Positions 1-64,000 of a stretch of DNA of 64,000 nucleotides are shown piece after piece. Numbering within the stretch: position 1 is the first letter of the stretch; each line of letters starts with the position of its first letter. Source of the stretch: Bradyrhizobiaceae bacterium (GTDB lineage Bacteria; Bacteroidota; Ignavibacteria; Kapaibacteriales; Kapaibacteriaceae); NCBI GenBank assembly GCA_024103135.1, contig JAGFIZ010000066.1, positions 12,568 through 76,567 of the forward strand, in the 5' to 3' direction. The notes beneath the pieces are model-generated. The model had not been told where the DNA came from. It was given only the letters and a program-made list of their open reading frames with translations, and did not search any database. The translations under genes were made by a program, and so were the position numbers.

Positions 1-309
1 CAATGTGCCAAGTATGAGAGCGGGGAGACGAATTGCAAACTCCGACGTCCACATGCCTCCCAGTGTGGTAACCCAGATTAGCCAACCAATGAGACCGGGG
101 TGATCATAGTATGCAAGTGCAGGATGTGCAGAGTAAGCCCAGTAGTATGCCTCGTCGTAGCCAAGGCCTACCATTGCAGCAAGCAAGGTGCGGATGCCTA
201 GTGAAACGATAATGATTACAACAACGCTCACCCGCGCTCGCTGGTCCTCTTCGGTGAGCGCCCCCTTGGTATCTTTGTAGTCTGTTTTTTTCAAAAGGCC
301 TACTATCAT
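1..309 (-). CDS. GT-C family glycosyltransferase (ArnT/PMT-like, polyprenyl-phosphate-sugar dependent), N-terminal part only. The gene runs off the window start. Its ATG is the reverse complement of 307-309 and overlaps the thiolase ATG at 308-310.
   Basis: Manual reverse-strand translation from 309 gives MIVGLLKKTDYKDTKGALTEEDQRARVSVVVIIIVSLGIRTLLAAMVGLGYDEAYYWAYSAHPALAYYDHPGLIGWLIW.... The DEAYYW...A(Y)YDHPPLIGW motif is typical of ArnT/PMT GT39/GT83 N-termini. The fragment is below the 60-aa ORF-track cutoff. Confidence 0.5.
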   Translation of the reverse strand, partial: MIVGLLKKTDYKDTKGALTEEDQRARVSVVVIIIVSLGIRTLLAAMVGLGYDEAYYWAYSAHPALAYYDHPGLIGWLIWVTTLGGMWTSEFAIRLPALILGTL

Positions 310-1477
310 GTCGTTTATTATCTCTGCTGCCCGCACACCTATCGGATCACTTCTAGGCTCGTTAAGTGAGCTAAGCGCCCCACAACTTGGGGCTGTTGCC
401 ATCAAAGCAGCCGTCGAACGTGCTGGCATAAGTACCGAGCATATCGACGAAGTCATCATGGGCAACGTCCTCACCGGTGGTGTTGGTCAAGCACCAGCCA
501 GGCAAGCAGCAATCTTCGCGGGACTTTCGAAACATACGGCATGCATGACGATGAATAAGGTCTGCGGCTCTGGTTTGAAGGCCGTAATGCTTGCCGATCA
601 AGCCATCCGTGCAGGTGATGCACAGGTGGTGGTGGCAGGTGGACAAGAGAGTATGACGAATGCTCCACATGCCATGCTTGATAGTCGTAAGGGCGTGAAG
701 TTCGGCAATGCTCGAATGGTAGATCTGATGCAGTGGGATGGTCTGTGGGACGTGTATAATCAAGTCCCCATGGGCGATGCAGCCGAGCTCTGTGCTACGG
801 AATGTGGTTTTAGCCGCGAGATGCAGGATGAGTTTACCATCGATTCGTACAAGCGTGCCCAAGCAAGTATTGCCGAAGGAAGATTCAAGGACGAGATCGC
901 GCCCGTGATCATCCCCGGCAAGAAGGGTAATATCACGGTGGACACGGACGAAGAACCAGCCCGTGTACAGTTTGACAAGATCCCTACGTTGAAGCCAGTG
1001 TTTAAGAAAGACGGCACGGTAACGGCTGCTAATGCCAGCACGATTAACGATGGTGCTGCAGCACTCGTCATTGCTAGTGAACAAGCCGTGAGCACGTATG
1101 GTCTGAAGCCCATGGCTCGCATCGTTGCTCAAGCATCGTTTGCACAAGATCCGCTGTGGTTTACAACCTCACCCGTCGAAGCAATTAACCGTGTGGTGCA
1201 GAAGGCCGGACTTACGGTTGCCGACATCGACCTGTTCGAGATCAACGAGGCCTTTGCCGTCGTCACCCTAGCTGCTGAACAACGCTTAGGTATTTCACAC
1301 GACAAGGTCAACGTGAATGGTGGGGCCGTAGCATTGGGTCACCCCATCGGTGCCAGCGGCGCTCGCGTACTCACAACGCTGCTCTACGCGCTCAAGGCCC
1401 GTGGATTAAAACGTGGTCTTGCCACGCTCTGTATTGGTGGTGGCGAAGCCAGTGCCGTGATTGTCGAAATGATGTAA
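308..1477 (+). CDS. acetyl-CoA C-acetyltransferase (thiolase II)
   Basis: 389 aa. Thiolase signature motifs present: acyl-Cys region NKVCGSGLKAV, NEAFAV, GHPIGASGAR, and the C-terminal CIGGGEASA active-site Cys. Confidence 0.9.
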   Translation: MSFIISAARTPIGSLLGSLSELSAPQLGAVAIKAAVERAGISTEHIDEVIMGNVLTGGVGQAPARQAAIFAGLSKHTACMTMNKVCGSGLKAVMLADQAIRAGDAQVVVAGGQESMTNAPHAMLDSRKGVKFGNARMVDLMQWDGLWDVYNQVPMGDAAELCATECGFSREMQDEFTIDSYKRAQASIAEGRFKDEIAPVIIPGKKGNITVDTDEEPARVQFDKIPTLKPVFKKDGTVTAANASTINDGAAALVIASEQAVSTYGLKPMARIVAQASFAQDPLWFTTSPVEAINRVVQKAGLTVADIDLFEINEAFAVVTLAAEQRLGISHDKVNVNGGAVALGHPIGASGARVLTTLLYALKARGLKRGLATLCIGGGEASAVIVEMM

Positions 1478-1518
1478 TTCCAAGCCCCCTTCAATCAACA
1501 AAGGATAGAGACGTAGAC

Positions 1519-2892
1519 ATGAGAACCGTAACGCTTATCAAGGGCGATGGTATTGGTCCAGAAATTTCCGAAGCCGTCAAACTGATTTTCAGTCGTGCAG
1601 GTGTGCCGATTCAATGGGAAGAAGCCGATGCAGGCCTCGGAGCGATTGAACGCACGGGTACGGGTGTTCCACAACAGACGCTTGATAGCATTAAGAAGAA
1701 TGGTGTAGCACTGAAGGGGCCGACGACGACGCCAGTAGGGGGCGGACATAAGAGTGTGAACGTAACGATCAGGAAGACGTTGGAGCTCTACGCAAACGTC
1801 CGCCTGGCTCGTAGTCTTCCCGCAGTTCCAACGCGGTACGATGGCGTGAACATCCTTGTTGTTCGTGAGAACATCGAAGACACGTATGCAGGCATCGAGC
1901 ACATGCAGACGCCGAACATGGCACAGGCACTGAAGATCATTAGTCGGCAGGGCTCGATGGCCGTTATTCGTTATGCATTCGAAGAGGCTCGCAAACTCGG
2001 ACGTAAGCGTGTTACCTGCGTGCATAAGGCCAACATCCACAAGCTCACCGATGGACTCTTCCTTGAAGTGTTTAGGCAGGTTGCTGCTGAGTATACCGAC
2101 ATCGAAGCCAACGATATCATCGTTGACAATTGCTGTATGCAATTGGTAAGCAGACCAGAGCAGTTCGACGTGCTGGTGCTGCCAAACCTTTATGGTGACA
2201 TCGTGAGTGATCTCTGTGCAGGGATTGTAGGGGGCTTGGGAGTCGCACCCGGTGGAAACATCGGTAAGGATTGTGCAGTGTTCGAAGCCGTACACGGTTC
2301 AGCACCAGATATCGCTGGTCAAGGATTGGCAAATCCAACAGCGTTGTTGATCAGCAGTGTGCAAATGCTCCAGTACATGGGACTCGTCGGTTATGCCGAA
2401 GCCATCATGGATGCCTTGCTCCAGACCTTTGCAGCCGGTGTAAAGACGCGCGATCTTGGTGGATCGGCGTCAACGCTTGAGTTTGCCGAGGCAGTCGCAA
2501 ACAACGTGCGTCACGTCACCGATGAAGTTCAACCAGAGCCAGTTGCCCGTGTTGTGCATCCCGCACCAACGGTGATCGAAGAGGAGTGGACGCTTGTAGG
2601 CGCTGATGTGTTTGTCGAGTGGAATGGCAGCCTGCCTACGGTGCCCCAGGAGTTTGGTCCGCTTGTGCTCAAGAATATCTCCAGTCGTGGAACGACGGTA
2701 TGGCCTGGTGAGCAGCCAGACATTATGCTTGTTGACCACTATCGCTGCCGATATATTGGCACGAATGTTTCTAACGCTCACATTACAGGTCTGCTAAACG
2801 AGCTCGACTCAATGGGGGTACGCTGGTGCCATGTAGAGCAGCTTAATACTGCCAACGGCATGGTTCGGTACTCCGCATCAGCAGGAGAATAA
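1519..2892 (+). CDS. icd: NAD-dependent isocitrate dehydrogenase (isocitrate/isopropylmalate dehydrogenase family) with a ~120-aa C-terminal extension
   Basis: 457 aa. The N-terminal ~335 aa is a canonical IDH/IMDH fold (LIKGDGIGPEI, NVRLARSLP, NLYGDIVSDL). A further ~120 residues follow with no obvious family match. Confidence 0.8.
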   Translation: MRTVTLIKGDGIGPEISEAVKLIFSRAGVPIQWEEADAGLGAIERTGTGVPQQTLDSIKKNGVALKGPTTTPVGGGHKSVNVTIRKTLELYANVRLARSLPAVPTRYDGVNILVVRENIEDTYAGIEHMQTPNMAQALKIISRQGSMAVIRYAFEEARKLGRKRVTCVHKANIHKLTDGLFLEVFRQVAAEYTDIEANDIIVDNCCMQLVSRPEQFDVLVLPNLYGDIVSDLCAGIVGGLGVAPGGNIGKDCAVFEAVHGSAPDIAGQGLANPTALLISSVQMLQYMGLVGYAEAIMDALLQTFAAGVKTRDLGGSASTLEFAEAVANNVRHVTDEVQPEPVARVVHPAPTVIEEEWTLVGADVFVEWNGSLPTVPQEFGPLVLKNISSRGTTVWPGEQPDIMLVDHYRCRYIGTNVSNAHITGLLNELDSMGVRWCHVEQLNTANGMVRYSASAGE

Positions 2893-2928
2893 GGAACTAT
2901 CGCGTGGCGTTGTTCGTCACGCCTTGCC

Positions 2929-5900
2929 ATGACCGTTACGCATCCCGCACCATCGCCAATGAAGGAACAGCCGTGGCTGGTAAGGGCAGTGCGAGCCATT
3001 GCCATTGGCATTGCTCGCACCGTTGGTGTGTTTATCATTCTTGCTGCTGCCTTGGTGCTCTTTGCTCAGACCGATGCTTTTCAGCGTTGGGTGAGAGAGA
3101 ATGGCATTGCCTACCTGAATGAGCAACTGGAAGGTAAGATCGTCGTAGATGATGTGTACCTGGATGTATTCAAAGGCATTCGGCTGATTCATCCACGATT
3201 GTATGCCAACGGTACTACCGTGCTGGATGCAGCAAGCATCACACTGTCGTACGATCTATCGACGCTCTTTGTGCGCGTTGCTACCGTAACCCAGCTCGAC
3301 ATCGATCAGCCACGCATTCATATTCTCAAGTCCGAACGCGGTGATTGGAACATCAACCACATCGTCAAACCGTCAGAGAGCGACGAGCCGGCTTCTACTC
3401 CACAAGGAACGTTGGTCGTTCGCAGTCTAACCATCAGCAATGGCTCACTCATCGTCAATGCTGGTGTTTCACAAGATGATCATGACTCGGTCGAAACCTT
3501 CGATCCAACACATCTACATCTAGCAAAGCTTAACCTGAACCTAGCAGCGCGCCTGAACCCAAAGGACCATGACGTAGCCATTGCGATCAATAGACTGAGC
3601 TTTGTTGATGAACTTACTGGTGCGCTAACCCTCGATGGCATGAATGCCATTGTCCGCCTATCGCCAAGCGGCGTTGACGTGCAAGAGCTTCTTGTTGCCA
3701 TGCCTCGGACAATTGTACGAGCACGCTGTGCTATTCGTGGAGTGGACGTGTTCCGAGGATTCTCGGAGAAGACGCTCACGCAGTATCCACTGGTTGGACG
3801 GGTGGAGTCGGATAGGTTTTGGGGACCAGATCTGCACTACTTTATCCCTGACGTGGACATCCTGGACGAGTATCGGGTACGTGCCGATGTTGAATATGCA
3901 GGGAACTCTCTTCGTGTAAGCAATCTTGAGTTGGAGGGCGGACCTAACACCGTCGAAGGCTCGGTGTTTATCAACGAACTCTATGGTCAACGTCCACTTT
4001 CCCTGGACATCATGGTTACCAACACGATCGGTAACTACGCCGACGTTCAGCGCCGTCTGCGTTTTGTAGGACTGCCGACGTTGCCCTTCCTTACTCAAGC
4101 ACAGATCGACACGGCAATAGTTCGCGGTCAACCAACCGACAGCTTGTGGATACAAGTCCATGCATCCGACAGACCAGGCAGGGTAGATGGTACCTTGTCG
4201 CTCTTGCTCAACGACCCCGAACTTGGCTACCATTTGGATGCCACCATTGCCAATGGTGACCTAAGTGCCTTTGCCGATTCTGCCAGCATGGCGACGTCGC
4301 TCAACGGCAAGGTCGAAATGCATGGTAGGGGACTCACCCTCCAGAAACTTCAGGCCAACGCCAGGATTAACCTGGAACGTTCCATCGTTCTCGGCAGGCA
4401 AATCCGTCAGTTCAATGCAACCATAAGCGGTGATGGTAAGGGATTGATCACGGTTGATACCCTGTTCGCCAACCTTACGCCGTTCGGATCCGACACAACA
4501 CGAGATGCCTATCAGACAGAACCTGAGACGGCGTCAGTGCGTGGGTGGATAAACACAGCAAATCCAGACAAGCTTGTCTATAGTGCAGCACTCGATCTTT
4601 CCAATCTGAACCTCGCTCGGATTGTGCGCGATAACGAGCTCCCGACTGACCTCTCCGCCAAACTTGATGTAAACATGGAGGGTATCGACCTCGACAGTCT
4701 GCATGGTCGAGTCAACGGTACGATTGGAGAGTTTGTCCTCCGTGACCGTGCCATGATGCCATTTGCACTCGATGCTGCAATTGAGCGAAAGGGGCTGGGT
4801 AGGGCGTTCAATCTTAACACGGACTTTGCAACGGTGACGATTGACGGACAGTTTGTACCAACGGAGTTGTTCGACGTCCTCGGCTTCTCGACCCAAGGAG
4901 TATCACAGTGGGCTGCAAAGTGGGTTCGTCATGCAACCGGTATGTCGGTACCGCAATCCGTTTCCACGAGTGCTATCCCATCGGTAAACCTCGTCTATGC
5001 AATCCGTGTTCGGGATCTTTCGCCACTCAACATGGTGGTTCCGGACGTCGAGATTTCGGGAGCGGTGGATGCAAGCGGAAAAATCACGTCAGACAACCAG
5101 GAGGTTGCCTTTACGCTTGACTCAGTCGTCACATCCGATCTGCAAGTTGTGGGTGATTCGGTAAACATTCGTGCAGAGCGGACTCGTGCCTCGGTATCAT
5201 TCACCGTAAGGAATTCGGCAGGCATGCCTGATATGCAAGCGATTGCGATAACGTATGCAACCGACAGCGTACTTAACGCTAACGCGTCCAGACTGACTCG
5301 ACCAACGATTACTATTCAACAGCACGACGAGCATCTTGTCTTTACGGCCTCCACTTGGCTGGAAACCATGTACATGGTCGCACAAGGCAAACTCACATCC
5401 GAACGTGATGCTGCTACCATGCTCATTGATAGCGCTACGGTAATCCTTGATTCAGCCAACAAACTGCAGTGGTCACTAGTAAAGCCCGCCGCTGCTACGC
5501 TGGCCAATGGTGTTATCAACGTCGAATCGCTTGTTGCTCAACGTCCATGGGCAGAAACCGTATCCATTTCAGGGATAATGTCGGACTCGATCTTTCATGG
5601 AGCCACGGCGCGCGTAGAGAATTTCCCGCTTGTTGATGTTCCGAAGTTTGCTGTATTTGGAGAGTCGCATCCAGTTCGCCTGCTCCGCGGTCTTGTAACA
5701 CAGGCCCAGTTCACCGTCAATGGTACATGGCACCATCCCACCATCGAAGTGAACACCTCCATCGCTGATGTCTCGTACAACAACAGTCCAATCGGCAACT
5801 TCCAAGGCAGCTTCTTCCATAGGGATGGAAATGTTCAGGGCTTTGCACAGATAAAGGATGTGAAGTCGGCCGATACGACGCTACCACTCAACATCCAGGT

Positions 5901-7554
5901 TAAGGCCCTACCGTTAGACCTGTCGTTCACCAATGTCCAGGACCGCATTCGTGAAGATGCACCATGGGATATCCGGCTCAGCGCTGCGAATCTGAACCTT
6001 GCTGTTGCCGAGCCATTCCTGCCTGCCGTAGAGCGTGTACATGGTAAGGCCAATGCAGAACTCTCGCTTATTGGCAACAATCTGGATGACGTGAAGCTCA
6101 GCGGAAATGCGCGCTATTGGAATGGTTCCTTCTTGTCGTCTAGTACGAACATCATGTACACCAGCGAAGGCACGGTATCGCTAAATGGACAGGTGCTGAA
6201 CCTCGATTCAATCGTAGTTCGGAACCTGGAACGTGACCATGGCGGAGGCGTAGCCGTTGCTAAGGGAAGCGTAGTATTCGACGGACTTACCGTCGACAGC
6301 ATTGACTTCGTTGTCCGCACACCTACCCGCCGCGGAATCATGGTGCTTAGTCCATCGTCGCAAGCAAGAAGTCCAATCGTTTACGGCGATCTCATTATCG
6401 CCTCAGGCGAAAAGCCAATACGCATGTATGGCAAGCTCGAAACGCCCAAGCTGGTCGGCGATGTCGATGTGTTATACAGCGACATAACCTTCCCACGAGA
6501 GCGCTCATCGACGAAGGCTAGAACTACAACATTTGATTACGTTCAGGCATCGGATGCCTCGACCCACCGTCCACTGCGTGACTACCTAGCCCCCTTACGC
6601 TCGAATGAATCGGTCAATGCCGATACTGCAACGGACTTGCTTTCACAGACTGAGTCAGCCATCAAGCAGGTAGTAGCCGCCAGCACGGCTTCGTTCGTTG
6701 ATATTCTGGACTATAACCTTCGAATCTCGTTGCGGGGAAGAACCTTGCTGACCATGGTGCTGAGTCCGTTCGAAATTCTTGTTGCCGACCTAGAGCTTGT
6801 CGAACTGAATTCACCCCTCCTGTTCACTGGGAAGTTTGGCGATAACAGCACCAACCTCAAGGGTAGCGTACGACTAAAGGAAGGAACCTCTACCTACAAG
6901 TTCTACAAGCCATTCCAGACGGGAGGCACGTTGAACTTTGCTAGTGGTGGTATGATGAATCCCGACCTGAACCTTGTTGCAACCTATCAGAACCGACGCA
7001 TCACCAACGACAAGCCCGAAGAGTTCAAGGTGCAACTCAACATTACCGGCACAAAGCTCAAGCCCCGCATTGCCTATCGTCTGTGGAGGAATGATCGCGA
7101 GATTGTGGGCGACAGTGCCAAGATTGCCAGCGATGCACTCATGCTGATTCTGGTTGGAAAGACAACCGACGAGATGATGGCGAGCGGTCAGGGTGATATT
7201 GCCGGACAGGTGAATGCAGCGTTCTCGTCCGTTGCAACAAGTGCTCTTTCGGACGTTATCTCCGGCGTGGGTTTTGTTCAGAACGCACAGATTGATTTAG
7301 GAAGCGACATCTCGCAGAGCCGCATTACGCTGAGCGGACAGTTGTACGGTGATATCTCGTACAGAGTAAGTGGACAGATCAGCGACTTTTCTGGAAACAG
7401 CACCTTCACGGTGTCGATCCCGCTCAGTGTTGTGAGCAACAAGGAGGCCTTCCGTCTGTTCCAGACAGACTTCTCCCACACCGTGAACAACACGGGGAAC
7501 ATTACCCGTCAAACACGATTGTGGGAAATCAAGTTCGGTGCTCGATTGCCGTAA
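2929..7554 (+). CDS. tamB: TamB/AsmA-family translocation and assembly module protein (giant inner-membrane-anchored periplasm-spanning protein)
   Basis: 1541 aa. Single N-terminal TM helix (AIAIGIARTVGVFIILAAALVLFA) followed by a long beta-rich region with a DUF490-like C-terminus. The architecture and size are typical of TamB. Confidence 0.6.
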   Translation: MTVTHPAPSPMKEQPWLVRAVRAIAIGIARTVGVFIILAAALVLFAQTDAFQRWVRENGIAYLNEQLEGKIVVDDVYLDVFKGIRLIHPRLYANGTTVLDAASITLSYDLSTLFVRVATVTQLDIDQPRIHILKSERGDWNINHIVKPSESDEPASTPQGTLVVRSLTISNGSLIVNAGVSQDDHDSVETFDPTHLHLAKLNLNLAARLNPKDHDVAIAINRLSFVDELTGALTLDGMNAIVRLSPSGVDVQELLVAMPRTIVRARCAIRGVDVFRGFSEKTLTQYPLVGRVESDRFWGPDLHYFIPDVDILDEYRVRADVEYAGNSLRVSNLELEGGPNTVEGSVFINELYGQRPLSLDIMVTNTIGNYADVQRRLRFVGLPTLPFLTQAQIDTAIVRGQPTDSLWIQVHASDRPGRVDGTLSLLLNDPELGYHLDATIANGDLSAFADSASMATSLNGKVEMHGRGLTLQKLQANARINLERSIVLGRQIRQFNATISGDGKGLITVDTLFANLTPFGSDTTRDAYQTEPETASVRGWINTANPDKLVYSAALDLSNLNLARIVRDNELPTDLSAKLDVNMEGIDLDSLHGRVNGTIGEFVLRDRAMMPFALDAAIERKGLGRAFNLNTDFATVTIDGQFVPTELFDVLGFSTQGVSQWAAKWVRHATGMSVPQSVSTSAIPSVNLVYAIRVRDLSPLNMVVPDVEISGAVDASGKITSDNQEVAFTLDSVVTSDLQVVGDSVNIRAERTRASVSFTVRNSAGMPDMQAIAITYATDSVLNANASRLTRPTITIQQHDEHLVFTASTWLETMYMVAQGKLTSERDAATMLIDSATVILDSANKLQWSLVKPAAATLANGVINVESLVAQRPWAETVSISGIMSDSIFHGATARVENFPLVDVPKFAVFGESHPVRLLRGLVTQAQFTVNGTWHHPTIEVNTSIADVSYNNSPIGNFQGSFFHRDGNVQGFAQIKDVKSADTTLPLNIQVKALPLDLSFTNVQDRIREDAPWDIRLSAANLNLAVAEPFLPAVERVHGKANAELSLIGNNLDDVKLSGNARYWNGSFLSSSTNIMYTSEGTVSLNGQVLNLDSIVVRNLERDHGGGVAVAKGSVVFDGLTVDSIDFVVRTPTRRGIMVLSPSSQARSPIVYGDLIIASGEKPIRMYGKLETPKLVGDVDVLYSDITFPRERSSTKARTTTFDYVQASDASTHRPLRDYLAPLRSNESVNADTATDLLSQTESAIKQVVAASTASFVDILDYNLRISLRGRTLLTMVLSPFEILVADLELVELNSPLLFTGKFGDNSTNLKGSVRLKEGTSTYKFYKPFQTGGTLNFASGGMMNPDLNLVATYQNRRITNDKPEEFKVQLNITGTKLKPRIAYRLWRNDREIVGDSAKIASDALMLILVGKTTDEMMASGQGDIAGQVNAAFSSVATSALSDVISGVGFVQNAQIDLGSDISQSRITLSGQLYGDISYRVSGQISDFSGNSTFTVSIPLSVVSNKEAFRLFQTDFSHTVNNTGNITRQTRLWEIKFGARLP

Positions 7555-7584
7555 CCAGACTGTTACGCCGGCACGGCTTTTGAA

Positions 7585-8736
7585 CTACGCAAGACTCTTC
7601 AACAATTCTCGAGCGATAACGATGTGTTGGATTTCGCTCGTGCCTTCGTAGATCTCCGTGATCTTTGCATCACGAAGGAAACGCTCGACCAAGTATTCGC
7701 GCACGTAGCCATAGCCACCATGAACCTGGATGGCTTCCAGAGCAATATGCACTGCAGCCTGAGAGGCCATGAGCTTTGCTTGGGCAGCAGCCTTGATGTA
7801 GTTCTGATGTTGGTCCTTAAGCCAGGCGGCTTTATATACAAGCAAACGGGCAGCTTCAAGGCGTGTTGCCATGTCGGCAAGTTTTAACTGAATTGCCTGC
7901 AAGTCACTAATTGGTTTTCCGAATGCCTTACGTTGTGTCGAGTATACAAGTGCAGCCTCGAAAGCCCCCTTCGCAATACCGAGAGCTTGAGCAGCGATAC
8001 CAATACGTCCGCCATTCAACGACTCCATGGCAATCTTGAAGCCCTGTCCCACATCGCCCAGGATCATGTTATCTGGCACAAACACATTGGTAAGACCGAT
8101 GGAACACGTGTCACTCGAACGAATACCTAGCTTGTCTTCCTTTAGTCCTGGTTCGAATCCTTCTGCACTACGCGGAACGATAAAGCAGGTGATGCCCTTG
8201 TGCTTGAGCTCCCTGTCCGTCTGTGCCATTACGAGGTACCAGCTTGCCGTGGTACCATTGGTAATCCAGTTCTTGGTGCCATTCAGGATCCAGCCGCCAT
8301 CGCCCCTTACTGCCGTGGTATGCTGTTGTGTAGCGTCGCTGCCGGCTTCTGGTTCGGACAGGCAGAAGGCACCGTGGACAACACCCTGAGCAAGGGGAGT
8401 GAGGACGTTGGTTTTCTGTTCATCGGAGCCATAGGTGTCGAGTCCCCAATTCACCAGCGAATTATTCACGCTCATCACCACGCCTACCGACGCGTCGACG
8501 GCGCTGATTTCTTCCATGGCGAGGACGTAGCTCAGCGCGTCAAGTCCAGAGCCGCCCCACTGCGGGTCAACCATCATCCCGAGGAAACCGAGTTCGCCAA
8601 GCTTGTGGACGATTTCGGTGGGGAATTCGCCGTTCTTATCACGTTCTACAGCACTTGGAGCGACTTCTGTCTTTGCAAAGTCACGTGCTGTTTGGCGGAT
8701 CATCTCATGGGTTTCGCTCAGCTCTAAGGAAAACAT
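7585..8736 (-). CDS. acyl-CoA dehydrogenase (short/branched-chain type)
   Basis: 383 aa. ACAD motifs seen: CLSEPEAGSDA, GxKxWITNG, C-terminal YEGTSEIQ. Confidence 0.9.
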   Translation of the reverse strand: MFSLELSETHEMIRQTARDFAKTEVAPSAVERDKNGEFPTEIVHKLGELGFLGMMVDPQWGGSGLDALSYVLAMEEISAVDASVGVVMSVNNSLVNWGLDTYGSDEQKTNVLTPLAQGVVHGAFCLSEPEAGSDATQQHTTAVRGDGGWILNGTKNWITNGTTASWYLVMAQTDRELKHKGITCFIVPRSAEGFEPGLKEDKLGIRSSDTCSIGLTNVFVPDNMILGDVGQGFKIAMESLNGGRIGIAAQALGIAKGAFEAALVYSTQRKAFGKPISDLQAIQLKLADMATRLEAARLLVYKAAWLKDQHQNYIKAAAQAKLMASQAAVHIALEAIQVHGGYGYVREYLVERFLRDAKITEIYEGTSEIQHIVIARELLKSLA

Positions 8737-8793
8737 AGGGGTAGTGATTGATGGACTAATACAACAGTAGAATGCAAAGTTAGCGGAACTTGG

Positions 8794-9900
8794 CTATCTG
8801 GCATTGGCGATGGATCCCAAAACCACTGGAGCGGTGGCACCCGTTACCGTCGGTATGTTCCCTGCCAAACCATGATAGGTTCGGTAACCAAGGTAGGCAA
8901 AGGCCATGGCTTCCTTGGCATCGCTCGGTACACCCAACGTATCGGTGGGCTTGACGACCATGTTCCTCAGGTAGCTTGAAAGGCGCTCAAGCAGAAAGGC
9001 ATTTCTAGCCCCGCCGCCACTCACAAGAACTTCAGTAGTTGATGGTTGGTAGCGCTGAATATGATCGGCAATACTCCACGCCGTGAGCTCGGTGAGGGTG
9101 GTGATCAAATCTTCTGATGGCATGGATGGATGGGAGAACCGTCGCCACAGGTCATTGGCCATCTGCTCGCCAAACAACTCACGTCCTGTGGACTTTGGCG
9201 GTTCTTGAGCAAAGTATGGCAAGGCCTGTAATTCGCTCAGTGCACGTTGGATGATGATCCCTGATCGAGCAATGGCACCATCATTGTCAAACCTCTTGCC
9301 GAACGATGCCTTGCAGACAGCATCAATCAACACGTTGCCTGGTCCGGTGTCAAAGGCACGAACATCATCCAGTCCACCACCAGCAGGTAGGAGCGTGATG
9401 TTCGCCATGCCGCCGATGTTCAGCGCAACACGATCGACCGTGGTGCTTTGCAAAACAGCCACGTCGAAGATTGGTACGAGTGGAGCACCTTGTCCACCTA
9501 CCGCTACATCCGCTGCTCGAAAGTCATGGACGACGGGAATCGAGAGGAGGGCAGAGAGGGCTGGACCCGACATAGCCTGCCACGTATGCAGCGGAGGCTC
9601 GTGCCAGAGCGTCTGACCATGAACAGCAACGAGGTCGAGGGTAACGTTGGCTTCCTTCACCAAGGTGTTGATCGCCTCGGCGTAGGCGGACGCCAGTTCA
9701 AAAGGAATCGCCGAGAGGTCGGCCATCGAAGCCGTACCTGCCAAAGCCCCCTTCACCTTCTCTTCGAGTTCGATGGGGTAGGGGGCTTCGGAATACGCAA
9801 AGAGGGTGACCGCATGGCGACCACCCTCATCCTGAATGTTACAAAGTGCAACGTCGATTGCATCAACCGACGTACCGGTCATCACCCCAGCGATGATCAT
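8794..9900 (-). CDS. anmK: anhydro-N-acetylmuramic acid kinase
   Basis: 368 aa. N-terminal MIIAGVMTGTSVDAIDVAL and internal NIGGMANITLL and FDTGPGNVLID match the AnmK family. Confidence 0.85.
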   Translation of the reverse strand: MIIAGVMTGTSVDAIDVALCNIQDEGGRHAVTLFAYSEAPYPIELEEKVKGALAGTASMADLSAIPFELASAYAEAINTLVKEANVTLDLVAVHGQTLWHEPPLHTWQAMSGPALSALLSIPVVHDFRAADVAVGGQGAPLVPIFDVAVLQSTTVDRVALNIGGMANITLLPAGGGLDDVRAFDTGPGNVLIDAVCKASFGKRFDNDGAIARSGIIIQRALSELQALPYFAQEPPKSTGRELFGEQMANDLWRRFSHPSMPSEDLITTLTELTAWSIADHIQRYQPSTTEVLVSGGGARNAFLLERLSSYLRNMVVKPTDTLGVPSDAKEAMAFAYLGYRTYHGLAGNIPTVTGATAPVVLGSIANAR

Positions 9901-9903
9901 ACG

Positions 9904-10434
9904 TTAGATCGTGATGATCTCGCCGCGGTTGACAGTGCCGGTGTCCTTGCCAAAGTTTGCCAGCGTAGGCTTTGAGGCCGACACCTTTTCCTGGATGTAC
10001 ATCAGTGCCTTCATCAAGGCTTCGGGGCGTGGCGGACATCCAGCGACGTATGCATCGACAGGGAGGAATTGGTCGATACCTTGAACTACAGGGTACGACC
10101 TGAACATGCCTCCCGAGCTTGTGCACACACCCATGGCGATGCACCACTTTGGATCGGGCATCTGATCCCAGATCTTCTTCACCACCCAGCTCATCTTGTA
10201 GGTTACCGTTCCGGCAACAATCATCAGGTCGGCCTGGCGTGGAGAAAAGCTAAAGCGTTCCGAGCCGAATCGAGATGAGTCTGCACGAGGACCACCAAAC
10301 GCCATCATCTCGATGGCGCAGCAGCTAATGCCCATGGGCATTGGCCAGAGCGAGTTACGCTGAGCCCATGTAACAACGGACTCGAGGGTAGTGGTTACAA
10401 AACCATCGCGTGTGAGATGTTCGTTTAGTCCCAC
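9904..10434 (-). CDS. nuoB: NADH-quinone oxidoreductase subunit B. A GTG start overlaps the nuoA stop by about 10 nt. The track ORF extends to 10545, but that would overlap nuoA by 120 nt.
   Basis: [18 protein letters not shown] and CPPRPEA Fe-S ligand motifs. About 28 aa precede SLWP, as in Nqo6. Confidence 0.85.
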
Positions 10435-10796
10435 CGAAGTGCTCCTTTTCTGATGACGTAGAGGTAGCCGCTGAACAACAGCAGCATGAAGAGGATCATG
10501 GCCACGAAGCCGTACATGCCTAGTTCCTTGAACTGTACAGCCCACGGATACATGAACACAACTTCAATATCGAACAGGATGAACATCATTGCCACAAGGT
10601 AGAACTTCACGGTAAAACGCTCCCGAGCAGTTTTTACTGGTTCCATACCGCTTTCGTAGGTCGACAGTTTTGCCTTTGTCGTCCGCCGCGGTCCAAGCCA
10701 TTCAGCAAGGAAGATATTGCTCACACCAAAGATCAGACCCACGAGGATCATCACCATGAGTGGCACATAGTCAATCAATGGGATATGTTCGTTCAT
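10425..10796 (-). CDS. nuoA: NADH-quinone oxidoreductase subunit A
   Basis: Three TM helices. [23 protein letters not shown]... and [13 protein letters not shown] are typical of NuoA/ND3. The start is taken at the internal Met at 10796. Confidence 0.85.
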
Positions 10797-10859
10797 AACT
10801 GTTCTCCAATTGCCAACAAAGATACCACGGAACAATTCAGACAGCGGCTATTTTCGCAC

Positions 10860-11492
10860 ATGGTCAGTGTGCAACGCTTCGAATGCGGTCCTGTAGCAAC
10901 CAATGCCTACCTTGTGGTGAACACCGCAATCCACCTGGCATTCGTCGTCGACGTTCCCAAGGATAGTGCCTCCATCATAATCGATGCGGCACAGGCAGCT
11001 GGCTGCAAGCTTACCGACATCATCCTCACTCATTCGCATTGGGACCATACGGCAGATTGTTCGGAGCTTGTGGCGCGCACGGGTGCACGGGTCAGCATAC
11101 ACTCGCAGGACGCCTATCGTTTGCTGGAGCCCATGCGCCATACCGTCTGGCCGTTACCGTTTACGATTCATGCTGTTGTCCCCGACATTCTTCTGGAACA
11201 CAATACGGAGATTACGGCAGCAGGCGTTCGTCTTCGCGTCCTCCATACGCCTGGTCACACCGAAGGTGGCGTATGTCTTGTTGATGCGTTGCACGAGCGT
11301 GTGTTTGTCGGCGACACGTTGTTTGCCGGCAGTGTTGGTCGGACTGACTTGCCTGGCGGTAACATGGAGGTGTTGATGGACTCCATTCACAAACATTTAC
11401 TCACGTTACCAGACCAGTACAACGTCTTTCCAGGACATGGCTTGGAAACCACTATTGCCATGGAACGAAGTACCAACCCCTTCTTGATTTAG
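10860..11492 (+). CDS. MBL-fold metallo-hydrolase (hydroxyacylglutathione hydrolase-like)
   Basis: THSHWDHTAD (HxHxDH) and HTPGHTEGG motifs. The start is moved to MVSVQRF to avoid overlapping nuoA. Confidence 0.8.
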   Translation: MVSVQRFECGPVATNAYLVVNTAIHLAFVVDVPKDSASIIIDAAQAAGCKLTDIILTHSHWDHTADCSELVARTGARVSIHSQDAYRLLEPMRHTVWPLPFTIHAVVPDILLEHNTEITAAGVRLRVLHTPGHTEGGVCLVDALHERVFVGDTLFAGSVGRTDLPGGNMEVLMDSIHKHLLTLPDQYNVFPGHGLETTIAMERSTNPFLI

Positions 11493-11540
11493 CACTTGAC
11501 TTAGCTCTTGATGTAGCATCACCAACACCATTCTTACCAC

Positions 11541-12077
11541 GTGAATATTTCTTCATACATCCTTCATGCAATGCATTGGTTACGAACGGTAGTTTCGCAT
11601 GTCGTTTGTATAACGCTGGCGGTTGCAGCATCCGCTTGTTACTCTTTCCGTGGGGGATCGATACCAGAACATCTGCACACCGTGACCATTGCCTCGGTCA
11701 CGGACAAGAGCAGTTTTGGTGACGCTACCCTCCGAGAGTACTGCACGGAGCGAATCCTACAGCGTTTTCGCAGCGATAACACCTTGCAGGTAGTAGACGA
11801 ACATGGTGATGCTCGGCTTACCGCAGTGCTGACGCGAGTGCAGGATCAGGTGTATAACATCCAATCCGGCGATCTCGAAGGACAACGGCGAATGGTGGTT
11901 TCGGTTGACGTCGAGTACGTTGATGCCGTAAAGAATCGAACAGTGTGGAAACGCACCTTCGAAAACTTTGATGTGTACAACGTAGCGAATGCCACCGAGG
12001 ATCGCAGCCGAGCAGCACATACGGCAATCGATCGAATCGCCGACGACATACTCCTTGCAGTGGTGTCAGACTGGTGA
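11541..12077 (+). CDS. lipoprotein, LptE-like (LPS-assembly lipoprotein family candidate)
   Basis: Signal peptide with a lipobox-like AASAC. Its size and C-YSFRGG / LHTVTIASV pattern resemble the E. coli LptE CGWHLR...KVMIL start. The call rests on architecture only. Confidence 0.4.
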   Translation: MNISSYILHAMHWLRTVVSHVVCITLAVAASACYSFRGGSIPEHLHTVTIASVTDKSSFGDATLREYCTERILQRFRSDNTLQVVDEHGDARLTAVLTRVQDQVYNIQSGDLEGQRRMVVSVDVEYVDAVKNRTVWKRTFENFDVYNVANATEDRSRAAHTAIDRIADDILLAVVSDW

Positions 12078-12129
12078 GAAGCCAGTGTAACTGATATCCA
12101 CATACCCTGGTCTGGAGGATCCCTCAACT

Positions 12130-13587
12130 ATGGAGAACGTGCTACTGATCACGTACTTCGTTGCTCTTAGCGTGCTGTTTGCATTTGGCTTGCACGGCTT
12201 GGTGATGATCTACTTCTGGCATCGAACAGCCAAGCTTGCTCGCACAACGGCCAAGGAGCTTCCCGAGGATGCTTTGCCAACTGTTACCATCCAACTTCCG
12301 TTCTACAACGAACTCTACGTTGTTGATCGATTGGTGCGAGCCGTCTGCGCAATGGAGTATCCAAAGGAGAAGATGGAGATTCAGCTCCTGGATGATAGTA
12401 CCGACGAAACGGTCGACCTGTCACGCGCCCTCGTCGAAGAATTCCGCTCCCAGGGATTTGATATCAAGCATGTTCATAGGACAATCCGTACTGGCTTCAA
12501 GGCCGGCGCATTGAAGGAAGGTCTGGAATCGGCACGGGGCGAGTTCGTTGCCATCTTCGATGCTGACTTCGTTCCCAAACCAGACTTTCTTAAGCAGACC
12601 ATTCCGCATTTTGCCGATGATAAGGTAGGCATGGTGCAGACGCGCTGGGAACACTTGAACGAAGACTATTCATTCCTCACGCGTGCACAGGCGTTGGCAC
12701 TGGACGGACATTTTGTTGTCGAGCAGCAAATCCGTCATCGTGCCGGTTTCTTGATCAACTTCAATGGCACTGCTGGCGTATGGCGCAAGAAGACCATCGT
12801 TGATGCAGGTAATTGGCATAGTGATACGCTAGCAGAAGACCTGGACCTCTCCTATCGTGCGCAGCTTAAGGGATGGCGCTTCGTGTTCCTGAACGACGTT
12901 ACATCTCCGGCCGAGCTGCCTGCCGATATCAACTCATTGAAGACGCAACAGTTCCGGTGGACAAAGGGCGCTGTAGAAACTGCAAAGAAGCTCCTTCCAC
13001 AGGTGTGGAAGAGCCAGCTCCCTCTCGGCACCAAGCTTGAGTGCACGGTACACCTAACCTCCAACATCGTCTTCCCATTCATTATGCTCACGGCATTCCT
13101 GAATGTTCCACTGGTAGTGATCAAGAACGAGGTTGGTGGTTTTGACGCTTACTTCAACATGATGAGCGTGTTCGTGTTGGCATCGATCTCGACGTTCTTG
13201 TTCTACCTCTATGCACAGCGCGACATTCATGCCGACTGGCAACGACGCCTTCTGCTGTTCCCAGTGTTTATGGCTGGGTCCATGGGACTTGCCGTGAACA
13301 ACACCAAGGCCGTTATTGAGGCAATCGTAGGAAAGAAGTCGGAGTTTAAGCGCACGCCAAAGTTCAAGATCGAGAAGAACTCAGATGATTGGAAGACCAA
13401 GCGCTACGTTCAGAAGCGTATTGGCTGGATCGTACTCGTGGAGTTGGCCTTGGCTGCCTACTTCGTCTTTGGTATTGTTACGTCGATCGAGTACCTGGAG
13501 ATTGCTGCAATCCCATTCCAGTTGATGTTCTTTGCTGGTTTTGCAACCGTTGGAACACTCTCACTTCGTCACGCATTAAGTCGGTAA
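12130..13587 (+). CDS. family 2 glycosyltransferase, processive/cellulose-synthase-like, with C-terminal TM helices
   Basis: DDSTD, DAD(F), TED and QQFRW (QxxRW) motifs in order. Multiple C-terminal TM segments. Confidence 0.8.
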   Translation: MENVLLITYFVALSVLFAFGLHGLVMIYFWHRTAKLARTTAKELPEDALPTVTIQLPFYNELYVVDRLVRAVCAMEYPKEKMEIQLLDDSTDETVDLSRALVEEFRSQGFDIKHVHRTIRTGFKAGALKEGLESARGEFVAIFDADFVPKPDFLKQTIPHFADDKVGMVQTRWEHLNEDYSFLTRAQALALDGHFVVEQQIRHRAGFLINFNGTAGVWRKKTIVDAGNWHSDTLAEDLDLSYRAQLKGWRFVFLNDVTSPAELPADINSLKTQQFRWTKGAVETAKKLLPQVWKSQLPLGTKLECTVHLTSNIVFPFIMLTAFLNVPLVVIKNEVGGFDAYFNMMSVFVLASISTFLFYLYAQRDIHADWQRRLLLFPVFMAGSMGLAVNNTKAVIEAIVGKKSEFKRTPKFKIEKNSDDWKTKRYVQKRIGWIVLVELALAAYFVFGIVTSIEYLEIAAIPFQLMFFAGFATVGTLSLRHALSR

Positions 13588-13590
13588 ACC

Positions 13591-14583
13591 ATGAAGCTTG
13601 TTTCGTATTTGCATCCGACCCGCAATACCCCGCGGGTCGGACTTTTCATTGATAATACCATCATCGACCTAGCCGAAGCGCACGTACTGGCTAAGGCAAC
13701 TGCATCCATGAACCTGGATGCGCTACCGTCTGACATGGTGGAACTCTTGAGACTGGGCGACGCTGCCCTGCAGGATGCCCGACAAGTGTTGGCCTGGCAT
13801 GCAGGGGCTGACTCCGCCGCTGTCCGCCATGACGCCACAAGTGTTACGCTATGCTCACCTGTCGTCAGACCTACGTCTATGCGCGATGGCTATGCATTCC
13901 GGCAGCACGTAGAAGCAGCCAGGCGAAACCGCGGTCTGGAGATGATTCCTGAGTTTGATCAGATTCCCATCTTCTACTTCACCAACCATCAAGCGGTGTA
14001 TGGCCCTGGTGATATTCCTGTTCGAGAATTACACCTTGACAAGCTGGACTTCGAACTGGAGTGCGCCATCGTCATCGGCAAGCAAGGTAGAAACATTAGT
14101 GCCGCTCAGGCAGATGAGTACATCGCTGGATACATGGTCATGAACGATTGGAGTGCTCGAACACTCCAGATGGAAGAGATGAAGCTTAACCTTGGTCCAG
14201 CAAAGGGGAAGGACTTTGCAACATCGCTGGGACCATGGCTGGTAACACGTGATGAACTGGCTCAATGGAAGATCGATACTCCAGTTGGGGAGAAGTACGA
14301 TCTTGAGATGGCAACGATCATCAACGGTACCAAGGTTTCGGTAGGCAACGTCAAGGATATGACCTGGACGTTTGCACAGATCATCGAACGTGCGAGCTAT
14401 GGCGTCACCCTGTATCCTGGCGACGTGATAGGAAGCGGCACCTGTGGCACTGGATGTTTCCTGGAGCTTAATGGAAGCAAGGTATACGATCCAGCATGGT
14501 GGCTGAAGGTTGGTGATGTGGTTGAGTGCTCAATTGATGGACTTGGCACCTTGACCAATACCGTTGTTCTCGAAACAGTCTAA
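13591..14583 (+). CDS. fumarylacetoacetate hydrolase (FAH) family protein
   Basis: 330 aa. FAH-family C-terminal domain pattern (DFELECAIVIGK, GTxxGVG-like GSGTCGTGCF). Confidence 0.8.
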   Translation: MKLVSYLHPTRNTPRVGLFIDNTIIDLAEAHVLAKATASMNLDALPSDMVELLRLGDAALQDARQVLAWHAGADSAAVRHDATSVTLCSPVVRPTSMRDGYAFRQHVEAARRNRGLEMIPEFDQIPIFYFTNHQAVYGPGDIPVRELHLDKLDFELECAIVIGKQGRNISAAQADEYIAGYMVMNDWSARTLQMEEMKLNLGPAKGKDFATSLGPWLVTRDELAQWKIDTPVGEKYDLEMATIINGTKVSVGNVKDMTWTFAQIIERASYGVTLYPGDVIGSGTCGTGCFLELNGSKVYDPAWWLKVGDVVECSIDGLGTLTNTVVLETV

Positions 14584-14635
14584 CGTGCACGCTGATGCTT
14601 GCATGATTCGGCAAGCAAAAATGCGAATCGATAAT

Positions 14636-14670
14636 GAAAAAGGGTTGGCTCTATGCCAACCCTTTTGTGT
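14636..14670. terminator. bidirectional rho-independent terminator between convergent genes
   Basis: Hairpin aaaaAGGGTTGGCtctatGCCAACCCTtttg flanked by A-run and T-run. Confidence 0.5.
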
Positions 14671-14693
14671 TTGCAGACTAATTCACCCTTGAG

Positions 14694-16058
14694 CTATCGA
14701 GCAACGACAACCGACACCGTTCGGAACCGAGCATCGCTTCCCCATACCAGCAGGTAGGAGCCACTTGCAAGTGATGGAGTCGACAAGGCCATCGTCGGCG
14801 CCGTTATAGACCCGCTTGCTACGAGGTTCGCCGCGGCGTCGTAGAGCTGCCAGGTCTTGTCAGTAGGAGCTGGAGCCATGTCGGTTACCACGATGTTGGA
14901 TCCATTGTACTGCGTAAACAACTTTGCTGCCTTACTGCGAGCATCTTCATTCACGTCCGTCGATTCGTCAAGCACGTACAAGCCGACCAGCGTAGCCATG
15001 TATTCGGTGTTGGTTGTTGGATCGCGGTAGAACGACCAGATACTACGGGCTGATTGTCCCAACTCATTCCGTTTCCAGGTAATCCCCTTGTAGCGTTCCC
15101 AGGTTTGTCCACCATCGCGGGAACGATAGACCAAGCTATCGCCTTTAACGATGGTATCGGCTTCCGTTACTCTAAAGCCCCCTAACAAAACATCATCGCT
15201 ACCATCCTTTGTTGGTAGCACATCTACTGCCCAGAACGAGGTATCTGGGAAGCCGATGCGATTCCATGTGCGACCGCGGTCGGTGGACTTTAGAATGCCA
15301 CCATTGCCGGCGATGTTCTCTTCGAGAGCAATTGATACAACAGCATAGCCCACATCGGGATTGTTGGGAGAGAAGACGATCTTTGGAATCTCTGAATCGT
15401 CGCGAATCGTATCCCTTCCATTTACGGAACAGAGCGACCATGAATGTCCGCCATCTTCGCTGCGATAGATCTTTCCACGGGAGGCCCCAAGGAAGAGCAG
15501 ATTTGCATCAACGTTATGGGCAGCGATGGTGTGGAGTTTAGGGGTCTCTGAGAACGGTATTACGGAAATCGAATCCCACGTTTCACCCTTGTCTGTTGAC
15601 CGATAAACAGCTGAGATTCCACGTCCCCTTGCTGCGTAGATCGTACCATCGACCGCTTGCGTAATGGCTTCAGAGACAAACCATGCCTGCCGACCGCTTA
15701 GGTCCTGGAACACGGTGTTAAAGGTCGCACCGCCATCTGTTGACCGCTTGATCCCTGGAAACACATAGCCGCCGACAATAATCGTTGCGGTGTCCTCTGG
15801 ACATATGTGAATCGAGGTGATGAAGTTTGTAACGGACAGTGAACCAACTTCCATGGTTTCCCACGTTGCACCACGATCATTACTAACAAGGATCTGATTA
15901 GCCCAGTTGCCGATGTAAATGCGATCGGGGTTCTTTGGATTCGTTCGCACCGTGTAGGCCTGCTTTGGAAGAAGCAAGCGCCAAGTTCCGATATCAGATG
16001 CCAGTGCAAGACTCGTTGTTGCGCACAGTATCAAGATGATGATTAGGCGATTTTTCAT
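14694..16058 (-). CDS. secreted BNR/Asp-box repeat protein (sialidase/Ycf48-like beta-propeller) with T9SS C-terminal sorting domain
   Basis: Signal peptide. Six SxDxGxTW repeats (SNDRGATWET, STDGGATFNT, STDKGETWDS, SEDGGHSWSL, STDRGRTWNR, SRDGGQTWER). C-terminal ...GSYLLVWGSDARFRTVSVVVAR resembles a T9SS CTD. Confidence 0.7.
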   Translation of the reverse strand: MKNRLIIILILCATTSLALASDIGTWRLLLPKQAYTVRTNPKNPDRIYIGNWANQILVSNDRGATWETMEVGSLSVTNFITSIHICPEDTATIIVGGYVFPGIKRSTDGGATFNTVFQDLSGRQAWFVSEAITQAVDGTIYAARGRGISAVYRSTDKGETWDSISVIPFSETPKLHTIAAHNVDANLLFLGASRGKIYRSEDGGHSWSLCSVNGRDTIRDDSEIPKIVFSPNNPDVGYAVVSIALEENIAGNGGILKSTDRGRTWNRIGFPDTSFWAVDVLPTKDGSDDVLLGGFRVTEADTIVKGDSLVYRSRDGGQTWERYKGITWKRNELGQSARSIWSFYRDPTTNTEYMATLVGLYVLDESTDVNEDARSKAAKLFTQYNGSNIVVTDMAPAPTDKTWQLYDAAANLVASGSITAPTMALSTPSLASGSYLLVWGSDARFRTVSVVVAR

Positions 16059-16079
16059 GGTGTTCTCGGTGGAAGAAAG

Positions 16080-17429
16080 TTAGCCGGGGAAGATGATACC
16101 ACGAGTAACATCGGTACCATTTGTTACAACCACGTACTGCAAAACTGACTGGGCTTGTGATACATGCACTCTCTGTCCTGAAGTACATGTGCCCCTCTGC
16201 AACTCCATTCCACAGGCGTTGACAATGATGTACTGACAAGCCCCCTTCATCCATTCAGGTACGGTGAAGGTCTGACCGACAATCTGCAGTGTAGGGGAGG
16301 GGGCTATGGTTTCGTCAACTTCGACGGACGTGATGTACGTGCTGCGGAACACACCTCCGTTGCTAGCCATAAACAAGGTCGGAATACCGTTGATGCGTGA
16401 AATTGCAAAGCCATAGACGTTGTAGCCAACGATTCCGGACTCATTCTCCGTCCATGGGACGTCGCTGAATTGTTCGAACAAGGTGTCGATGCCATTCGAG
16501 CGAAACACCATGGAATCACCGCGAATGGTTCCATTGTCGAACGGGTAGGTTGGCTGGCAGCCACCGATGAATAGCTCATCGGCACCCTTCGTCGGGTTAA
16601 TGGCAATAGCGTAGGTCGACGTGTCGACCAGGGCAATTCTACTCCAGGTAACACCATAGTCGGAACTCTTGAAGAGCCCAGCATTGGTTGTGTTGTAGAA
16701 CAAGGACATCTGTGTGGTAGCGTACACGACTCCTGGTGTGGATGGACTCCAGGCAAAGTTCCCGACATCGGTGTCGCGATAGGTGGTGAGTGCCTTGCCA
16801 ACCGTCCACGTAACGCCATAGTCAGTCGAGCGATAGATGTTGCAACGTCGACCAGAAACCATAACCAAGTTCGAGCTATCCGGACATACCGTTATGGCAC
16901 GCATGTTATCCGTTGATTCAATGTCCGGTAGTGTGCTCAACTTGGACCACGTTGCACCAGCATCAGTAGAACGATACACTTCACCATAGGTAAAGCGTAA
17001 GGCATACATTGTGTCGGGATGATTCGGATCAAACGTCACGGCACCCGTGCCACCAATCTCAAATCGGAAGCCATCGGGAGTATCGAGCACCGTATTCCAG
17101 GTTGCTCCACCATCGGTGCTCCGATCGAGGCCGCTCATGCCTTGTCCGCCAGCAAAGACAATATTCGATTTCGTTGGGTGCACACCGATGTACTCGATCA
17201 AGGAGCTACCACCTTGTGTTCCTACAGCACGTTCTTCCCAGACAGTGCCACCATCGGTACTCTTGAAGATCGTTCTTGCCACATTCCCAGCGTATAGCGT
17301 CAGTGGATCTTGTGGATCAACGCAGATGGAGTAGACAGCTCGGTTCGGTATGACAGGCATCCAACTCTGTGAAAATCCATCAGTACCAGTAACACCGAGT
17401 ACGACAAGGATGACGGTAAGTGTGCGCAT
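16080..17429 (-). CDS. secreted BNR/Asp-box repeat protein, paralog of the neighbouring gene, with T9SS-like CTD
   Basis: Signal peptide. Repeats STDGGTVWEE, STDGGATWNT, STDAGATWSK, STDYGVTWTV, SSDYGVTWSR. The C-terminal ~70 aa is beta-sandwich-like. Confidence 0.7.
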   Translation of the reverse strand: MRTLTVILVVLGVTGTDGFSQSWMPVIPNRAVYSICVDPQDPLTLYAGNVARTIFKSTDGGTVWEERAVGTQGGSSLIEYIGVHPTKSNIVFAGGQGMSGLDRSTDGGATWNTVLDTPDGFRFEIGGTGAVTFDPNHPDTMYALRFTYGEVYRSTDAGATWSKLSTLPDIESTDNMRAITVCPDSSNLVMVSGRRCNIYRSTDYGVTWTVGKALTTYRDTDVGNFAWSPSTPGVVYATTQMSLFYNTTNAGLFKSSDYGVTWSRIALVDTSTYAIAINPTKGADELFIGGCQPTYPFDNGTIRGDSMVFRSNGIDTLFEQFSDVPWTENESGIVGYNVYGFAISRINGIPTLFMASNGGVFRSTYITSVEVDETIAPSPTLQIVGQTFTVPEWMKGACQYIIVNACGMELQRGTCTSGQRVHVSQAQSVLQYVVVTNGTDVTRGIIFPG

Positions 17430-17440
17430 GACATCAAACT

Positions 17441-17475
17441 AAAAAAAAAGGGGATGACTTCTCAGTCATCCCCTT
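17441..17475 (-). terminator. rho-independent terminator after the 678-aa T9SS gene
   Basis: On the minus strand: GGGGATGACTgagaAGTCATCCCC followed by a run of 9 T. Confidence 0.6.
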
Positions 17476-17492
17476 GAATGCTCGACGTTGGA

Positions 17493-19529
17493 TTAGCGCA
17501 CAACAACCAGTTGTTGTGTGCTTTGTTCGCCACCAATTGAAATCGTCACGTAGTAGGCACCAACCGACAGATTGTTGGTTGGGATGTTCAGACCATGCAA
17601 ACCAGCTTCGAGTGAACCATTGAAGATGGAAGCAACCTTTTCGCCAGTTGGGGCAAAAACGTTGATGCTTACCATGCCTGGTTGATTCATGGTGAAGGCA
17701 AGTTCGGCATTCGCAGAAGTTGGGTTTGGTGTGATGCTGTTGATGTGGAAGGAGTATGATGGCTCTTCGTCGACAGACACAACCGTTGCATTGAAGAACG
17801 TTGTCCGCACAGTGTTTGGCGTACGATAGTCAACCGAAGCATCCAGAACCATGTCCTGAACTTGGTTGATAGCTGGGAGGAATGGATAGTCCTGGCGGTA
17901 CTGTGACTTCTCGATGGTCTTCAACGTAAGAAGTGGAACGCTGGTCAGACTTTCGATAACCGGAGGGATGCGTGTACCGTGATCATATACTCTATCGTTC
18001 GTGAGGTTTCTTGGTGTACTCCATGTGCCACCATTTACTGAACGATAAGAAACGAAGACGTCGGTAGCTGTGATTGCCGTCAATTCGTCTTGAGCCCACT
18101 GACCACTGTTCTGGAAGGCAATGCGCTGCGTAAAGCCAGAATCAATGTATTCAGGGTTGTCGTCGATCCACTTTACGAGGATGCTGCTGCCGTCGGCAGT
18201 TTTGGTAACCTGAACCTCGTGACCGAGCGGGTTAGCCGAGTAAGCTGGAATCCAAGCGTACTGACCTTCGGCATCGGAGATACTGTCTTGACGGATAAAC
18301 TGAAGCGGGAAGCCGTTGATATCGGCAACCTTGTTAAGCGACCATGTACCACCAGCATAGCGTGCTTCGACAATGTCGATTGATGCCCATCGATTTTCTT
18401 CGACGGTACCGAGGCGGAGGATATAGGAGTACTCGTCAGAGCCGGTAACGACGAAGGCATCCATTTCGTAAACACCATAGTTACGAATGTTGCTCCAGCC
18501 ACGTGATGTCTGGTACGATGTAATCAGACTATATGGCATCTTGTTGAAGTCCGACCATGTAGCGCCTTGGTTTTCGGACGAGCTTACCGACGGGACGCGC
18601 TCGCTTGGGTTGGACGTAAAGACAAAATTCCCTGCTGCATACAACTTGCCATCGGCATCAGCTCCAACTAGTGGCGAAGTATTTAGCGTCGAACCAAGAT
18701 TTGGTGGGTCTGGCGTCTGGAACTGATCAATGTTCCATGCAGAGGGTACGGAGTTGGTGGTAAAGTCTTCGGCATTGAAGTCATACCCCCACGTACCAAG
18801 AACGCCATATTGCGTCGGTCCGTTGTTGATTGGCTTGTCCAGGCGCTGTGTATGATAAACAGCTGGATTGTCTGTGCTCACGCCGACCATGTCACCAAAG
18901 ATTCCCCAACCCATATCGGATGGAGCATTGTCAGGTGCTGGCATTGGGAATTCAAACAAGCCACTTGATGGCATGAAGAGACCAACCTGACCGTTGCGAG
19001 CCCAACTACTGGATTGTTCGTACAAACCGCAGAACAGTGCCCAGTTCAGATCTTCGAACTTGGCATTAGCACCCTTGGTGTTAACAACGGCGAAGTTTGG
19101 AAACGGTAGAAACTTGCCGGGTTGGTTATAGGCTTCTACTTCATTCCATGAAGCACCGTTGTCTGTCGTGGTATAGAAGCGCAACTGTCCGCCAGTAAGC
19201 TGGTTGTTTGCGAAAACCCGATTCCCACGTACAAGAATGGTTGTCTTCGAAATTGGTTCGTACACAAACACGCTGTTTTCATTGGCGATTTCCCAGTTAG
19301 GGAAAAAGTCCGTCTGATACATGTTGGTGAACGTAAGCCCCTGAGTATTCTCAGTGTGCTTTTGTGTGGATGGTACCATCTGTACTGGCGGTGTAGCCAA
19401 TGCTGACGGAGAAACCACGAGCGGTTGACGTGGCGTCTGAGACTGCTCGAATAGTACGCTTGGTAGTTGAGCAACTGCTGTGCTAGCACAGATTGCAGCA
19501 AGTCCAAGACCGAGGAGCGATGATTTCAT
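17493..19529 (-). CDS. secreted BNR-like repeat protein with canonical T9SS C-terminal domain
   Basis: Signal peptide. Asp-box-like TTTDNGASWNEV and SENQGATWSDF. C-terminal ...PNPTSANAELAFTM...VGAYYVTISIGGEQSTQQLVVVR is classic TIGR04183-type. Confidence 0.65.
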   Translation of the reverse strand: MKSSLLGLGLAAICASTAVAQLPSVLFEQSQTPRQPLVVSPSALATPPVQMVPSTQKHTENTQGLTFTNMYQTDFFPNWEIANENSVFVYEPISKTTILVRGNRVFANNQLTGGQLRFYTTTDNGASWNEVEAYNQPGKFLPFPNFAVVNTKGANAKFEDLNWALFCGLYEQSSSWARNGQVGLFMPSSGLFEFPMPAPDNAPSDMGWGIFGDMVGVSTDNPAVYHTQRLDKPINNGPTQYGVLGTWGYDFNAEDFTTNSVPSAWNIDQFQTPDPPNLGSTLNTSPLVGADADGKLYAAGNFVFTSNPSERVPSVSSSENQGATWSDFNKMPYSLITSYQTSRGWSNIRNYGVYEMDAFVVTGSDEYSYILRLGTVEENRWASIDIVEARYAGGTWSLNKVADINGFPLQFIRQDSISDAEGQYAWIPAYSANPLGHEVQVTKTADGSSILVKWIDDNPEYIDSGFTQRIAFQNSGQWAQDELTAITATDVFVSYRSVNGGTWSTPRNLTNDRVYDHGTRIPPVIESLTSVPLLTLKTIEKSQYRQDYPFLPAINQVQDMVLDASVDYRTPNTVRTTFFNATVVSVDEEPSYSFHINSITPNPTSANAELAFTMNQPGMVSINVFAPTGEKVASIFNGSLEAGLHGLNIPTNNLSVGAYYVTISIGGEQSTQQLVVVR

Positions 19530-19718
19530 CGAAAACTCCAGTTGTTCAAAAAGTGTATAATGATTGAATGCCTAAATAAGGGGCCACAAATTTACGACAG
19601 GCGGGGCCTGCATTCCATATCCCGTAAGTTTGTGGACAAGCTGGTAGGGAAATACACGTCCTATTGGCTTCCAGCAAGCAATACCAATGATTCATCAAGT
19701 AGGAAGTTGTTACAGGTT

Positions 19719-20804
19719 ATGACAGAATCAGCCCTTCGGGAGATCGTCGAAGCCGTCCTCGACCCGGATCTCCACCAGACCCTTGGTTCACTAAATGCTG
19801 TTCATAGCGTGCAGGTCGATGGCAACGCCGTCCAGATTTATTTGAACGTTATTCAGCCCATTCATGGGGTAGCCAAACGTCTGGATCACGATATCTCCAG
19901 TACCATTCATGCCAACTACCCACAGGCCGAGGTACATGTACTGGTGCGTGAGCAGGGCCTGCCGACGAGTCCTCGTCCGGCCGCCATCGCCGGCGTGCGC
20001 AACCTCGTAGCGGTGGCTTCTGGGAAGGGTGGGGTAGGGAAGAGCACGATTACGGCCAATCTTGCTGCTACCTTGGCTGCCAAAGGACTACAGGTGGGTA
20101 TCCTCGATGCTGATATCTATGGTCCGTCTCAACCGACGATGTATGGCATGTCGGGTGAAAGCATGCGGGCCGAGAAAACGGAGGACGGAAAGATTCTTGG
20201 CTATCCGAATGAACGTCATGGCGTGAAGGTTGCGTCCATTGGCTTCGTCATGCAGCGTGATCAGGCGGCAATCCTCCGTGGACCAATGCTGGCGGGATAC
20301 TTTACCACCCTGGTCGAGCAAATTCAATGGGGCGACCTGGACGTGTTGTTATTCGACCTTCCGCCGGGTACGGGTGATATTCAGCTTACGATGACGCAGC
20401 GTATTCCTTTGACTGGTGCCGTTGTCGTTACAACACCTCAAGAAATTGCCCTTGCCGATGTGCGCCGTTCAGTCCAGATGTTTCGGAAGGTGAATGTCGA
20501 TGTGCTTGGCATTGTCGAAAACATGAGTTTCTTCGAGCCACCCGACATGCCGGGTAAACGCTATCCGATTTTTGGGGAAGGGGGCGGAAGACGCATTGCC
20601 GAAGAGTATGGCGTTCCTCTGCTTGGCGAAATCCCAATCGAACTTGCCATTCGCTCGGGTGGCGATGAGGGCTTGCCAGCGGCACTTGACTCGGAGACGG
20701 GTACGGCTGCTACGGTACTACGCCAGCTTGCCGACAACGTCCTCGGTGCAATCCGCAAGGCCAACCAGAAGAACGTCACGAACAACATCGAAATCGAGCT
20801 GTGA
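19719..20804 (+). CDS. apbC: Mrp/ApbC-family iron-sulfur cluster carrier ATPase (N-terminal DUF59)
   Basis: Walker A GKGGVGKST. DUF59-like N-terminus starting MTESALREIVEAVLDPD; the start is trimmed from 19542. Conserved CxxC region near the C-terminus. Confidence 0.85.
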   Translation: MTESALREIVEAVLDPDLHQTLGSLNAVHSVQVDGNAVQIYLNVIQPIHGVAKRLDHDISSTIHANYPQAEVHVLVREQGLPTSPRPAAIAGVRNLVAVASGKGGVGKSTITANLAATLAAKGLQVGILDADIYGPSQPTMYGMSGESMRAEKTEDGKILGYPNERHGVKVASIGFVMQRDQAAILRGPMLAGYFTTLVEQIQWGDLDVLLFDLPPGTGDIQLTMTQRIPLTGAVVVTTPQEIALADVRRSVQMFRKVNVDVLGIVENMSFFEPPDMPGKRYPIFGEGGGRRIAEEYGVPLLGEIPIELAIRSGGDEGLPAALDSETGTAATVLRQLADNVLGAIRKANQKNVTNNIEIEL

Positions 20805-21046
20805 GCGAAAACGTCTCCATAGAAGCCCGTATCCAAGCTGCCCTCGAGGAGGTACGACCGTACTTGCAGATGGATAGGGGTGACGTGGAGTTCGTGAGCT
20901 TTGAACCACAAACAGGCATCGTCGAACTGCGATTCTCCGGTGCCTGCGTTGGTTGCGCCATGCTGCCGATGACGCTTCGCGCTGGGATTGAGCGAACGGT
21001 TCGTGCAGCAGTACCAGAGGTTCGCAGAGTCGAGGTAGCCCGCTAA
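20801..21046 (+). CDS. NifU-like (Nfu) Fe-S cluster scaffold domain protein
   Basis: 81 aa with a GACVGCAM CxxC motif typical of the NifU C-terminal domain. Its start overlaps the apbC stop (ATGA). Confidence 0.8.
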   Translation: MSENVSIEARIQAALEEVRPYLQMDRGDVEFVSFEPQTGIVELRFSGACVGCAMLPMTLRAGIERTVRAAVPEVRRVEVAR

Positions 21047-21280
21047 CCGCCTGCTTGTTTGTTCAAGGTTTATCCTTCGTGGGATGCGAGGTTAGGTCCA
21101 TTTAACTATACCATCGCAGCACACCGTCACATACCGCCAGAACATACTTGGAAACACGGGTATGGTTTGATGAACAGGGGGACAAGAAAAGTCGCCGCTG
21201 TACATTTTCCTCTGTGTTATTTCGCGAACAAACTGTATCTTTGAAATCCTTGTGGAACGATTGTCTAACAATCGTTAATC

Positions 21281-21355
21281 GGGTGGTTAGCTCAGCTGGT
21301 TCAGAGCGCCTGCCTTACAAGCAGGATGTCGGGGGTTCAAATCCCTCACCGCCCA
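21281..21355 (+). tRNA. tRNA-Val (anticodon TAC)
   Basis: Manual cloverleaf: acceptor GGGTGGT/ACCGCCC, D-stem GCTC/GAGC, anticodon stem CCTGC/GCAGG with loop CTTACAA, T-loop TTCAAAT. Confidence 0.85.
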
Positions 21356-21366
21356 CAAGTCGACCG

Positions 21367-21450
21367 GCAAGCGTGGCGGAACTGGCAGACGCACTGGACT
21401 CAAAATCCAGCGGGCTCACCCCCGTGCGGGTTCGACTCCCGCCGCTTGCA
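21367..21450 (+). tRNA. tRNA-Leu (anticodon CAA), long variable arm
   Basis: Acceptor GCAAGCG/CGCTTGC, anticodon stem CTGGA/TCCAG with loop CTCAAAA, 15-nt variable arm, T-arm GCGGG-TTCGACT-CCCGC. 84 nt. Confidence 0.85.
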
Positions 21451-21452
21451 CA

Positions 21453-21497
21453 AACGGCCTTGATCATGATGTGACATCAGTGATCAGGCCGTTTTTC
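21453..21497 (+). terminator. rho-independent terminator after the tRNA-Val/Leu pair
   Basis: AACGGCCTTGATCA...TGATCAGGCCGTT stem followed by TTTTT. Confidence 0.6.
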
Positions 21498-21540
21498 AGT
21501 TTATAGCCGACGATCCACTGCGAGTGTAAGCCCCCTGCCT

Positions 21541-21625
21541 CCATCATTTAAAACTCATCATTAAATACTCATCGCGTGAAGCTCATCACATGAAAATCGT
21601 CATGTGGAACTCATCACGTGAAACG
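21541..21625. repeat. array of about six imperfect direct repeats, consensus CTCATCAYRTGAAA, period about 13-14 bp
   Basis: CCATCATTTAAAA / CTCATCATTAAAT / CTCATCGCGTGAAG / CTCATCACATGAAAAT / CGTCATGTGGAA / CTCATCACGTGAAA read directly from the sequence. Non-coding. Confidence 0.5.
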
Positions 21626-21665
21626 ATGAAATGATGGAAGGTGAGTGAGAAGGGCGACTGTAGCG

Positions 21666-23345
21666 CTAGGGAATGCGGACAAAGCGCTGACTGCTCACGA
21701 GCATCGAGCCATCACGTACTTGCATGGTATAGGTGCCGGCGGGGAGTGTAGCAACATTGATGATTGTTGACGTGCTGCTGGCATTGGCAACGAGCTGCAC
21801 GACACCCAGTGCATCAACGATGGTAATGGTGCTCGTTGCTGGCTGACCAGTAATCGTCAGCTGACCATGAGTGGGGTTGGGATAGAGAGCAACTGACGGA
21901 GACATTCCTTCGTGTACGCTGGTCACACTGCCCAGTTCTTGCAGTGGACCACCAGCAGTTTTTGCGACCCAAAGTCCAAGCGGAGCCCCTTGACCATTAC
22001 TTGAAGGCGTTAGAAAACCGCTAAGGAGCACAACACTTGCTTGTCCAGCAAGTGACGTAACGTCGGCGTTCACAGAGAGTATGGTCGAACCATCGGACAA
22101 AGTAACGGTCACCATTTCGGGTCCCGCCTCTAACGAAGCATACGACGTTGCAGCTTGATTATAGACCAGACCCGTTGCTGCCCTGGTTGCTCCATGCGTG
22201 ATGTTGACAGGCGGACAGTCGGTGCAGCCATTCATGTACAGCATGTCGAGAGCTGTTGGACTCAGGCCTGCAGGGAGCAGATTGTCGATCTTCATGAATG
22301 ACAATGCAATCGATTGTTGACTTGGGTTCGGGGCAAAGGCTGTCGTATCCCGAACACCGTTGAGGACGATTGCATACCGTCCCTTTTCAAGTGTGACGGT
22401 TGTAGAAGCAAATATGTCCGTAGCCGACGTACTGCCTGCCGGTGCGATACCAAGTTGAATACTTGTCTTTGTTGGAACTGGCAAGAACTGTGTGGCCGTT
22501 CTGAACTTGAAATCACGATGTGCCAGGGCAGGACCAATGTAGAGGTCGACAACTGCTAGTGAAGGATCGGCCGAGTTATGAATGAGCTGTACGTCTGCAG
22601 CCGATGGAAGAGCCGTTGGCATCAACTGAATGAACGGACCACCAGTAGGTGAAACAAGGTACAGGCCAAATGGCAGACCATTCTGGTTGGCTTGCGGTAC
22701 AAGAAAGCCCGAAGCAAGGATGTATACCGTCTGCTCGTTGAAACTGGTCAAGTCGGCTGCATAAGCGATAAGGGGCTGACCACCTGTAGGAGCCACGGCT
22801 AGTGTATGGTTCACTGCCGGAACTACGCCACCATCTGCAATGCCATTGTAGGCGAGATTGCTGGCAAGTGTCGTGGTGCCTGAAGCAATGTCCATGACTG
22901 GAGCATCGGTTGCTCCTTGCATGAACAGCACATGGGTTGAACCAACAGGAGGCACCGTTGAAGGTACCTCGATTACTATGAAGGCGAAGTCGATGGCTGC
23001 TCCCGCAGGGTTGGCGAGAAACTCAACAGGGTTAAACACACCGGTGGCGACAACAAGGTACTTCTTGCCTGCTTCGAAGGAAAGTTGCTTGTAGAACGTT
23101 GCTTCGGATGACGACGTCGATGTACCGGGAGCGATGCCTACTCGGTGTTCAACGGACGCAGTAACGTCTATGTATGCAGAGGAGAAACGAAAGTTGATAT
23201 CATCAACTTGTTGGTCGTCAATCCAAAAGTCGGCACTTGCAGCAGAAGGGTCTGCACTATTGTTAACAAACTGAATCTGTGCTGTTTGTGCTTGAGTTGC
23301 AATGGCAACCACAAACAGCGCAAGTAGCACTGTTATGCTTCGCAT
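21666..23345 (-). CDS. secreted DUF4397-like repeat protein with T9SS C-terminal domain
   Basis: Signal peptide. Internal duplication (IQFVNNSADPSAASADFWIDD / VQLIHNSADPSLAVVDLYIG). C-terminus ALYPNPTHGQLTI...AGTYTMQVRDG...RFVRIP. Confidence 0.6.
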   Translation of the reverse strand: MRSITVLLALFVVAIATQAQTAQIQFVNNSADPSAASADFWIDDQQVDDINFRFSSAYIDVTASVEHRVGIAPGTSTSSSEATFYKQLSFEAGKKYLVVATGVFNPVEFLANPAGAAIDFAFIVIEVPSTVPPVGSTHVLFMQGATDAPVMDIASGTTTLASNLAYNGIADGGVVPAVNHTLAVAPTGGQPLIAYAADLTSFNEQTVYILASGFLVPQANQNGLPFGLYLVSPTGGPFIQLMPTALPSAADVQLIHNSADPSLAVVDLYIGPALAHRDFKFRTATQFLPVPTKTSIQLGIAPAGSTSATDIFASTTVTLEKGRYAIVLNGVRDTTAFAPNPSQQSIALSFMKIDNLLPAGLSPTALDMLYMNGCTDCPPVNITHGATRAATGLVYNQAATSYASLEAGPEMVTVTLSDGSTILSVNADVTSLAGQASVVLLSGFLTPSSNGQGAPLGLWVAKTAGGPLQELGSVTSVHEGMSPSVALYPNPTHGQLTITGQPATSTITIVDALGVVQLVANASSTSTIINVATLPAGTYTMQVRDGSMLVSSQRFVRIP

Positions 23346-23374
23346 GGCCGACTCCTAGTTGGATAGGTGAGGCG

Positions 23375-23878
23375 CTACTCTGTTACTGCCTGGGCAATGA
23401 GCGTGTCGGCGTTTACTTCGTTAAAGTCTGCGTCGATAATGCGTGCATCTTCGACGCCATTACGCATGACAACAATTGTGGGGAGTGAAGTCAGAGCAAG
23501 CGTGGTTTTATACGGCGTGTTGTCTGAAGGGCTGCGCATCGACCACACTTCAACCTTTGACATGTCGATATTGGCGTCGAGAAGCGTCTTCATGACCCTT
23601 GGGAACAGGCGCTGTGTTCCTCTGCACCCGCATGATGGCTTGACGAAGATGCAGATCTTCTGTTCCGTGGCATCAAAGTTTGACCGCACGGAGTCAACCA
23701 TTGCAGTATTCGGCGTGTAGGTGGCAACCTCAGTCTGGTACCATGAATACCCTGGGTTCTTTTCGAGGTCTGAAATGGACATCTGTTGTCCAGACTGCTC
23801 TGGAGTGGTGGTGTTGCAAGCAACTAGGGTAAGTGCAACAACACAGAGGGCGAAGATCTTTGTCATCTGGATCACCAT
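23375..23878 (-). CDS. hypothetical lipoprotein, possibly thioredoxin-like fold
   Basis: Signal peptide with lipobox (LTLVAC). No confident family. Confidence 0.35.
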
Positions 23879-24183
23879 TTCATTACGTTAATCTCGTCGA
23901 CGTAAATGGTCTGACGTTTTCTGAACAAGGCCAGGACAATTGCCAGGCCAACGGCTGCTTCGGCGGCAGCGACGGCCATGATGAAGAATACAAACATCTG
24001 ACCAGCGATATCGCCGGAGAATGCACTGAACGACACCATCGAGAGGTTTACGGCATTGAGCATGAGCTCAATAGACATAAAAATGATGATTGCGTTACGA
24101 CGAGTGATTACACCAACTACTCCGGTTACGAATAGTACGGCGGAGAGGATCAGGTAATAGTCCAGTGGAATTGAAGTTGGCAT
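23872..24183 (-). CDS. nuoK: NADH-quinone oxidoreductase subunit K
   Basis: About 103 aa, three TM helices. [18 protein letters not shown]...ELMLNAVNL...[17 protein letters not shown] is the NuoK/ND4L pattern. Confidence 0.85.
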
Positions 24184-24193
24184 GGTCGTGTTC

Positions 24194-24724
24194 TTAGGAT
24201 GGGTTATGTCTACGAGCGATAACAACAGCGCCGATAAGAGCGGCAAGAAGGAGCAACGACACGGCTTCGAATGGGAACAGATACTCGGTGAACAGGCTTT
24301 GTCCGATGGACTCTACTGTCCCAATCTCAATTGCTTTTTGCGGAAGCACGTTAAGTCCCGTTGGCTTGCCAACAAACGTCAACGTCAACATGAGAACGAA
24401 CACTAGGGCGATAGCGGCTCCCGTGACATTCCGGAGCATACTACCGGTCTCGGCCGCTTGCTGTTCGCGGCCAAGGTTCAGGAGCATGATCACGAAGACG
24501 ACGAGTACCATGATTGCCCCTGCATATACGAGCACCTGCACGGCTGCCACAAACTGTGCATGCAGCGTAAGGTATAGGCCAGAGAGCATGAAGAAATGTG
24601 CCACGAGGTTCATGGCTGACGAAACGGGGTTGCGCCTGGTAATGGTTAGCAAGGCAGTGGCCACCGCACCGATGGCAAAGATTGCAAACAGGAGCACCTG
24701 AATGTTGAAGTCACTCATGACCAC
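24194..24724 (-). CDS. nuoJ: NADH-quinone oxidoreductase subunit J
   Basis: 176 aa, multi-TM, NuoJ/ND6-like. It sits directly upstream of nuoK. Confidence 0.8.
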
Positions 24725-24759
24725 AAATATAGGTTTTGGGGATAATCGGCGATAGGTGG

Positions 24760-27015
24760 CTAGGCCTCAAAACGTTCGACGCTCTGGACACCCTTGATCC
24801 GGTAGAGTTTGTCGAAGATTCGGTGTAGATGATTCGTGTCCGTTACGTACACGGTAAGAATGCCTTCGAATAGCCGGTCAAATGCATCAATGTTGACGCC
24901 ACGGATGTTGGTATTCTGGATCGACATCACGGCGCTGGTAATGTCGTTAAGCATACCGGGCCGGTCATCGCCAGTGATCTTTACAGCGGCAAGGAACTCG
25001 CCCCGGAGTGTCGGACTCCACTGGAGTGCCACCATGCGAGGCTTGAGCTTTTCCTGTATGTCACTGATGTTGTGACAGCTGGAGCGGTGGACCTTAATGC
25101 CGTTGCCGATGGTGACGATGCCAACGACTTCGTCGCCAGGTACTGGATTGCAGCATCGTGCATAGCTAAACTGAATCTGTCCGCGTGGCGAGTCCTCTCC
25201 AACGAGGTAGATGCCGCCACTGTTATCACGAGCAGTCTTACTGAAGGTCGAGAAGTCCAGGAGCTCTGCGCGTGGCTCGGGTGCTTGCGAGAATGGCTGG
25301 AGTTTTTCGAGGACCATGGTGCCGGCGGCTTCGGAAGTCAGTGCATCAGAGCCGATGGCAAAGAAGAAGTCGGTACGCGAGTCAAACTTCAGTTGGGTTA
25401 CGATGCGCTCAAGCTCGTCATCGTTCAAGGTAATGTCGAGTTTCTTTGCCCTCTTCTCCCAGAGCTCCTTGCCTGCCTGCACGGTTTGCCGACGGTCTTC
25501 GTTCAGGATGCGTCGGATGTGCGTGCGCGCCTTGTGCGTTTCGGCAATGCGGATCCAGTCCTTATTCGGACGTTGGTTTCTGGATGTAAGGATCTCTACT
25601 TGATCGCCTGTTTCGAGTTTGTGGTCGAGGGGGACGATGCGTCCATTGACCTTGGCACCGATGCAACGGGCACCAACCTGGGAGTGAATGTCAAAGGCAA
25701 AGTCGATAGGCGTAGCACCCTTGGGCAAAATTCGTAGGTCGCCATTGGGTGTGAAGACGTAGATCTCGTCTTGATAGAGGTTGAGTTTGAAGCTTTCGTG
25801 AATCTGCTGGGCAGCATCTTCGCCGGCATTCTCGAAAATGTCGCGCACCCACGATGCCCATTCTTCCAAATCCTTGTCGTCGATCCACGATGCCGTAGCC
25901 CCCTTCTGGGCCTTATAGCGGAAGTGGGCGGCAACACCGCGTTCGGCAAAGTCATGCATGGCTCGGGTTCGAATCTGGACCTCGACGCGCTTACCACCGG
26001 GGGCAATGACGGTGGTGTGTAGCGAACGGTAGCCGTTCTTCTTGGGCATGCTGATGTAGTTCTTGAAGCGCTCAGGTACGGGGCGGTAGATGGCAGAGAC
26101 GATGCCGTAGGCAAGAAAGCAGGAGTTGTCGTCGTTCGAATCGAGAATGATGCGCACGGCAAACAGGTCGTAAAGCTCGTCCAAGGTCTTGCCCTGGGTG
26201 ACCATTTTCTTGTAGATGGAGTAGAGGTGTTTAGGTCTACCGTTGATCTCGAACTTCAGGCCTTCGGCATTGAGGCGATCGGTTATGGGTGCAGAGAAGC
26301 TTTCGATAAAGTGCTCGCGGTCTTCACGTGTGCTGTTGAGCTGGAGCTTGATATCGTCATAGGCTTCCTTGTTCAACACCTTGAAGGCAAGGTCTTCCAA
26401 CTCCCACTTGATATTGCCAAGACCAAAACGATGTGCAAACGGTGCGTACAGCTCCATGGTCTCTCGTGCCATGCGTTGCTGTCGTTCGGGACTTAGTCCT
26501 TCGATGGTACGCATGTTGTGCAGACGATCAGCAAACTTGACCAGGATCACGCGCACGTCGCTCACCAGCGATAACAGGAGCTTGCGGTAGTTCTCAGCTT
26601 CGGTGATTTCTCTGGATGCAAAGACGCCGCTGATCTTGGTTGCACCGTCAACGATGTTGGCAACCTCGGCGCCAAACTCGGCTTCGATGTCGGCAAGTGA
26701 ATACGAGGTGTCTTCAACCACGTCATGAAGCAGGGCAGCCATTACGCTTACGTCATCCAACGGAATTTCCTGGATAACAATCAGGGCGACGTTGAGTGGA
26801 TGCGTGTAGTAGGGCTCGCCGGTTGCGCGGACGTCGTTGATGTGAGCGTCGACGCAAAAACGGAATGCTCGTTCGACGAGCGTGGCGTTGAAACGCGGGA
26901 GCTTCTTCTTTCCTTCTTCCAGGAGAACACGCAGGTCGGCCTCGACGTCGTGTCCAAGTTCTACTGGACGCGTCGCTGCGGGCTTAACGAACCTGCGAAG
27001 TATGGATCCTGCCAT
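24760..27015 (-). CDS. spoT: bifunctional (p)ppGpp synthetase/hydrolase (RelA/SpoT family)
   Basis: 751 aa. HD hydrolase motif (HDVVEDT), synthetase motif (YRSLHTTVI...VEVQIRT), then TGS and ACT-like C-terminal regions. Confidence 0.9.
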   Translation of the reverse strand: MAGSILRRFVKPAATRPVELGHDVEADLRVLLEEGKKKLPRFNATLVERAFRFCVDAHINDVRATGEPYYTHPLNVALIVIQEIPLDDVSVMAALLHDVVEDTSYSLADIEAEFGAEVANIVDGATKISGVFASREITEAENYRKLLLSLVSDVRVILVKFADRLHNMRTIEGLSPERQQRMARETMELYAPFAHRFGLGNIKWELEDLAFKVLNKEAYDDIKLQLNSTREDREHFIESFSAPITDRLNAEGLKFEINGRPKHLYSIYKKMVTQGKTLDELYDLFAVRIILDSNDDNSCFLAYGIVSAIYRPVPERFKNYISMPKKNGYRSLHTTVIAPGGKRVEVQIRTRAMHDFAERGVAAHFRYKAQKGATASWIDDKDLEEWASWVRDIFENAGEDAAQQIHESFKLNLYQDEIYVFTPNGDLRILPKGATPIDFAFDIHSQVGARCIGAKVNGRIVPLDHKLETGDQVEILTSRNQRPNKDWIRIAETHKARTHIRRILNEDRRQTVQAGKELWEKRAKKLDITLNDDELERIVTQLKFDSRTDFFFAIGSDALTSEAAGTMVLEKLQPFSQAPEPRAELLDFSTFSKTARDNSGGIYLVGEDSPRGQIQFSYARCCNPVPGDEVVGIVTIGNGIKVHRSSCHNISDIQEKLKPRMVALQWSPTLRGEFLAAVKITGDDRPGMLNDITSAVMSIQNTNIRGVNIDAFDRLFEGILTVYVTDTNHLHRIFDKLYRIKGVQSVERFEA

Positions 27016-27020
27016 GGTGA

Positions 27021-29933
27021 CTATTGTTTGACGACAGTTTGGTAGGTAACGTGATCTTCGTTGCGAACAATCACAAAGTACGTGCCATTTGCCAGTGTGC
27101 TGACGTTGATCGGAATGGTGCGCTCTCCGCTGAGTTCGCCGTGATAGAGATCAGCAAGACGTTGGCCTGCCAATGAGTAGAGGGCAACATCAATCTCTGA
27201 AGCGTAGCCAACGATGCTTGCCATACAGGTAGACGAAGTAACGTTCCCTGCAATGGAGATCGTGGGGGACGGCTTGACGAGGTATTCGTGAACGGAGGTC
27301 GGATCGGTCGTATCGGCTGTGTCCGGCACCACGGCTCCTTCCAACCACTCGAGTGATCTGTCGAGAACCGTAGTGCGCTGCTTGCCATCACGAAAGCGTG
27401 CAGCGTTGATGCTAAGGAGGACGGTGCGTTGTTCGTTCACGGTGTAACGTGTACATACGATGCTCGACGTGTCGTGGCTTGCACGTAAGGCAGCATGGGT
27501 AGAGTCGGATACGGAGGTTACGACCACATCAGGCACATAGAAGGCACCGCGATGGTGATCAAGACGTGGTAGGGTGCAAAGTACCTGCTTCATGTCAAAC
27601 GTGATGGGATCACGTGCGTCACCTAGGAAGAGTCGCTGTCCATTGTCCGATGGAACTTGATCAGCACCACGTAAACGGGCTCCGAATCGGGAGAAGAAGA
27701 GTGTAGAACCAGGCAGATCTGTTCGCAGTAGCAGCGGGTCGTCTGCTACTAGCATCAGCTCCACGCCGCGATCCAGGAGACCTTGGATTACGGCATCGTC
27801 GGTAACGCTGATCTCACCAAAGCTTCCGCCATTCCACAATACTACTTGCAGGTTGGGGAGTAGATGAGCTGTTCTGACAAAGACGTCGGAACGCAGTGAA
27901 ACATATCCTACACGATCGGTCATGTCTACAGCTTCGGTAATCCTGAACACCTCCATGAGCGCGTCATCCACAACGGCCTTGGTGATTGAACGAGGGACGA
28001 GGGTGGTACGAGCACGAATGCCCTCGGTACCGTCACTCATGCGCTCGCGCAACTCGACTTCAAAGGCATGGAGAGAGTCGGGAAGCGTAAGAGTTACGCT
28101 TAGCATTTGCGTTGTAGCGACTGCGATGGTCACTTCGCTCTCATAGGGCAGTGCAGTCCAGTCGCTTGTCCCGTCCGCCGTTTGTGTTCGGATGTAGGCA
28201 ACGGTCGACGCTGTATGTGGAAGGGGGCTTTGATTATGGTAGTCAAAATCGACGTTGGCTTGAATGTCCGTGACCACGACGTCAGTACGTGCCTGAAGGT
28301 AAGAGTCGGCCTCCGTGTCGAGTCGACCAACAGTGCTGGTAGCTCTATCAACAAACCACAAACGATTGTCAGGTCCGTAGCAAATGCCCAACAATTCGGT
28401 AGCACCGGTGGGGATGGTGCCTAAGGGGTCGACGCCATCAGGAGTGATGGCAAACACATGAATGAGTCCGCTACTACGGTCACCAACGAAGAGGCGATTC
28501 CCTGAGACTTCAATGCCTACTGGTTCCACGAGGCCCGTGTTAATGACCGTGTCGACCATAGCCCCCTTCCATTCACTGTATTCTGCGAGTGGTTCGGTGC
28601 TTTCTTCGGGAGCCACGAGGTTGCGGACGAAGGAGCCGGTGCGAGTGTTCAAGCGCGTGACGATGTTTGCTCCTGGGTCAACGATGTAGAGCATGCCTGT
28701 TGACTTGTCGAGGGCGATATGTCCGGGTTCGCCAAGCTGTCCGCCTGACACGGTTGCATCGGCATACCGGCGGATGACGCCATCACGGTGGTCGGTACCG
28801 CCGACTTCGTGTGGGTCTTTGAAGTCGTAGCGTGTGATGTCCTTATAGTACGCATCGCTTACCCAATAGACATTTGCCGAATCGTGAGCGATTCCAAGAT
28901 TCTGCGGACTCTGGTGAAGCATGTCGAGGTGTGATGCGAGGATCCTTGAATCGCTTTGATAGCGAGAGGCGAACACGGCGGTATCGGCTGACCAGAGTGT
29001 AGGCCCCATAAACTGGTAGAACGGATTGTGGTTGCCAGGTGCACCATTCTGTGCCGTTGCAAACGTTCCGTTGCTGCCCATGGCGATTGCATGGGTTCGC
29101 CACATGAAGTGTGATGCCCGGCTGTCTTTCTTGATGGTGACGGAGCGATGTGCACTATCGATGGCGTTATGCAGAATGGCAATGGCATTCCCCGGATTGC
29201 TTGTTAGCACAACCCATAGATCATGAGGGTTAAGTGGACTATGATTAAAGTCAAGGTCCATCGGTGCGTTGATACCCTCCGCCGGGCCGGCCACAATGGT
29301 AGATCTGACGTTGTTGTTGAGGTATCGATCGGCAGGGTGTGAAGTAGAGGTGGGCATGCCTTGTGCGTGCGGCGTAGCATGGTCGGCAGCAACGCTTACA
29401 AGGTGTTCCAGATCAAGGTAGGGCTCGTCGGTAAGTGTGATGAACTGTACGATGCCCTTGTACACGACCATTGAAGCGTGGAGGTTGAGGGACTTGTTGT
29501 CCAGTCGCTGTTTTGCACCCAAGAGTTTTGCAAACCCATTGTTGGTATCGGTTAGCAGTGTCAGCACTGACGTGTCGTAGTTCATCCGTTGTTGGTGCAG
29601 CGTATTTGTCCGCTCATCATCTGCACTTACAGCATAGACGCGGATACCAAGCTGTTGCAAACGACGTGCATAACGATTGAGGTAGGCAAGCTGTTCGACG
29701 CAGTGTACGCAACTAAAACCCAGGTATCGGACGATGATGATGGGGTGCTGCATGGATGCAGATGTTAGGTCGACCCTGCGTTTGCCCGCAAGAACGTCAT
29801 GGTTAGGCAGCGGCATGGTACGCTGAACACGAGCAGGATAGCTCCGTTGTTCGTGTTCTTGCGTCATCACAGGAGCCGCCGTGCCGACAATCAGCAGAAT
29901 GCTGACGGTAGTGCGAAGTAGGGTGTTCATCAT
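27021..29933 (-). CDS. large secreted multidomain protein: N-terminal redoxin (thiol-disulfide oxidoreductase, CxxC), beta-propeller/NHL-like repeats, canonical T9SS C-terminal domain
   Basis: 970 aa. Signal peptide. FSCVHC in an AhpC/TSA-redoxin-like segment. Repeated YIVDPGANIV / LFVGDRSSGLIHVF-type blades. C-terminus ...VALYSLAGQRL...NGTYFVIVRNE...YQTVVKQ. Confidence 0.6.
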   Translation of the reverse strand: MMNTLLRTTVSILLIVGTAAPVMTQEHEQRSYPARVQRTMPLPNHDVLAGKRRVDLTSASMQHPIIIVRYLGFSCVHCVEQLAYLNRYARRLQQLGIRVYAVSADDERTNTLHQQRMNYDTSVLTLLTDTNNGFAKLLGAKQRLDNKSLNLHASMVVYKGIVQFITLTDEPYLDLEHLVSVAADHATPHAQGMPTSTSHPADRYLNNNVRSTIVAGPAEGINAPMDLDFNHSPLNPHDLWVVLTSNPGNAIAILHNAIDSAHRSVTIKKDSRASHFMWRTHAIAMGSNGTFATAQNGAPGNHNPFYQFMGPTLWSADTAVFASRYQSDSRILASHLDMLHQSPQNLGIAHDSANVYWVSDAYYKDITRYDFKDPHEVGGTDHRDGVIRRYADATVSGGQLGEPGHIALDKSTGMLYIVDPGANIVTRLNTRTGSFVRNLVAPEESTEPLAEYSEWKGAMVDTVINTGLVEPVGIEVSGNRLFVGDRSSGLIHVFAITPDGVDPLGTIPTGATELLGICYGPDNRLWFVDRATSTVGRLDTEADSYLQARTDVVVTDIQANVDFDYHNQSPLPHTASTVAYIRTQTADGTSDWTALPYESEVTIAVATTQMLSVTLTLPDSLHAFEVELRERMSDGTEGIRARTTLVPRSITKAVVDDALMEVFRITEAVDMTDRVGYVSLRSDVFVRTAHLLPNLQVVLWNGGSFGEISVTDDAVIQGLLDRGVELMLVADDPLLLRTDLPGSTLFFSRFGARLRGADQVPSDNGQRLFLGDARDPITFDMKQVLCTLPRLDHHRGAFYVPDVVVTSVSDSTHAALRASHDTSSIVCTRYTVNEQRTVLLSINAARFRDGKQRTTVLDRSLEWLEGAVVPDTADTTDPTSVHEYLVKPSPTISIAGNVTSSTCMASIVGYASEIDVALYSLAGQRLADLYHGELSGERTIPINVSTLANGTYFVIVRNEDHVTYQTVVKQ

Positions 29934-30090
29934 TTATCCATTCGATAGACAGAAACCAGCCAACTACATGACCGACCTAAAAGTTACGGCAAATCGCAAT
30001 CTGCAGTTGACACAGCAGCGAAAAACACCTGCACGGAGGAGGTGGATGGTGAGGGGCGCCGCCAAAGTTCCGCAGGCACCAGCTAATACA

Positions 30091-30114
30091 CCAAACACAA
30101 AAAGGCCCGAAGGC
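30091..30114 (-). terminator. rho-independent terminator downstream of tRNA-Pro
   Basis: On the minus strand: GGCCTTCGGGCC hairpin followed by TTTTTGT. Confidence 0.55.
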
Positions 30115-30149
30115 CTTTTATGATGGGAGACTACGGTGGTCTCTTGATG

Positions 30150-30224
30150 TCGGGGTGGCAGGATTCGAACCTGCGACCTTCTGTTCCCAAAACAGACGCG
30201 CTAACCGGGCTGCGCTACACCCCG
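30150..30224 (-). tRNA. tRNA-Pro (anticodon TGG)
   Basis: Reverse complement folds as acceptor CGGGGTG/CACCCCG, D-stem GCGC/GCGC, anticodon stem TCTGT/ACAGA with loop TTTGGGA (U33, G37), T-arm GCAGG-TTCGAAT-CCTGC. 75 nt. Confidence 0.85.
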
Positions 30225-30455
30225 AAGCCACAAAGTTCGGAAAGTTCTTTGTGTTGACCAAACAAAGGTTATACACATCGGTCAATGTGTATTTACACTT
30301 GCCTCTGCTGATATACCTAGGTATATTGTCGGCATAGACCTACTCCAAAACGAAATTTTAACAAGGCAAAAACAACATTTGGAGTGAAAGGTGAGAAGGG
30401 GAGTGCCCCCAGACGTGTGGTGACGTCTGGGGGTATCTCACATCTAGGGGGTCGG

Positions 30456-31784
30456 ATGACTGTAGTTTTGTATATGCAAGAATTTCTCCGCCGTACCGCG
30501 TTAACCGTTTTCCTGTTCCACTGCCTGCTGGCCTTCCAGCTGCATGCAGGTTCCGAAGTACCTGGTGCGAAGCAGCAACAGCCAATTGCCATTGAACATG
30601 CGACGATTCATACCGTCGCCTCTGGTACCCTGCAGAATGCTACCATCGTCATCGATAGTGGCGTGATTGCTGCCATTGGATCCAATGTGTCAATCCCCGC
30701 ACAGGCCCTGAGGATTGACGGGACAGGCATGCACGTATACCCCGGCATCATCGCTGCTAACACGACGCTTGGCCTTAACGAGATCGGGGCTGTTCGCGCT
30801 ACCCGCGATGCAAGCGAGGTGGGCAGCGTTAACCCGAATGTCCGCGCTGAAGTTGCCTACGAAGCCGATAGCGAGGTAATCCCTACCATTCGCTCGAATG
30901 GTATCCTCCTGGCTAACGTGCAACCGGAAGGTGGACTGGTAAGCGGGATGAGTTCTGTGATGAGATTGGATGGGTGGACGCGGGAGGACATTGCCGTCAA
31001 GCCCAGATCTGCCATGGTCATGAATTGGCCTGCAATGGACGTTATCCACGCATGGTGGATGAAGAAGAGCGATGAAGAGCAAGAACAAGATATCTCGAAG
31101 AACTTGGCAGCGGTGCGGACACTATTTCTTGAGGCACGTGCATATTGGAAAGCAACGCAACACGGCATTGAGCCAGGGAAGCGTGACCTGCGTCTGGAAG
31201 CAATGCGCTCCGTCCTCGATGGTTCCTTGCCGGTTATTGTCAACGCCAATTCCCAAAAACAAATCAACGCTGCTCTTGACCTTGCTCAAGAGTTCGGTCT
31301 GCATTTGATCATCCAAGGAGGCGAGGATGCACCGCTCGTTGCTAGCAGGTTGATTGCGATGGATGTTCCCGTTATCACGCGCAACGTGCATAGTCTGCCT
31401 GCACGAGCAGAAGATCCGTACGACGATGGATATACGCTGCCTAAACGACTGCAAGATGCTGGCGTTCGATACTGCATTGCCGATGATGGTTGGTGGCAGG
31501 TTCGCTCACTGCCGTATGAGGCAGGGACAGCCGTAGCCTATGGGCTGACCGAAGATCAAGCGCTGGCGGCGATTACATTGTCGGCTGCACGTATTCTTGG
31601 TATCGACCAACAGTACGGCTCACTGGAAGTGGGCAAGAGTGCAACGCTGTTCATCTCGAAGGGCAACTGCCTTGATGGACGGACCAATGTTGTGACGCAT
31701 GCCTGGATCGATGGACGTGCAGTTGACCTAAGCTCGAAGCAAACCAAGCTTGCAGAAAAGTATCGCCTACGATACTCACGATGA
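30456..31784 (+). CDS. amidohydrolase-family metal-dependent hydrolase (secreted/periplasmic)
   Basis: About 440 aa. Hydrophobic N-terminus. Amidohydrolase-superfamily pattern, including the C-terminal HAWIDGRAVD-type segment. Confidence 0.7.
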   Translation: MTVVLYMQEFLRRTALTVFLFHCLLAFQLHAGSEVPGAKQQQPIAIEHATIHTVASGTLQNATIVIDSGVIAAIGSNVSIPAQALRIDGTGMHVYPGIIAANTTLGLNEIGAVRATRDASEVGSVNPNVRAEVAYEADSEVIPTIRSNGILLANVQPEGGLVSGMSSVMRLDGWTREDIAVKPRSAMVMNWPAMDVIHAWWMKKSDEEQEQDISKNLAAVRTLFLEARAYWKATQHGIEPGKRDLRLEAMRSVLDGSLPVIVNANSQKQINAALDLAQEFGLHLIIQGGEDAPLVASRLIAMDVPVITRNVHSLPARAEDPYDDGYTLPKRLQDAGVRYCIADDGWWQVRSLPYEAGTAVAYGLTEDQALAAITLSAARILGIDQQYGSLEVGKSATLFISKGNCLDGRTNVVTHAWIDGRAVDLSSKQTKLAEKYRLRYSR

Positions 31785-32674
31785 TGAAGAAGAGAGTCGT
31801 TTCTCTAACGCCTGTGCCGCTTCCAACAACGTCGGTGAACATGGCTCGAAGAGCCATGTCGGCAGATGACTTTGCACGATTCCAAGCCGTACGACTGTTT
31901 GCTCTGACGTATTTATCAGATGGTCTGAAGATCTGTGGATGGCTCACGGTGCCAGGACACGACGCACCAAGCTATCCTGCAATCATCTTTAATCGTGGTG
32001 GCACTGGTGAGCGTGGTGCTCTAACGGATATCGGAGCAATGGCATTCATTGGTGCGTATGCTGCATGGGGCTACGTTGGTATCGCCTCGAACTACCGTGG
32101 TATCGGCGGAAGCGAGGGCACCGAAGAGTGGGGCGATAACGATGTTACCGACGCGATGGGTCTGCTCGACGTCCTCCAAGAGCTCGGCTATGCCGATATG
32201 CAACGTCTGGGCTTGGTAGGGGGCTCACGAGGCGGAATGATGGCGTTGATGATGCTGCGACAGTCATCAGCATTCAGAGCAGCAGTAACCTTTGGCGCTC
32301 CTACCATGATTCATACGGAATCGGTGAAGACGTACATCAGGGCAACCATGGGCAAGCTGCTTCCAGCTGGTAGCGATGAGCAGACCGAGGCAGAACGCAG
32401 GAGCGCTGTTCTATGGGCCGATGAGTTGTGTAAGACAACACCACTCTTGATTCAACATGGTACCGGCGATAGGCGCGTACCGCCGACTCATGCATTGGCT
32501 CTGGCCTCTGAATTACAACGGATCCATCATCCGTACAAGCTGGTGATGTATGATAATGCCGATCATGTGTTGGCGGGCCGACGTGACGTGAGCACGGCTG
32601 ACGTGCGCTGGTGGCTCGATCACTATGTCCTTAAGTCTTCTCCTCTTCCTACAACGGGTCCTCATGGCGCATAG
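31781..32674 (+). CDS. alpha/beta-hydrolase, S9 prolyl-oligopeptidase/dienelactone-hydrolase-like
   Basis: Nucleophile elbow GGSRGG (GxSxG) and C-terminal DxxxH (NADHV). Its start overlaps the upstream stop (ATGA). Confidence 0.75.
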   Translation: MMKKRVVSLTPVPLPTTSVNMARRAMSADDFARFQAVRLFALTYLSDGLKICGWLTVPGHDAPSYPAIIFNRGGTGERGALTDIGAMAFIGAYAAWGYVGIASNYRGIGGSEGTEEWGDNDVTDAMGLLDVLQELGYADMQRLGLVGGSRGGMMALMMLRQSSAFRAAVTFGAPTMIHTESVKTYIRATMGKLLPAGSDEQTEAERRSAVLWADELCKTTPLLIQHGTGDRRVPPTHALALASELQRIHHPYKLVMYDNADHVLAGRRDVSTADVRWWLDHYVLKSSPLPTTGPHGA

Positions 32675-34712
32675 ATCTTGGTTCATTGCTTCGTTACCTT
32701 CACTATTGCTTTACATGCTGCTGTGCTATGCACAGCATGATTTGCAAGCCCAGTTCGTTGAGAAGATTATCCTCGATGATGGATTGCGAGATGCAATGTC
32801 CACCAAGCACTCCTGTATGGTGCAGGCGGGAGAATTCCCATTGCATGTAATTGACTCGCTTATCGACGTGCGTGAGTATGAGCTGTGGTTTGATTGGTAT
32901 GACTTGTTGGTGGATCCAACGTATGCCGGACAAGGCCGACAGTATGATGGACACGTCAAGATTGTCCTGGTTGTAGCCGAGGCGACCGATACCGTACGCC
33001 TGAATTCACGGTCAATGGTCATAGACTCAGTCCACATTAACGGTGCACCGACAACGTTCAAGGTTTCGACCACGTCCACCATAATCACACGTGCGCCTGG
33101 TTTCGCCCCCTCCCAAACGTACGTGGTGGATGTGTGGTATGCACCGGTACAGCGGAGGAGAGGACTCTATGCTTACAGTGCATCGGAGATTGACTCACTT
33201 GGTTCGATACCAACGAATCTGGTGTACACGTTTTCTGAACCCAACGATGCTGCTTTCTGGTTCCCATGTCACAACATGCCACATGACAAGGCACTGTTCA
33301 CCCTGCATGCACGGGTGCCTGACGGTTATACGGTAGTCAGCAACGGTGTGCAGACCGACAGCATCGTCGATGGTGATTCGGCAACCTGGCAGAGTTGGCA
33401 TTGTCCTGTCGAAATGCCGACCTACTTGTTTGTGGCTAATGCATCAAAGTTTTCGCGACTTGATCAAACGGCGACGTCTGTTGACGGAAGAACGATACCC
33501 ATTAGCAACTACTATTGGGCAGTGGACCACGATACTTCTCGATACTTCAGTGCTGTTAGAGCATTTAAGAATCTTCCACGCATGGTGTCGGCGTTAGAAC
33601 AGTACTTCGGACCATATCCATTCGACACCTATGGTCATACGGTGGTCTGGCCTATTGGCGTTGGCGGGATGGAGCATCAGACGATGACTACCGTATCGCG
33701 TCGGTGGCTCGTTGGTGATCTTGACTTTGCCTTCGCCCATGAACTCGGACATCAGTGGTCCGGTGATCAGGTTACGTGCGGCACATGGTCCGACATCTGG
33801 CTCAACGAGGGTGGTGCCTCGTGGTCAGAAGCCTTATGGTTGAAGGAGGTCGGTGGCGACAGTGAGTACCAGAGGCAGATGATGGGCAGGGCAGAGAAGT
33901 ACTTCCACACAGCACGTCTGGAACCACCAGTTTACGACCTGCCTTTAGTGAGCTTGTTCAACGAAGCGCTAACGTACTGCAAGTCGGCCTGGATTTACCA
34001 CATGATGTATTCAATGTGTGGCGATGATTTTCTTCGTGCGCTGCATTCGTGGTATTCGTCAGCTCCAACATCGAAGCAGACTGCGGAGTTTGTGGCATTC
34101 ATCAAACAGGAAGTGCCGAACACCCCTGTGGCATGGGACACGTTCTTTGACCAGTGGTTGCTTCAGACCTATCATCCAAAACTTGCTGCCGTGTTCGTTG
34201 TAAACACCAACCCTCATGACGGCAAGTATGTCGTCAATGTTGATCTACAGCAAGTTCAGCACCTTGAGGGTATAACGACGGTGTTTGAGTTTCCGCTCGA
34301 TATTAGAGTAGCAACTGGTACCACGGTGTATGATACGACCATCATCGTACGATCAAACGATGTGAAGACGCGTCTGTCGGTGCCGTTCATGCCGACGGAG
34401 TTTGACCTTGATCCGGATCACAAGGTGTTGATGCAGGACACCATCTCCATTGTTACGTCAGTCGATACCGATGTCATCCAGCCATCCATCCTTGGAGCAA
34501 ACAGTGGGATCGTGGGCAACCCTATTCACACACGTTTGCCAGAAGGTGCACGACTCCGAGTGTACTCGGTGACGGGTCAGCAACTATTTGCAAAGCAATC
34601 ATCATCAGAGCAATGTCTGATTCCTACCGAAGGGTGGGCACCAGGCGTAGTACTCCTGGTCTTCGAATCCGAAACCGGCAATGTCTCGATTCCATTTATC
34701 CTTACGCAGTAG
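32664..34712 (+). CDS. M1-family zinc aminopeptidase with T9SS C-terminal domain
   Basis: HELGHQW followed by E 18 residues later (LNEGGASW), i.e. HEXXH-X18-E. Signal peptide. C-terminal RLRVYSVTGQQL...GVVLLVFESETGNVSIPFILTQ CTD-like. Confidence 0.8.
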   Translation: MAHRSWFIASLPSLLLYMLLCYAQHDLQAQFVEKIILDDGLRDAMSTKHSCMVQAGEFPLHVIDSLIDVREYELWFDWYDLLVDPTYAGQGRQYDGHVKIVLVVAEATDTVRLNSRSMVIDSVHINGAPTTFKVSTTSTIITRAPGFAPSQTYVVDVWYAPVQRRRGLYAYSASEIDSLGSIPTNLVYTFSEPNDAAFWFPCHNMPHDKALFTLHARVPDGYTVVSNGVQTDSIVDGDSATWQSWHCPVEMPTYLFVANASKFSRLDQTATSVDGRTIPISNYYWAVDHDTSRYFSAVRAFKNLPRMVSALEQYFGPYPFDTYGHTVVWPIGVGGMEHQTMTTVSRRWLVGDLDFAFAHELGHQWSGDQVTCGTWSDIWLNEGGASWSEALWLKEVGGDSEYQRQMMGRAEKYFHTARLEPPVYDLPLVSLFNEALTYCKSAWIYHMMYSMCGDDFLRALHSWYSSAPTSKQTAEFVAFIKQEVPNTPVAWDTFFDQWLLQTYHPKLAAVFVVNTNPHDGKYVVNVDLQQVQHLEGITTVFEFPLDIRVATGTTVYDTTIIVRSNDVKTRLSVPFMPTEFDLDPDHKVLMQDTISIVTSVDTDVIQPSILGANSGIVGNPIHTRLPEGARLRVYSVTGQQLFAKQSSSEQCLIPTEGWAPGVVLLVFESETGNVSIPFILTQ

Positions 34713-34714
34713 CA

Positions 34715-35365
34715 ATGCCAAATCAGTCAGAACTCGATCTTGCTTCACTCCGCACGGAGTACTCTCGTGCCAGTCTGGACATCACCTCAGTCGTGGCCGA
34801 CCCCTTGCTTCAGTTCAAGCACTGGTTTACCGAAGCAACGGAGGCAGGTGTTTTGGAACCATCGGCGATGATGTTGGCAACGACATCGGCCGAAGGGATA
34901 CCTTCGGCAAGAGTCGTGCTACTCAAGGGACTCGACAATGGCTTTGTGTTCTACACGAATTATGCCAGTCACAAAGGACAGGACTTGGAGGAGAATCCAG
35001 CGGCAGCACTCTTGTTCTTCTGGCCTGAGCTGCAACGACAAGTTCGCATACAGGGGACGGTTCATCGAACAACCGAAGAAGAGAGTACGGCATACTTTCA
35101 GTCACGTCCACACGACAGTCAGATTGGCGCATGGGCCTCTGCGCAAAGCACGGTTATTGAATCTCGCGAAGCATTGGACCAGCTACATGCAGAGTTTGCC
35201 TCAAAGTTTCAGGAGGGGAGTGTTCCCAAGCCCCCTACCTGGGGCGGATTCAGACTCATGCCTACGCACATTGAGTTCTGGCAGGGCCGACCCAGTCGAT
35301 TGCACGACAGGATTCGATACCGACTCGTAGCCGATACATGGACGATTGAACGACTCTGTCCATAG
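34715..35365 (+). CDS. pdxH: pyridoxamine 5'-phosphate oxidase
   Basis: RVVLLKG, FVFYTNY, WGGFRL, IEFWQGRPSRLHDR motifs. The start is trimmed to MPNQSELD. Confidence 0.9.
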   Translation: MPNQSELDLASLRTEYSRASLDITSVVADPLLQFKHWFTEATEAGVLEPSAMMLATTSAEGIPSARVVLLKGLDNGFVFYTNYASHKGQDLEENPAAALLFFWPELQRQVRIQGTVHRTTEEESTAYFQSRPHDSQIGAWASAQSTVIESREALDQLHAEFASKFQEGSVPKPPTWGGFRLMPTHIEFWQGRPSRLHDRIRYRLVADTWTIERLCP

Positions 35366-35531
35366 GTCGTGATCAAAGACGCTTGAAACATTCTGCGTCT
35401 GCAACCACCAGTAATAGTCGATCAGCGATTGACGATGATCGACAATCAGCGAACAACGATCATCGACTAGCGATTGACGATGATCAACGATCATCGACTA
35501 GTGAATAACGATCAACGCGATTCGTTCACTA
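35366..35531. repeat. GATC-dense degenerate tandem repeat (CGATTGACGATGATC(G/A)AC / ATCATCGACTAG units) preceded by a hairpin. It fills the spacer between convergent pdxH and an ABC permease gene.
   Basis: Seven GATC sites in 166 bp, counted by hand. Repeated 19-nt CGATTGACGATGATCGACA / CGATTGACGATGATCAACG and ATCATCGACTAGCG / ATCATCGACTAGTG. Hairpin AGACGC-12nt-GCGTCT at 35377-35400. Confidence 0.5.
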
Positions 35532-36599
35532 CTAGCTACGCAAACGCGGATCAGTTGCATCGCGCAAGGCATCACCGATGAAGTTGAATGCCGACACGGT
35601 CACGAAGATCATCAGACCCGGGAAGACGGCAAGCCACCAACTATACGTGCTTGCTCTGGCCTTTGAGAGAACGGAGCCCCAGGTGACGACGGTAGGAGGG
35701 ACGCCGAAGCCAAGGAAGGACAAGGCGCTTTCCAGGAGGACGGAGCTTACGATACCAAAGGCAGCGTAGACTAACACCGGTGCAATGGCATTAGGCAACA
35801 CGTGCCTGAACACAACGCGCATGGTGCCAAAACCCAGTGCGGTTGCAGCACTCACGTAGTCGAGGTTTCTCACGCGCAACACCTCGCCCCGCATGAACCG
35901 CGCCACAGCAGTCCACCCAGTGAGACCGATCAAAACCATGATCAACCAAATGGAACCCTGCTCGACCATTGCAGAGATGGTGATGATCAAGAACAACCTT
36001 GGCACCGTTATGACTACCTCGATGAGACGCGATATCACCATGTCGGTAGCACCACCAAAGAACCCAGCAAACGCACCAAGCACAATGCCTAGTACAAGAG
36101 CAATCGACATTGCCACCACACCGATCGACAATGCATAGCGTGACCCATGGATCAACCCCGCAAGCACGTCACGTCCGATGTCGTCCGTACCAAGCAAATG
36201 CTTGCCCGAAGGAGCTCGTTCCTTGAGCGACACCAATCGTTTATCCGTCGTCCCTGGGCTGTATGGAACCGGTGCAAACACTGCCCAATCATACTGCAAT
36301 TCCTTCCAGACGGCAGTGGCTTCTTCGGCTGTCCACGATGTGAAACCAAGAGCAACGGCATACTCCTTAAGAACAGGACTCGACCAGCTACCATTGCGTG
36401 AGCACAGCAGCGGCTTGTCGTTCGCCAACACGTCGGCCAACAAAGCAATGCATATCATCAAGCCAACAACCCACACACTGATTACGCCGAACGTACTCTT
36501 CTTGAACTGACGGCGCACAAAGCTGGTGTAGGTTTCGCCAACGATCTCGACCGATGCGGAAGGGGGCTGGGTAGCAGCATTCTTCTTCGACCACTTCAT
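35532..36599 (-). CDS. ABC transporter permease, oligopeptide/dipeptide type (OppC/DppC-like)
   Basis: 355 aa, 6 TM. Permease signature region of the binding-protein-dependent transport system inner-membrane component. Confidence 0.8.
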   Translation of the reverse strand: MKWSKKNAATQPPSASVEIVGETYTSFVRRQFKKSTFGVISVWVVGLMICIALLADVLANDKPLLCSRNGSWSSPVLKEYAVALGFTSWTAEEATAVWKELQYDWAVFAPVPYSPGTTDKRLVSLKERAPSGKHLLGTDDIGRDVLAGLIHGSRYALSIGVVAMSIALVLGIVLGAFAGFFGGATDMVISRLIEVVITVPRLFLIITISAMVEQGSIWLIMVLIGLTGWTAVARFMRGEVLRVRNLDYVSAATALGFGTMRVVFRHVLPNAIAPVLVYAAFGIVSSVLLESALSFLGFGVPPTVVTWGSVLSKARASTYSWWLAVFPGLMIFVTVSAFNFIGDALRDATDPRLRS

Positions 36600-37714
36600 T
36601 GTTTCTTACCTCCGTAAGAAATTCTTGGGTCGGCAACAGAATACAGGATATCGCTAATGAGCATACCCAACAACGTGAGGATGGCGCTAATGGTGAACAC
36701 TGCCATGATCATCGGGTAGTCTCGTGCCACAAGCGCTTCGTATGACAGGAAGCCCATGCCTGGTATGCTAAAGATGGTCTCGACGATAACCGAACCACCA
36801 ACAAGGTTGGGGAGAATTGCAGCCAGCAAGGTGATGATTGGAATCAAGGCATTACGAAGAGCATGCTTATAGATCACAACACGGTTGCTCAGACCCTTTG
36901 CTCGAGCCGTTCGCACATAGTCCTGCCTGATGACCTCTAGCATGGAAGAACGCATTTGCCTGGAGATGAAGGCAAAGTCAACATAGACGTACACAAGCAT
37001 CGGTAGTACCAGGTGGTGTGCGTAGTCGAGCAATCGCTGGAGTGTCGACCATGAGCTATTTGCCGCCATTGAACGGAGTCCGCCCGATGGGAACCACGCC
37101 AGAAACTCTGGATTTGCCAGGAACGTAACGGCAAGCGTACCTACCCAGAAGACGGGTAGCGAGTACAAGGCAAAGACAACAAAGGTGCTGCTCTTGTCAA
37201 ACCACGTCCCTGGATTCGTGGCACTATAGATGCCCAAGGGAATGGCAATGGTATAGGCCATGATGATGGCAAGGATGTTCATCGTGAGCGTCACCGGCAC
37301 ACGTTCCATCATCTTGTCGAAGACTGGACGGTTATCCTTGAAGGAATTACCAAAGTCCGGAACACCCGTAAACCGAGCATTGCCAAAGTTCACTCCGCTC
37401 TCGGTGAATACCGTCTTCATATCAAAACCAAGAAGACCGCCAGTCCAGATCATGTACTGTTGCCACACCGGCTTGTCCAGATGCCACTGCTTACGGATGA
37501 GCTCCGCCGTCTTGGTGTTGATCGTCGAGCGTGCTCCCATGCCCCCTTCCGAACCTTGACCGACCTTCATGGATGCTGGGTCGCCAGGCGCAAGCCGGCT
37601 AATGCCAAACGATACGATGGTGATGATGATGAGGGTGGGGATAAACAGCAACACCCTCTTGACGATGTACTGCCACATTGCTGCGAAGATACTGTCAACC
37701 AGGGCTGACACCAC
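36596..37714 (-). CDS. ABC transporter permease, oligopeptide/dipeptide type (OppB/DppB-like)
   Basis: 372 aa. N-terminal MWQYIVKRVLLFIPTLIIITIVSF is typical of OppB/DppB. Its stop overlaps the start of the downstream permease. Confidence 0.8.
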   Translation of the reverse strand: MVSALVDSIFAAMWQYIVKRVLLFIPTLIIITIVSFGISRLAPGDPASMKVGQGSEGGMGARSTINTKTAELIRKQWHLDKPVWQQYMIWTGGLLGFDMKTVFTESGVNFGNARFTGVPDFGNSFKDNRPVFDKMMERVPVTLTMNILAIIMAYTIAIPLGIYSATNPGTWFDKSSTFVVFALYSLPVFWVGTLAVTFLANPEFLAWFPSGGLRSMAANSSWSTLQRLLDYAHHLVLPMLVYVYVDFAFISRQMRSSMLEVIRQDYVRTARAKGLSNRVVIYKHALRNALIPIITLLAAILPNLVGGSVIVETIFSIPGMGFLSYEALVARDYPMIMAVFTISAILTLLGMLISDILYSVADPRISYGGKKQ

Positions 37715-37798
37715 ATCGAAATACTATGGCAGTGTCCGTTGAGATGCACGTGGGCGCTCGTTGAGCCCAGCGGACGCAACCTCACGACGCTGGTTGTT

Positions 37799-38128
37799 CT
37801 ACATGCAATGGATAAGGTGGCGGACTACGGGTGCACCACCCATGAGGTCGATCGCAACGACGTCGAACCTGCAGGCCTGATCCGTGATGCCGTGGGTGAG
37901 CATGTAGGCCTCGGCCGTGCGGCGAATCCTCTTCTTCTTCGTGGGACCAATGCTGGCTTCGGGGGTACACCACTGTGAGCTTCGGCGATAACGAACTTCT
38001 ACAAAGACCAGCTCCTGTGAATCGCGCATGATCAGATCGATTTCTCCAACCTTCCCATACTTGAAGTTTCGTGTTACAAGGACGTAGCCCAATCCTTCAA
38101 GGTAGTCGCGGGCAATGTTTTCGGCCAT
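37799..38128 (-). CDS. YraN-family (UPF0102) endonuclease-like protein
   Basis: ARDYLEGLGYVLVTRNFKYGKVGEIDLIMRDSQELVFVEVRYR matches the YraN core. The start is taken at MAENIARDYL. Confidence 0.75.
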   Translation of the reverse strand: MAENIARDYLEGLGYVLVTRNFKYGKVGEIDLIMRDSQELVFVEVRYRRSSQWCTPEASIGPTKKKRIRRTAEAYMLTHGITDQACRFDVVAIDLMGGAPVVRHLIHCM

Positions 38129-38225
38129 GGCACCAACTTCGGTGGTAGATGGCCTGGTGGTCTGCTCCGACCTCGACGTGGATATCTCCTTGTTGGTATG
38201 CGTGGGCTGACTTTCGGAGTTTTGC

Positions 38226-38825
38226 ATGATGATTGCTCAGTTACGTGGACAAGTTGTTGCCAAGGGCGGCATGGACGTGGTGGTTGACTGCGGTGGCGTA
38301 GGCTATGCCGTGAGCGTGCCACTCTCCACTCTTGACGTTGTACCTAATGTTGGTCAACCTGTGACATTGCTTACCGTCTTCGTTGTCCGCGAGGATGCGT
38401 TTAGTCTTTATGGCTTCGCAACCGAAGGCGAGCGCGAGGCATTCAAGCTCTTGACATCAATTCAAGGGATAGGGGGCAGGATAGCACTCGGGATACTCTC
38501 GGCGACGAGCATAGCTGAGTTTCAGCGAGCCGTGCTTCAGAACAATCTTCATGCCCTGATGCGACTCCCCGGCATCGGCAAGAAAACTGCAGAACGCCTT
38601 GTTGTCGAGTTGCGAGATAAGGTGATTGCCGTTCCAACTGACGGCTTGCCATTGTCGAGCGGACTCTCGCAATCAACCCAGGATGCCATCGACGCACTCC
38701 AGGCCTTGGGGTATACGCGTGTTGCTGCAGAAAAAGCCGTAAAGGCCGTCGTGTCATCGCCAGACTATTCCACCACGCAATCAAGCGAAGAGATCATCCG
38801 TCTAGCACTCCGCATGCAGCAGTAA
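38226..38825 (+). CDS. ruvA: Holliday junction branch migration complex subunit RuvA
   Basis: 199 aa. MIAQLRGQV...GVGYAVSVP...HhH motifs LLTSIQGIGGRIALGIL and LMRLPGIGKKTAERLV. Confidence 0.9.
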   Translation: MMIAQLRGQVVAKGGMDVVVDCGGVGYAVSVPLSTLDVVPNVGQPVTLLTVFVVREDAFSLYGFATEGEREAFKLLTSIQGIGGRIALGILSATSIAEFQRAVLQNNLHALMRLPGIGKKTAERLVVELRDKVIAVPTDGLPLSSGLSQSTQDAIDALQALGYTRVAAEKAVKAVVSSPDYSTTQSSEEIIRLALRMQQ

Positions 38826-38835
38826 GCTGAATTCC

Positions 38836-39639
38836 ATGAGACCCTTGTTGATCATACCGGCAATAGACCTGACAGGTGGACATTGTGCGCGGTGCATCCT
38901 TGGTGAGCCGGGTACGGAATTGCTGTACCAGGATTTCAGTGATAAACCCGTTCAACTCGCAAAGCTCTGGCGACGAGAGAATGCCAAGTGCATCCACGTT
39001 ACCGACACCGATTCCTTTGCTGGTAGGGACGACTCAGCAACGTTGGAAACAGCACTACAAATGCAACGCTCGATCGACATACCTATCGAGCTTGTGACGT
39101 TGCAGCGTGATGTTGCCGTGCTCCGTGAACTGCTCAACGCCGGAATCTATCGTGTTGCGGCTAATGCAATCCTTCAGAGCAATCCCGACGGTGCAAGGCA
39201 GCTCATTGCAGAGTTCGGTAACAACCGCCTCTGCTTTGGCGTACGCGCTCACGCCGGAATCGTCGAAATGGACCATGGCGAAACCATGTCCGACGTAGAC
39301 ATGATCAAGCTCATTCACACCCTTGGGGGTGTACGAGTGATCTACTCCGAAAAGGATTGGGAGGGGGCGCTGTCCGGACAAGACATTAACATCGTTCAGC
39401 GCGTAGCGGCATCAGCTCCAGTACGCTTTACCATGGCTGGTGGCATTGCCTCACCACAGCAATTGTGGGAGTTACAGCGAAGTGCACCAAGGAATGTGGA
39501 CAGTGTGGTCATCGGAAGGGCTCTCTACGAAAACCGTTTTCCCTGTCAGCACATCTGGCGTATAGCCGAAGCCAAGCTAGAGCCAAGTATTCAAACGCAA
39601 AACGACGACGGCGTGCAGAGTACGATTAGTGGCCTCTAG
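38836..39639 (+). CDS. HisA/HisF-family TIM-barrel protein (ProFAR isomerase-like), standalone
   Basis: N-terminal IIPAIDLTGG (catalytic Asp position) and C-terminal MAGGIASPQQL phosphate-binding-like motif. Diverged, and no other his genes nearby. Confidence 0.55.
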   Translation: MRPLLIIPAIDLTGGHCARCILGEPGTELLYQDFSDKPVQLAKLWRRENAKCIHVTDTDSFAGRDDSATLETALQMQRSIDIPIELVTLQRDVAVLRELLNAGIYRVAANAILQSNPDGARQLIAEFGNNRLCFGVRAHAGIVEMDHGETMSDVDMIKLIHTLGGVRVIYSEKDWEGALSGQDINIVQRVAASAPVRFTMAGGIASPQQLWELQRSAPRNVDSVVIGRALYENRFPCQHIWRIAEAKLEPSIQTQNDDGVQSTISGL

Positions 39640-39689
39640 AGCGTAATTGATCGACCAGAACAACGGATGGCAATGTTGCTAGCCTATCG

Positions 39690-40280
39690 CTATCGAAGTG
39701 CGTAGACGATACCGGCTTGAACACCAAACATGCTGATCTGATCGAACGTATAGGTGCGGAACCACCTTCCAGAAACATCGGCGTCCATAACCTCGGAGAT
39801 CGGTACGAGGATCCCAGCCGTGACGCCAACACTCAGACTTACCTCATTCAACCCATCAATCTTGATCGGCTGGTTGGCCACGACCTCATCGGCAAAGATC
39901 AACCCCATCCCGGCATCTACGCTCACGTATGGTTCGATGGAATTCGATCGAAGGCGATACATCGTTGTTGCGTAAATGCCAACGTGTGTGAGGCCGTAGT
40001 CTGAATAGTCATAGGCCGCCGTTTTTCCGAGCGTCATCCTTGTCCACGTACCCTTCACACCAACATGCATCTGTGTCCTGACCCGATACAGATAACCCAA
40101 CGACAGTCCGAGTGAGGCATTGGCACCGGTACTATCGGCTAGCTCACCCTGTGGCCAGGCATAGCTGAGAGCGCCTGCAAAAAAATGGTGTGGCGTGGCA
40201 GCACGGGCGGTCTCTTGACCAACGCACCATGTACACAGCAGAACGGTAAGTATTGCCAGGGTTGAACGCATCATACCCAA
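39690..40280 (-). CDS. outer-membrane beta-barrel protein (OmpW/OmpA-like porin family), hypothetical
   Basis: Signal peptide. Alternating hydrophobic beta-strand pattern with aromatic girdle residues. Confidence 0.45.
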   Translation of the reverse strand: MGMMRSTLAILTVLLCTWCVGQETARAATPHHFFAGALSYAWPQGELADSTGANASLGLSLGYLYRVRTQMHVGVKGTWTRMTLGKTAAYDYSDYGLTHVGIYATTMYRLRSNSIEPYVSVDAGMGLIFADEVVANQPIKIDGLNEVSLSVGVTAGILVPISEVMDADVSGRWFRTYTFDQISMFGVQAGIVYALR

Positions 40281-40344
40281 ACATACAGAATTGGTTTCAT
40301 CGTATGTTTGCTTGGTTTACAACGACATTGCGAATCGGAGTATC

Positions 40345-42120
40345 ATGCCCCTGATTTACATCGACGGCAAACAGTATGAGGCCCAGGCCGGGCAATCAAT
40401 CATCGAAGCTGCAATGCAGCACGGTATTGTCATACCGCACTTCTGCTGGCATCCAGCGCTTTCTGTAGCGGGGAACTGTCGGATGTGCCTTGTAAACGTA
40501 GGCACGCATAAGAAGGATCAAGACGGCAATCTTCTATATGACGAAGGTGGTGCACCACAGGTAAACTGGATCCCGAAGATGCAGATTGCCTGTGCAACGC
40601 CTGTGGCAGAAGGAATGGTTGTTGATCTAGCCAGCAACAAGACGGAAGATGTGCAGAATGCCGTGATGGAGTTCTTGCTGATCAACCACCCGCTGGACTG
40701 TCCGATTTGTGACGAGGCGGGTCAGTGCAAGCTTCAAGAGTATGCCTTCACCCACAGCACCGGTAAGAGTCGATTCGACGAAGAAAAAACACACAAGCCA
40801 AAGCGTGTGGAGTTTGGTCCAAACGTCATGTTTGACGGCGATCGTTGCATTGCCTGTTCACGCTGCATTCGGTTTGCTAGTGAGGTCGCCAAACAACCAG
40901 CTCTCACGTTTGTCCAGCGTGGTGATCGGGTGACGATTCAGACGTTCCCCGGAACGAAATTCGACAATCCATACTCGATGAATGTGATTGACATTTGTCC
41001 GGTTGGTGCCTTGACGAGCATTGATTTCCGCTTCAGAGCTCGCGTATGGGAAATGAGCTTCACGGATAGCGTTTGCCCAGGCTGCGCTCGTGGTTGCAAC
41101 ATCAAGGTAGGCGTCATGAACAACCAGGTTCTACGCCTTGAACCACGCACCAATCCACACGTCAACGGCTACTGGATGTGCGACCCAGGAAGACTCACGA
41201 CGCCAGGCATCGTCAACAATGCCCGTGTTATGGAGCCCCTTATCCGCCGAAACGGCATGCTGGAAACGGCAACATGGGACGAAGCAACGACGGCCGCCGC
41301 AGAGTTGCTGCGTGGCGTGCAGCCAAGCAAGATCATGGTGCTTGGTAGTGCCTTGGCAACGAACGAGGACAACTATGCCTTGGCGCGGTTTGCTCACGAG
41401 GTGCTGAAGACGCAGAATGTCGACATGATCAAGCATATCGATCAAACGTTTGCCGACGATATGCTTCGTGTGAGCGAGACGGCACCAAATGCCATCGGTG
41501 CACACAGCGTGGGCATTGCTCCAGGGAATGGTGGACATACCGTGGATGCGCTCACCGATCGTATTGCACGTGGTGATGTAAAGGCCGTCATCGTGATGGC
41601 CGATTCAGCCGAGAATCACAGCGAAGCCCTTGCCGCCGCCCTCGCTGGCGTCGACACCGTGATCGCCATCACGCCTCACATGTCCGTTACTGCTCAGTCA
41701 GCTGCCGTGGTACTACCAATGTCGACCTTTGCAGAAACCGAAGGCACATTCACCAACCTCACCCATCGTGTACAGCACTTTAAGCCAGCCGTTGCTACCG
41801 TTGAAACGGCACGGTACATGGGCATGAAGATGAGTCGTTGGGACAAGTATGGCTCCCATAACGACCGTTGGAACAAGGGCGAGAGAAGAAATTGCAGGTC
41901 AGGATGGCACATCATCCAGGATCTTGCAACGGCCTTGGGTGCCTCGTGGGGCTTTGGCTCAAGCAAGGAGGTGTTTGACCACCTTGCACAACACGTTGCT
42001 CCGTTCAAAGGACTCAGCTATGAGGGAATGGATAAGGGGCTAGGTCAGACGCTTGGTAGCAATGGTCACGGTGACGAAACGCCGGTGATCTATGAGAGTT
42101 TTACAATGAAACCGCAGTAG
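40345..42120 (+). CDS. nuoG: NADH-quinone oxidoreductase subunit G (short form, about 591 aa)
   Basis: N-terminal 2Fe-2S ferredoxin fold (CRMCLV), HPLDCPICDEAGQC, and CIACSRCIRF 4Fe-4S motifs, then a molybdopterin-oxidoreductase-like domain. The start is trimmed to MPLIYIDGK. Confidence 0.85.
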   Translation: MPLIYIDGKQYEAQAGQSIIEAAMQHGIVIPHFCWHPALSVAGNCRMCLVNVGTHKKDQDGNLLYDEGGAPQVNWIPKMQIACATPVAEGMVVDLASNKTEDVQNAVMEFLLINHPLDCPICDEAGQCKLQEYAFTHSTGKSRFDEEKTHKPKRVEFGPNVMFDGDRCIACSRCIRFASEVAKQPALTFVQRGDRVTIQTFPGTKFDNPYSMNVIDICPVGALTSIDFRFRARVWEMSFTDSVCPGCARGCNIKVGVMNNQVLRLEPRTNPHVNGYWMCDPGRLTTPGIVNNARVMEPLIRRNGMLETATWDEATTAAAELLRGVQPSKIMVLGSALATNEDNYALARFAHEVLKTQNVDMIKHIDQTFADDMLRVSETAPNAIGAHSVGIAPGNGGHTVDALTDRIARGDVKAVIVMADSAENHSEALAAALAGVDTVIAITPHMSVTAQSAAVVLPMSTFAETEGTFTNLTHRVQHFKPAVATVETARYMGMKMSRWDKYGSHNDRWNKGERRNCRSGWHIIQDLATALGASWGFGSSKEVFDHLAQHVAPFKGLSYEGMDKGLGQTLGSNGHGDETPVIYESFTMKPQ

Positions 42121-42132
42121 GGAATACAACGC

Positions 42133-43182
42133 ATGGACTGGATACAACTCGCCATCATTCTCATACAGGCAGGCATCCTGGTAAACATGATGCTCATTGG
42201 TGCTGCATACATGGTTCTTGCCGAACGGAAAATCGCTGCTTGGATTCAGAACCGAATCGGACCCAATAGGGTGGGCCCATGGGGGATGCTGCAATCATTT
42301 GCCGATGTGTTCAAGCTCTACCTCAAGGAGGACATCGTCCCCCTTGCAGCATCAAGACAGTTTCATGCCCTTGCTCCTGTGATTGCGATTGGCGTAGCCA
42401 TTACGGTGTATGCCATTATTCCATGGAGCGGACCCTTCGTTACCATTGATGGTGTGAAGTATGGTCTTGCCATGGCACCGGACATGAACGTGGCACTCTT
42501 GATCGTGCTGGCCATGACGTCGGTAGGCGTCTATGGCGTTGCTCTTGCAGGCTGGTCTTCAAATAGCAAGTATTCATTGCTTGGCGGACTCCGTTCGGCG
42601 GCCCAGATGATTTCCTATGAGTTGGCAATGGGTCTGTCGGTAGTAGCAGTAGTTCTGGTTAGCGGGTCGCTGAGTCTTGTTGGAATCATTGATGCGCAGA
42701 TTGCCAATGGTTGGAACGTCTTCTATCAACCACTCGGCATCATCATCTTCTTGATCTCTGCCTTTGCGGAAACCAACCGGGCACCGTTCGACCTGCCTGA
42801 GGCAGAACCAGAACTTGTTGGTGGTTACCATACCGAGTACAGCGGCATGAAGTTCGGCCTACTCTACCTAGCGGAGTATGCCAACATTCTTGCTTCCAGT
42901 GCCATCATTGCAACGATCTATTTGGGCGGCTGGGACATCCTGCCGTTTGTTGACGAAGCAAGCTTGTTAGGACTTGATCCTACGTCGGTTCCAATGGTTC
43001 TGATCGGACACGTTGTCTTCTTGTCGAAAGCACTGTTGTTCGTATTCATCTTCATGTGGGTGCGTTGGACGCTTCCACGTTTCAGGTACGACCAACTCAT
43101 GAATCTTGGCTGGAAGATCCTCCTACCACTGGCCTTGGCTAACATTGCCATTACAGGAATTGTGTTGCTACTCATCGGATAA
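42133..43182 (+). CDS. nuoH: NADH-quinone oxidoreductase subunit H
   Basis: LAERKIAAWIQNRIGPNRVGPWGMLQSFADVFKL is the NuoH/ND1 signature. 8 TM. Confidence 0.9.
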   Translation: MDWIQLAIILIQAGILVNMMLIGAAYMVLAERKIAAWIQNRIGPNRVGPWGMLQSFADVFKLYLKEDIVPLAASRQFHALAPVIAIGVAITVYAIIPWSGPFVTIDGVKYGLAMAPDMNVALLIVLAMTSVGVYGVALAGWSSNSKYSLLGGLRSAAQMISYELAMGLSVVAVVLVSGSLSLVGIIDAQIANGWNVFYQPLGIIIFLISAFAETNRAPFDLPEAEPELVGGYHTEYSGMKFGLLYLAEYANILASSAIIATIYLGGWDILPFVDEASLLGLDPTSVPMVLIGHVVFLSKALLFVFIFMWVRWTLPRFRYDQLMNLGWKILLPLALANIAITGIVLLLIG

Positions 43183-43185
43183 ATC

Positions 43186-43686
43186 ATGGCGAACATCAAA
43201 GAGAACATCGAGTCACAACGACTAAACTTCTGGGAAAGAATTTACCTGCCGGAGATTGCCAGGGGGCTTGGACTCTCGCTTAGGCAGATGTTTAGACCAA
43301 AGTTTACACGCCAGTACCCCGAGGAGCGGTGGACGCCTGAAGGATCATACCGTGGCAGACCAGTGTTGGTCTTGGAAGACGATGGCGAACGTTGCGTTGC
43401 CTGTGGCTTGTGCGCACGGGTATGTCCACCACTTGCCATCGAAGTTCGTGCAGCCGAGACCGAACGTGAGAAGGAACGGTATCCCGAAAAGTTCGAAATC
43501 AACATGTTGCGCTGCATCTTCTGCGGCTTCTGCGAAGAAGTCTGTCCAGAAGAAGCCATTGTCATGAGCAAGGACTACGAACTGGTCTTTGGCTCACAGC
43601 CAGAGGGCATCCTTGGTATGGACAAGCTCCTGGTTCCGGTAAGTCAGTTGCAGGAGCGCCTAGAGTTCTTGCGTCAGTGGCGCTAA
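43186..43686 (+). CDS. nuoI: NADH-quinone oxidoreductase subunit I (2x[4Fe-4S])
   Basis: Two CxxCxxCxxxCP motifs ([24 protein letters not shown]). Confidence 0.9.
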
Positions 43687-43739
43687 TGCACCGCTGATTT
43701 GCGCCTTGCGTTGAATCGGTTGTTGTGAAATGAGCTAGA

Positions 43740-45047
43740 CTAGCTTTGCCCGATTTCGCGTAGCAAGGCCTGACGTTCAATTTCCAGTTGTCGGATCTTC
43801 CGCTCGATCGAGTCCAGCTCTTCGGGCATTGAATCAATTTCAATACGCAGTTTCGATGCGGCCTCGTCAACAAGGTCAATGGCCTTGTCAGGCAGGAACC
43901 GGTCCGTGATGTACCGACTACTCAGTTGCGCTGCGGCAACGATGGCTGCATCGGTAATCCGCACGCCATGATGCACCTCGTAGCGTTCCTTGAGTCCGCG
44001 CAAGATGCTGATGGTATCGTCAATCGTTGGTTCGGCAACAAACACCTTCTGGAACCGGCGCTCCAGTGCGGGGTCCTTTTCGATGTGCTGACGGTACTCG
44101 TCGAGCGTTGTCGCACCAATGGCACGGAGCTCGCCACGGGCTAACGCTGGCTTGAGGATGTTGGCAGCATCCATGGCACCTTGTGTGGCACCGGCACCGA
44201 CCAAGGTATGAAGCTCGTCGATGAACAGGATGAATTCTCCGTTACTGTCGGCAACTTCCTTGATGACTGCCTTGAGGCGCTCTTCGAATTGACCTCGGTA
44301 TTGCGTCCCGGCAATCAGTGCTCCCATGTCAAGGGCAAACACCGTCTTTGTCCGCAATGACTCAGGTACATCTTGCGACACAATGCGCTGGGCAATGCCT
44401 TCTACGATTGCCGTCTTTCCGACGCCGGGCTCTCCGATGAGTACGGGGTTGTTCTTGGTTCGGCGTGAAAGCACCTGAAGCACCCGCCTGATCTCGTCCT
44501 CCCTGCCAATTACCGGATCGATCTTTCCCTTCGTGGCTTCTGCATTCAGATTGCGTGCATACTTCTGGAGCGACTGGTAGGCATCTTCGGGGTTTTGACT
44601 GGTGACCCGTTGATTCCCTCTAATCTCCGCAAGAACCTTGAGGATGTTGTCCTTGGTTATTCCCTGGTCCTTAAGCAACGTCCCAGCGGACGATCGGTGT
44701 TCTGCCAGTGCGATGAGCAGGTGTTCGGTTGATACGAACTCATCCTTCAACTGCGATGCCTCCTTGAGGGCCAGTTGCAAGATGGCCTGTACGTCGGACC
44801 CCACGTGTGTACCAGCTACGCCAGCAACGGTAGGCATCTTTTCGATGCCTTCCTGGATCTTCTGACGCAGGTAGTTCATGTTCGCCCCAAGCTTGTTCAA
44901 GATTGGTGGAACAATGCCCGAGGCATCCTGCATGGTTGCCGAAAGCAGGTGGATGGGTTCGAGCGTCTGGTGGTTGGATTCGGTAGCAAGGTGTTGTGCC
45001 TGCTGTAGAGCTTCTTGTGCTTTTAGAGTGAGCTTGTTGATGTTCAT
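43740..45047 (-). pseudogene. clpB: clpB-like gene encoding only the N-domain, AAA module 1 and the start of the coiled-coil M-domain (435 codons). The 3' half is absent.
   Basis: Clp N repeats. Walker A GEPGVGKT. Walker [10 protein letters not shown]. The M-domain begins [30 protein letters not shown], then an in-frame TAG. Only about 50 bp separate this stop from the nuoI 3' end, and no NBD2-coding sequence follows in any frame. Confidence 0.55.
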
Positions 45048-45091
45048 CGTTAGTCCTTTGTTATAGGTGTAAAGACGAACGTATGTGCTGT

Positions 45092-45865
45092 TTATGGCTG
45101 TCCTACCAGGGTGCGGACGACCTCTTGGTACTGTGTCGGCTCGATATTCAAGGCGCCCTCCGCAGGGTGGTCGAAAGAGTAAATCAGAATCAGGATCGAC
45201 GCGATCGTGGCTGCAACGGATGCGAACAACACTGCATGGACGGCTAGACTCAGTGGATCAAAGGCAACGAGGAAGAGGATCATGAAGAGACCGCCAGAAA
45301 CTAGGATGACCCACATCATCGTGTTGATCTTCTCTCTCATCAGACCAAGCCGTTCCATACGTGCCTGCTGTAACACGTCGAACTTGTCAACCAACAACTG
45401 CTCTACCACTGAAACTGATGAGTCGCGCTGCACCAGAACCGTCAATGTTCTCCACATACTGTCGAGACTCGACTCCGAGTGCATCAGCGTCCGCGCATCA
45501 TCGTCCCATTCCTTCGAAACCACATGCTCCGCATAGGTCCTCACCGAATGCTTGATCGCTGATGCTTCACTGCTGGAAAACATCGTGGTGATCCGTGCGA
45601 TAGCCAGAAGAGCCGAAGCCTCCTTCTCGATTGCATGGTTAAGGTCAACATGTCGTTCAAGACCATTTACCGTAACCAGTCCTAGGACGATACCATACAG
45701 CACACCTGTATTCAGGTAAGCCGTGGATGACACCTCATGGGCCTTCCTAAGAGTTTCCTTCGACAAGGTGCGGCTAAGCCAGGAGCGGCAAAGGAGTCCT
45801 GCACCTGCCGAAAGCGCGGCAGTCACCAGAACAACTAGCCACCAGGGTAACAGTGAAAATATCAT
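45092..45865 (-). CDS. hypothetical integral membrane protein (DUF4239-like)
   Basis: N-terminal and C-terminal TM helices with a central soluble region. No catalytic motif. Confidence 0.4.
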
Positions 45866-46121
45866 GAACTTCTACCTCTAATTGATGAGACTTCAACGAA
45901 GCTTCGAGATAGGGGAATGGTAGAACCAACAATGATGGATAGGCCTACCAGTACAGGAGTATGGTCGGGTGACTCCGACGGTATTGCACTACTGATTTGC
46001 CGACGTATTGCTGTGGTCAGAGTCAATCCTACAAGTCAACACGAGTCAACAAGATGTCAACACGATAAAGATGCAGAAGAAAAGTCTCACATCAATTTGT
46101 CAGAGCGGATATTTTCGCGGG

Positions 46122-46571
46122 ATGACCTTTACGCCAAAGCACGACCGTTTCAGGGAAGTGATCCTCAAGCACCTGGAACGTCAGGAATTCATGAAGCACA
46201 TCGGTTGTACGCTCACGACGATCGAACCGGGCTATGTAGAAGCAGTCATCGACTTACAGCAACACCACCAACAACAGATAGGCCTTGTTCACGGTGGAGT
46301 CACCGCCACCATTGCCGATGTAGCTGCCGGCTTTGCCGGCTTCACGCTAGTAGGCGAGCATGAGCACACCGTAACGGCAGAGATCAAGGTCAGCTACCTC
46401 GCGAAAGCCGTTGGTAGCCGACTCCGTGCCGTAGGACGTGTGGTTAAGGCCGGACGCATGATGCACTTTTGTGAAGCCGACGTGTATTGTGAGGTGGAAG
46501 GGGGCTCTGAAGTACTCGTTGCCCGCGCAACCACGACCATGGCCGTAATCACGCCGTCCAAAGCCCCCTAA
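46122..46571 (+). CDS. PaaI-family hotdog-fold acyl-CoA thioesterase
   Basis: About 149 aa. GLVHGGVTATIADVAAG is the PaaI/YbgC hotdog motif. Confidence 0.7.
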   Translation: MTFTPKHDRFREVILKHLERQEFMKHIGCTLTTIEPGYVEAVIDLQQHHQQQIGLVHGGVTATIADVAAGFAGFTLVGEHEHTVTAEIKVSYLAKAVGSRLRAVGRVVKAGRMMHFCEADVYCEVEGGSEVLVARATTTMAVITPSKAP

Positions 46572-46743
46572 CATTCTTTGCTTGAACCTGCCAATGCCTC
46601 TCGGCATTGCTTGAAGCTAACGAGCACGTGCTACCAACCATTAGCTAGCATCATCAGGTACCGATCACCATACTGATCATCTGTTCACAATCACCAGCGG
46701 GGTAGCTCCGTCATGGTGAACTGTTTCATTACTAAAGAACACT

Positions 46744-48312
46744 ATGCCGCGAATACTCTGGGTCGACGACGAGATTGAGCTCCTCAAACCACACCTGATT
46801 CTTCTTGAGCAGCGTGGCTACGAGGTGCAGACAGCCACGAACGGTGAAGATGCAATCGAGCTGGCGCAGGAGACGCGGTATGATCTTGTGTTCCTGGACG
46901 AGATGATGATGGGCATCAGCGGGTTGGAAACACTCTCTGTCCTTAAGGACATTGATGCGTCCGTGCCAGTAGTCATGGTGACCAAGAACGAGCAGGAATC
47001 GCTCATGGAAGAAGCCATCGGCAGGAAGATCGACGACTACCTTACCAAGCCAGTGAACCCGACGCAAGTTCTTGCTGCCTGCAAGAAGTTCCTCGAAACA
47101 CGGCGCATTACCGAGTCCAAGATCACGCAGGACTTTCACCAACAGTACAGCGTCATCTCACGTCGGCTCCTTGACAAAATGGATTGGGCAGAGTGGTTGG
47201 ACGTGTACTTGAAGTTGGTTGGTGGAAGCATCGAGCTGGATTCGCATCCCGACATGGGACTTGAGCAATCCCTACGTGATCAGTGGAAGGAATGCAATGC
47301 AGAGTTCTGCAAGTTCATCGAGTCGGAATATCAAGGTTGGCTCGCCGACAGACGTCAGCGCGAGCCCGACATGCCTCTGCTTTCACCACACGTACTCGAT
47401 CAATGGCTTGTGCCGCACCTTTCAAATGGAAAGCCTACGTTCTTCATCGTCGTAGACTGCATGCGAATGGATCAGTGGATGGTCATGGAAGAATACATCC
47501 GCCCATTGTTCAACATTCAGCGTGACTATTACTGCGGCATCCTTCCAACGGCTACGCCATACGCACGCAATGCCATCTTTGCCGGCTTGTACCCAACGGA
47601 AATCAACAAGCACTATCCTCAGTATGCTATTGACGAACGGGGCAACGACGAGCATACGTTGAATCGGCATGAGAAGGATCTTCTTGCCCTGTTCCTGCAG
47701 AGGAAGCGGATCACACTCAAGAACGACTTGCAGTACATCAAGATCATCGACACGGAGTTCGGGAAGCGGATTGAAGCCGACATCCTTCGGTATGCTCGAC
47801 ATCACCTCACGGCCATTGTCATCAATGCCGTGGATATGATTGCTCACTCACGCTCCGACTATCCAATCCTGAAGGAGATTGCACCCGACGAGAGTGCCTA
47901 CCGTACGCTTACCCGTAGCTGGTTCCTGCATAGCTCGTTCTATGGCATTTTGCGGACCCTTGCCACCGTGCCAGACGTGCAGATCGTGATCACTACCGAC
48001 CACGGTAGCGTGCGCTGTCTACGTGGCAGCAAGGTCATCGGCGACCGTGAGACCACCACCAACCTTCGGTACAAGATTGGTCGGAACATCAAGGCTGATG
48101 AGCGCGAGGCACTCCTCGTAAAGAACTCCGAAACCTATCGAATTCCCGCACCCGGTGTGGCTACCACGTGTGTGATCGCAAAGGAAGATCGGTACTTTGT
48201 CTATCCCACCGACTACCACCACTACCTACAGAAGTATCGCGATTCATTCCAGCACGGAGGGATTTCACTGGAAGAAATGATCTTGCCGGTGATTACACTA
48301 AAGCCAAGATAG
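46744..48312 (+). CDS. porX: PorX-type response regulator: CheY-like receiver fused to a PglZ (alkaline-phosphatase superfamily) domain
   Basis: REC domain with acidic pocket and phospho-acceptor context (ILWVDDE...DLVFLDEMMMG...VVMVTK). C-terminal PglZ-type TDHGSV and phosphatase-fold motifs. 522 aa, matching PorX size. Confidence 0.75.
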   Translation: MPRILWVDDEIELLKPHLILLEQRGYEVQTATNGEDAIELAQETRYDLVFLDEMMMGISGLETLSVLKDIDASVPVVMVTKNEQESLMEEAIGRKIDDYLTKPVNPTQVLAACKKFLETRRITESKITQDFHQQYSVISRRLLDKMDWAEWLDVYLKLVGGSIELDSHPDMGLEQSLRDQWKECNAEFCKFIESEYQGWLADRRQREPDMPLLSPHVLDQWLVPHLSNGKPTFFIVVDCMRMDQWMVMEEYIRPLFNIQRDYYCGILPTATPYARNAIFAGLYPTEINKHYPQYAIDERGNDEHTLNRHEKDLLALFLQRKRITLKNDLQYIKIIDTEFGKRIEADILRYARHHLTAIVINAVDMIAHSRSDYPILKEIAPDESAYRTLTRSWFLHSSFYGILRTLATVPDVQIVITTDHGSVRCLRGSKVIGDRETTTNLRYKIGRNIKADEREALLVKNSETYRIPAPGVATTCVIAKEDRYFVYPTDYHHYLQKYRDSFQHGGISLEEMILPVITLKPR

Positions 48313-48411
48313 ACAAGGATGTTAGGCTTGCCACCGTTTCCAATGATGTAGGAACTTTTGCCTCAATGCCGTATGGTTGTGCCGGTATTTTTCATGACCA
48401 ACGGCTGAAAG

Positions 48412-48888
48412 ATGAACGAAGAAGTTGTGCGTACCAATTCGCGCGATGAAACCATCCTACAAGGGGAGCAGTTTGCTGCCCGCCTGCTGAAGGGAGACCT
48501 GGTAGTCCTCTCCGGTGATCTCGGTGCAGGCAAGACTGAATTTGTAAAAGGCATCTGTCATTTTCTTGCTGTAGAAGACCTCGTAACCAGTCCAACCTTT
48601 ACCATCATCAACCAATACAACGGCGAGATGCCGAGTGGTGATGCAGTAAAGGTCTATCATGTTGACCTCTACCGGATCGAGAAACCAGAGGAATTGCTGA
48701 CCATTGGTTTCGACGACATGGTCTTTGCCCATGATGCCATCAAGCTCGTCGAATGGCCAGAGCAGGCGCAGCATCACCTTCCCGATACATACTGGCGTGT
48801 GCAAATCCAACAGGTTGATACTGATGATTCAGCACGTGATATTCACATCAGCAAGCATTCTACCATAGAAGCCAATCAACAACCGTAA
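48412..48888 (+). CDS. tsaE: tRNA threonylcarbamoyladenosine biosynthesis ATPase TsaE
   Basis: LSGDLGAGKTEFVKG Walker A and SPTFTIINQY are typical of YjeE/TsaE. Confidence 0.85.
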   Translation: MNEEVVRTNSRDETILQGEQFAARLLKGDLVVLSGDLGAGKTEFVKGICHFLAVEDLVTSPTFTIINQYNGEMPSGDAVKVYHVDLYRIEKPEELLTIGFDDMVFAHDAIKLVEWPEQAQHHLPDTYWRVQIQQVDTDDSARDIHISKHSTIEANQQP

Positions 48889-48930
48889 GTTTGCATTCCC
48901 ATCCTTTATTCACATAATTCATAGATCCCT

Positions 48931-50106
48931 ATGCAGATCGCGAATCGCATTTCGCGTCTCGGAACAGAGACGGCATTTGTAGTTCTTCAGCGCGCTCGTG
49001 CCCTTGAAGCACAAGGCAAGAGCATTATACACCTGGAGATCGGTGAACCAGATTTCGATACACCGCAAAACATTATCGATGCTGGCAAGCAAGCGCTCGA
49101 CAAGGGATTTACCCATTACGGTCCATCGGCTGGTCTGCCCGAAGCTCGGGCTGCCATTGCAGAGTACACGAATAAAACCCGTGGCTACAACCTTTGGGAT
49201 GCAGACCACGTGGTGATTACTCCTGGGGCCAAGCCAATCATGTTCTTCGGCATGATGGCCGTGTTGAATGAAGGCGACGAAGTCATCTACCCAAACCCAG
49301 GATTCCCGATTTACGAGTCCGTCATCAACTTCCTTGGTGCCAAGGCCGTGCCATTGCCTCTGCGCGAAGAGAACGAATTCCGCATGGATGTTGCCGACTT
49401 GGAAGCACGCATTACGTCGCGCACCAAGATGCTCATCATCAACACACCACAGAATCCTACCGGTGGTATCCTTACCAGGGAAGACCTGCAGCAGATTGCC
49501 GAGCTTGCCATCAAGCATGATCTGATGGTGTTGAGCGATGAGATCTATTCACAGATTACCTATGGTGACTTCAAGCATACGTCGATAACGGAGTTCGACG
49601 GAATGGCAGAGCGCACCATGATCCTGGATGGCTTCTCGAAGACCTTTGCAATGACTGGCTGGCGCCTCGGCTATGGCCTCTTCCCTAAGGATGTTGCCGC
49701 CGTAGTCTCCAAGCTTCAAACCAACAGCACAAGCTGTACTGCAAGCTTCACACAGATTGCTGGTATCGAAGCATTGAGCGATCGTACGTTGGACAGAGTA
49801 GACTACTTCGTTGACAAGTTCAAGGAGCGCCGTGACCTTATCGTTGAGCGCCTAAACCAGATTCCTGGCGTTCGCTGTCACCGTCCACACGGCGCATTCT
49901 ACGTATTCCCGAACATTCAAGGTACTGGAAAGACCAGTGCCGAAATGGAACACTACCTGCTCAACGATGCTGGTGTTGCCTGCTTGTCGGGAACGGCCTT
50001 CGGTGCCTTTGGTGAAGGATTCATTCGACTCTCCTATGCTAACAGCGTAGAGAATATCGAAGAAGCCATGAAGCGGATGCAGACGGCCATCGAAAGACTG
50101 ATGTAA
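48931..50106 (+). CDS. class I/II pyridoxal-phosphate aminotransferase (aspartate aminotransferase-like)
   Basis: SKTFAMTGWRLGY contains the PLP-lysine motif. 391 aa. Confidence 0.85.
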   Translation: MQIANRISRLGTETAFVVLQRARALEAQGKSIIHLEIGEPDFDTPQNIIDAGKQALDKGFTHYGPSAGLPEARAAIAEYTNKTRGYNLWDADHVVITPGAKPIMFFGMMAVLNEGDEVIYPNPGFPIYESVINFLGAKAVPLPLREENEFRMDVADLEARITSRTKMLIINTPQNPTGGILTREDLQQIAELAIKHDLMVLSDEIYSQITYGDFKHTSITEFDGMAERTMILDGFSKTFAMTGWRLGYGLFPKDVAAVVSKLQTNSTSCTASFTQIAGIEALSDRTLDRVDYFVDKFKERRDLIVERLNQIPGVRCHRPHGAFYVFPNIQGTGKTSAEMEHYLLNDAGVACLSGTAFGAFGEGFIRLSYANSVENIEEAMKRMQTAIERLM

Positions 50107-50125
50107 GAGAGGAACTGGTTGGCAC

Positions 50126-50821
50126 ATGTTGGATGCATCCACTCTAACACGTGACTTACTCAAGGCTTTTCGTCTGAACGAAAATGTAGACAAAGCCGAA
50201 GGAATGCGAGCGTACATGCGCAACCAGTTTGTCTACTTCGGAATACCAGGTCCACTTAGAAACGAACTCCAACGCGATCTCATCGCCAACGTCTCCGATA
50301 TCCATCAGGCGTTTGACGTTGCAGAAATGTTATGGGAACAGGAACAGCGGGAGTGTCAGTACACTGCCTGTGATGTGTTGGCACACATGGCAAGACGTAA
50401 GACAGTCCCGCTGTTCGATCCCGAGAACTTGCTTTGGCGGACACAACAATTGATCCGCAGTAAGTCTTGGTGGGACACCGTGGATGCTCTTGCACCGAAC
50501 GTTGCGGGGGTGATCGTCAAACGATCGGACGTGTTGGACGTTGAAACCGTTGCCAGAGAGTGGATCGTTGATCGCGACTTCTGGATTCAGCGCTCGGCAT
50601 TGTTGCTGCAGCTCAAGTACAAGGCCGACGCCAATGCAGATCTGTTGTTTGAACTGGTGTTGGCCGTTGCCCACAGCAATGAGTTCTTCCTACGAAAGGG
50701 AGCCGGCTGGGTCCTCCGAGAGTACAGTAAGACTAACCCAACGGCTGTGCGCGCGTTTGTTGATCAGAATCAACATGTTCTTAGCAGTCTCACCATTCGT
50801 GAGGGGACCAAGTACTGCTAG
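50126..50821 (+). CDS. DNA alkylation repair enzyme, AlkD/AlkC-like HEAT-repeat family
   Basis: 231 aa, all-helical. The WW...VD.L region and size match the DNA_alkylation family (pfam08713-like). Confidence 0.6.
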   Translation: MLDASTLTRDLLKAFRLNENVDKAEGMRAYMRNQFVYFGIPGPLRNELQRDLIANVSDIHQAFDVAEMLWEQEQRECQYTACDVLAHMARRKTVPLFDPENLLWRTQQLIRSKSWWDTVDALAPNVAGVIVKRSDVLDVETVAREWIVDRDFWIQRSALLLQLKYKADANADLLFELVLAVAHSNEFFLRKGAGWVLREYSKTNPTAVRAFVDQNQHVLSSLTIREGTKYC

Positions 50822-50846
50822 GCGCTGGCCCGATGTTGCTTTACAG

Positions 50847-51824
50847 CTATTTCGCACCAATCTTCGATGCTTCGATGATCTGCCGCGCCGTGATGGTGGT
50901 GGCACAGCGGAAGTGTCCTTGTGGACATGACGTGCGTCCATGTATGCCGCAGGGTCGGCACGCCAACGGCTCTGGTGTTTCGACAATGCTGGATTGATCA
51001 CTAAGCGGACCAAAGCCAAACGCTGGTATCGTGCTGCAGAAAATGGCCGTAACGGGAGCATTCATTGCCGAAGCCATGTGCAAGGTTGCAGAGTCGTTCA
51101 CAAACGTCATCCGAGCACCACTGATGAGAGCAGCACTTTGAAGCACCGACAATCTGCCTGCAAGAGAGACAACGGCTGTTGCACGTGATTCACGAGCTAT
51201 GTATTCGCAAGCTTCAACATCGGCTGGTCCACCAAGCAGATAAACAGGCATGCCCAACTCCCGAATCAGGTCAATCCATTGCGATGCAGGGTATTGTTTG
51301 GTAAACCAAACTGACGTTGGAGCAATACACACGTATGGTTGATGTTGGTAGGGGGCTATGTAATCGTATTCAGTCTGGTGTGGATACAACCGAGGTGGGG
51401 CTGGCTTCCCTGGCACAAGGTGAGCAATGAGTTCGTGATTCCGCTCAACCTCATGAACACCATCCATCCTGTGGACATGTCTACGTGTGAAGAAGATGCT
51501 GAGCGGATTCTGCTTGAAGCCAATAGTCTGTGAAGCACCTGACCGAATGGTAATCCAGCCACTACGGGCATGACGCTGGAGGTTGACGACGTGAGTGTAG
51601 TGCTGGTCTCGGATGTGTGCAATGAGTGGCCGAATCGAGCCGTTCTGCTTGTCCCATGCAATCACATGATCAATGAACGGATGATTCGTGAACAACTCTG
51701 CATTGCTGGCACGTACGAGCATGTGTGGGTGAGCGCACACGCCTGACGCATGCAGCGTCTCTGCAACACTAGTTGCCAGGATTGCATCGCCTAGGAAGGC
51801 CGGTTGAACGATGAGGACCTTCAC
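50847..51824 (-). CDS. family 9 glycosyltransferase (ADP-heptose:LPS heptosyltransferase-like)
   Basis: N-terminal MKVLIVQPAFLGDAIL is the GT9 hallmark. 325 aa. Confidence 0.8.
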   Translation of the reverse strand: MKVLIVQPAFLGDAILATSVAETLHASGVCAHPHMLVRASNAELFTNHPFIDHVIAWDKQNGSIRPLIAHIRDQHYTHVVNLQRHARSGWITIRSGASQTIGFKQNPLSIFFTRRHVHRMDGVHEVERNHELIAHLVPGKPAPPRLYPHQTEYDYIAPYQHQPYVCIAPTSVWFTKQYPASQWIDLIRELGMPVYLLGGPADVEACEYIARESRATAVVSLAGRLSVLQSAALISGARMTFVNDSATLHMASAMNAPVTAIFCSTIPAFGFGPLSDQSSIVETPEPLACRPCGIHGRTSCPQGHFRCATTITARQIIEASKIGAK

Positions 51825-52720
51825 ACGTGTCCAGCAGGATGGGTGAGTGGCTCAAGGTGCGTAATCACATCGGCATTCTCATAACCGATTGCCGTAGCGA
51901 CCACGTGTTCTGCCTGCGTTGCCAGGGCATGTGCTCGTTGAATTGGCATGTCGTCCGGAAACTGCAGATGGAAGTCGAGATGTGGAAGCGAACCAGACAT
52001 TCGCAATCGAAGACGATGGTAGCGAATGTTGTGCTGTGCACCAAATTCCTGCAACGCAGCATGTGCCTTTGCCTCAAGGTCAGGGTCAGTCCTGTCCATC
52101 AATCCCATTGCGGCAATGCGCAACAACTTGCCCCCTTCACGAAGGATGTTTGCACCGAACACAATTGCGAGTATCGGGTCAAGAATCAGAATGTTGGTAG
52201 ACCAGGCAAGGAGGAGACCGATAACGGCCCCGGCACTTGTCCACGCATCCGTCAGCACGTGCTTGCCATTGGCTTCGACAAGGACGCTGCGCTTGCGTTT
52301 TCCTACTCGCACAAGGTAGAAGCCTAGCACGGCATTGATACCACCGGCAACGGCAGTGATGGCTAGGCCAACATCAACCTGTTCGAGCTTGGGTCCTTCA
52401 ACGATGCGCTGCACGGCCGAAACCACGATGACGATTGCAGCAATACAAATCAACGCTCCTTCGGTTCCAGCGCTGATGAGGGCAATCTTCTGATGTCCGT
52501 AGTGGTGGTCATCATCGGGTGGTTGCATGGCTACGCGCAATGCATACCAGGCAAACCAGACGGCGATAATGTGGACGACGCTTTCGGCAGCATCACTAAA
52601 AATCACACTTGAGCCGGTGATCAAATAGGCCCACCATTTAGCAGCAAGCATCAGCACGCCAGCTCCAAGCGAAATGCTTGTGGCACGACGTAGCTCGGGA
52701 TATGTCTTGCTCGTGTTCAC
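51821..52720 (-). CDS. cation diffusion facilitator family transporter
   Basis: Six TM helices. His/Asp-rich loop PPDDDHHYGHQK. C-terminal cytoplasmic domain. Its stop overlaps the downstream GT9 start. Confidence 0.8.
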   Translation of the reverse strand: MNTSKTYPELRRATSISLGAGVLMLAAKWWAYLITGSSVIFSDAAESVVHIIAVWFAWYALRVAMQPPDDDHHYGHQKIALISAGTEGALICIAAIVIVVSAVQRIVEGPKLEQVDVGLAITAVAGGINAVLGFYLVRVGKRKRSVLVEANGKHVLTDAWTSAGAVIGLLLAWSTNILILDPILAIVFGANILREGGKLLRIAAMGLMDRTDPDLEAKAHAALQEFGAQHNIRYHRLRLRMSGSLPHLDFHLQFPDDMPIQRAHALATQAEHVVATAIGYENADVITHLEPLTHPAGHV

Positions 52721-52773
52721 CTACAAAGCTATGTGAGTTGCATCACATACTTTGGTGATGCGGAGGGGGAGCT

Positions 52774-53019
52774 TTGCACATCAACATTCATTTCATGGAA
52801 GGGGTACATGCTATGAAGGTCAACCTTGGATCAATTGACAGACTTGTACGAGTGTTGCTTGCCATCGTTATCGGCATTACCATTTTCAACGGCAGTCTCA
52901 CAGGCGTGTGGGCATGGGTGCTTGGGGCATTCGGCGTTGTGCTCTTGCTTACCTCGACGGTGAGCCGATGTCCGATTTACTTTATGCTTGGCATGAGTAC
53001 TGCCAAGAAGGCCAAGTAG
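52774..53019 (+). CDS. small membrane protein, DUF2892/YgaP-like
   Basis: 81 aa, two TM helices, conserved Cys near the C-terminus (SRCP). Confidence 0.45.
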   Translation: MHINIHFMEGVHAMKVNLGSIDRLVRVLLAIVIGITIFNGSLTGVWAWVLGAFGVVLLLTSTVSRCPIYFMLGMSTAKKAK

Positions 53020-53094
53020 TAAGACCCAGTTGACTTGACCCCGTTGTTAGCAGTCATTACTGACCTCATTATCAACGATCATTACAAAGAAGCA

Positions 53095-53126
53095 AGGCCA
53101 TCATTCCAGAATTGGAATGATGGCCT
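53095..53126. terminator. perfect 14-bp inverted repeat (AGGCCATCATTCCA-gaat-TGGAATGATGGCCT) between convergent genes. Likely a bidirectional terminator or protein-binding palindrome.
   Basis: Exact palindrome read from the sequence. Weak T-tract on the minus side only. Confidence 0.4.
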
Positions 53127-53168
53127 ACGTAAACGTCTAACTCGGAACAGAGAGTATCGACCGGGTGG

Positions 53169-53684
53169 TTACGGGTAGAAACGTAATCCTACAGCTGCAT
53201 CAAAGCCAGCCCCAAAGCCGGGCATGATACCGATGTTCTCACCGATTTCGGCAAAGATCTCCAACGGTGAGTTCTTTGGGATGATGTTAAGTCCAGCCAC
53301 AACCCGTACGCCAAGCCCCATCTCATTGTCGCGATAGTACCAGTCATCATCCTTGCTCTTTCGCCAGAGGCTCGACGGACCATCAAAGCCAAGGCTTACG
53401 CCAGGTCCTGCATAGAGCTTGAGGATGGGCGACGAGAACGTATCAAAATGCCACAGGTAGTCAACCTGGATTCGTGGTGAACCAAAGTACGATGCCCCAA
53501 GGTCGAAGACCAGAGAATTTTCCTTATTAAGCCACAGCTTGGCCGTAAGACCTGACGGTTCGCCCAACATCAAACCAAAACCGAAACTCTTGGATTTTGG
53601 ACCTTGAGCGTGAGCAGGAACCGATGTGAACACTATGGTTCCCAGAATCAGAATCGGTATAAACCATCGAACGAAACGTAGCAT
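53169..53684 (-). CDS. hypothetical outer-membrane beta-barrel/secreted protein
   Basis: Signal peptide (VPAHAQG). Amphipathic beta-strand pattern. C-terminal aromatic. Confidence 0.4.
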   Translation of the reverse strand: MLRFVRWFIPILILGTIVFTSVPAHAQGPKSKSFGFGLMLGEPSGLTAKLWLNKENSLVFDLGASYFGSPRIQVDYLWHFDTFSSPILKLYAGPGVSLGFDGPSSLWRKSKDDDWYYRDNEMGLGVRVVAGLNIIPKNSPLEIFAEIGENIGIMPGFGAGFDAAVGLRFYP

Positions 53685-53695
53685 ACAGGCCTCGA

Positions 53696-55114
53696 TTACG
53701 TGTTAAGTGTTTTCAAAAACTCTGCATTACTCTTTGTGGCACGCATACGTTCCAAGAGCGTTTCCATTGCCTCAATTGGAGGATCGTCGCCCAACACCTT
53801 ACGTAGAATCCAGACCTTGTTGAGTTCTTCTTGCGTCATCAACAATTCTTCACGGCGGGTTCCACTTCTGTTCACATCGATAGCCGGATAGATCCGCCTG
53901 TCGGCAATCTTCCGATCAAGCACCAACTCCATGTTACCGGTACCCTTGAACTCTTCAAAGATCACTTCGTCCATCCGTGAGTTCGTCTCTACCAGCGCCG
54001 TTGCAATAATCGTTAGAGAGCCCCCTTCCTCTACATTCCGTGCTGCGCCGAAAAATCGCTTTGGCCTGTGAAGGGCATTGGCATCGACGCCGCCGGAGAG
54101 GAGTTTGCCACTCTGGGGGACAACGGTGTTGTGTGCGCGTGCAAGACGTGTAATGGAGTCCAGAAGGATCACAACGTCCTGTTTGGCTTCGACTAGACGT
54201 TTGCTCTTTTCGAGCACCATGTCGGCAACCTGTACGTGTCGCTCAGGCGGTTCGTCGAACGTCGATGCCACCACTTCGGCAGCAACCGACCGTTGCATGT
54301 CGGTCACCTCTTCTGGACGTTCGTCGATAAGCAATACAATGAGCTTGACCTCTGGATGGTTGCGTGCGATGGCATTGGCAATCTTCTGGAGAAGGATGGT
54401 CTTGCCCGCCTTTGGTGGACTTACAATCAGGCCACGCTGCCCCTTGCCGATTGGACTCACAAGGTCGATCACTCGTGTGCTGAATTCATTATGCGTTGTT
54501 TCCAGCGTAAGCCGTGATTGCGGATACAGTGGTGTAAGATTCTCAAACAACACTCGTTCACGCGTCTCGACGTACGTTTCGTAGTTGATGCTGTCAACCC
54601 GCACAAGAGCAAAGAAGCGCTCACCGTCACGGGGCTGACGCACGAAAGCCTTCACGGTGTCGCCAGTGCGCAAACCATACTTGCGGACCTGAGATGGGCT
54701 CACATACACATCGTCATGCGACGGAAGGTAGTTGTAGCTGGCTGACCGCAAGAATCCGTAGCCGTCGGGCAACACCTCTACAACACCCACGCTGATGGTG
54801 GTGCTTTCACGGTGTGTTTCCTTTAGCTGCCGAGCATTCTCTGCTTCGACGATCTTGACGATCAGGTCCTGCTTACGTAAGTCACTGATCTGCTCCAGAC
54901 CAAGCTGCTTGGCAATCTCCATGAGCTCTGCAATCTTCTTGCTCTTGAGCTCCGGGATGTTGATAACGATTGCCGGTGTTTCGGGTGTTTCAACGTCAGG
55001 TGTTTCCTGATACTCTCGTTGTTCACGAGGCCGTTGATCACGATAGTCACGTCCGCGGTGTCCGCGAAAGTCTCGCCCGCGGTTACCGCGCTGCGAATAT
55101 TGGCGTTGTGCCAT
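53696..55114 (-). CDS. rho: transcription termination factor Rho (with Arg/Gly-rich N-terminal extension)
   Basis: Walker [13 protein letters not shown]. Rho RNA-binding OB region. 472 aa. Confidence 0.9.
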
Positions 55115-55363
55115 GCGTACTCGACGCTAGTTGAAAAAATAGAGGGAGTCCAGCGTATGGTAGATACCGCACAATAAGGAATGCGGAAACGTTAGGTAAA
55201 GGGCTTACCAGTAAGTGGACTACGCGAAAATGTGACGGAAACAATCAACGTGCAAATTCTTTTGTGTTGCTCACTCGCTGCGGAGGTGTCACAAAAGGTC
55301 GGTACATGCCCACCTAGGTGTGTGATGGCGAGTAGAATTTTCCATACAAGCACAGTCGCCTTA

Positions 55364-55399
55364 ACAAACACAGTGACAAACACAGTGGCAAACACAGTG
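55364..55399. repeat. three tandem 12-bp repeats (ACAAACACAGTG x3) immediately upstream of the 55409 start codon
   Basis: ACAAACACAGTG / ACAAACACAGTG / GCAAACACAGTG read directly. Sits in the divergent rho / secreted-protein promoter region. Confidence 0.5.
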
Positions 55400-55408
55400 G
55401 CATTCATC

Positions 55409-55873
55409 ATGGTATTCATCGTACTGGCAAGCGCACCAGCGATGGCACAAGGCCGACATCTTGTGGTCAGCGCTGCGGCAGGGGGCTATGTATCTGTAGG
55501 TGATCTGGCTGGACACGTCGGACTGCGTCCGCCTAGCCTTAAGCCCGTTGCTGGCAGACCTCACCAAGGCGTGACTAGTCCTAGGGTCGACAACGTCGTT
55601 GTTAACCGCGGTACCGCCTGGTTCATTCCGAACATGTACCTTGGTACGTACCGACGGCGCGGTGGGACAGGTGATTCAACGGTACTGACCCTCCGCGCGT
55701 CGATTCAGAGTCTTACGGGCCAGCAAGTCAAGTCCGCTGTTGAACTGGAGGTGGGAGAGTCTGGGGTGACGTTAACACTAGGGGCTGTTCTTGCCAACGG
55801 ATTGTATGTAGTGTTGTTCAACGACTCGCAAGGATTGCATCATGCCGTTACGGTGCTGCAGCAGGATGGTTGA
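55409..55873 (+). CDS. small secreted hypothetical protein, C-terminus weakly T9SS-CTD-like
   Basis: Signal peptide MVFIVLASAPAMAQG. C-terminal GVTLTLGAVLANGLYVVLFNDSQGLHHAVTVLQQDG. The track ORF from 55232 uses a GTG and would translate the repeat as TNTV repeats. Confidence 0.35.
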   Translation: MVFIVLASAPAMAQGRHLVVSAAAGGYVSVGDLAGHVGLRPPSLKPVAGRPHQGVTSPRVDNVVVNRGTAWFIPNMYLGTYRRRGGTGDSTVLTLRASIQSLTGQQVKSAVELEVGESGVTLTLGAVLANGLYVVLFNDSQGLHHAVTVLQQDG

Positions 55874-55988
55874 CGTGTTGGGGGGACGTGGACTTGACGA
55901 CGGATAGCGTAATTCATGTGACGTGTCTGGACGACAAACACTGGTTTATACGGGCTTCCCTGGGCCAGAATACCCGTATTTTTGTCAG

Positions 55989-57056
55989 ATGAAACACGTT
56001 CTTCTTATCGGTCTACTCGGTGCAGTAACCGTCAGTGCACAACCACGATTTGAGCAACCACGTGTGGCAACTCCACGCGGACACAATCGCATTTCGGCGA
56101 GTTCGATGGAAGACGCAATGGTTGCACCGGAAAAGATCTTTCGATTGGATCTGTCCGGACAAACAACTGGGATCCCGTCCAACCTGGCTGACCTTGTGAA
56201 TTTGAGAGAGTTGCGGTTAGCCTCGTGCAACCTGTCGAATCTTCCCTCGGCCTTAGCCGCATGTAAGAACCTGGAAGTCCTTGATCTTTCCAACAATGGC
56301 TTTACCAGCATCCCCGCGGTGTTAGCCGAGTTGCCCAACCTGCGGGTACTGGATGTTTCTAACAATCCATTGACGAATCTTGAACCCCTTGCCAACTGCC
56401 AGGGTTTGCAAACGCTGCATATCAAGAACTGTGGTTTGCAGTCAATCCCAAGTTCCGTGGCCTCCAACCCATCAATTCAAGAGATACATGCCAGTGGCAA
56501 CAAGCTCACGAGTTTGCCATCAAGTCTGCAACAGTGCAAGTCACTGCGTGGTTTGATGCTACAGTACAATGCCTTTACCACCGTTCCCGAGGTGATCAGT
56601 TCTATTGGATCACTGCGTGATCTGGATCTCTCTGGCAACAAGCTCACCAGCTTACCCAGCACACTGTTAAGTAAGGACGGACTCGTTTCGCTCAATGTGA
56701 ATGGAAACGCGCTGACATCACTTCCCACGTCGATGGCCTGCTCCACACTGCGTTCGTTGGATGCCGACTCGAATGCCATCACGGTCATCCCGAGCAGCAT
56801 AGGTAAGCTTACCTCACTTGAGCGTCTCTCGCTCATCCACAACAAGCTTTCGACGGTCCCCAAGGAGATTGGGCAGTGTAAGCAGCTGGCGTTGTTGAAC
56901 CTTTCTGCTAACGCCATCACCTCCTTACCCGTAGCAGAGTTAGCCTCGTTACCAGCACTCATGTGGCTGCGTATTGCGAACGAACAACCGGCGCTAAACG
57001 CAGATGGGACGCCGCGTTCGACAACACCTGCACCGTCGGGTGCAAAAAAACCGTAA
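55989..57056 (+). CDS. secreted leucine-rich repeat (LRR) protein
   Basis: Signal peptide. About 12 LxxLxLxxNxL repeats (LRELRLASCNLSNLP, LEVLDLSNNGFTSIP, LRVLDVSNNPLTNL, and others). Confidence 0.8.
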   Translation: MKHVLLIGLLGAVTVSAQPRFEQPRVATPRGHNRISASSMEDAMVAPEKIFRLDLSGQTTGIPSNLADLVNLRELRLASCNLSNLPSALAACKNLEVLDLSNNGFTSIPAVLAELPNLRVLDVSNNPLTNLEPLANCQGLQTLHIKNCGLQSIPSSVASNPSIQEIHASGNKLTSLPSSLQQCKSLRGLMLQYNAFTTVPEVISSIGSLRDLDLSGNKLTSLPSTLLSKDGLVSLNVNGNALTSLPTSMACSTLRSLDADSNAITVIPSSIGKLTSLERLSLIHNKLSTVPKEIGQCKQLALLNLSANAITSLPVAELASLPALMWLRIANEQPALNADGTPRSTTPAPSGAKKP

Positions 57057-57071
57057 ATTCGTAGCTCGCAC

Positions 57072-57148
57072 GGCGGGTGTAGCTCAGTTGGTAGAGCCCC
57101 AGATTGTGGCTCTGGTTGTCGCGGGTTCGAGCCCCGTCACTCGCCCCA
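57072..57148 (+). tRNA. tRNA-His (anticodon GTG) with genomically encoded G-1 and CCA
   Basis: G-1 plus acceptor GCGGGTG/CACTCGC (G4-U69 wobble). Anticodon stem CCAGA/TCTGG with loop TTGTGGC. Discriminator C. CCA present. Confidence 0.8.
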
Positions 57149-57156
57149 ATGCGTAA

Positions 57157-57190
57157 AACGTCATGAACATTGTTCATGGCGTTTTTTCTT
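57157..57190 (+). terminator. rho-independent terminator after tRNA-His
   Basis: AACGTCATGAACA...TGTTCATGGCGTT hairpin followed by TTTTTTCTTTTT. Confidence 0.6.
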
Positions 57191-57258
57191 TTTGATCGCA
57201 ACAGTGGGTTGGGTCGAACCTGCAATTCACCTTCAAAAGGCATAGATTCGTTCGTTGC

Positions 57259-58998
57259 ATGGTCACCTTTGTTCTCCATACCCACCTGCCACACGTGCTG
57301 CATCATGGTACGTGGCCGCACGGTAGCGACTGGCTCTGTGAAGCCGTGGCGGAGTGCTATGTGCCCATCCTCAATGCTTGTCATAGACTGTTAGCGGATG
57401 GGATTCGACCGGGCATTACGTTCGACATTTCACCAGTTCTGTGTGAGCAACTCGCACATCCGGACTTCCCAGCGGTGTTCACAACGTACTGTGAAGAGCA
57501 CATTGCCCTTGCCAAAGGTGATGCTCTCCACTTTGAGAAAGAGAAGAACAGCGAGTTTGCGAAGCTGTCGGAGCAGTGGGCTACGTGGTATGCAGACAGA
57601 CTCGAAGACTTTCGGGACACGTACCAGACCAGTATCGTCGGGGCCTTGAAATCCCTACAGGACAGTGGAGCCATCGAAGTCCTTACCTGTGGCGTTACCC
57701 ACGGTTACTTACCCTTACTGGCCGAAGATGCAAGTGTCGACCTACAGGTTCGGCTTGCCGTAGAGAACTATCAACGACACTTTGGTCGAAGTCCACGTGG
57801 CATTTGGCTCCCAGAGTGTGCATACCGTCCGGCCTATCCTTGGCGTACCTATCTGCCGGTAGCCGCCTATGCTGTTGCTCGAATGAGGGATGGCATTGAG
57901 CAGGTGTTGAGTCGGTACAACCTGGAGTATTTCATTACCGACGAAGGGGCGTTGCAACAAAGCACACCGTTAGGTGTCGAAACGCCGAACGGTAGGGTAG
58001 CCCTGTCAGAAACGTACGGAGAGGCACGCAAACAACTTGAAGCACGCAGTGTGTACCAAGTGTACCGTGCTGGTGGAAACGATCATCAAGAGTCGGTTGC
58101 CTTCTTCACGCGAAATCAGAAGATTGCCTTGCAGGTGTGGAGTGGGGATACGGGGTATCCAGGTGATCCAGACTATTTGGACTTTCACAAGAAGTTCTTC
58201 AGGTCGGCCCTGCGGTATTGGCGTGTTACGGATAACAAGGCCGACATGCAGTACAAGCAGTCATACGTTTCGGAGTGGGCAGAGCATAAGGCCATCGAGC
58301 ATGCAAAGCATTTTTCGGATATCCTTGAAGTCACGGGCAGGTATCACCTTGGTGAGTCAGAGCAACTACCGACCATCTGTCTGCCCTTTGATACCGAGCT
58401 CTTCGGGCATTGGTGGTTCGAGGGTCCGCTCTTCCTCGAACACGTCATCCGTAACATTCATGCATCGCACATTCTATCGACCTCTACCACATCGGAGAAG
58501 CTTGATCTCCTGAAGCCAACCATGGTTGTCGCACTACCTGAGAGTTCCTGGGGCAGAAACGGTAACCACGATGTGTGGATGAACCCTGATGTACAATGGA
58601 CATGGGAGCGTGAGTACAAGCTGGAGAATCGTATGCGCATGCTGATGGAAAAGCATAAGCATGGTACATGGGACTCGCTGATGAAGCGACTTGTGCTTGC
58701 TGCCTTCCGTCAGATGCTGCTTGCACAAGCATCGGACTGGCAATTCCTCATTACCACGTTCTCCTCGCGCGAATACGCGGCAATGCGCTTCCACAACCAT
58801 GCAACCGATGCGATGCAGCTTGCCGATGCAGCAGAGCGGTATGCGGTAAGTGGGGGCATCAGCGTAACGGACAGACAGGTACTCGAAGCGTGTGAAGAGC
58901 GTGACAGCGCCTTCCAGACAGAGCTGGAACACTATCTGTTCGGTGGCAGGATCAAAGAGTCAGGAAAGTCAGATACCAGTACCAAACATCATCAATAA
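57259..58998 (+). CDS. glycoside hydrolase family 57 protein (GH57 1,4-alpha-glucan branching enzyme type, DUF1957 C-terminal)
   Basis: N-terminal FVLHTHLPHV...WLCEA and ...WGxxG...DxWMN... regions are typical of GH57. 579 aa. Confidence 0.8.
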   Translation: MVTFVLHTHLPHVLHHGTWPHGSDWLCEAVAECYVPILNACHRLLADGIRPGITFDISPVLCEQLAHPDFPAVFTTYCEEHIALAKGDALHFEKEKNSEFAKLSEQWATWYADRLEDFRDTYQTSIVGALKSLQDSGAIEVLTCGVTHGYLPLLAEDASVDLQVRLAVENYQRHFGRSPRGIWLPECAYRPAYPWRTYLPVAAYAVARMRDGIEQVLSRYNLEYFITDEGALQQSTPLGVETPNGRVALSETYGEARKQLEARSVYQVYRAGGNDHQESVAFFTRNQKIALQVWSGDTGYPGDPDYLDFHKKFFRSALRYWRVTDNKADMQYKQSYVSEWAEHKAIEHAKHFSDILEVTGRYHLGESEQLPTICLPFDTELFGHWWFEGPLFLEHVIRNIHASHILSTSTTSEKLDLLKPTMVVALPESSWGRNGNHDVWMNPDVQWTWEREYKLENRMRMLMEKHKHGTWDSLMKRLVLAAFRQMLLAQASDWQFLITTFSSREYAAMRFHNHATDAMQLADAAERYAVSGGISVTDRQVLEACEERDSAFQTELEHYLFGGRIKESGKSDTSTKHHQ

Positions 58999-59003
58999 AT
59001 GGC

Positions 59004-59879
59004 ATGAGCGCTGTACTCGAACAGTTACGTATTCATCAATGGTTGAAGAATCTGCTGGTCTTTGTGCCCTTGGTATTGGCCCATGAGTTTCAGAATACAC
59101 AAAGCTTCGTTACAACCTTGCTGACGTTTGTGGTCTTCAGCGTAGTTGCCAGTGCAATGTACGTGATGAATGATCTGGCAGATGCGCGCCACGATGCACT
59201 ACATCCTACCAAGAGACACCGTCCCATTGCCTCAGGTCGACTCTCACGAACGGTTGCACGGGCAATGCTCGTTACGCTTGTGCTTATTGCCGTCAGCATA
59301 TGCACCATTGCCTTGCCGAAGGTCGTCTGGGTATGGCTTGCTGCCTACGTTGTGATGAACCTTGCCTACACCTACTGGCTAAAGAGCGTTGTGTTGATCG
59401 ATGTGTTGTTGCTAAGTCTGTTCTACACGCTTCGTCTTCTTGCTGGCGCTGCTGCGGCTGACGTCGAGGCATCGCCGTGGCTTCTTGCGTTCTCGTTGTT
59501 TGTCTTTACGAGTCTTGCCTTTATGAAGCGTTATACCGAACTACTCGACAAGGGAGATTCTGAAGAGGTTATCTCAGGCAGAGGGTATCGACCAAGCGAT
59601 GCTTCGATGATTGGCGTGTTGGGACCAGTGATGGGCGGAATAGCCGTCCTCGTGTTTGTCCTCTATCTGAACAGTCCAAGTGTTGTTGAATTGTACTCGA
59701 ACCCCCGAATCCTTTGGCTGTTAACGCCGCTGATTTTGTATTGGGTGTCGTACATGTGGATGAAGGCGCATAGGGGAGAGATGCACGACGATCCAGTTGC
59801 GTTTATTCGCACGGATGTGCCATCGTATGTTGTGTGTGCGTTTTCTGCAGCCATTCTTGTGTGGGCTCAGTTGTCATGA
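59004..59879 (+). CDS. UbiA-family prenyltransferase. Decaprenyl-phosphate 5-phosphoribosyltransferase (Rv3806c/UbiA)-like.
   Basis: QWLKNLLVFVPLVLA and VVFSVVASAMYVMNDLADARHDALHPTKRHRPIASGRL are closely similar to the Rv3806c segment ...VVFSLAASAVYLVNDVRDVEADREHPTKRFRPIAAG.... NDxxDxxxD motif and 8 TM. Confidence 0.8.
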   Translation: MSAVLEQLRIHQWLKNLLVFVPLVLAHEFQNTQSFVTTLLTFVVFSVVASAMYVMNDLADARHDALHPTKRHRPIASGRLSRTVARAMLVTLVLIAVSICTIALPKVVWVWLAAYVVMNLAYTYWLKSVVLIDVLLLSLFYTLRLLAGAAAADVEASPWLLAFSLFVFTSLAFMKRYTELLDKGDSEEVISGRGYRPSDASMIGVLGPVMGGIAVLVFVLYLNSPSVVELYSNPRILWLLTPLILYWVSYMWMKAHRGEMHDDPVAFIRTDVPSYVVCAFSAAILVWAQLS

Positions 59880-61177
59880 CGAGACTGATTGAAAGTTGGG
59901 GACGATACCCGCGGTGTACACCACGAGCAATTGCAACGCTTCCACAGGCATGTATCACGTCGGCTGAAACCATCGGAGAATACCTAGCCCCCTACCAGCC
60001 ACCGTACTTGTCGTTCGGGTTGCAGCGCAGCTATGGTGACGTTGGCTTGAACGACGGCGGCACGATGATCGACACGTCGATGCTGACGGGAATCATTGCA
60101 GCCGACTTTGACACTGGAGTGATTACGGTTGCAGCGGGTACATCGCTTGATGCGATCATTCGCCAAGTAATACCACGTGGCTGGATGCTGCCGGTTGTGC
60201 CTGGTACGCGATGGATCACCGTCGGCGGAGCAATCGCCAACGATATTCACGGTAAGAACCATCACATAGCTGGATCGTTTGGTAATCATGTGCTGGAGAT
60301 TGGCTTGTGGTGGAAGGGGGCATTCGACACGTGCTCAGCCGTTCATAATGCCGACGTGTTTAGGGCGACGATTGGTGGACTAGGGCTAACGGGATTGGTA
60401 GTCTGGGCAACCATACAACTCGAGAAGGTGCAGTCGTCCCTCCTGGACGTGTGGACAAGCAAGGTAACGCTCGATGCAATGGTGACGTCGTTGCACAGGG
60501 CAGACGCACGGTATCCGTACTCCGTTGCCTGGCTTGATGTACAACGACAGCGTGGTCTACTTCAGTTGGCAATGCCAAGCAACGTCAGCAATCACACTGT
60601 TCCTCCAAACCACAAGGTGAATGTGCCACGCTGTTCATCGTTGTTCGTAAATGATCTAACCGTGGGGATTGGCAACGTTGCATACTTCCATGCCTTAGCG
60701 ATTCGATCGGGCAAGCAAACGACATCGATGACAAAGTTTTTCTTTCCGTTGGATGTCGTGAACAACTGGAATGTTGTGTACGGTAGAAGCGGATTTCTTC
60801 AGTACCAGTTCGTTGTTCCAAGCGATCAATGGGAGCGCTGCATTCATCAAGTGTTGAACGTACTTCGCACACATGGTGTGGCCTCGTATCTAGCTGTGGT
60901 CAAGACCTTTGGCACCGTTGCTTCGAAAGGCATCATGTCGTTCCCCATGCCAGGTGTTACCCTTGCCATGGATGTTCGTAACACCCCAACAGCACGGAAG
61001 GCGCTCGATGAGTGCGACGTGGTTGTTGCCGAAGCCGGTGGCAGGGTGTACCTTGCAAAGGATGCCAGGTTATCTCCAAAGGTGTTTGCGGACATGTATG
61101 GAGAGCAACTCAAGGAGTTCAGTCAGCATGTCGACCCGGCCTTCTCCAGCTCGTTGTGGCGTAGAGTGAATGGCTAA
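59876..61177 (+). CDS. FAD-dependent oxidoreductase, DprE1-like (decaprenylphosphoryl-beta-D-ribose 2'-oxidase homolog)
   Basis: [32 protein letters not shown] is nearly identical in pattern to the DprE1 segment [32 protein letters not shown]. Also [10 protein letters not shown]. ATGA overlap with the upstream gene. Confidence 0.85.
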   Translation: [433 protein letters not shown]

Positions 61178-61234
61178 ACCACTTCGGCGCAGACATCGAT
61201 CACCACTCATTGCCCATCATTTAGACCACGCACT

Positions 61235-61993
61235 ATGATTCGTAGATCAAAGGCCAGACCAAGAACAATGGTCATCATTGGAGCACTAAGTGCAATTGCC
61301 AAGGGCGTTGCACAGGAGTATGCAAAGGCCGGATCACGGTTCTTTCTCGTTGCAAGAAACGAGGAAGCGCTTCTTGAGCTTGCAAAGGAATTGCAGACGC
61401 TTGGGGCTGTACAATGTGTGGTCTACGTCGCAGATGTCCGCCAGCGTGATAGCCACGCTGATGTAGTCGAACGCTGTGTGGCAGACCTAGGCAGGATCGA
61501 TGTTGTGCTTATTGCCCACGGGGTGTACCCTGATAGAGAGATTACTGCTGGCGATGTCGATATCATGCTCGATAGTTTCATGACCAATGCCGTGAGCACC
61601 ATTTCGTACATGCATCGCTTTGGTGACGTGCTCAAGCAACAAGCACACGGCCTGCTTGCCGTACTGTCGAGCGTAGCTGGTGATAGAGGACGGCTGAAGA
61701 ACTATCACTACGGCAGTGCGAAAGCTGCTGTTTCGGCCTATGCTTCGGGTCAGAGGGCAGAGCTTGCCGACCACAACGTGCGCGTCCTGACGATCAAGCC
61801 TGGTCCGGTTTCGACGCCAATGACCACACACACCGACATGCCCCTACAGGTATCCGTAAGTCGAGTAGTCCCCGATATCGTCCGCGGCATCGAGGAACAA
61901 CGATGCGTCGTGTACACCCCATGGTATTGGAGGTGGATCATGCTCGTAGTACGCATGATTCCAGAGCGGTTGTTCATGAAACTTAAACGATAG
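61235..61993 (+). CDS. short-chain dehydrogenase/reductase, DprE2-like (decaprenylphosphoryl-2-keto-ribose reductase homolog)
   Basis: SDR Rossmann N-terminus. YxxxK (YHYGSAKAA). The C-terminal RWIMLVVRMIPERLFMKLKR parallels the DprE2 tail YVMMVLRHIPRSIFRKLPI. Confidence 0.8.
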   Translation: MIRRSKARPRTMVIIGALSAIAKGVAQEYAKAGSRFFLVARNEEALLELAKELQTLGAVQCVVYVADVRQRDSHADVVERCVADLGRIDVVLIAHGVYPDREITAGDVDIMLDSFMTNAVSTISYMHRFGDVLKQQAHGLLAVLSSVAGDRGRLKNYHYGSAKAAVSAYASGQRAELADHNVRVLTIKPGPVSTPMTTHTDMPLQVSVSRVVPDIVRGIEEQRCVVYTPWYWRWIMLVVRMIPERLFMKLKR

Positions 61994-62155
61994 GTAACGC
62001 TACGTCCCTTGCTGACCGTGCTAGACATCACAAGCTTTCAGCATAGCATCCCACGTCCTCCGAACAGCAAAAAGAAACGCTCGCCACACGGTAGTGTAGC
62101 GAGCGTGTATTGTTCTTGAGTAGGTAGCGAGCCTTTGAGAAGGCCAGTCACGTCC

Positions 62156-62758
62156 CTAGATCGCCGAGGCCTCGAAGTTCAGTGTAAGATCTACTGTACC
62201 TTCGATGTGAGTAGCACTAGCAGGACCCGTATTCATCGCACCATAGTCCACGCGAACGCAGAACTTCGGACGCTGAAGGATGAGCTTGACGGCCTCATCG
62301 GCACCCGATGATTTCGGGATAACCAGGGCTGTTCCACCAGCAGGACCGTACATGCCGGCCAACGACACATCGGTCAGGCCACCGATTTCGTACACCTGCG
62401 GGTCGTTGTAAATCGGATCGAACACCAGGTAAATCCGTACATAGGTAAACTTCTGGTCGGCTAGCGTTCCAGAGGTAAACACTGGATTAACAAGCTGGTC
62501 GATCAGTACCTTGAGTTCCTTGACCGTAGCCCCTTCAAACTGATCCTTGTTGTCAAGGTAATCCTTGTTCGTGCTCAGGTCGGCACAATCCTCATCCACG
62601 AATGGGATAACAGGGTTATCCGACTTGGGATGAATGGAAACCGTGATCGGGATCTTGAGCTTGGCTGCATTGGTAATGGCTTCGCAGCCACCGATGAACA
62701 TGGCACATACCATGGCAATTGCCAATGGCAAAGCGAGCAGTCGTAGTCGTTGCCTCAT
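62156..62758 (-). CDS. hypothetical lipoprotein
   Basis: Signal peptide with lipobox (FIGGC). No family assignment. Confidence 0.4.
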   Translation of the reverse strand: MRQRLRLLALPLAIAMVCAMFIGGCEAITNAAKLKIPITVSIHPKSDNPVIPFVDEDCADLSTNKDYLDNKDQFEGATVKELKVLIDQLVNPVFTSGTLADQKFTYVRIYLVFDPIYNDPQVYEIGGLTDVSLAGMYGPAGGTALVIPKSSGADEAVKLILQRPKFCVRVDYGAMNTGPASATHIEGTVDLTLNFEASAI

Positions 62759-62805
62759 TAAACCCTCCCAACAAATAGTGTATTAGCAGGCTTGTTAGAT
62801 ACAAT

Positions 62806-64000
62806 TTACGTAGGGTTCAGTGCAAATCCTTGAGAACCAGCGTCGGGCTTCTTTTCTGGAGCTGGCTGTGCACTAGCCCGAACCTTTTCACGGAAGGCCG
62901 CAACATCCTTGACGATTGGGGGGAGTTCGCCACCGCCCATCAAGATGTCAAGTTCCTCGTTATCCAGGACTTCGCGCTCCAGGAGGGCTTTTGACAGCTT
63001 ATGAAGCAAGTCGATGTTCTCCTGCATCAAGGATTCGGCCTTGTGCTCGCTCTCGACGATGATGCGCCGAACTTCCGAGTCGATAGCTCGGGCAGTTTCT
63101 TCGCTATGATCACGAGGTTGGGAGATTTCTCTACCTAAGAATACCTCGTCGTGCTGGGCGGCGTAGCGTACAGGACCAATCACGTCGCTCATACCGAATT
63201 CGCAAACCATCTTTCGTGCAATGGCTGTTGCTCGCTCCAGGTCATTCGAAGCGCCAGTGTTGAGCTGACTGAACACCACCTTTTCTGCGGCACGGCCAGC
63301 AAGGAGCACCACCAACCGTGAATGGAGTTGGTCGCGACTCATGGTATGCATTTCTTCGTTAGGCAGGTAACTGGTTACACCCAAGGCCCGTCCGCGTGGG
63401 ATAATGGTCACCTTGTGTACGGTGTCGCTATGCGGCATGAGCTTGCCAGCAAGGGCATGACCAATCTCGTGGTAGGCGGTTGTTTCCTTCTCCTTTTCGC
63501 TCATGACCATGCTCTTGCGTTCAACGCCCATGAGCACCTTGTCCTTCGCATTCTCGAAGTCCCACATGGTAACCTCGACAGAATTCCTTCTGGCGGCTAG
63601 CAGTGCTGCTTCATTCACAAGGTTTGCCAGGTCGGCACCGCTCATCCCTGGTGTACCACGTGCAATGACTTCCAGGTCAACGTCCTTGGCTGTAGGTACC
63701 TTGCGAGTATGTACGGCCAGGATACCCTTCCTGCCCTGCATGTCTGGTCGGTCTACGACTACCTGCCTGTCGAATCTTCCAGGGCGGAGCAGGGCAGGGT
63801 CGAGAACGTCTGGACGGTTTGTTGCAGCAATGATGATGGTACCGCTGTTCTTTTCGAAGCCGTCCATCTCGACAAGGAGTTGGTTGAGTGTCTGTTCGCG
63901 CTCATCGTGTCCACCGCCCAGGCCCGCACCACGGTGACGTCCTACGGCATCGATCTCGTCGATAAACACAATACATGGTGAATTCTTCTTTGCCTGTTCA
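62806..64000 (-). CDS. ftsH: ATP-dependent zinc metalloprotease FtsH (C-terminal about 390 codons; the gene continues past the window end)
   Basis: AAA second region of homology, HEIGHAL zinc-binding HEXXH, and the C-terminal helical domain. Reverse translation at 63970-64000 continues ...[14 protein letters not shown] without a start. Confidence 0.85.

Follow-up and report, generated by a model that had tools for sequence, protein, structure and literature searches.

ClpB/Hsp104 is a model AAA+ machine, and the communication between its middle domain and its ATPase rings is still studied through engineered fragments and mutants. The coiled-coil middle domain of about 120 aa, inserted in the small subdomain of NBD1, is the hallmark of ClpB relative to ClpA and ClpX. 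In E. coli ClpB, motif 1 of this domain comprises E410–Y455, with E432 at the end of the coil (Carroni et al. 2014, PMC4023160). The tip of motif 1 touches the neighbouring motif 2 in a head-to-tail manner and controls DnaK access; the E432A variant was repressed, and deletion of motif 1 (ΔE410–Y455) gave a hyperactive protein (PMC4023160). Shorter forms of ClpB are also known from database annotation, such as ClpB80 and other N-terminally truncated isoforms, which coexist with or replace the full-length protein. Furthermore, Beinker, Schlee, Auvula and Reinstein reportedly reconstituted activity in 2005 from separately expressed fragments of Thermus thermophilus ClpB. Curated protein databases list half-size entries "ClpB 1" and "ClpB 2" for Chlorobaculum tepidum, apparently the products of two genes of ~440 aa each, corresponding to the N- and C-halves, and curators may thus already be aware of half-size ClpB. 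No published description or test of ClpB 1/ClpB 2 and no paper on a naturally split ClpB were found in the literature searched. In a previous study, most Chlorobi were treated as lacking ClpB (Gupta & Lorenzini 2007).

In the present study, the gene clpB-N was analyzed in a 64,000-nucleotide stretch of DNA, referred to as the window. It is an ordinary-looking gene, but it encodes an unusual form of this well-known chaperone, most likely the N-half of a split ClpB. Compared with canonical single-chain ClpB/Hsp104 (TIGR03346; E. coli; 1QVR; 6DJU), neither the domain order nor any catalytic or regulatory residue differed. The N-half aligned with residues 1–432 of E. coli ClpB and the C-halves described below with ~438 to the end. 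However, the chain is interrupted after the equivalent of E432 and the halves are separate genes, which in the lineage of the window would lie apart. ClpB80 differs from this arrangement, as it arises from an internal start in the same gene, lacks the N-domain only and has its two AAA modules in a single chain. The features of the locus are listed in Table 1.

Table 1. Features of clpB-N and its immediate surroundings, in positions of the window.
Feature	Position	Strand	Remarks
clpB-N, complete CDS, N-terminal half of probable split ClpB	43740..45047	-	435 aa, ATG to TAG
ClpB N-terminal domain, two Clp_N repeats, ~aa 1–145	44613..45047	-	Pfam PF02861, 2 stretches, E = 1.5e-23
AAA module 1 (NBD1) large subdomain, ~aa 160–340	44028..44570	-	Pfam AAA
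NBD1 small (lid) subdomain, ~aa 342–404	43836..44024	-	Pfam AAA_lid_9 spans aa 342–431
Middle-domain helix 1 (motif 1, first coiled-coil strand), aa 405–431	43755..43835	-	E. coli ClpB alignment
Variable 4-aa tail IGQS and TAG, the probable fission point	43740..43754	-	Tails of relatives: 1–7 variable residues after ...RE
Spacer between the convergent clpB-N and nuoI stops, 53 nt	43687..43739	.	
Shine-Dalgarno-like AAGGA, 6 nt 5' of the clpB-N ATG	45054..45058	-	Read from the upstream sequence
nuoI, convergent conserved neighbour (context only, outside ClpB)	43186..43686	+	Pfam Fer4 dicluster

The best solved-structure matches of the product, over residues 1–433, were genuine ClpB proteins (M. 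tuberculosis, E. coli and T. thermophilus), and the structures of ClpC, ClpA and Hsp104 scored lower. On the ClpB equivalog model NCBIfam TIGR03346 (853 positions), it covered positions 1–428 with 681.5 bits. NBD1 contained the Walker A motif GEPGVGKT, the pore-loop TQYRG, the Walker B motif IDELH, sensor-1 ATT and the Arg fingers ERRF. An AF2 model built from a shallow 40-sequence alignment was of low confidence overall (mean pLDDT 63.9), with values of 74–93 in the N-domain. An earlier note on this DNA had recognized a ClpB N-domain, NBD1 and the first helices of the middle domain. The first two were borne out by Pfam and the structures, whereas helix 1 up to the E432 equivalent is the only part of the middle domain present in the polypeptide. 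AAA module 2 and the D2-small domain are also absent from the chain, the ORF ending at aa 435. The note had placed the TAG about 50 bp from the convergent nuoI stop, which agrees with the 53 nt counted here; the start coordinate of 43687 that it gave takes in this spacer and lies outside the ORF itself. Its statement that no NBD2-like sequence exists downstream also held, as tblastn searches with generic and three lineage-specific C-halves (E ≤ 10) returned nothing over the whole window. In addition, Pfam detected no C-half among the window ORFs of at least 420 aa, and read-through of the TAG would give 19 unrelated codons before a second TAG. A simple scan revealed no terminator-like hairpin in the spacer, and no CIRCE heat-shock operator was found upstream of clpB-N and clpB-C.

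Over 120 protein clusters, 433–440 aa in length and 75–86% identical, had the same end point as clpB-N (...ALLRE followed by a tail of 2–7 aa); the count was made on the best 120 matches from 5.8 billion proteins, almost all of them of this length. The longer homologues P0044 and P0057 carried N-terminal extensions and had the same C-terminus as clpB-N. Two other candidates for longer relatives, P0007 (629 aa) and P0130 (867 aa), were rejected as chimeric or duplicated assemblies. The MAGs behind the named matches bore the labels Ignavibacteria, Kapabacteria or "Chlorobi bacterium"; one homologue was located in the closed 2.99-Mb genome CP129493.1. In an alignment of 40 family members, Walker A, Walker B, sensor-1 and Arg finger R331 were invariant, Arg finger R330 was conserved in at least 90%, and the pore-loop aromatic was always Y or F. 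The catalytic residues of clpB-N mapped onto the E. coli ClpB sites. Helix 1 was nearly all invariant up to E431 in the same alignment, and free variation occurred solely after this residue. Against the CP129493.1 orthologue (L003), the dN of clpB-N was 0.135 with saturated dS, compared with 0.105 for nuoI, 0.130 for RR-PglZ and 0.118 for the aminotransferase. Within the species, 10–11 synonymous and 2 non-synonymous differences separated clpB-N from the most divergent contigs (L085–L090). clpB-N is an intact, conserved gene under purifying selection.

Independent assemblies gave the same gene. Ten Logan contigs from ten different SRA runs carried clpB-N with 2–13 nt differences from the window, and the encoded proteins were identical or differed by 1–2 residues. 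All contigs that reached a flank contained the bestrophin-like or the nuoI neighbour, as in the window. The gene order in the window was PNPOx, OppCB, RuvA, His_biosynth, OMP and nuoG-H-I, then clpB-N and the bestrophin-like gene, both pointing towards nuoI, and then 4HBT, RR-PglZ, TsaE and the aminotransferase. The convergent order of clpB-N and nuoIHG, with more than 15 kb of flanking synteny, recurred in three other species-level lineages, represented by CP129493.1/LLZP01 (82% ClpB-N identity) and by GCA_963853545.1 and GCA_016708405.1 (77%). The nuoI neighbour was observed in L003 and L192–195. Lineage-specific insertions were the sole differences among the syntenic loci; a PhdYeFM/PIN toxin–antitoxin pair lies between clpB-N and nuoI in relatives and is missing from the window, and CP129493.1 has no bestrophin-like gene.

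These results bear on the explanations that the earlier note had put forward, in which the 3' half was lost by a deletion that joined the rest to nuoI as a pseudogene, or the contig was wrongly joined at 43650–43800. An ORF of half the normal length with no downstream remnant would suit a pseudogene. However, the identical end point in more than 120 clusters, the intact catalytic sites, a substitution pattern of purifying selection with evolution as slow as that of the housekeeping neighbours, and a neighbourhood conserved across lineages at 77–82% identity refute this reading. An assembly join or chimeric contig is refuted as well: the unusual gene length speaks for it and nothing more, while ten SRA runs each yielded the gene, with equal flanks in every contig long enough to include them. 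The gene also occurs in NCBI MAG records and has its gene order matched in a closed genome. The note had further described the 3' half as replaced by the end of nuoI and the junction as a rearrangement breakpoint. Neither holds for this genome: the arrangement and the synteny recur in three other lineages at 77–82% identity, and any rearrangement at clpB-N/nuoI must therefore be ancient.

The position of the cut was compared with the known architecture of the middle domain. E431 of the window protein aligned with E. coli ClpB E432 at the motif-1 tip, and the cut therefore falls in the hairpin turn (SDEASKK in E. coli) between middle-domain helices 1 and 2. This loop tolerates insertions and deletions, because full-length relatives from the same radiation (e.g., L014–L017) carry a 9-aa insertion exactly at the cut, KRE-LTSNYATDV-DKKATQKKLEDIE. 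A split intein or trans-splicing was considered and rejected: the N-half tail is 1–7 aa and the C-half leader 8–15 aa, without extra Pfam domains, whereas the two parts of a split intein, at the junction ends, would be about 100 and 35 aa long. The two-fragment Thermus ClpB, reportedly active without a covalent link between its two AAA modules, is the precedent at the biochemical level. However, the Thermus protein is reported to have been cut after the middle domain (NBD1-M + NBD2), whereas the natural cut lies inside it at the motif-1 tip, and the coiled coil would therefore have to form in trans. The structural element altered in the E. coli motif-1 variants is the natural break site; those variants were single-chain point mutations or deletions (PMC4023160), while in the natural split short free tails replace the SDEASKK turn.

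Stand-alone genes for the complementary half were recovered in two steps: a profile was built from the C-halves of the closest full-length relatives, and one of its matches then served as a query. The C-halves, 437–453 aa in length, start where the N-half ends and carry the remaining middle domain and NBD2. A variable leader of 8–15 aa is followed by T(K/R)xRL-EIE-ELAEL, which corresponds to E. coli ~438–441 onward and to the sequence after the cut loop in full-length ClpB. In E. coli numbering, the C-halves begin 8–15 aa ahead of the R440–L441 equivalent. Walker A2/B2, pore loop 2, the Arg finger, sensor 2 and the motif-2 Tyr Y503 were all retained. On TIGR03346, the C-halves covered positions 432–849 with 632–646 bits, and the N- and C-halves tiled the ClpB model (positions 1–428 and 432–849) without overlap or loss. 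The scores of the two halves summed to ~1328 bits against a cutoff of 1232.1, and each half alone was below the cutoff, which may be why both carry the NCBI name "AAA family ATPase".

The C-half proteins of 443–453 aa formed three clades, A, B and C, with a bootstrap of 100% each. The clade A genes sit behind RNase R, and the clade B genes have a conserved context, with plsY-gpsA on one side and DUF5723 - CoA_binding_2 on the other; in both clades, 390–600 nt of non-coding DNA precede the gene. A Chloroherpetonaceae MAG likewise contained a stand-alone C-half, of 437 aa, and the 5 kb upstream of it had no N-half. This C-half fits the presumed arrangement of ClpB 1/ClpB 2 in C. tepidum, which is a green sulfur bacterium, whereas the lineage of the window is another one, labelled Kapabacteria/Ignavibacteria. 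The MAGs with C-halves had the same taxon labels as those with N-halves, and their G+C content matched. Both halves in one genome were seen for the adjacent-split lineage only (L180 and L183), and a search for further pairs through NCBI accession blocks or shared sample ids gave no match. When the C-half P0418 was compared with genome contigs, the matches listed comprised universal NBD2 motifs from random phyla, and among them only L096 was informative. In tetranucleotide composition, the window and the C-half contig L091 resembled each other too weakly (r = 0.63) for this measure to be of use.

In two clade C contigs, L180 (1.81 Mb) and L183 (524 kb), the two halves were found side by side in the order dnaK, clpB-N, clpB-C. 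Here clpB-N encodes 437 aa ending in ...EALKRE-IYA* or ...EALKRE-LQA*, and clpB-C begins with ATG and encodes 453 or 451 aa. The two cistrons are in different frames and are separated by 22 or 16 nt containing AGGAG or GAGGAA, which lies 6–7 nt before the clpB-C ATG. Each half therefore has its own translation start signal, as does clpB-N of the window with its AAGGA. A sequencing frameshift as the cause of this split was rejected, because seven clusters, drawn from JGI, NCBI, ENA and Logan assemblies, all have the conserved clpB-C leader MTE(L/F)..QE.T(K)KRL. The arrangement in L180 and L183 looks like the in-situ stage of fission, and that in the window like the dispersed stage.

Very probably, clpB-N is a functional gene for the N-half of a ClpB whose gene underwent fission, with clpB-C located elsewhere in the genome of the window organism. 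The fission point would be the hairpin loop at the motif-1 tip, directly after the equivalent of E. coli E432. The distant clpB-C would supply the remaining middle-domain helices, the last helix of the NBD1 small domain, AAA module 2 and the C-terminal small domain. The two polypeptides are expected to associate non-covalently: the antiparallel coiled coil of motif 1 would be built from helix 1 of the N-half and helix 2 of the C-half, and the NBD1 small domain would gain its missing helix from the C-half. Together they would form a two-tiered 6+6 ring with disaggregase activity, working with DnaK like ordinary ClpB. A link to DnaK is suggested indirectly by the motif-2 Tyr conserved in the C-halves and by the dnaK–clpB-N–clpB-C order in L180 and L183. 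With the covalent turn at the regulatory motif-1 tip gone, such a ClpB may plausibly be repressed or activated in a different way. The earlier note had also raised a stably expressed N-terminal ClpB fragment acting as a dominant regulator. The N-terminal product comes nearer to the truth, but a role as one subunit of a two-gene ClpB agrees better with the evidence than one as a dominant regulator. A separate gene for the missing half, which the note had said would mean a split gene rather than a pseudogene, does exist at the level of the lineage, as the stand-alone C-halves and L180/L183 demonstrate.

Two other readings accept clpB-N as a working gene. In one, the C-half was lost and the NTD, NBD1 and helix 1 work alone as a single-ring ATPase, a holdase or a regulator of AAA+ chaperones. 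An isolated NBD1-M construct of Thermus ClpB was an active, oligomerising ATPase (PMC4239642), and no C-half was found in the window or within 10 kb of clpB-N in genomes of the main split clade. Nevertheless, helix 1 is invariant up to the cut yet would have no partner inside the protein. Moreover, abundant C-half genes start at the complementary residue, in MAGs with the same taxon labels and matching G+C, and the neighbouring genes of L180/L183 show that N- and C-half are retained as a pair, which makes a solitary N-half unlikely. Less probable still is an accessory paralogue, that is, a duplicated fragment that modulates a full-length ClpB of the same genome through mixed hexamers; E. coli does make a shortened isoform, ClpB80 (database annotation). 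The half-gene family is as conserved as its single-copy neighbours, even the nearest full-length ClpBs reach no more than ~72% identity and form clusters of their own, and the matching C-half-only genes would be left unexplained. Combined, a stand-alone N-half and an extra full-length clpB retain a small share of the probability, and fission with a dispersed clpB-C remains the preferred reading.

The number of fissions was investigated using 80 metagenome loci. Most relatives, at 59–72% identity, were full-length in one frame, and short N-halves stopping at the clpB-N end point occurred in several places. In a neighbour-joining bootstrap analysis of the N-half region, a single origin of all split forms was recovered in 0/100 replicates. 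The window clade was monophyletic in 85/100, L180 was nested among full-length genes in 100/100, L035 and L048 grouped with another full-length clade in 86/100, and L061 with a third in 81/100. The C-half tree was compatible with multiple fissions, its deep nodes being poorly resolved. The placement of the N-halves suggests at least three independent fissions at one loop, and the split ClpB looks like a rare example of an essential-type chaperone whose gene was cut repeatedly at one site. A bolder reading, which we hold only tentatively and consider rather doubtful, is that at least three fissions after the E432 equivalent in Ignavibacteria–Kapabacteria–Chlorobi gave adjacent cistrons behind dnaK first and dispersed genes afterwards, and that the break is adaptive and not neutral. 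It would be adaptive because the cut loop makes the head-to-tail contact that keeps ClpB repressed, and the outcome might be a differently gated disaggregase whose AAA tiers are independently expressed and regulated.

A natural two-chain ClpB, if true, would mean that the coiled coil can form in trans, and it would offer a ready-made system for motif-1/motif-2 gating and for NBD1–NBD2 coupling. Since the halves are annotated as "AAA family ATPase", metabolic and stress-response surveys of such genomes would record ClpB as missing or as a pseudogene. The bacteria concerned are widespread in wastewater and sediment.

The genes of complex I were found at several separate places in the window (Table). 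The nuoG-H-I trio lay 30 kb from the lone nuoB and 16 kb from the lone nuoJ, and the same isolated trio was kept in related genomes. This scattering points to a strong tendency of operons to break up in the lineage of the window. Furthermore, it points to operon fragmentation as the process that also dispersed the two halves of clpB.

The surroundings of clpB-N, the gene for the N-terminal half of the split ClpB, were compared among the relatives. Upstream, the bestrophin-like gene ended 44 nt from clpB-N, and the two genes may form an operon. The same pairing was present in the genomes of two protein search hits, P0054 and P0058, but absent from CP129493.1. Between clpB-N and nuoI, the relatives carried a PhdYeFM antitoxin/PIN toxin pair (11450-12128 in L003, the CP129493.1 locus; 11390-12045 in the syntenic loci L192-L195), whereas the window possessed a mere 53-nt spacer (43687-43739). 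In addition, the gene encoding a response regulator–PglZ fusion was a neighbour kept in all syntenic genomes.

In the lineage with dnaK, clpB-N and clpB-C side by side, the dnaK of L183 (2500-4427) was called as two ORFs of 361 and 266 aa; an indel error in the long reads may be the cause. Between dnaK and clpB-N of L180 (8593-8664), a G+C-rich stem-loop was followed by a T-run, a structure that could be an attenuator or terminator.

Other records of the ClpB N-half were also obtained. P0195, a representative-library match of 432 aa, was 50% identical and had the same end (...EALLRE). Moreover, W replaced conserved glycines in it (VWDPWVGKT), which suggests that its source was a lineage with recoded UGA and that the translation used an unsuitable table. 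P0003 (MCO6466098.1), labelled 'Bradyrhizobiaceae bacterium', was the N-half of the window lacking 38 residues at the N-terminus; its 397 aa covered 91% of the query at 100% identity. P0051 (HLP27538.1), a 77% relative, owned the database label 'Candidatus Didemnitutus sp.'. Both were probably MAG contigs that had been mis-binned or mislabelled.

For the 970-aa ORF, no Pfam match was found beyond AhpC/redoxin, with about 800 aa left over. The two BNR/Sortilin-Vps10 repeat proteins were tandem and paralogous, and the two proteins adjoining them carried C-terminal sorting domains of the type IX secretion system. Such a cluster was consistent with a Bacteroidota-type organism.

Table. Coordinates of the window genes considered here.
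Feature	Position	Strand	Remark
nuoB	9904-10545	-	single
Two BNR/Sortilin-Vps10 repeat and two type IX secretion CTD proteins	14694-16058, 16080-17429, 17493-19529, 21666-23345	all -	
nuoJ	24194-24724	-	single, adjoins relA/spoT
970-aa ORF	27021-29933	-	Pfam AhpC/redoxin domain, N-terminal, aa 45-169
nuoG-H-I	40291-43686	+	isolated trio
Bestrophin-like membrane protein	45092-45865	-	same strand as clpB-N
Response-regulator receiver domain fused to PglZ (alkaline-phosphatase-like) domain	46744-48312	+

Follow-up and report, generated by a model that had tools for sequence, protein, structure and literature searches.

The 64-kb window, by which the whole stretch of DNA under analysis is meant, derives from an uncultured environmental Kapaibacteria-like bacterium and contains a gene, porX, for a response regulator with a receiver (REC) domain, a three-helix bundle and a PglZ/alkaline-phosphatase-fold domain (Table 1). 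porX is preceded by a hotdog-fold thioesterase gene and followed by tsaE/ubK, and both flanks had been named in the initial annotation and were confirmed by domain models. The true start of the thioesterase is probably located downstream of the TTG, as the domain begins near aa 60. An Rfam scan of the whole window returned four tRNAs and nothing else.

Table 1. Features of the porX locus and genes for proteins with established or candidate T9SS C-terminal sorting domains (CTD) in the window. Cutoffs were 60.1 bits for TIGR00150, 23 bits for TIGR04183 and 27 bits (GA) for PF18962.
Feature	Position	Strand	Description and scores
porX	46744..48312	+	ATG-to-stop ORF, 522 aa; REC, three-helix-bundle and PglZ/alkaline-phosphatase-fold response regulator
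Receiver (CheY-like) domain	46753..47079	+	aa 4-112; Pfam PF00072 (Response_reg), 85.6 bits
PglZ/alkaline-phosphatase-superfamily domain core	47437..48018	+	aa 232-425; Pfam PF08665, 57.5 bits
Hotdog-fold thioesterase	46008..46571	+	upstream of porX; PF03061, TIGR00369
porX-tsaE spacer	48313..48411	+	99 nt
tsaE/ubK	48412..48888	+	YjeE/YdiB family P-loop ATPase-kinase, 158 aa; PF02367 129.5 bits; TIGR00150 114.2 bits
T9SS type A CTD cargo, DUF4397 and Por_Secre_tail	21666..23345	-	559 aa; TIGR04183 41.9 bits; PF18962 43.4 bits
T9SS type A CTD cargo	17493..19529	-	678 aa; TIGR04183 24.2 bits; PF18962 25.0 bits (sub-GA); custom profile E = 5.5e-26
T9SS type A CTD cargo, AhpC/redoxin N-terminus and beta-propeller-like middle	27021..29933	-	970 aa; TIGR04183 23.5 bits; PF18962 21.6 bits (below GA); custom CTD profile E = 1.9e-19
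Candidate small CTD protein (sub-threshold)	55232..55873	+	213 aa; custom CTD profile E = 6e-4
M1 aminopeptidase (Peptidase_M1) with candidate CTD	32625..34712	+	TIGR04183 13.1 bits, E = 0.073; custom profile E = 1.6e-3
BNR/sortilin-like protein (Sortilin-Vps10/BNR) with candidate divergent CTD	14694..16058	-	custom profile E = 0.02

The porX product matched the NCBI equivalog model T9SS_RR_PorX (NF052313; cutoff 300 bits) at 675.4 bits, with aa 3-522 covering positions 2-513 of the 513 in the model. End-to-end matches were also obtained to the solved PorX structures of P. gingivalis (PGN_1019; 7PV7 at 464 bits, also 7PVA and 7PVK) and F. johnsoniae (Fjoh_2906; 8TED at 442 bits, also 8P6F). 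Alignment of aa 4-522 to residues 15-523 of 7PV7 required few gaps and included the helical linker, and the alkaline-phosphatase fold was found to reach aa 522, beyond the Pfam PglZ match. The REC, three-helix-bundle and PglZ/APS architecture of roughly 520 aa is accordingly present, and Response_reg and PglZ were both detected by HMM search.

Residues were mapped by comparing the window protein with P. gingivalis PorX and 120 homologs. In the receiver, the phosphoacceptor Asp52 (nt 46897-46899; D58 in P. gingivalis PorX), the acidic pair D8/D9, T80 and K102 are all kept. D238, the catalytic T271 (nt 47554-47556), D364, H368, D419, H420 and H504 are the predicted metal ligands, and R275 and N361 the predicted phosphate contacts; in P. 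gingivalis PorX the catalytic and metal residues are D239, T272, D361, H365, D415, H416 and H500, together with R276/N358 (PMC9757075). All of D52, T80, K102, D238, T271, R275, N361, D364, H368, D419, H420 and H504 were invariant in the clade alignment (121/121 sequences). The nearest homologs in the collections searched, at no more than 88% identity, were from Kapaibacterium/Ignavibacteria MAGs, and identity to characterised PorX proteins was 40-42%. Judged by its sequence, the gene encodes an ordinary, though divergent, PorX ortholog, and its host is a Kapaibacteria-like member of the Bacteroidota. The initial annotation had assigned the REC-PglZ fusion of about 520 aa to PorX, an assignment that was borne out by the NF052313 match, the homology to solved structures and the conserved catalytic residues. 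On its own this adds little, as the NCBI model would name the gene automatically and the family has been characterised both structurally and biochemically.

PglZ domains are also common to the PglZ proteins of BREX, and the gene could on that account be read as a component of BREX/Pgl-type phage defence instead of a secretion regulator. BREX PglZ phosphatases (e.g. type 3, NF033449) have the same PglZ/alkaline-phosphatase-superfamily fold and metal-ligand pattern, and weak matches to BREX_PglZ_3 (NF033449, 87.8 bits) and to the PADLOC PglZ models (at most 59 bits) were observed. The former score nevertheless compares with a cutoff of 250 bits for NF033449 and with 675 bits for PorX. Unlike BREX PglZ, the window protein carries an N-terminal REC domain, aligns to PorX structures over its full length and has nucleotide-binding residues of the PorX type. 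Furthermore, the neighbouring genes are housekeeping genes conserved in relatives, and the ORFs scanned across the window contained no BrxA/B/C, PglX, PglW or BrxL domain. The BREX reading, already dismissed in the initial annotation, is effectively refuted by the curated-model scores and the absence of brx/pgl partners in the window.

Among characterised proteins, P. gingivalis PorX has the same length and three-domain architecture as the window PorX and shares with it the phosphoacceptor Asp, the Thr nucleophile, all seven metal ligands and the R/N phosphate contacts. It differs in overall sequence, at only 42% identity, in Ser385 of the dimer interface and Ile129, which correspond to Thr388 and Thr123 in the window protein, and in its host, an oral pathogen. 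The same active-site residues are found in F. johnsoniae PorX, which is 40% identical to the window protein and has different flanks, with HD hydrolase, LpxD and LpxC-FabZ genes upstream and alanine dehydrogenase after tsaE.

The mechanism of PorX has been described in published work (PMC9757075, PMC10951265, PMC11320123, PMC4800418), and from residue conservation the window PorX is predicted to be a zinc phosphodiesterase that dimerises upon phosphorylation and binds the PorL/GldL tail and SigP. By analogy to the characterised orthologs, a PorY-like histidine kinase encoded elsewhere would phosphorylate Asp52, which would lead to an intertwined PorX dimer in which the Thr271/di-zinc site is active on linear and cyclic oligonucleotides. 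The phosphorylated receiver would also bind the cytoplasmic tail of the T9SS motor protein PorL/GldL as well as an ECF sigma factor, and through these contacts may tune how much of the type IX secretion machine is made or how active it is. The initial annotation had remarked on the missing adjacent PorY. The absence itself was confirmed, as no histidine kinase domain (HisKA/HATPase_c) was detected in the scanned window ORFs of at least 150 aa (all non-overlapping candidates). It is not a peculiarity of the locus, however, since P. gingivalis, too, encodes porX and porY apart from each other, as orphans (PMC4800418), and the lack of a kinase beside the window porX is therefore normal.

T9SS core components, PorY and SigP were sought among the ORFs scanned across the 64-kb window and none was found; the ORFs at 39690-40280, 53169-53684, 55232-55873, 62156-62758 and 23375-23878 had no NCBIfam/Pfam match in this search. 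In this organism the connection with T9SS is consequently indirect and runs through cargo domains only. According to one report, Ignavibacteriota and related FCB phyla may have a T9SS (PMC11285876). The initial annotation had counted at least six proteins with T9SS sorting domains within 35 kb. Three proteins passed the TIGR04183 cutoff, and one of these passed the PF18962 GA as well; three more have weak, sub-threshold tails only. No curated model matched the small protein at 55232..55873, whose tail, '...LANGLYVVLFNDSQGLHHAVTVLQ', is CTD-like in appearance. The BNR/sortilin-like protein, with the tail '...SGSYLLVWGSDARFRTVSVVVAR', had no TIGR04183 match at E of 1 or below, and no CTD was found by any model in a second BNR protein at 16080-17429. 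By its sorting-domain scores the DUF4397 cargo gene is evidence of T9SS use by the organism; it is not linked to porX.

The initial annotation had proposed a T9SS regulon neighbourhood, which would place porX among cargo genes under PorX control. In favour of this, about 40 kb of the window contain three CTD proteins that pass the curated threshold and three that fall below it. Cargo density was indeed approximately 2-2.7 times that of 1.33 Mb of related loci, and a large CTD ORF is found immediately upstream of porX in one distant subclade (L059, L065-L070). The enrichment was however not significant, with Poisson P = 0.19 for at least three and 0.064 for at least four such proteins, in what is a rough test only, based on a self-built iterated profile seeded from the window and a 1.33-Mb background of porX-centred loci. 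porX is separated from the candidate cargo genes by 7-30 kb, and from the three confirmed ones, which are on the opposite strand, by 17-29 kb; nuo, relA/spoT, ruvA, hisA/F-family, opp permease and tRNA genes lie in between. Close relatives have their porX-proximal CTD ORFs at other positions, without synteny. The experimentally defined PorX/SigP regulon, moreover, is made up of T9SS component genes (porT, sov, porK-N and porP) and not of cargo (PMC4800418), and no such component gene was found in the window. On these grounds control of the cargo genes from within a regulon island is very improbable, and the regulon neighbourhood of the initial annotation was not sustained. The T9SS cargo genes of the window do not belong to a unit linked with porX, and a few CTD cargo genes near porX should not be read as regulation.

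The gene downstream of porX encodes a TsaE with all four UbK motifs as defined in PMC13241743 (Walker A, SPT/S, HxDxYR and EW), namely Walker A GDLGAGKT at 35, SPT at 60, HVDLYR at 83 and EW at 114. The spacer contains no terminator-like hairpin, the terminator scan of 45800-49100 having returned zero sites, and its RNA structure is nothing unusual (fold z-score 0.32). A promoter scan of the spacers found none; its consensus was that of sigma-70, which is not suited to Bacteroidota, and this absence is hence uninformative. As tsaE/ubK follows porX in the same direction after 99 nt that contain no terminator, the layout points to co-transcription as the most likely arrangement. In P. gingivalis porX is likewise an orphan without an adjacent kinase and with tsaE/ubK directly downstream, at a spacing of 12 nt and with an Imm17-like gene after tsaE, whereas no such gene follows the window tsaE.

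Conservation of the flanks was evaluated in related loci. The thioesterase gene preceded porX in the same direction in almost all loci with a PorX identity of about 77% or more (L001-L040) and inverted in four more distant ones (L062, L064, L076 and L078), and is a clade-specific neighbour of porX. tsaE was found directly downstream of porX in 126 of the 155 evaluable loci, i.e. in 74/79 of the Kapaibacteria-type loci, 50/73 of the metagenome sample and 2/3 of the named Bacteroidales; among the Flavobacteriia-like metagenome loci the count was 39/52. The linkage thus spans Kapaibacteria, Flavobacteriia-like and Bacteroidales-like lineages. Order and strand were identical in every linked locus, and the spacer had a median of 54 nt and was at most 100 nt in 117 of 131 relatives. 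As a control, the other families neighbouring porX were compared and found to be clade-specific, TsaE being the sole family common to all these clades. In the initial annotation tsaE had been no more than a flanking gene; among the neighbours of porX it is the only conserved partner.

Conservation of the pair throughout the phylum makes the TsaE/UbK ATPase-kinase a probable functional partner of PorX, conserved along with it. Beyond this we tentatively propose, at somewhat less than even odds, that porX-tsaE is an ancient two-gene unit extending from Kapaibacteria to Flavobacteriia and Bacteroidia, in which TsaE would be a direct partner or input of PorX throughout the phylum. The adjacency might instead be inherited gene order without functional meaning, as tsaE is a housekeeping gene of universal occurrence, roughly 19% of the loci (e.g. 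L083) have lost the adjacency and the known UbK1 phosphosite is not conserved. Such neutral retention is rather unlikely, given that tsaE alone has stayed beside porX in lineages at only about 40% PorX identity, all other neighbours having changed, that spacers are short and order and strand constant, and that a direct kinase-substrate reaction has been described in one species (PMC13241743).

In that species, P. gingivalis, UbK1 phosphorylates the PorX receiver at Y79 in vitro (JBC 2026, PMC13241743). The accompanying neighbourhood analysis covered porX-ubK adjacency in 81 strains of P. gingivalis only, and gingipain secretion was unaffected in a PorX Y79A mutant (PMC13241743). The window pair is like that of P. 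gingivalis in gene order, porX then tsaE, and in that the window TsaE has the four UbK motifs; it differs in that its lineage has a PorX of only about 42% identity and that the mapped phosphosite is a serine, Ser73 (nt 46960-46962). The position is Ser/Thr in 72 of the 74 linked Kapaibacteria-type sequences, is not conserved outside that clade, where it is Asn or Asp in most sequences, and is Ala in F. johnsoniae PorX. A phosphorylatable residue wherever tsaE is linked was considered and rejected, as S/T/Y at this position did not correlate with tsaE linkage in the broader sample (15/50 linked and 5/23 unlinked). The window TsaE may act as a kinase on PorX by analogy to P. gingivalis UbK1 in vitro. 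The published UbK1-PorX link rests on neighbourhood conservation in one species and on a non-conserved phosphosite; linkage across the phylum speaks for a general partnership, whose molecular basis may be another site, a complex or co-expression.

The output of the regulator was also considered. Deletion of porX in F. johnsoniae gave a mild secretion phenotype only and no gliding phenotype (PMC11320123), and the physiological output of PorX may therefore differ between lineages. Taken further, the window protein would be a PorX-derived REC-PglZ regulator with a mainly T9SS-independent role, for example in general oligonucleotide or second-messenger turnover or in tRNA-modification-linked signalling with TsaE. 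Besides the mild deletion phenotype, this would be in line with a 2026 study which concludes that PorX has functions other than T9SS output and that its link to UbK1 can be separated from secretion (PMC13241743), and with the sole conserved genomic partner being tsaE and not a T9SS gene. Such a role is nonetheless improbable, as PorX is reported to be strictly conserved among T9SS-using bacteria (PMC11320123), binding of GldL/PorL is conserved between two distant species (PMC10951265) and T9SS cargo is encoded by the window organism itself. The preferred reading, held at a probability of roughly 0.88, is that of a PorX ortholog which would work by the mechanism of its characterised orthologs, with tsaE as its probable partner and the cargo genes not linked to it.

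The porX-tsaE pair survives where PorX identity is only about 40% and constitutes a testable lead for T9SS regulation as well as for the disputed kinase role of TsaE/UbK proteins. If the proposed unit is real, the universal t6A-pathway ATPase TsaE (UbK kinase) would feed into the type IX secretion regulator phylum-wide, and the coupling of PorX and TsaE would predate the single, non-conserved Tyr79 phosphosite of P. gingivalis and be of wider occurrence. Such coupling might tie translational/tRNA-modification status, or ATP status, to the control of secretion.

The open reading frame was recovered exactly as called in the initial annotation, and domain searches found its receiver and PglZ domains and its thioesterase and tsaE flanks (see table). 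The product scored 675.4 bits over its entire length against NF052313, the NCBI PorX equivalog model (cutoff 300), and its residues 4-522 align to PorX structures of P. gingivalis (7pv7/7pva/7pvk, 464 bits, 42% identity) and F. johnsoniae (8ted, 8p6f, 442 bits, 40% identity), two proteins that are 52% identical to each other. Residues defining PorX were mapped from the structural paper (PMC9757075). The phosphoacceptor D58 of P. gingivalis corresponds to D52, the metal ligands D239/T272/D361/H365/D415/H416/H500 to D238/T271/D364/H368/D419/H420/H504 and the phosphate contacts R276/N358 to R275/N361, while receiver residues D8/D9, T80 and K102 are kept. All mapped residues were invariant in the window protein and its 120 nearest homologs; the receiver and the di-zinc/Thr active site are intact. 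A PglZ domain might also denote a BREX component; the best BREX PglZ model reached 87.8 bits (cutoff 250) and PADLOC PglZ models at most 59 bits, far below the PorX score. The protein is not a BREX component, as the initial annotation had held for BREX/Pgl defence. The PorX call likewise stands, and the gene is a divergent further member of a well-characterised family already recognised by current annotation models. In the searched collections its nearest homologs share no more than 88% identity with it and belong to metagenome-assembled genomes (MAGs) that bear the labels Candidatus Kapaibacterium, Kapaibacteriota or Ignavibacteria, some bin labels being evidently wrong; in the NCBI taxonomy, Kapaibacterium falls within Bacteroidota, class Eximiradiia.

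Features at and around porX, with type IX secretion (T9SS) C-terminal sorting domain (CTD) proteins of the window
Feature	Position	Strand	Evidence
porX, ATG to stop	46744..48312	+	522 aa
PorX receiver domain	aa 4-112		Pfam, 85.6 bits
PorX PglZ domain	aa 232-425		Pfam, 57.5 bits
Hotdog-fold thioesterase, upstream of porX, co-directional	46008-46571	+	domain search
TsaE gene, downstream of porX	48412-48888	+	domain search
CTD protein	21666-23345	-	TIGR04183 41.9 bits; sole one of the three above PF18962 gathering score
CTD protein	17493-19529	-	TIGR04183 24.2 bits; below PF18962 gathering score
CTD protein	27021-29933	-	TIGR04183 23.5 bits; below PF18962 gathering score
Weak CTD candidate	55232-55873		own profile E = 6e-4
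Weak CTD candidate, M1 peptidase	32625-34712		own profile E = 1.6e-3; TIGR04183 13.1 bits
Weak CTD candidate, BNR protein	14694-16058	-	own profile E = 0.02

Six or more CTD proteins within 35 kb had been proposed. Three scored above 23 bits, the curated threshold of TIGR04183, and were strongly recovered by our own profile, which took their tails as seeds and was iterated across every stop-terminated ORF in the window and in 80 related loci. Three others gave weak signals with that profile, and their C-termini look CTD-like by eye. The count is therefore three, possibly six. Applied to 1.33 Mb of related loci, the same profile returned 31 CTD ORFs, a density of 1.49 per 64 kb, and enrichment in the window had a Poisson P of 0.19 for at least three and 0.064 for at least four, against a porX-centred background and with a window-seeded profile. 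The confirmed cargo genes are on the strand opposite to porX and 17-29 kb distant, with nuo genes, relA/spoT, ruvA, a hisA/F-family gene, opp permeases and tRNA genes in between. In relatives, the CTD ORFs that lie up to 10 kb from porX have no consistent position. The PorX/SigP regulon established by experiment comprises the T9SS component genes porT, sov, porK-N and porP (PMC4800418), none of which is in the window. On these grounds the suggested T9SS regulon neighbourhood was rejected; the cargo genes are indirect evidence that the organism uses T9SS.

In a more distant Kapaibacteria-type subclade (loci L059, L065-L067, L069, L070) a CTD ORF of 680-966 aa with a strong signal lies 166-248 nt upstream of porX (e.g. 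L065 7722-9764 (+)); L065, L066 and L069 are among the few loci without tsaE downstream, and in L065 the genes downstream of porX are on the opposite strand. In the window, two tandem BNR/sortilin-Vps10-like proteins (14694-17429 (-); sub-threshold F510_1955 glycosylhydrolase-like match), adjoin the CTD protein at 17493-19529; a weak CTD-like tail is present in one of them and none is detectable in its neighbour. A 377-aa LRR protein with an apparent signal peptide (55923-57056 (+)), similar to the LRR domains of type III effectors (XopAC-like, sub-threshold), has the small CTD-like ORF on one side and tRNA-His (57073-57148) on the other. ORFs 39690-40280 (-) and 53169-53684 (-), with 196 and 171 aa respectively, gave no family match and were identified by no T9SS component model; they have signal-peptide-like N-termini and glycine-/aromatic-rich C-terminal halves resembling small outer-membrane beta-barrels.

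Elsewhere, a 435-aa ORF (43740-45047 (-)) corresponds to no more than the N-terminal half of ClpB (Clp_N, first AAA module, lid; TIGR03346 681 bits, model positions 1-428 of 853, under the full-length cutoff). Only 54 nt separate its end from the convergent nuoI, leaving no space for a second half, and since many related MAGs carry highly similar half-length ORFs (about 1.3-1.5 kb stop to stop) in the same place, it appears to be a conserved half-ClpB and not the product of gene decay or misassembly. At 59004-61993 (+), a UbiA-family prenyltransferase gene is followed by DprE1-like (NF053785 333 bits, below cutoff) and DprE2-like SDR genes, an order reminiscent of the actinobacterial decaprenyl-phospho-arabinose pathway and not expected in a genome of Bacteroidota type. 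Complex I genes are dispersed over three sites (nuoB-like 9904-10545, nuoJ 24194-24724, nuoG-nuoH-nuoI 40291-43686) and not in one operon.

No histidine-kinase domain was detected in any scanned ORF across the 64 kb, in agreement with the reported lack of an adjoining PorY-like kinase. This orphan context is not peculiar, as had been implied, because porX (PGN_1019) and porY (PGN_2001) of P. gingivalis are likewise orphans at separate loci (PMC4800418; PMC10951265). By analogy with characterised orthologs (PMC9757075, PMC4800418, PMC11320123, PMC10951265), a distant PorY-like kinase would phosphorylate D52, which would favour dimerisation, switch on phosphodiesterase activity towards linear and cyclic oligonucleotides and let the receiver bind the PorL/GldL tail and an ECF sigma factor; this binding would in turn modulate T9SS production or activity.

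The order porX then tsaE is identical to that in P. gingivalis, where UbK1, of the TsaE/YjeE/YdiB family, is encoded downstream of porX in 81 strains and phosphorylates PorX at Tyr79 in vitro (2026, PMC13241743); full-text searching found no other paper mentioning both PorX and TsaE. The window TsaE carries the complete set of four UbK motifs (GDLGAGKT, SPT, HVDLYR, EW), and the 99-nt spacer contains no terminator-like hairpin or unusual structure (z = 0.32). Among 80 Kapaibacteria/Ignavibacteria-type genome loci (PorX 62-88% identical), tsaE directly followed porX in about 74 of 79 evaluable loci, while the thioesterase, aminotransferase, AlkD and CDF neighbours were mostly lost below ~77% PorX identity. 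The pair was also found in P. gingivalis and a Parabacteroides (gaps of 12 and 10 nt), not on one other Bacteroidales contig, and in 50/73 evaluable metagenome loci retrieved with a three-clade consensus alignment, whose Flavobacterium-like or Porphyromonas-like class reflects solely the most similar reference PorX. Overall, adjacency was conserved in 126/155 loci with constant order and strand and a median gap of 54 nt (<=100 nt in 117/131), tsaE starts being taken from alignments. When every ORF up to 3 kb from porX was included in a clustering as a control, TsaE was the only neighbour family common to several clades (126/163 loci); the next largest clusters spanned at most 49 loci, each restricted to one clade, the Flavobacteriia-like ones being HD hydrolase, LpxD, LpxC-FabZ and alanine dehydrogenase. 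In P. gingivalis (L081 5985-6212) and Parabacteroides (L082 5989-6207), the gene immediately after tsaE is small and Imm17-like (PF15562), whereas the window has an aminotransferase in that position.

The Y79A mutation left gingipain secretion unaffected in P. gingivalis, and Tyr79 is not broadly conserved according to the same authors (PMC13241743). The aligned residue is Ser73 in the window protein, Ser or Thr in 72/74 linked Kapaibacteria-type proteins and mostly Asn or Asp in the wider sample, where a hydroxyl residue was no more frequent with tsaE linked (15/50) than unlinked (5/23). The pairing, if functional, does not depend on this position. We infer that porX and tsaE are co-transcribed in the window and that some functional coupling exists between them. 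The added value is modest, namely that the co-directional porX-tsaE pair is conserved phylum-wide.

Follow-up and report, generated by a model that had tools for sequence, protein, structure and literature searches.

Predicted synthesis of a polyprenyl-phosphate-D-arabinofuranose donor by a UbiA-DprE1-SDR gene cassette in an FCB-group bacterium

The stretch of 64,000 nucleotides analysed here (the window) contains a four-gene unit which, with a probability put at about 75%, directs the synthesis, at the cytoplasmic face, of a D-arabinofuranose (D-Araf) donor linked to polyprenyl phosphate. The prediction is based on sequence comparisons and on a structure model of one of the proteins. Three of the genes form a cassette, coding for a UbiA protein, a DprE1-like oxidase and a DprE2-like SDR, which appears to be this lineage's version of a donor cassette very widespread in bacteria; its sugar product, polyprenol and acceptor are all predicted ones. 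The relevant features of the window are the following.

1 to about 294, minus strand, running off the left end: N-terminal part of a PMT_2 (ArnT/PMT-like GT-C) gene; PF13231 is matched by the 548-aa product, read from an overlapping NCBI contig
57,155-57,185, plus strand: terminator-like hairpin at the end of the preceding LRR gene, upstream of the four-gene unit; 14-bp stem followed by a T-run, consensus match only
57,259-58,998, plus strand: GH57 alpha-glucan branching-enzyme-like gene, first of the four-gene unit; Pfam Glyco_hydro_57 and BE_C
59,004-59,879, plus strand: predicted UbiA-superfamily polyprenyl-phosphate 5-phosphoribosyltransferase (PPPRS/DPPRS-like), 291 aa; Pfam UbiA
59,876-61,177, plus strand: predicted DprE1-like FAD-dependent polyprenyl-phospho-ribose 2'-oxidase, 433 aa; Pfam FAD_binding_4
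61,235-61,993, plus strand: predicted DprE2-like SDR (2'-keto reductase), 252 aa; Pfam adh_short, 2.5e-36
62,077-62,106, minus strand: terminator-like hairpin between the SDR gene and a convergent lipoprotein-like gene; 13-bp stem with 8 G-C pairs and a T-run, consensus match only

Organization of the four-gene unit

The three cassette genes, which an earlier note on this DNA had located between 59,004 and 61,993, are present in the ORF list as co-directional plus strand ORFs and match Pfam UbiA, FAD_binding_4 and adh_short, respectively. They had also been described as translationally coupled. This holds for the first junction, where the UbiA stop and the DprE1 start overlap in an ATGA (59,876-59,879), the only overlap among the three genes. 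Coupling of all three is not upheld, because the SDR gene, directly downstream of the DprE1-like one, is separated from it by 57 nt, or by 90 nt when the alternative start at 61,268 (241 aa), called by metagenome gene callers, is used. The DprE1-like frame is open from 59,834, and the ATG at 59,876 gives the 433 aa product.

The stop codon of the GH57 gene is located 5 nt before the UbiA ATG. Its product contains the motifs WLPECAY (183) and DTELFGHWW (378), which we take to be the regions of the catalytic Glu and Asp of the GH57 family. The hairpin at 62,077-62,106 is the probable 3' boundary of the unit. Three proteins with Por_Secre_tail domains bear out the FCB, T9SS-bearing context previously proposed for this DNA.

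Properties of the three proteins and predicted pathway

A role as polyprenyl-phosphate phosphoribosyltransferase of the polyprenyl-P-D-Araf donor pathway is predicted for the UbiA protein (Pfam UbiA, 2e-24) and is supported by several lines of evidence. Its closest PDB sequence match is Rv3806c (8j8j, 6e-24), with 33.5% identity to the M. tuberculosis protein over the N-terminal 182 aa. An AF2 model of the protein (pLDDT 93.8, nine long helices) has 8j8j_A, again Rv3806c, as top PDB fold match, with a TM of 0.82 over 297 columns, i.e. over the full length. The motifs N56-D57-x2-D60-x3-D64 and K175-R176-x2-E179 are present and invariant across 38 relatives; the corresponding NDxxDxxxD of cytoplasmic loop II and R..E of loop IV matter functionally in ORF15 and Rv3806c (PMC11127046). 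In NCBIfam searches the protein passes the NF006088/PRK08238 model (357.8 bits, cut-off 351), typical of proteobacterial HAD-UbiA proteins and named merely 'UbiA family prenyltransferase', with a match limited to its UbiA half (profile positions 193-480 of 482). Against three actinobacterial DPPRS models it scores below the cut-offs (158 vs 234, 151 vs 207 and 114 vs 474 bits).

Most non-actinobacterial relatives carry a fused HAD phosphatase domain. No such N-terminal phosphoribose-phosphatase (PRP) domain was found in the 291-aa protein, just upstream of which an in-frame stop is located, and a tblastn search of the window and of nine related FCB loci gave no PRP homolog. The lack of the fused HAD domain is a lineage-specific trait of this UbiA.

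The DprE1-like protein has DprE1 as best PDB matches (3e-64, over residues 44-430) and is 36.6% identical to the M. tuberculosis enzyme. It scores 333 bits (3e-99) against the NCBIfam DprE1 model NF053785, below the cut-off of 500; the model appears tuned to actinobacterial sequences. Residues Y60, H132, K134, Q334/Q336 and K418 of the M. tuberculosis enzyme correspond to Y53, H125, K127, Q309/Q311 and K395, none of which varies in alignment A1. By contrast Cys387, the covalent benzothiazinone site of mycobacterial DprE1, is replaced by Ala364, and Asn385 by Thr362, as in all of the non-actinobacterial homologs aligned (15/15). Cys387 is typical of mycobacterial DprE1 and is not known to be needed for catalysis. 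The assembly collection contains the identical protein in 43 blocks, and the relative P0152 in 257.

The SDR has DprE2 as top PDB match (21gq_C, 1e-24), ahead by eight orders of magnitude, and the alignment runs end to end (residues 5-250 against 5-252), with 27.5% identity to M. tuberculosis DprE2. The catalytic set N118, S145/S146 and Y159-x3-K163 is present, along with a DprE2-type C-terminal segment, where W..W.IMLVVRMIPERLFMKL is found in the window and F.YVMMVLRHIPRSIFRKL in M. tuberculosis, and IPERLFMKL pairs with IPRSIFRKL. The best NCBIfam model is PRK07102 (238 bits, cut-off 267) and DprE2 NF053786 scores 160 bits (cut-off 250), both below threshold.

Altogether, the models for decaprenyl-phosphate phosphoribosyltransferase, DprE1 and DprE2 are the best or second-best NCBIfam matches of the three proteins. 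Because of the PDB matches, the motifs and the UbiA fold, assignment of the cassette to the conversion of polyprenyl-P-ribose to polyprenyl-P-D-Araf is well supported by homology, and the roles proposed for the three proteins in the earlier note agree with the catalytic motifs checked and with the fold of Rv3806c.

In the predicted pathway UbiA would transfer phosphoribose from PRPP to a polyprenyl phosphate, in a Gram-negative bacterium most likely undecaprenyl phosphate, thus forming polyprenyl-P-ribose-5-P. The 5-phosphate would be removed by a phosphatase encoded elsewhere, since a HAD domain is not fused to UbiA and neither HAD nor PAP2 genes are found nearby. The DprE1-like flavoenzyme, judging from its conserved catalytic residues, would then oxidise the ribose 2'-OH to a 2'-keto intermediate, which the DprE2-like SDR, using NAD(P)H, may reduce to the arabino configuration. 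Finally, after flipping of the lipid-linked Araf, a periplasmic GT-C encoded at another locus would use it to modify a protein or a glycan of the envelope.

What is seen of the pathway is incomplete, because phosphatase, flippase and GT-C are not adjacent to the cassette: none of them adjoins it in the window itself or at any of the eight related FCB loci, and no polytopic GT-C is located within 10 kb of it at any of these. The lack of an adjacent PAP2 phosphatase or GT-C gene had been pointed out before, and is confirmed and extended to HAD phosphatases. A MatE gene follows the SDR gene at a distance of about 7 kb, past the right end of the window, with ftsH, hpt, tilS, dus and a DNA glycosylase gene in between. 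Several relatives have it in synteny, but one locus which retains the cassette (L092) lacks it, and it is probably background synteny. The GT-C gene noticed earlier at the left end of the window is a real PMT_2 gene, the sole GT-C of the window. Its suggested tie to the cassette finds no support: it lies about 59 kb away, and comparison with the cassette-adjacent membrane proteins of other phyla produced a single marginal match (E 1.8e-4, 13 bits). Precedent for an unlinked GT-C is provided by P. aeruginosa, where the donor cluster and tfpW are at separate loci (bioRxiv 10.1101/2020.04.19.049825).

Distribution of the cassette and alternative readings

The UbiA-DprE1-SDR order was found again in most of the 80 loci compared, which come from many phyla; at least a dozen phyla have the cassette. 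The ordered cassette was seen in Bdellovibrionota, Verrucomicrobiota, Chloroflexota, Acidobacteriota, Myxococcota, Proteobacteria and Omnitrophota, as well as in FCB MAGs (Ignavibacteria, Kapaibacterium/Kapabacteria and Bacteroidota). The DprE1 family includes 1313 clusters (50% identity) at E<=1e-30, and pentofuranose donor systems have already been described as widespread (Kelly, Whitfield et al., PNAS 2024, PMC11127046). The rarity in the FCB group implied by the earlier note is therefore not sustained: since the gene set is common across many phyla, the cassette represents a correct annotation rather than a surprise. No published link between DprE1 or D-Araf and Ignavibacteria or Bacteroidota was found in the literature searched.

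At least 17 of the 69 analysable loci have a gene for a large polytopic membrane protein no more than 1 kb from the cassette. In six loci a LPG_synthase_TM-type protein is located just upstream, and some neighbours are PMT/PMT_2 proteins with TPR repeats. A membrane protein beside the donor genes is the architecture of pentofuranose glycosylation systems, in which the presence of DprE1/E2 homologs goes with glycans that contain Araf (PMC11127046). The Acinetobacter, Acidovorax and Advenella loci encode another short UbiA type with lower scores (95-140 bits), which may be the Pseudomonas-like type.

In eight related FCB loci (L023, L059 and L089-L094) the cassette is preceded by the GH57 gene, in the same four-gene order. 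Their DprE1 and UbiA proteins share only about 40-55% identity with those of the window, and conservation of the order despite this divergence argues for selection on the cassette. The four-gene unit headed by GH57 is specific to this lineage, as is the lack of an adjacent GT-C or flippase gene, and it appears to have been inherited as a transcription unit within an Ignavibacteria-like clade.

Alternative readings concern both the chemistry of the pathway and its destination. The UbiA protein might be an aromatic or lipid prenyltransferase, with a quinone, a secondary metabolite or another non-sugar lipid as the substrate of oxidase and SDR, and a likeness to the decaprenyl-phosphate pathway limited to the superfamily level. 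UbiA, FAD_binding_4 and SDR are indeed all broad superfamilies, and many homologs are labelled '4-hydroxybenzoate polyprenyltransferase' by JGI; yet the NCBIfam ubiA, heme o synthase and chlorophyll synthase models score 20-40 bits on the protein, against 358 for PRK08238 and 114-158 for DPPRS, its fold is nearer to Rv3806c than to the other UbiA structures (TM 0.6-0.7), and PDB FAD oxidases other than DprE1 match the second protein at E>=1e-5, against about 1e-64 for DprE1. This makes a non-sugar substrate very improbable. A sugar other than D-Araf, i.e. a polyprenyl-P-ribofuranose donor, a 2-keto sugar or a different epimer made by a diverged oxidase and SDR, would fit the low identities of DprE1 (37%) and DprE2, the scores under the equivalog cut-offs, and the finding that Ribf, Xylf and Araf all derive from a single PPPRS entry point, depending on the auxiliary epimerases (PMC11127046). 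It is nevertheless considered unlikely: the DprE1/DprE2 pair means Araf in every characterised or structure-matched case cited, Xylf uses a different, single SDR epimerase (PMC11127046), and the pair in the window retains the catalytic residues of DprE1 and the C-terminal segment specific to DprE2.

The position of the cassette behind GH57 could also mean that the unit builds or decorates an alpha-glucan-based or other novel glycoconjugate, the Araf donor not being destined to LPS or to a protein glycan. The 5-nt spacing in the window becomes, by gene calls, a 4-nt GH57/UbiA overlap in four related loci (L089-L092), the block persists in L092, where both flanks differ or are rearranged, and terminator-like hairpins flank exactly these four genes. 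Against this, GH57 orthologs (51% identity) are found without the cassette in Kapaibacterium and in another MAG, and of the 80 cassette loci just 2, both from FCB bacteria, have a GH57 neighbour, so that each occurs without the other. In addition the GH57 protein, which by eye has no signal peptide, resembles an ordinary cytoplasmic glycogen branching enzyme, and unrelated functions are often mixed in operons. A functional tie is accordingly regarded as improbable. A broader proposal, that a T9SS-bearing Ignavibacteria/Kapabacteria-like clade makes an undescribed D-Araf envelope glycoconjugate by using a phosphatase-less cassette and a new-family GT-C encoded elsewhere, the GH57 operon possibly reflecting a real alpha-glucan/Araf link, is speculative and has a small chance of being correct. 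The preferred reading is still that of a D-Araf donor pathway.

D-Araf is best known from mycobacterial arabinan. If the preferred reading is true, an uncultured, widely sampled FCB lineage would carry it in an envelope glycan or glycoprotein, providing a further phylum-level example of lipid-linked pentofuranose donors as a general bacterial strategy. Outside actinobacteria the DprE1 family, which is a leading target of tuberculosis drugs, has many and diverse members, and Ala replaces the drug-reactive cysteine in all of those aligned. Taken alone, the cassette opens no new question, in part because the chemistry is already established in other systems.

Comparison with known systems

The M. 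tuberculosis decaprenylphosphoryl-arabinose (DPA) pathway (Rv3806c DPPRS, Rv3790 DprE1 and Rv3791 DprE2) shares with the window the three enzyme families, the best solved-structure matches and the catalytic residues, and the same chemistry is predicted, from polyprenyl-P-ribose-5-P to polyprenyl-P-ribose, to the 2'-keto intermediate and to polyprenyl-P-Araf. The proteins, though clearly homologous to the mycobacterial enzymes, had been called close homologs, a description hardly suited to identities of 27-37% and to scores under the NCBIfam equivalog cut-offs; because DprE1, DprE2 and DPPRS scores all fall short, orthology to the actinobacterial enzymes is not formally reached. Several 30-aa stretches had been said to be almost motif-identical; of the three proteins, DprE1 alone has long stretches of near identity (e.g. 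the PGTR.. block). Further differences are the Ala at the benzothiazinone target position, the lack of adjacent Emb/Aft GT-C, PAP2 phosphatase (Rv3807c) and GtrA-like Rv3789 genes, the lipid, probably undecaprenyl-P instead of decaprenyl-P, and the host, Gram-negative with T9SS cargo proteins. A UbiA/DprE-type donor pathway outside actinobacteria is also represented by the genes for D-arabinosylation of the Nod factor in Azorhizobium caulinodans (noeC and its neighbours), while the window has no nod context.

The D-Araf pilin system of P. aeruginosa Pa5196/PA7 (PsPA7_6245-6249 and TfpW) has in common with the window a Gram-negative host, a HAD-less UbiA, the DprE1/DprE2 pair and a donor cluster unlinked to the GT-C. 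It may differ in its type of UbiA, the window protein grouping with the PRK08238-type clade and not with the lower-scoring short type. The four-gene unit contains no GtrA-like or PAP2 gene, nor was any pilin link seen.

Compared to the three-component pentofuranose systems (PMC11127046), the window UbiA has no fused HAD, no MATE flippase or GT136/GT-C gene is adjacent, and the cassette is located behind GH57. The gene order is the same as in those systems, including the HAD-UbiA (PRK08238), DprE1 and DprE2 sets of Xanthomonas, Stenotrophomonas and numerous other bacteria. The window UbiA, which passes PRK08238, is 45-51% identical to the UbiA domain of the Stenotrophomonas and Xanthomonas proteins, and DprE1/E2 homologs mark the Araf-adding versions of these systems (PMC11127046).

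Cassette genes and conserved residues

Three co-directional ORFs had been claimed at 59004-61993 on the basis of the sequence alone, and these coordinates proved exact. The genes of this cassette and the GH57 glucan-branching-enzyme-like gene preceding them, which together form a four-gene block, are the following:

57259-58998, + strand: GH57 gene, ending 5 nt before the UbiA ATG
59004-59879, + strand: UbiA-type phosphoribosyltransferase gene, 291 aa; Pfam UbiA
59876-61177, + strand: DprE1-like FAD oxidase gene, 433 aa from ATG; Pfam FAD_binding_4
61235-61993, + strand: DprE2-like SDR gene, 252 aa; Pfam adh_short; metagenome gene callers start at 61268 (241 aa)

The DprE1 start codon overlaps the stop codon of UbiA (ATGA), and the spacer between the DprE1-like and SDR genes is 57 nt long, or 90 nt with the alternative SDR start. 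Terminator-like hairpins (57155-57185 and 62077-62106) flank the four genes.

Comparison with NCBIfam models assigned the UbiA protein to PRK08238, 'UbiA family prenyltransferase' (357.8 bits, cut-off 351), the match spanning only positions 193-480 of the 482 in the profile; three decaprenyl-phosphate phosphoribosyltransferase models scored 114-158 bits, under their cut-offs. The oxidase matched the DprE1 model at 333 bits, under the cut-off of 500, while the SDR matched PRK07102 (238 bits, cut-off 267) and then DprE2 (160 bits, cut-off 250). When all PDB sequences were searched, the top matches were Rv3806c (8j8j, 6e-24) for the UbiA protein, DprE1 (3e-64, next family 1e-5) for the oxidase and DprE2 (21gq_C, 1e-24, next SDR 5e-16) for the SDR. 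BLASTP identity to the M. tuberculosis enzymes is 33.5% over 182 aa for UbiA, 36.6% over 413 aa for DprE1 and 27.5% over 247 aa for DprE2; homology is unambiguous, but with identities of 27.5-36.6% the products are not the 'close homologs' described in the earlier note.

The UbiA protein carries the motifs N56-D57-x2-D60-x3-D64 and K175-R176-x2-E179, invariant across 38 homologs, and their importance has been shown for C. youngae ORF15 and Rv3806c (PMC11127046). An AlphaFold2 model built from the 38-homolog alignment (pLDDT 93.8) predicts nine long helices, and its closest solved structure is Rv3806c (8j8j_A), with a TM score of 0.82 over the full length, as compared to 0.6-0.7 for archaeal UbiA homologs. 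In the DprE1-like protein, Y53, H125, K127, Q309, Q311 and K395 correspond to Y60, H132, K134, Q334, Q336 and K418 of the M. tuberculosis enzyme, and all six are invariant in a 15-sequence alignment from several phyla. M. tuberculosis Cys387 and Asn385 are replaced by Ala364 and Thr362, likewise in all aligned non-actinobacterial sequences. The SDR retains N118, S145/S146 and Y159-x3-K163, and aligns with DprE2 from end to end, including the C-terminal ...IPxxxFxKL segment. The reading of the three genes as enzymes of a DPA-type pathway is well supported.

The four-gene block and its lineage

The GH57-UbiA-DprE1-SDR block was found in eight related FCB loci (L023, L059, L089-L094), in four of which (L089-L092) the GH57 and UbiA genes overlap by 4 nt. 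Most of them also share the surrounding genes, with rho before the block and ftsH, hpt, tilS, dus and a MATE gene after it; L092 has kept the block intact between different flanks. In this Ignavibacteria-like clade GH57 and the cassette are stably joined, an arrangement specific to the clade. That the GH57 enzyme also works together with the cassette, which would be compatible with the arabinose-donor model, is improbable. The cassette is absent beside GH57 orthologs of 51% identity in two loci (L095, from Kapaibacterium, and L096), and GH57 is a neighbour in only two of the 80 best cassette loci, both FCB, so each can occur without the other and GH57 was rejected as an obligate cassette partner.

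Other ORFs lie around the block. A 200-aa ORF (62156-62758, - strand) converges on the SDR gene; it has a lipoprotein-like signal (…FIGGC) and matches no Pfam or NCBIfam family. A 201-aa counterpart occupies the same position in L089-L091, and the ORF is absent from L023, L059, L093 and L094. Directly upstream of the GH57 unit are a small ORF without family match (55232-55873, + strand) and a gene for a secreted leucine-rich-repeat protein (55923-57056, + strand; LRR_8, LRR_4). Both have equivalents in size and position in L089-L092, the rearranged L092 included, LRR matches being recorded in the L091 copy only. The Rho termination factor (53696-55114, - strand) bears an N-terminal extension of about 45 residues, rich in Arg, Gly, Asp and Gln, ahead of Rho_N.

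The window encodes three proteins with T9SS C-terminal domains, and among homologs with a name, those nearest to its GH57 and UbiA products come from Ignavibacteria, Kapabacteria, 'Chlorobi bacterium' and Bacteroidota MAGs. Identical cassette proteins are found at NCBI (MCO6466113.1-MCO6466115.1) in a MAG labelled 'Bradyrhizobiaceae bacterium'. This MAG is probably mislabelled or mis-binned, because T9SS domains, synteny and homolog names point to Ignavibacteria/Kapabacteria/'Chlorobi'. A cluster of secreted proteins (14694-19529, 21666-23345 and 27021-29933, all - strand) comprises two Sortilin-Vps10/BNR proteins and three T9SS Por_Secre_tail proteins; one of the proteins carries DUF4397, and one is a 970-aa protein with an AhpC/Redoxin domain. 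Elsewhere, a gene for a 1541-aa DUF748 protein (2929-7554, + strand) adjoins isocitrate dehydrogenase and thiolase genes.

The 25 best UbiA matches are nearly all 289-312 aa long (one is 383 aa) and none contains a HAD domain; HAD-fused proteobacterial proteins rank after them, at 45-51% identity. In a rough neighbour-joining tree (185 columns, without support values), the short FCB forms fall into one cluster nested in the PRK08238-type radiation; the Acinetobacter, Acidovorax and Advenella loci encode another short type, with lower scores, that lies apart from them.

Distribution across bacteria

A word-indexed search, in which 8000 candidates were scored, returned at least 7993 DprE1-family proteins at E<=1e-30, with named matches in Rhodothermales, Sphaerobacter, Verrucomicrobia, Patescibacteria, Nitrospiraceae and Thermoanaerobaculia. 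An exhaustive HMMER search of 1.84 billion representatives at 50% identity yielded 1313 clusters at the same threshold. Scanning one genome per GTDB species gave at least 600 matches, the window's own genome not being among those listed; the best 80 loci, which were analysed, belong to Bdellovibrionota, Opitutales, Anaerolineae, Ktedonobacter, Acidobacteriota, Myxococcota, Alpha-, Beta- and Gammaproteobacteria and Omnitrophota, along with FCB members from Kapaibacterium (L011), Ignavibacteria (L023) and Bacteroidota (L059). The gene order UbiA, DprE1, SDR holds in most of these 80 loci, where the UbiA protein is usually 470-500 aa long and combines HAD (PF12710) and UbiA domains.

The view that, outside actinobacteria, only Pseudomonas pilin glycosylation and rhizobial Nod-factor arabinosylation use the pathway is outdated, given the cassette's presence in many phyla and the work of Kelly et al. 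(PMC11127046). As a bacterial glycan-donor module the cassette ranks among the more widespread, and it is conserved in the window's own lineage, for which reasons its occurrence in an FCB bacterium, thought unexpected in the earlier note, has low surprise value. In the literature searched, no paper was found on DprE1 or D-Araf in Ignavibacteria, Bacteroidota or Chlorobi.

Neighbours of the 80 loci were surveyed by a hydropathy screen and a Pfam scan; BLAST clustering gave small clusters only, GT-C sequences having diverged too far. Of the 69 loci that could be analysed, at least 17 encode a polytopic membrane protein longer than 400 aa no more than 1 kb from the cassette, mostly directly after the SDR gene, and six loci encode an LPG_synthase_TM protein of about 330 aa just upstream. 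A few of the large membrane proteins are PMT/PMT_2 proteins with TPR repeats, and most have no Pfam family. Many of the latter, in other phyla, are 500-700 aa long (for example L008, 12079-13779; L048, 11984-13747; L056, 6211-7872) and are probably unclassified GT-C arabinofuranosyltransferases. In described pentofuranose systems, a polyprenyl-phosphoribose synthase is combined with a flippase and a GT-C, and DprE1/E2 homologs are added where the glycan has Araf (Kelly et al., PNAS 2024, PMC11127046); the surveyed loci match this architecture.

Proposed pathway and partner functions

For the window's clade, homology, conserved residues, fold and conserved gene order suggest the following route. 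The UbiA enzyme would join PRPP to a polyprenyl phosphate, probably undecaprenyl-P, giving polyprenyl-P-ribose-5-P, from which a phosphatase encoded elsewhere would strip the 5-phosphate. The flavoenzyme would then oxidise C2' and the SDR reduce the keto intermediate to polyprenyl-P-D-arabinofuranose, and a flippase and a GT-C would deliver Araf to an envelope acceptor. That the same enzymes make a different pentofuranose is unlikely, and a non-sugar lipid pathway is more improbable still.

Neither a HAD/PAP2 phosphatase nor a GT-C is encoded within 10 kb of the cassette in the window or the eight related loci, and GtrA, SMR and LPG_synthase_TM proteins are likewise missing there; the window's Pfam maps also lack HAD, PAP2, GtrA and LPG_synthase_TM domains. 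A tblastn search for a HAD/PRP phosphatase encoded as a protein of its own, in which five PRP (phosphoribose-phosphatase) domains were run against the window plus nine FCB loci, gave noise only (E>1). The sole GT-C in the window, the product of a minus-strand PMT_2 gene at the left end, was given no weight as a candidate partner: the gene is 59 kb distant from the cassette, and of 43 membrane proteins encoded beside cassettes in other phyla a single one matched the product, marginally (E 1.8e-4, 13 bits). A MATE gene some 7 kb downstream of the SDR gene is syntenic in several relatives but lost in the cassette-bearing L092, and is treated as probable background synteny rather than as the flippase.

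Three local peculiarities stand out, i.e. the lack of a fused phosphatase, the lack of an adjacent transferase or flippase, and the operon fusion with GH57. An unlinked transferase is not unusual, since the P. aeruginosa donor cluster is encoded at a different locus from tfpW, the GT-C gene; in the same species, a phosphatase mutant still glycosylates, less heavily. The window cassette is a new member of an already known donor-system type.
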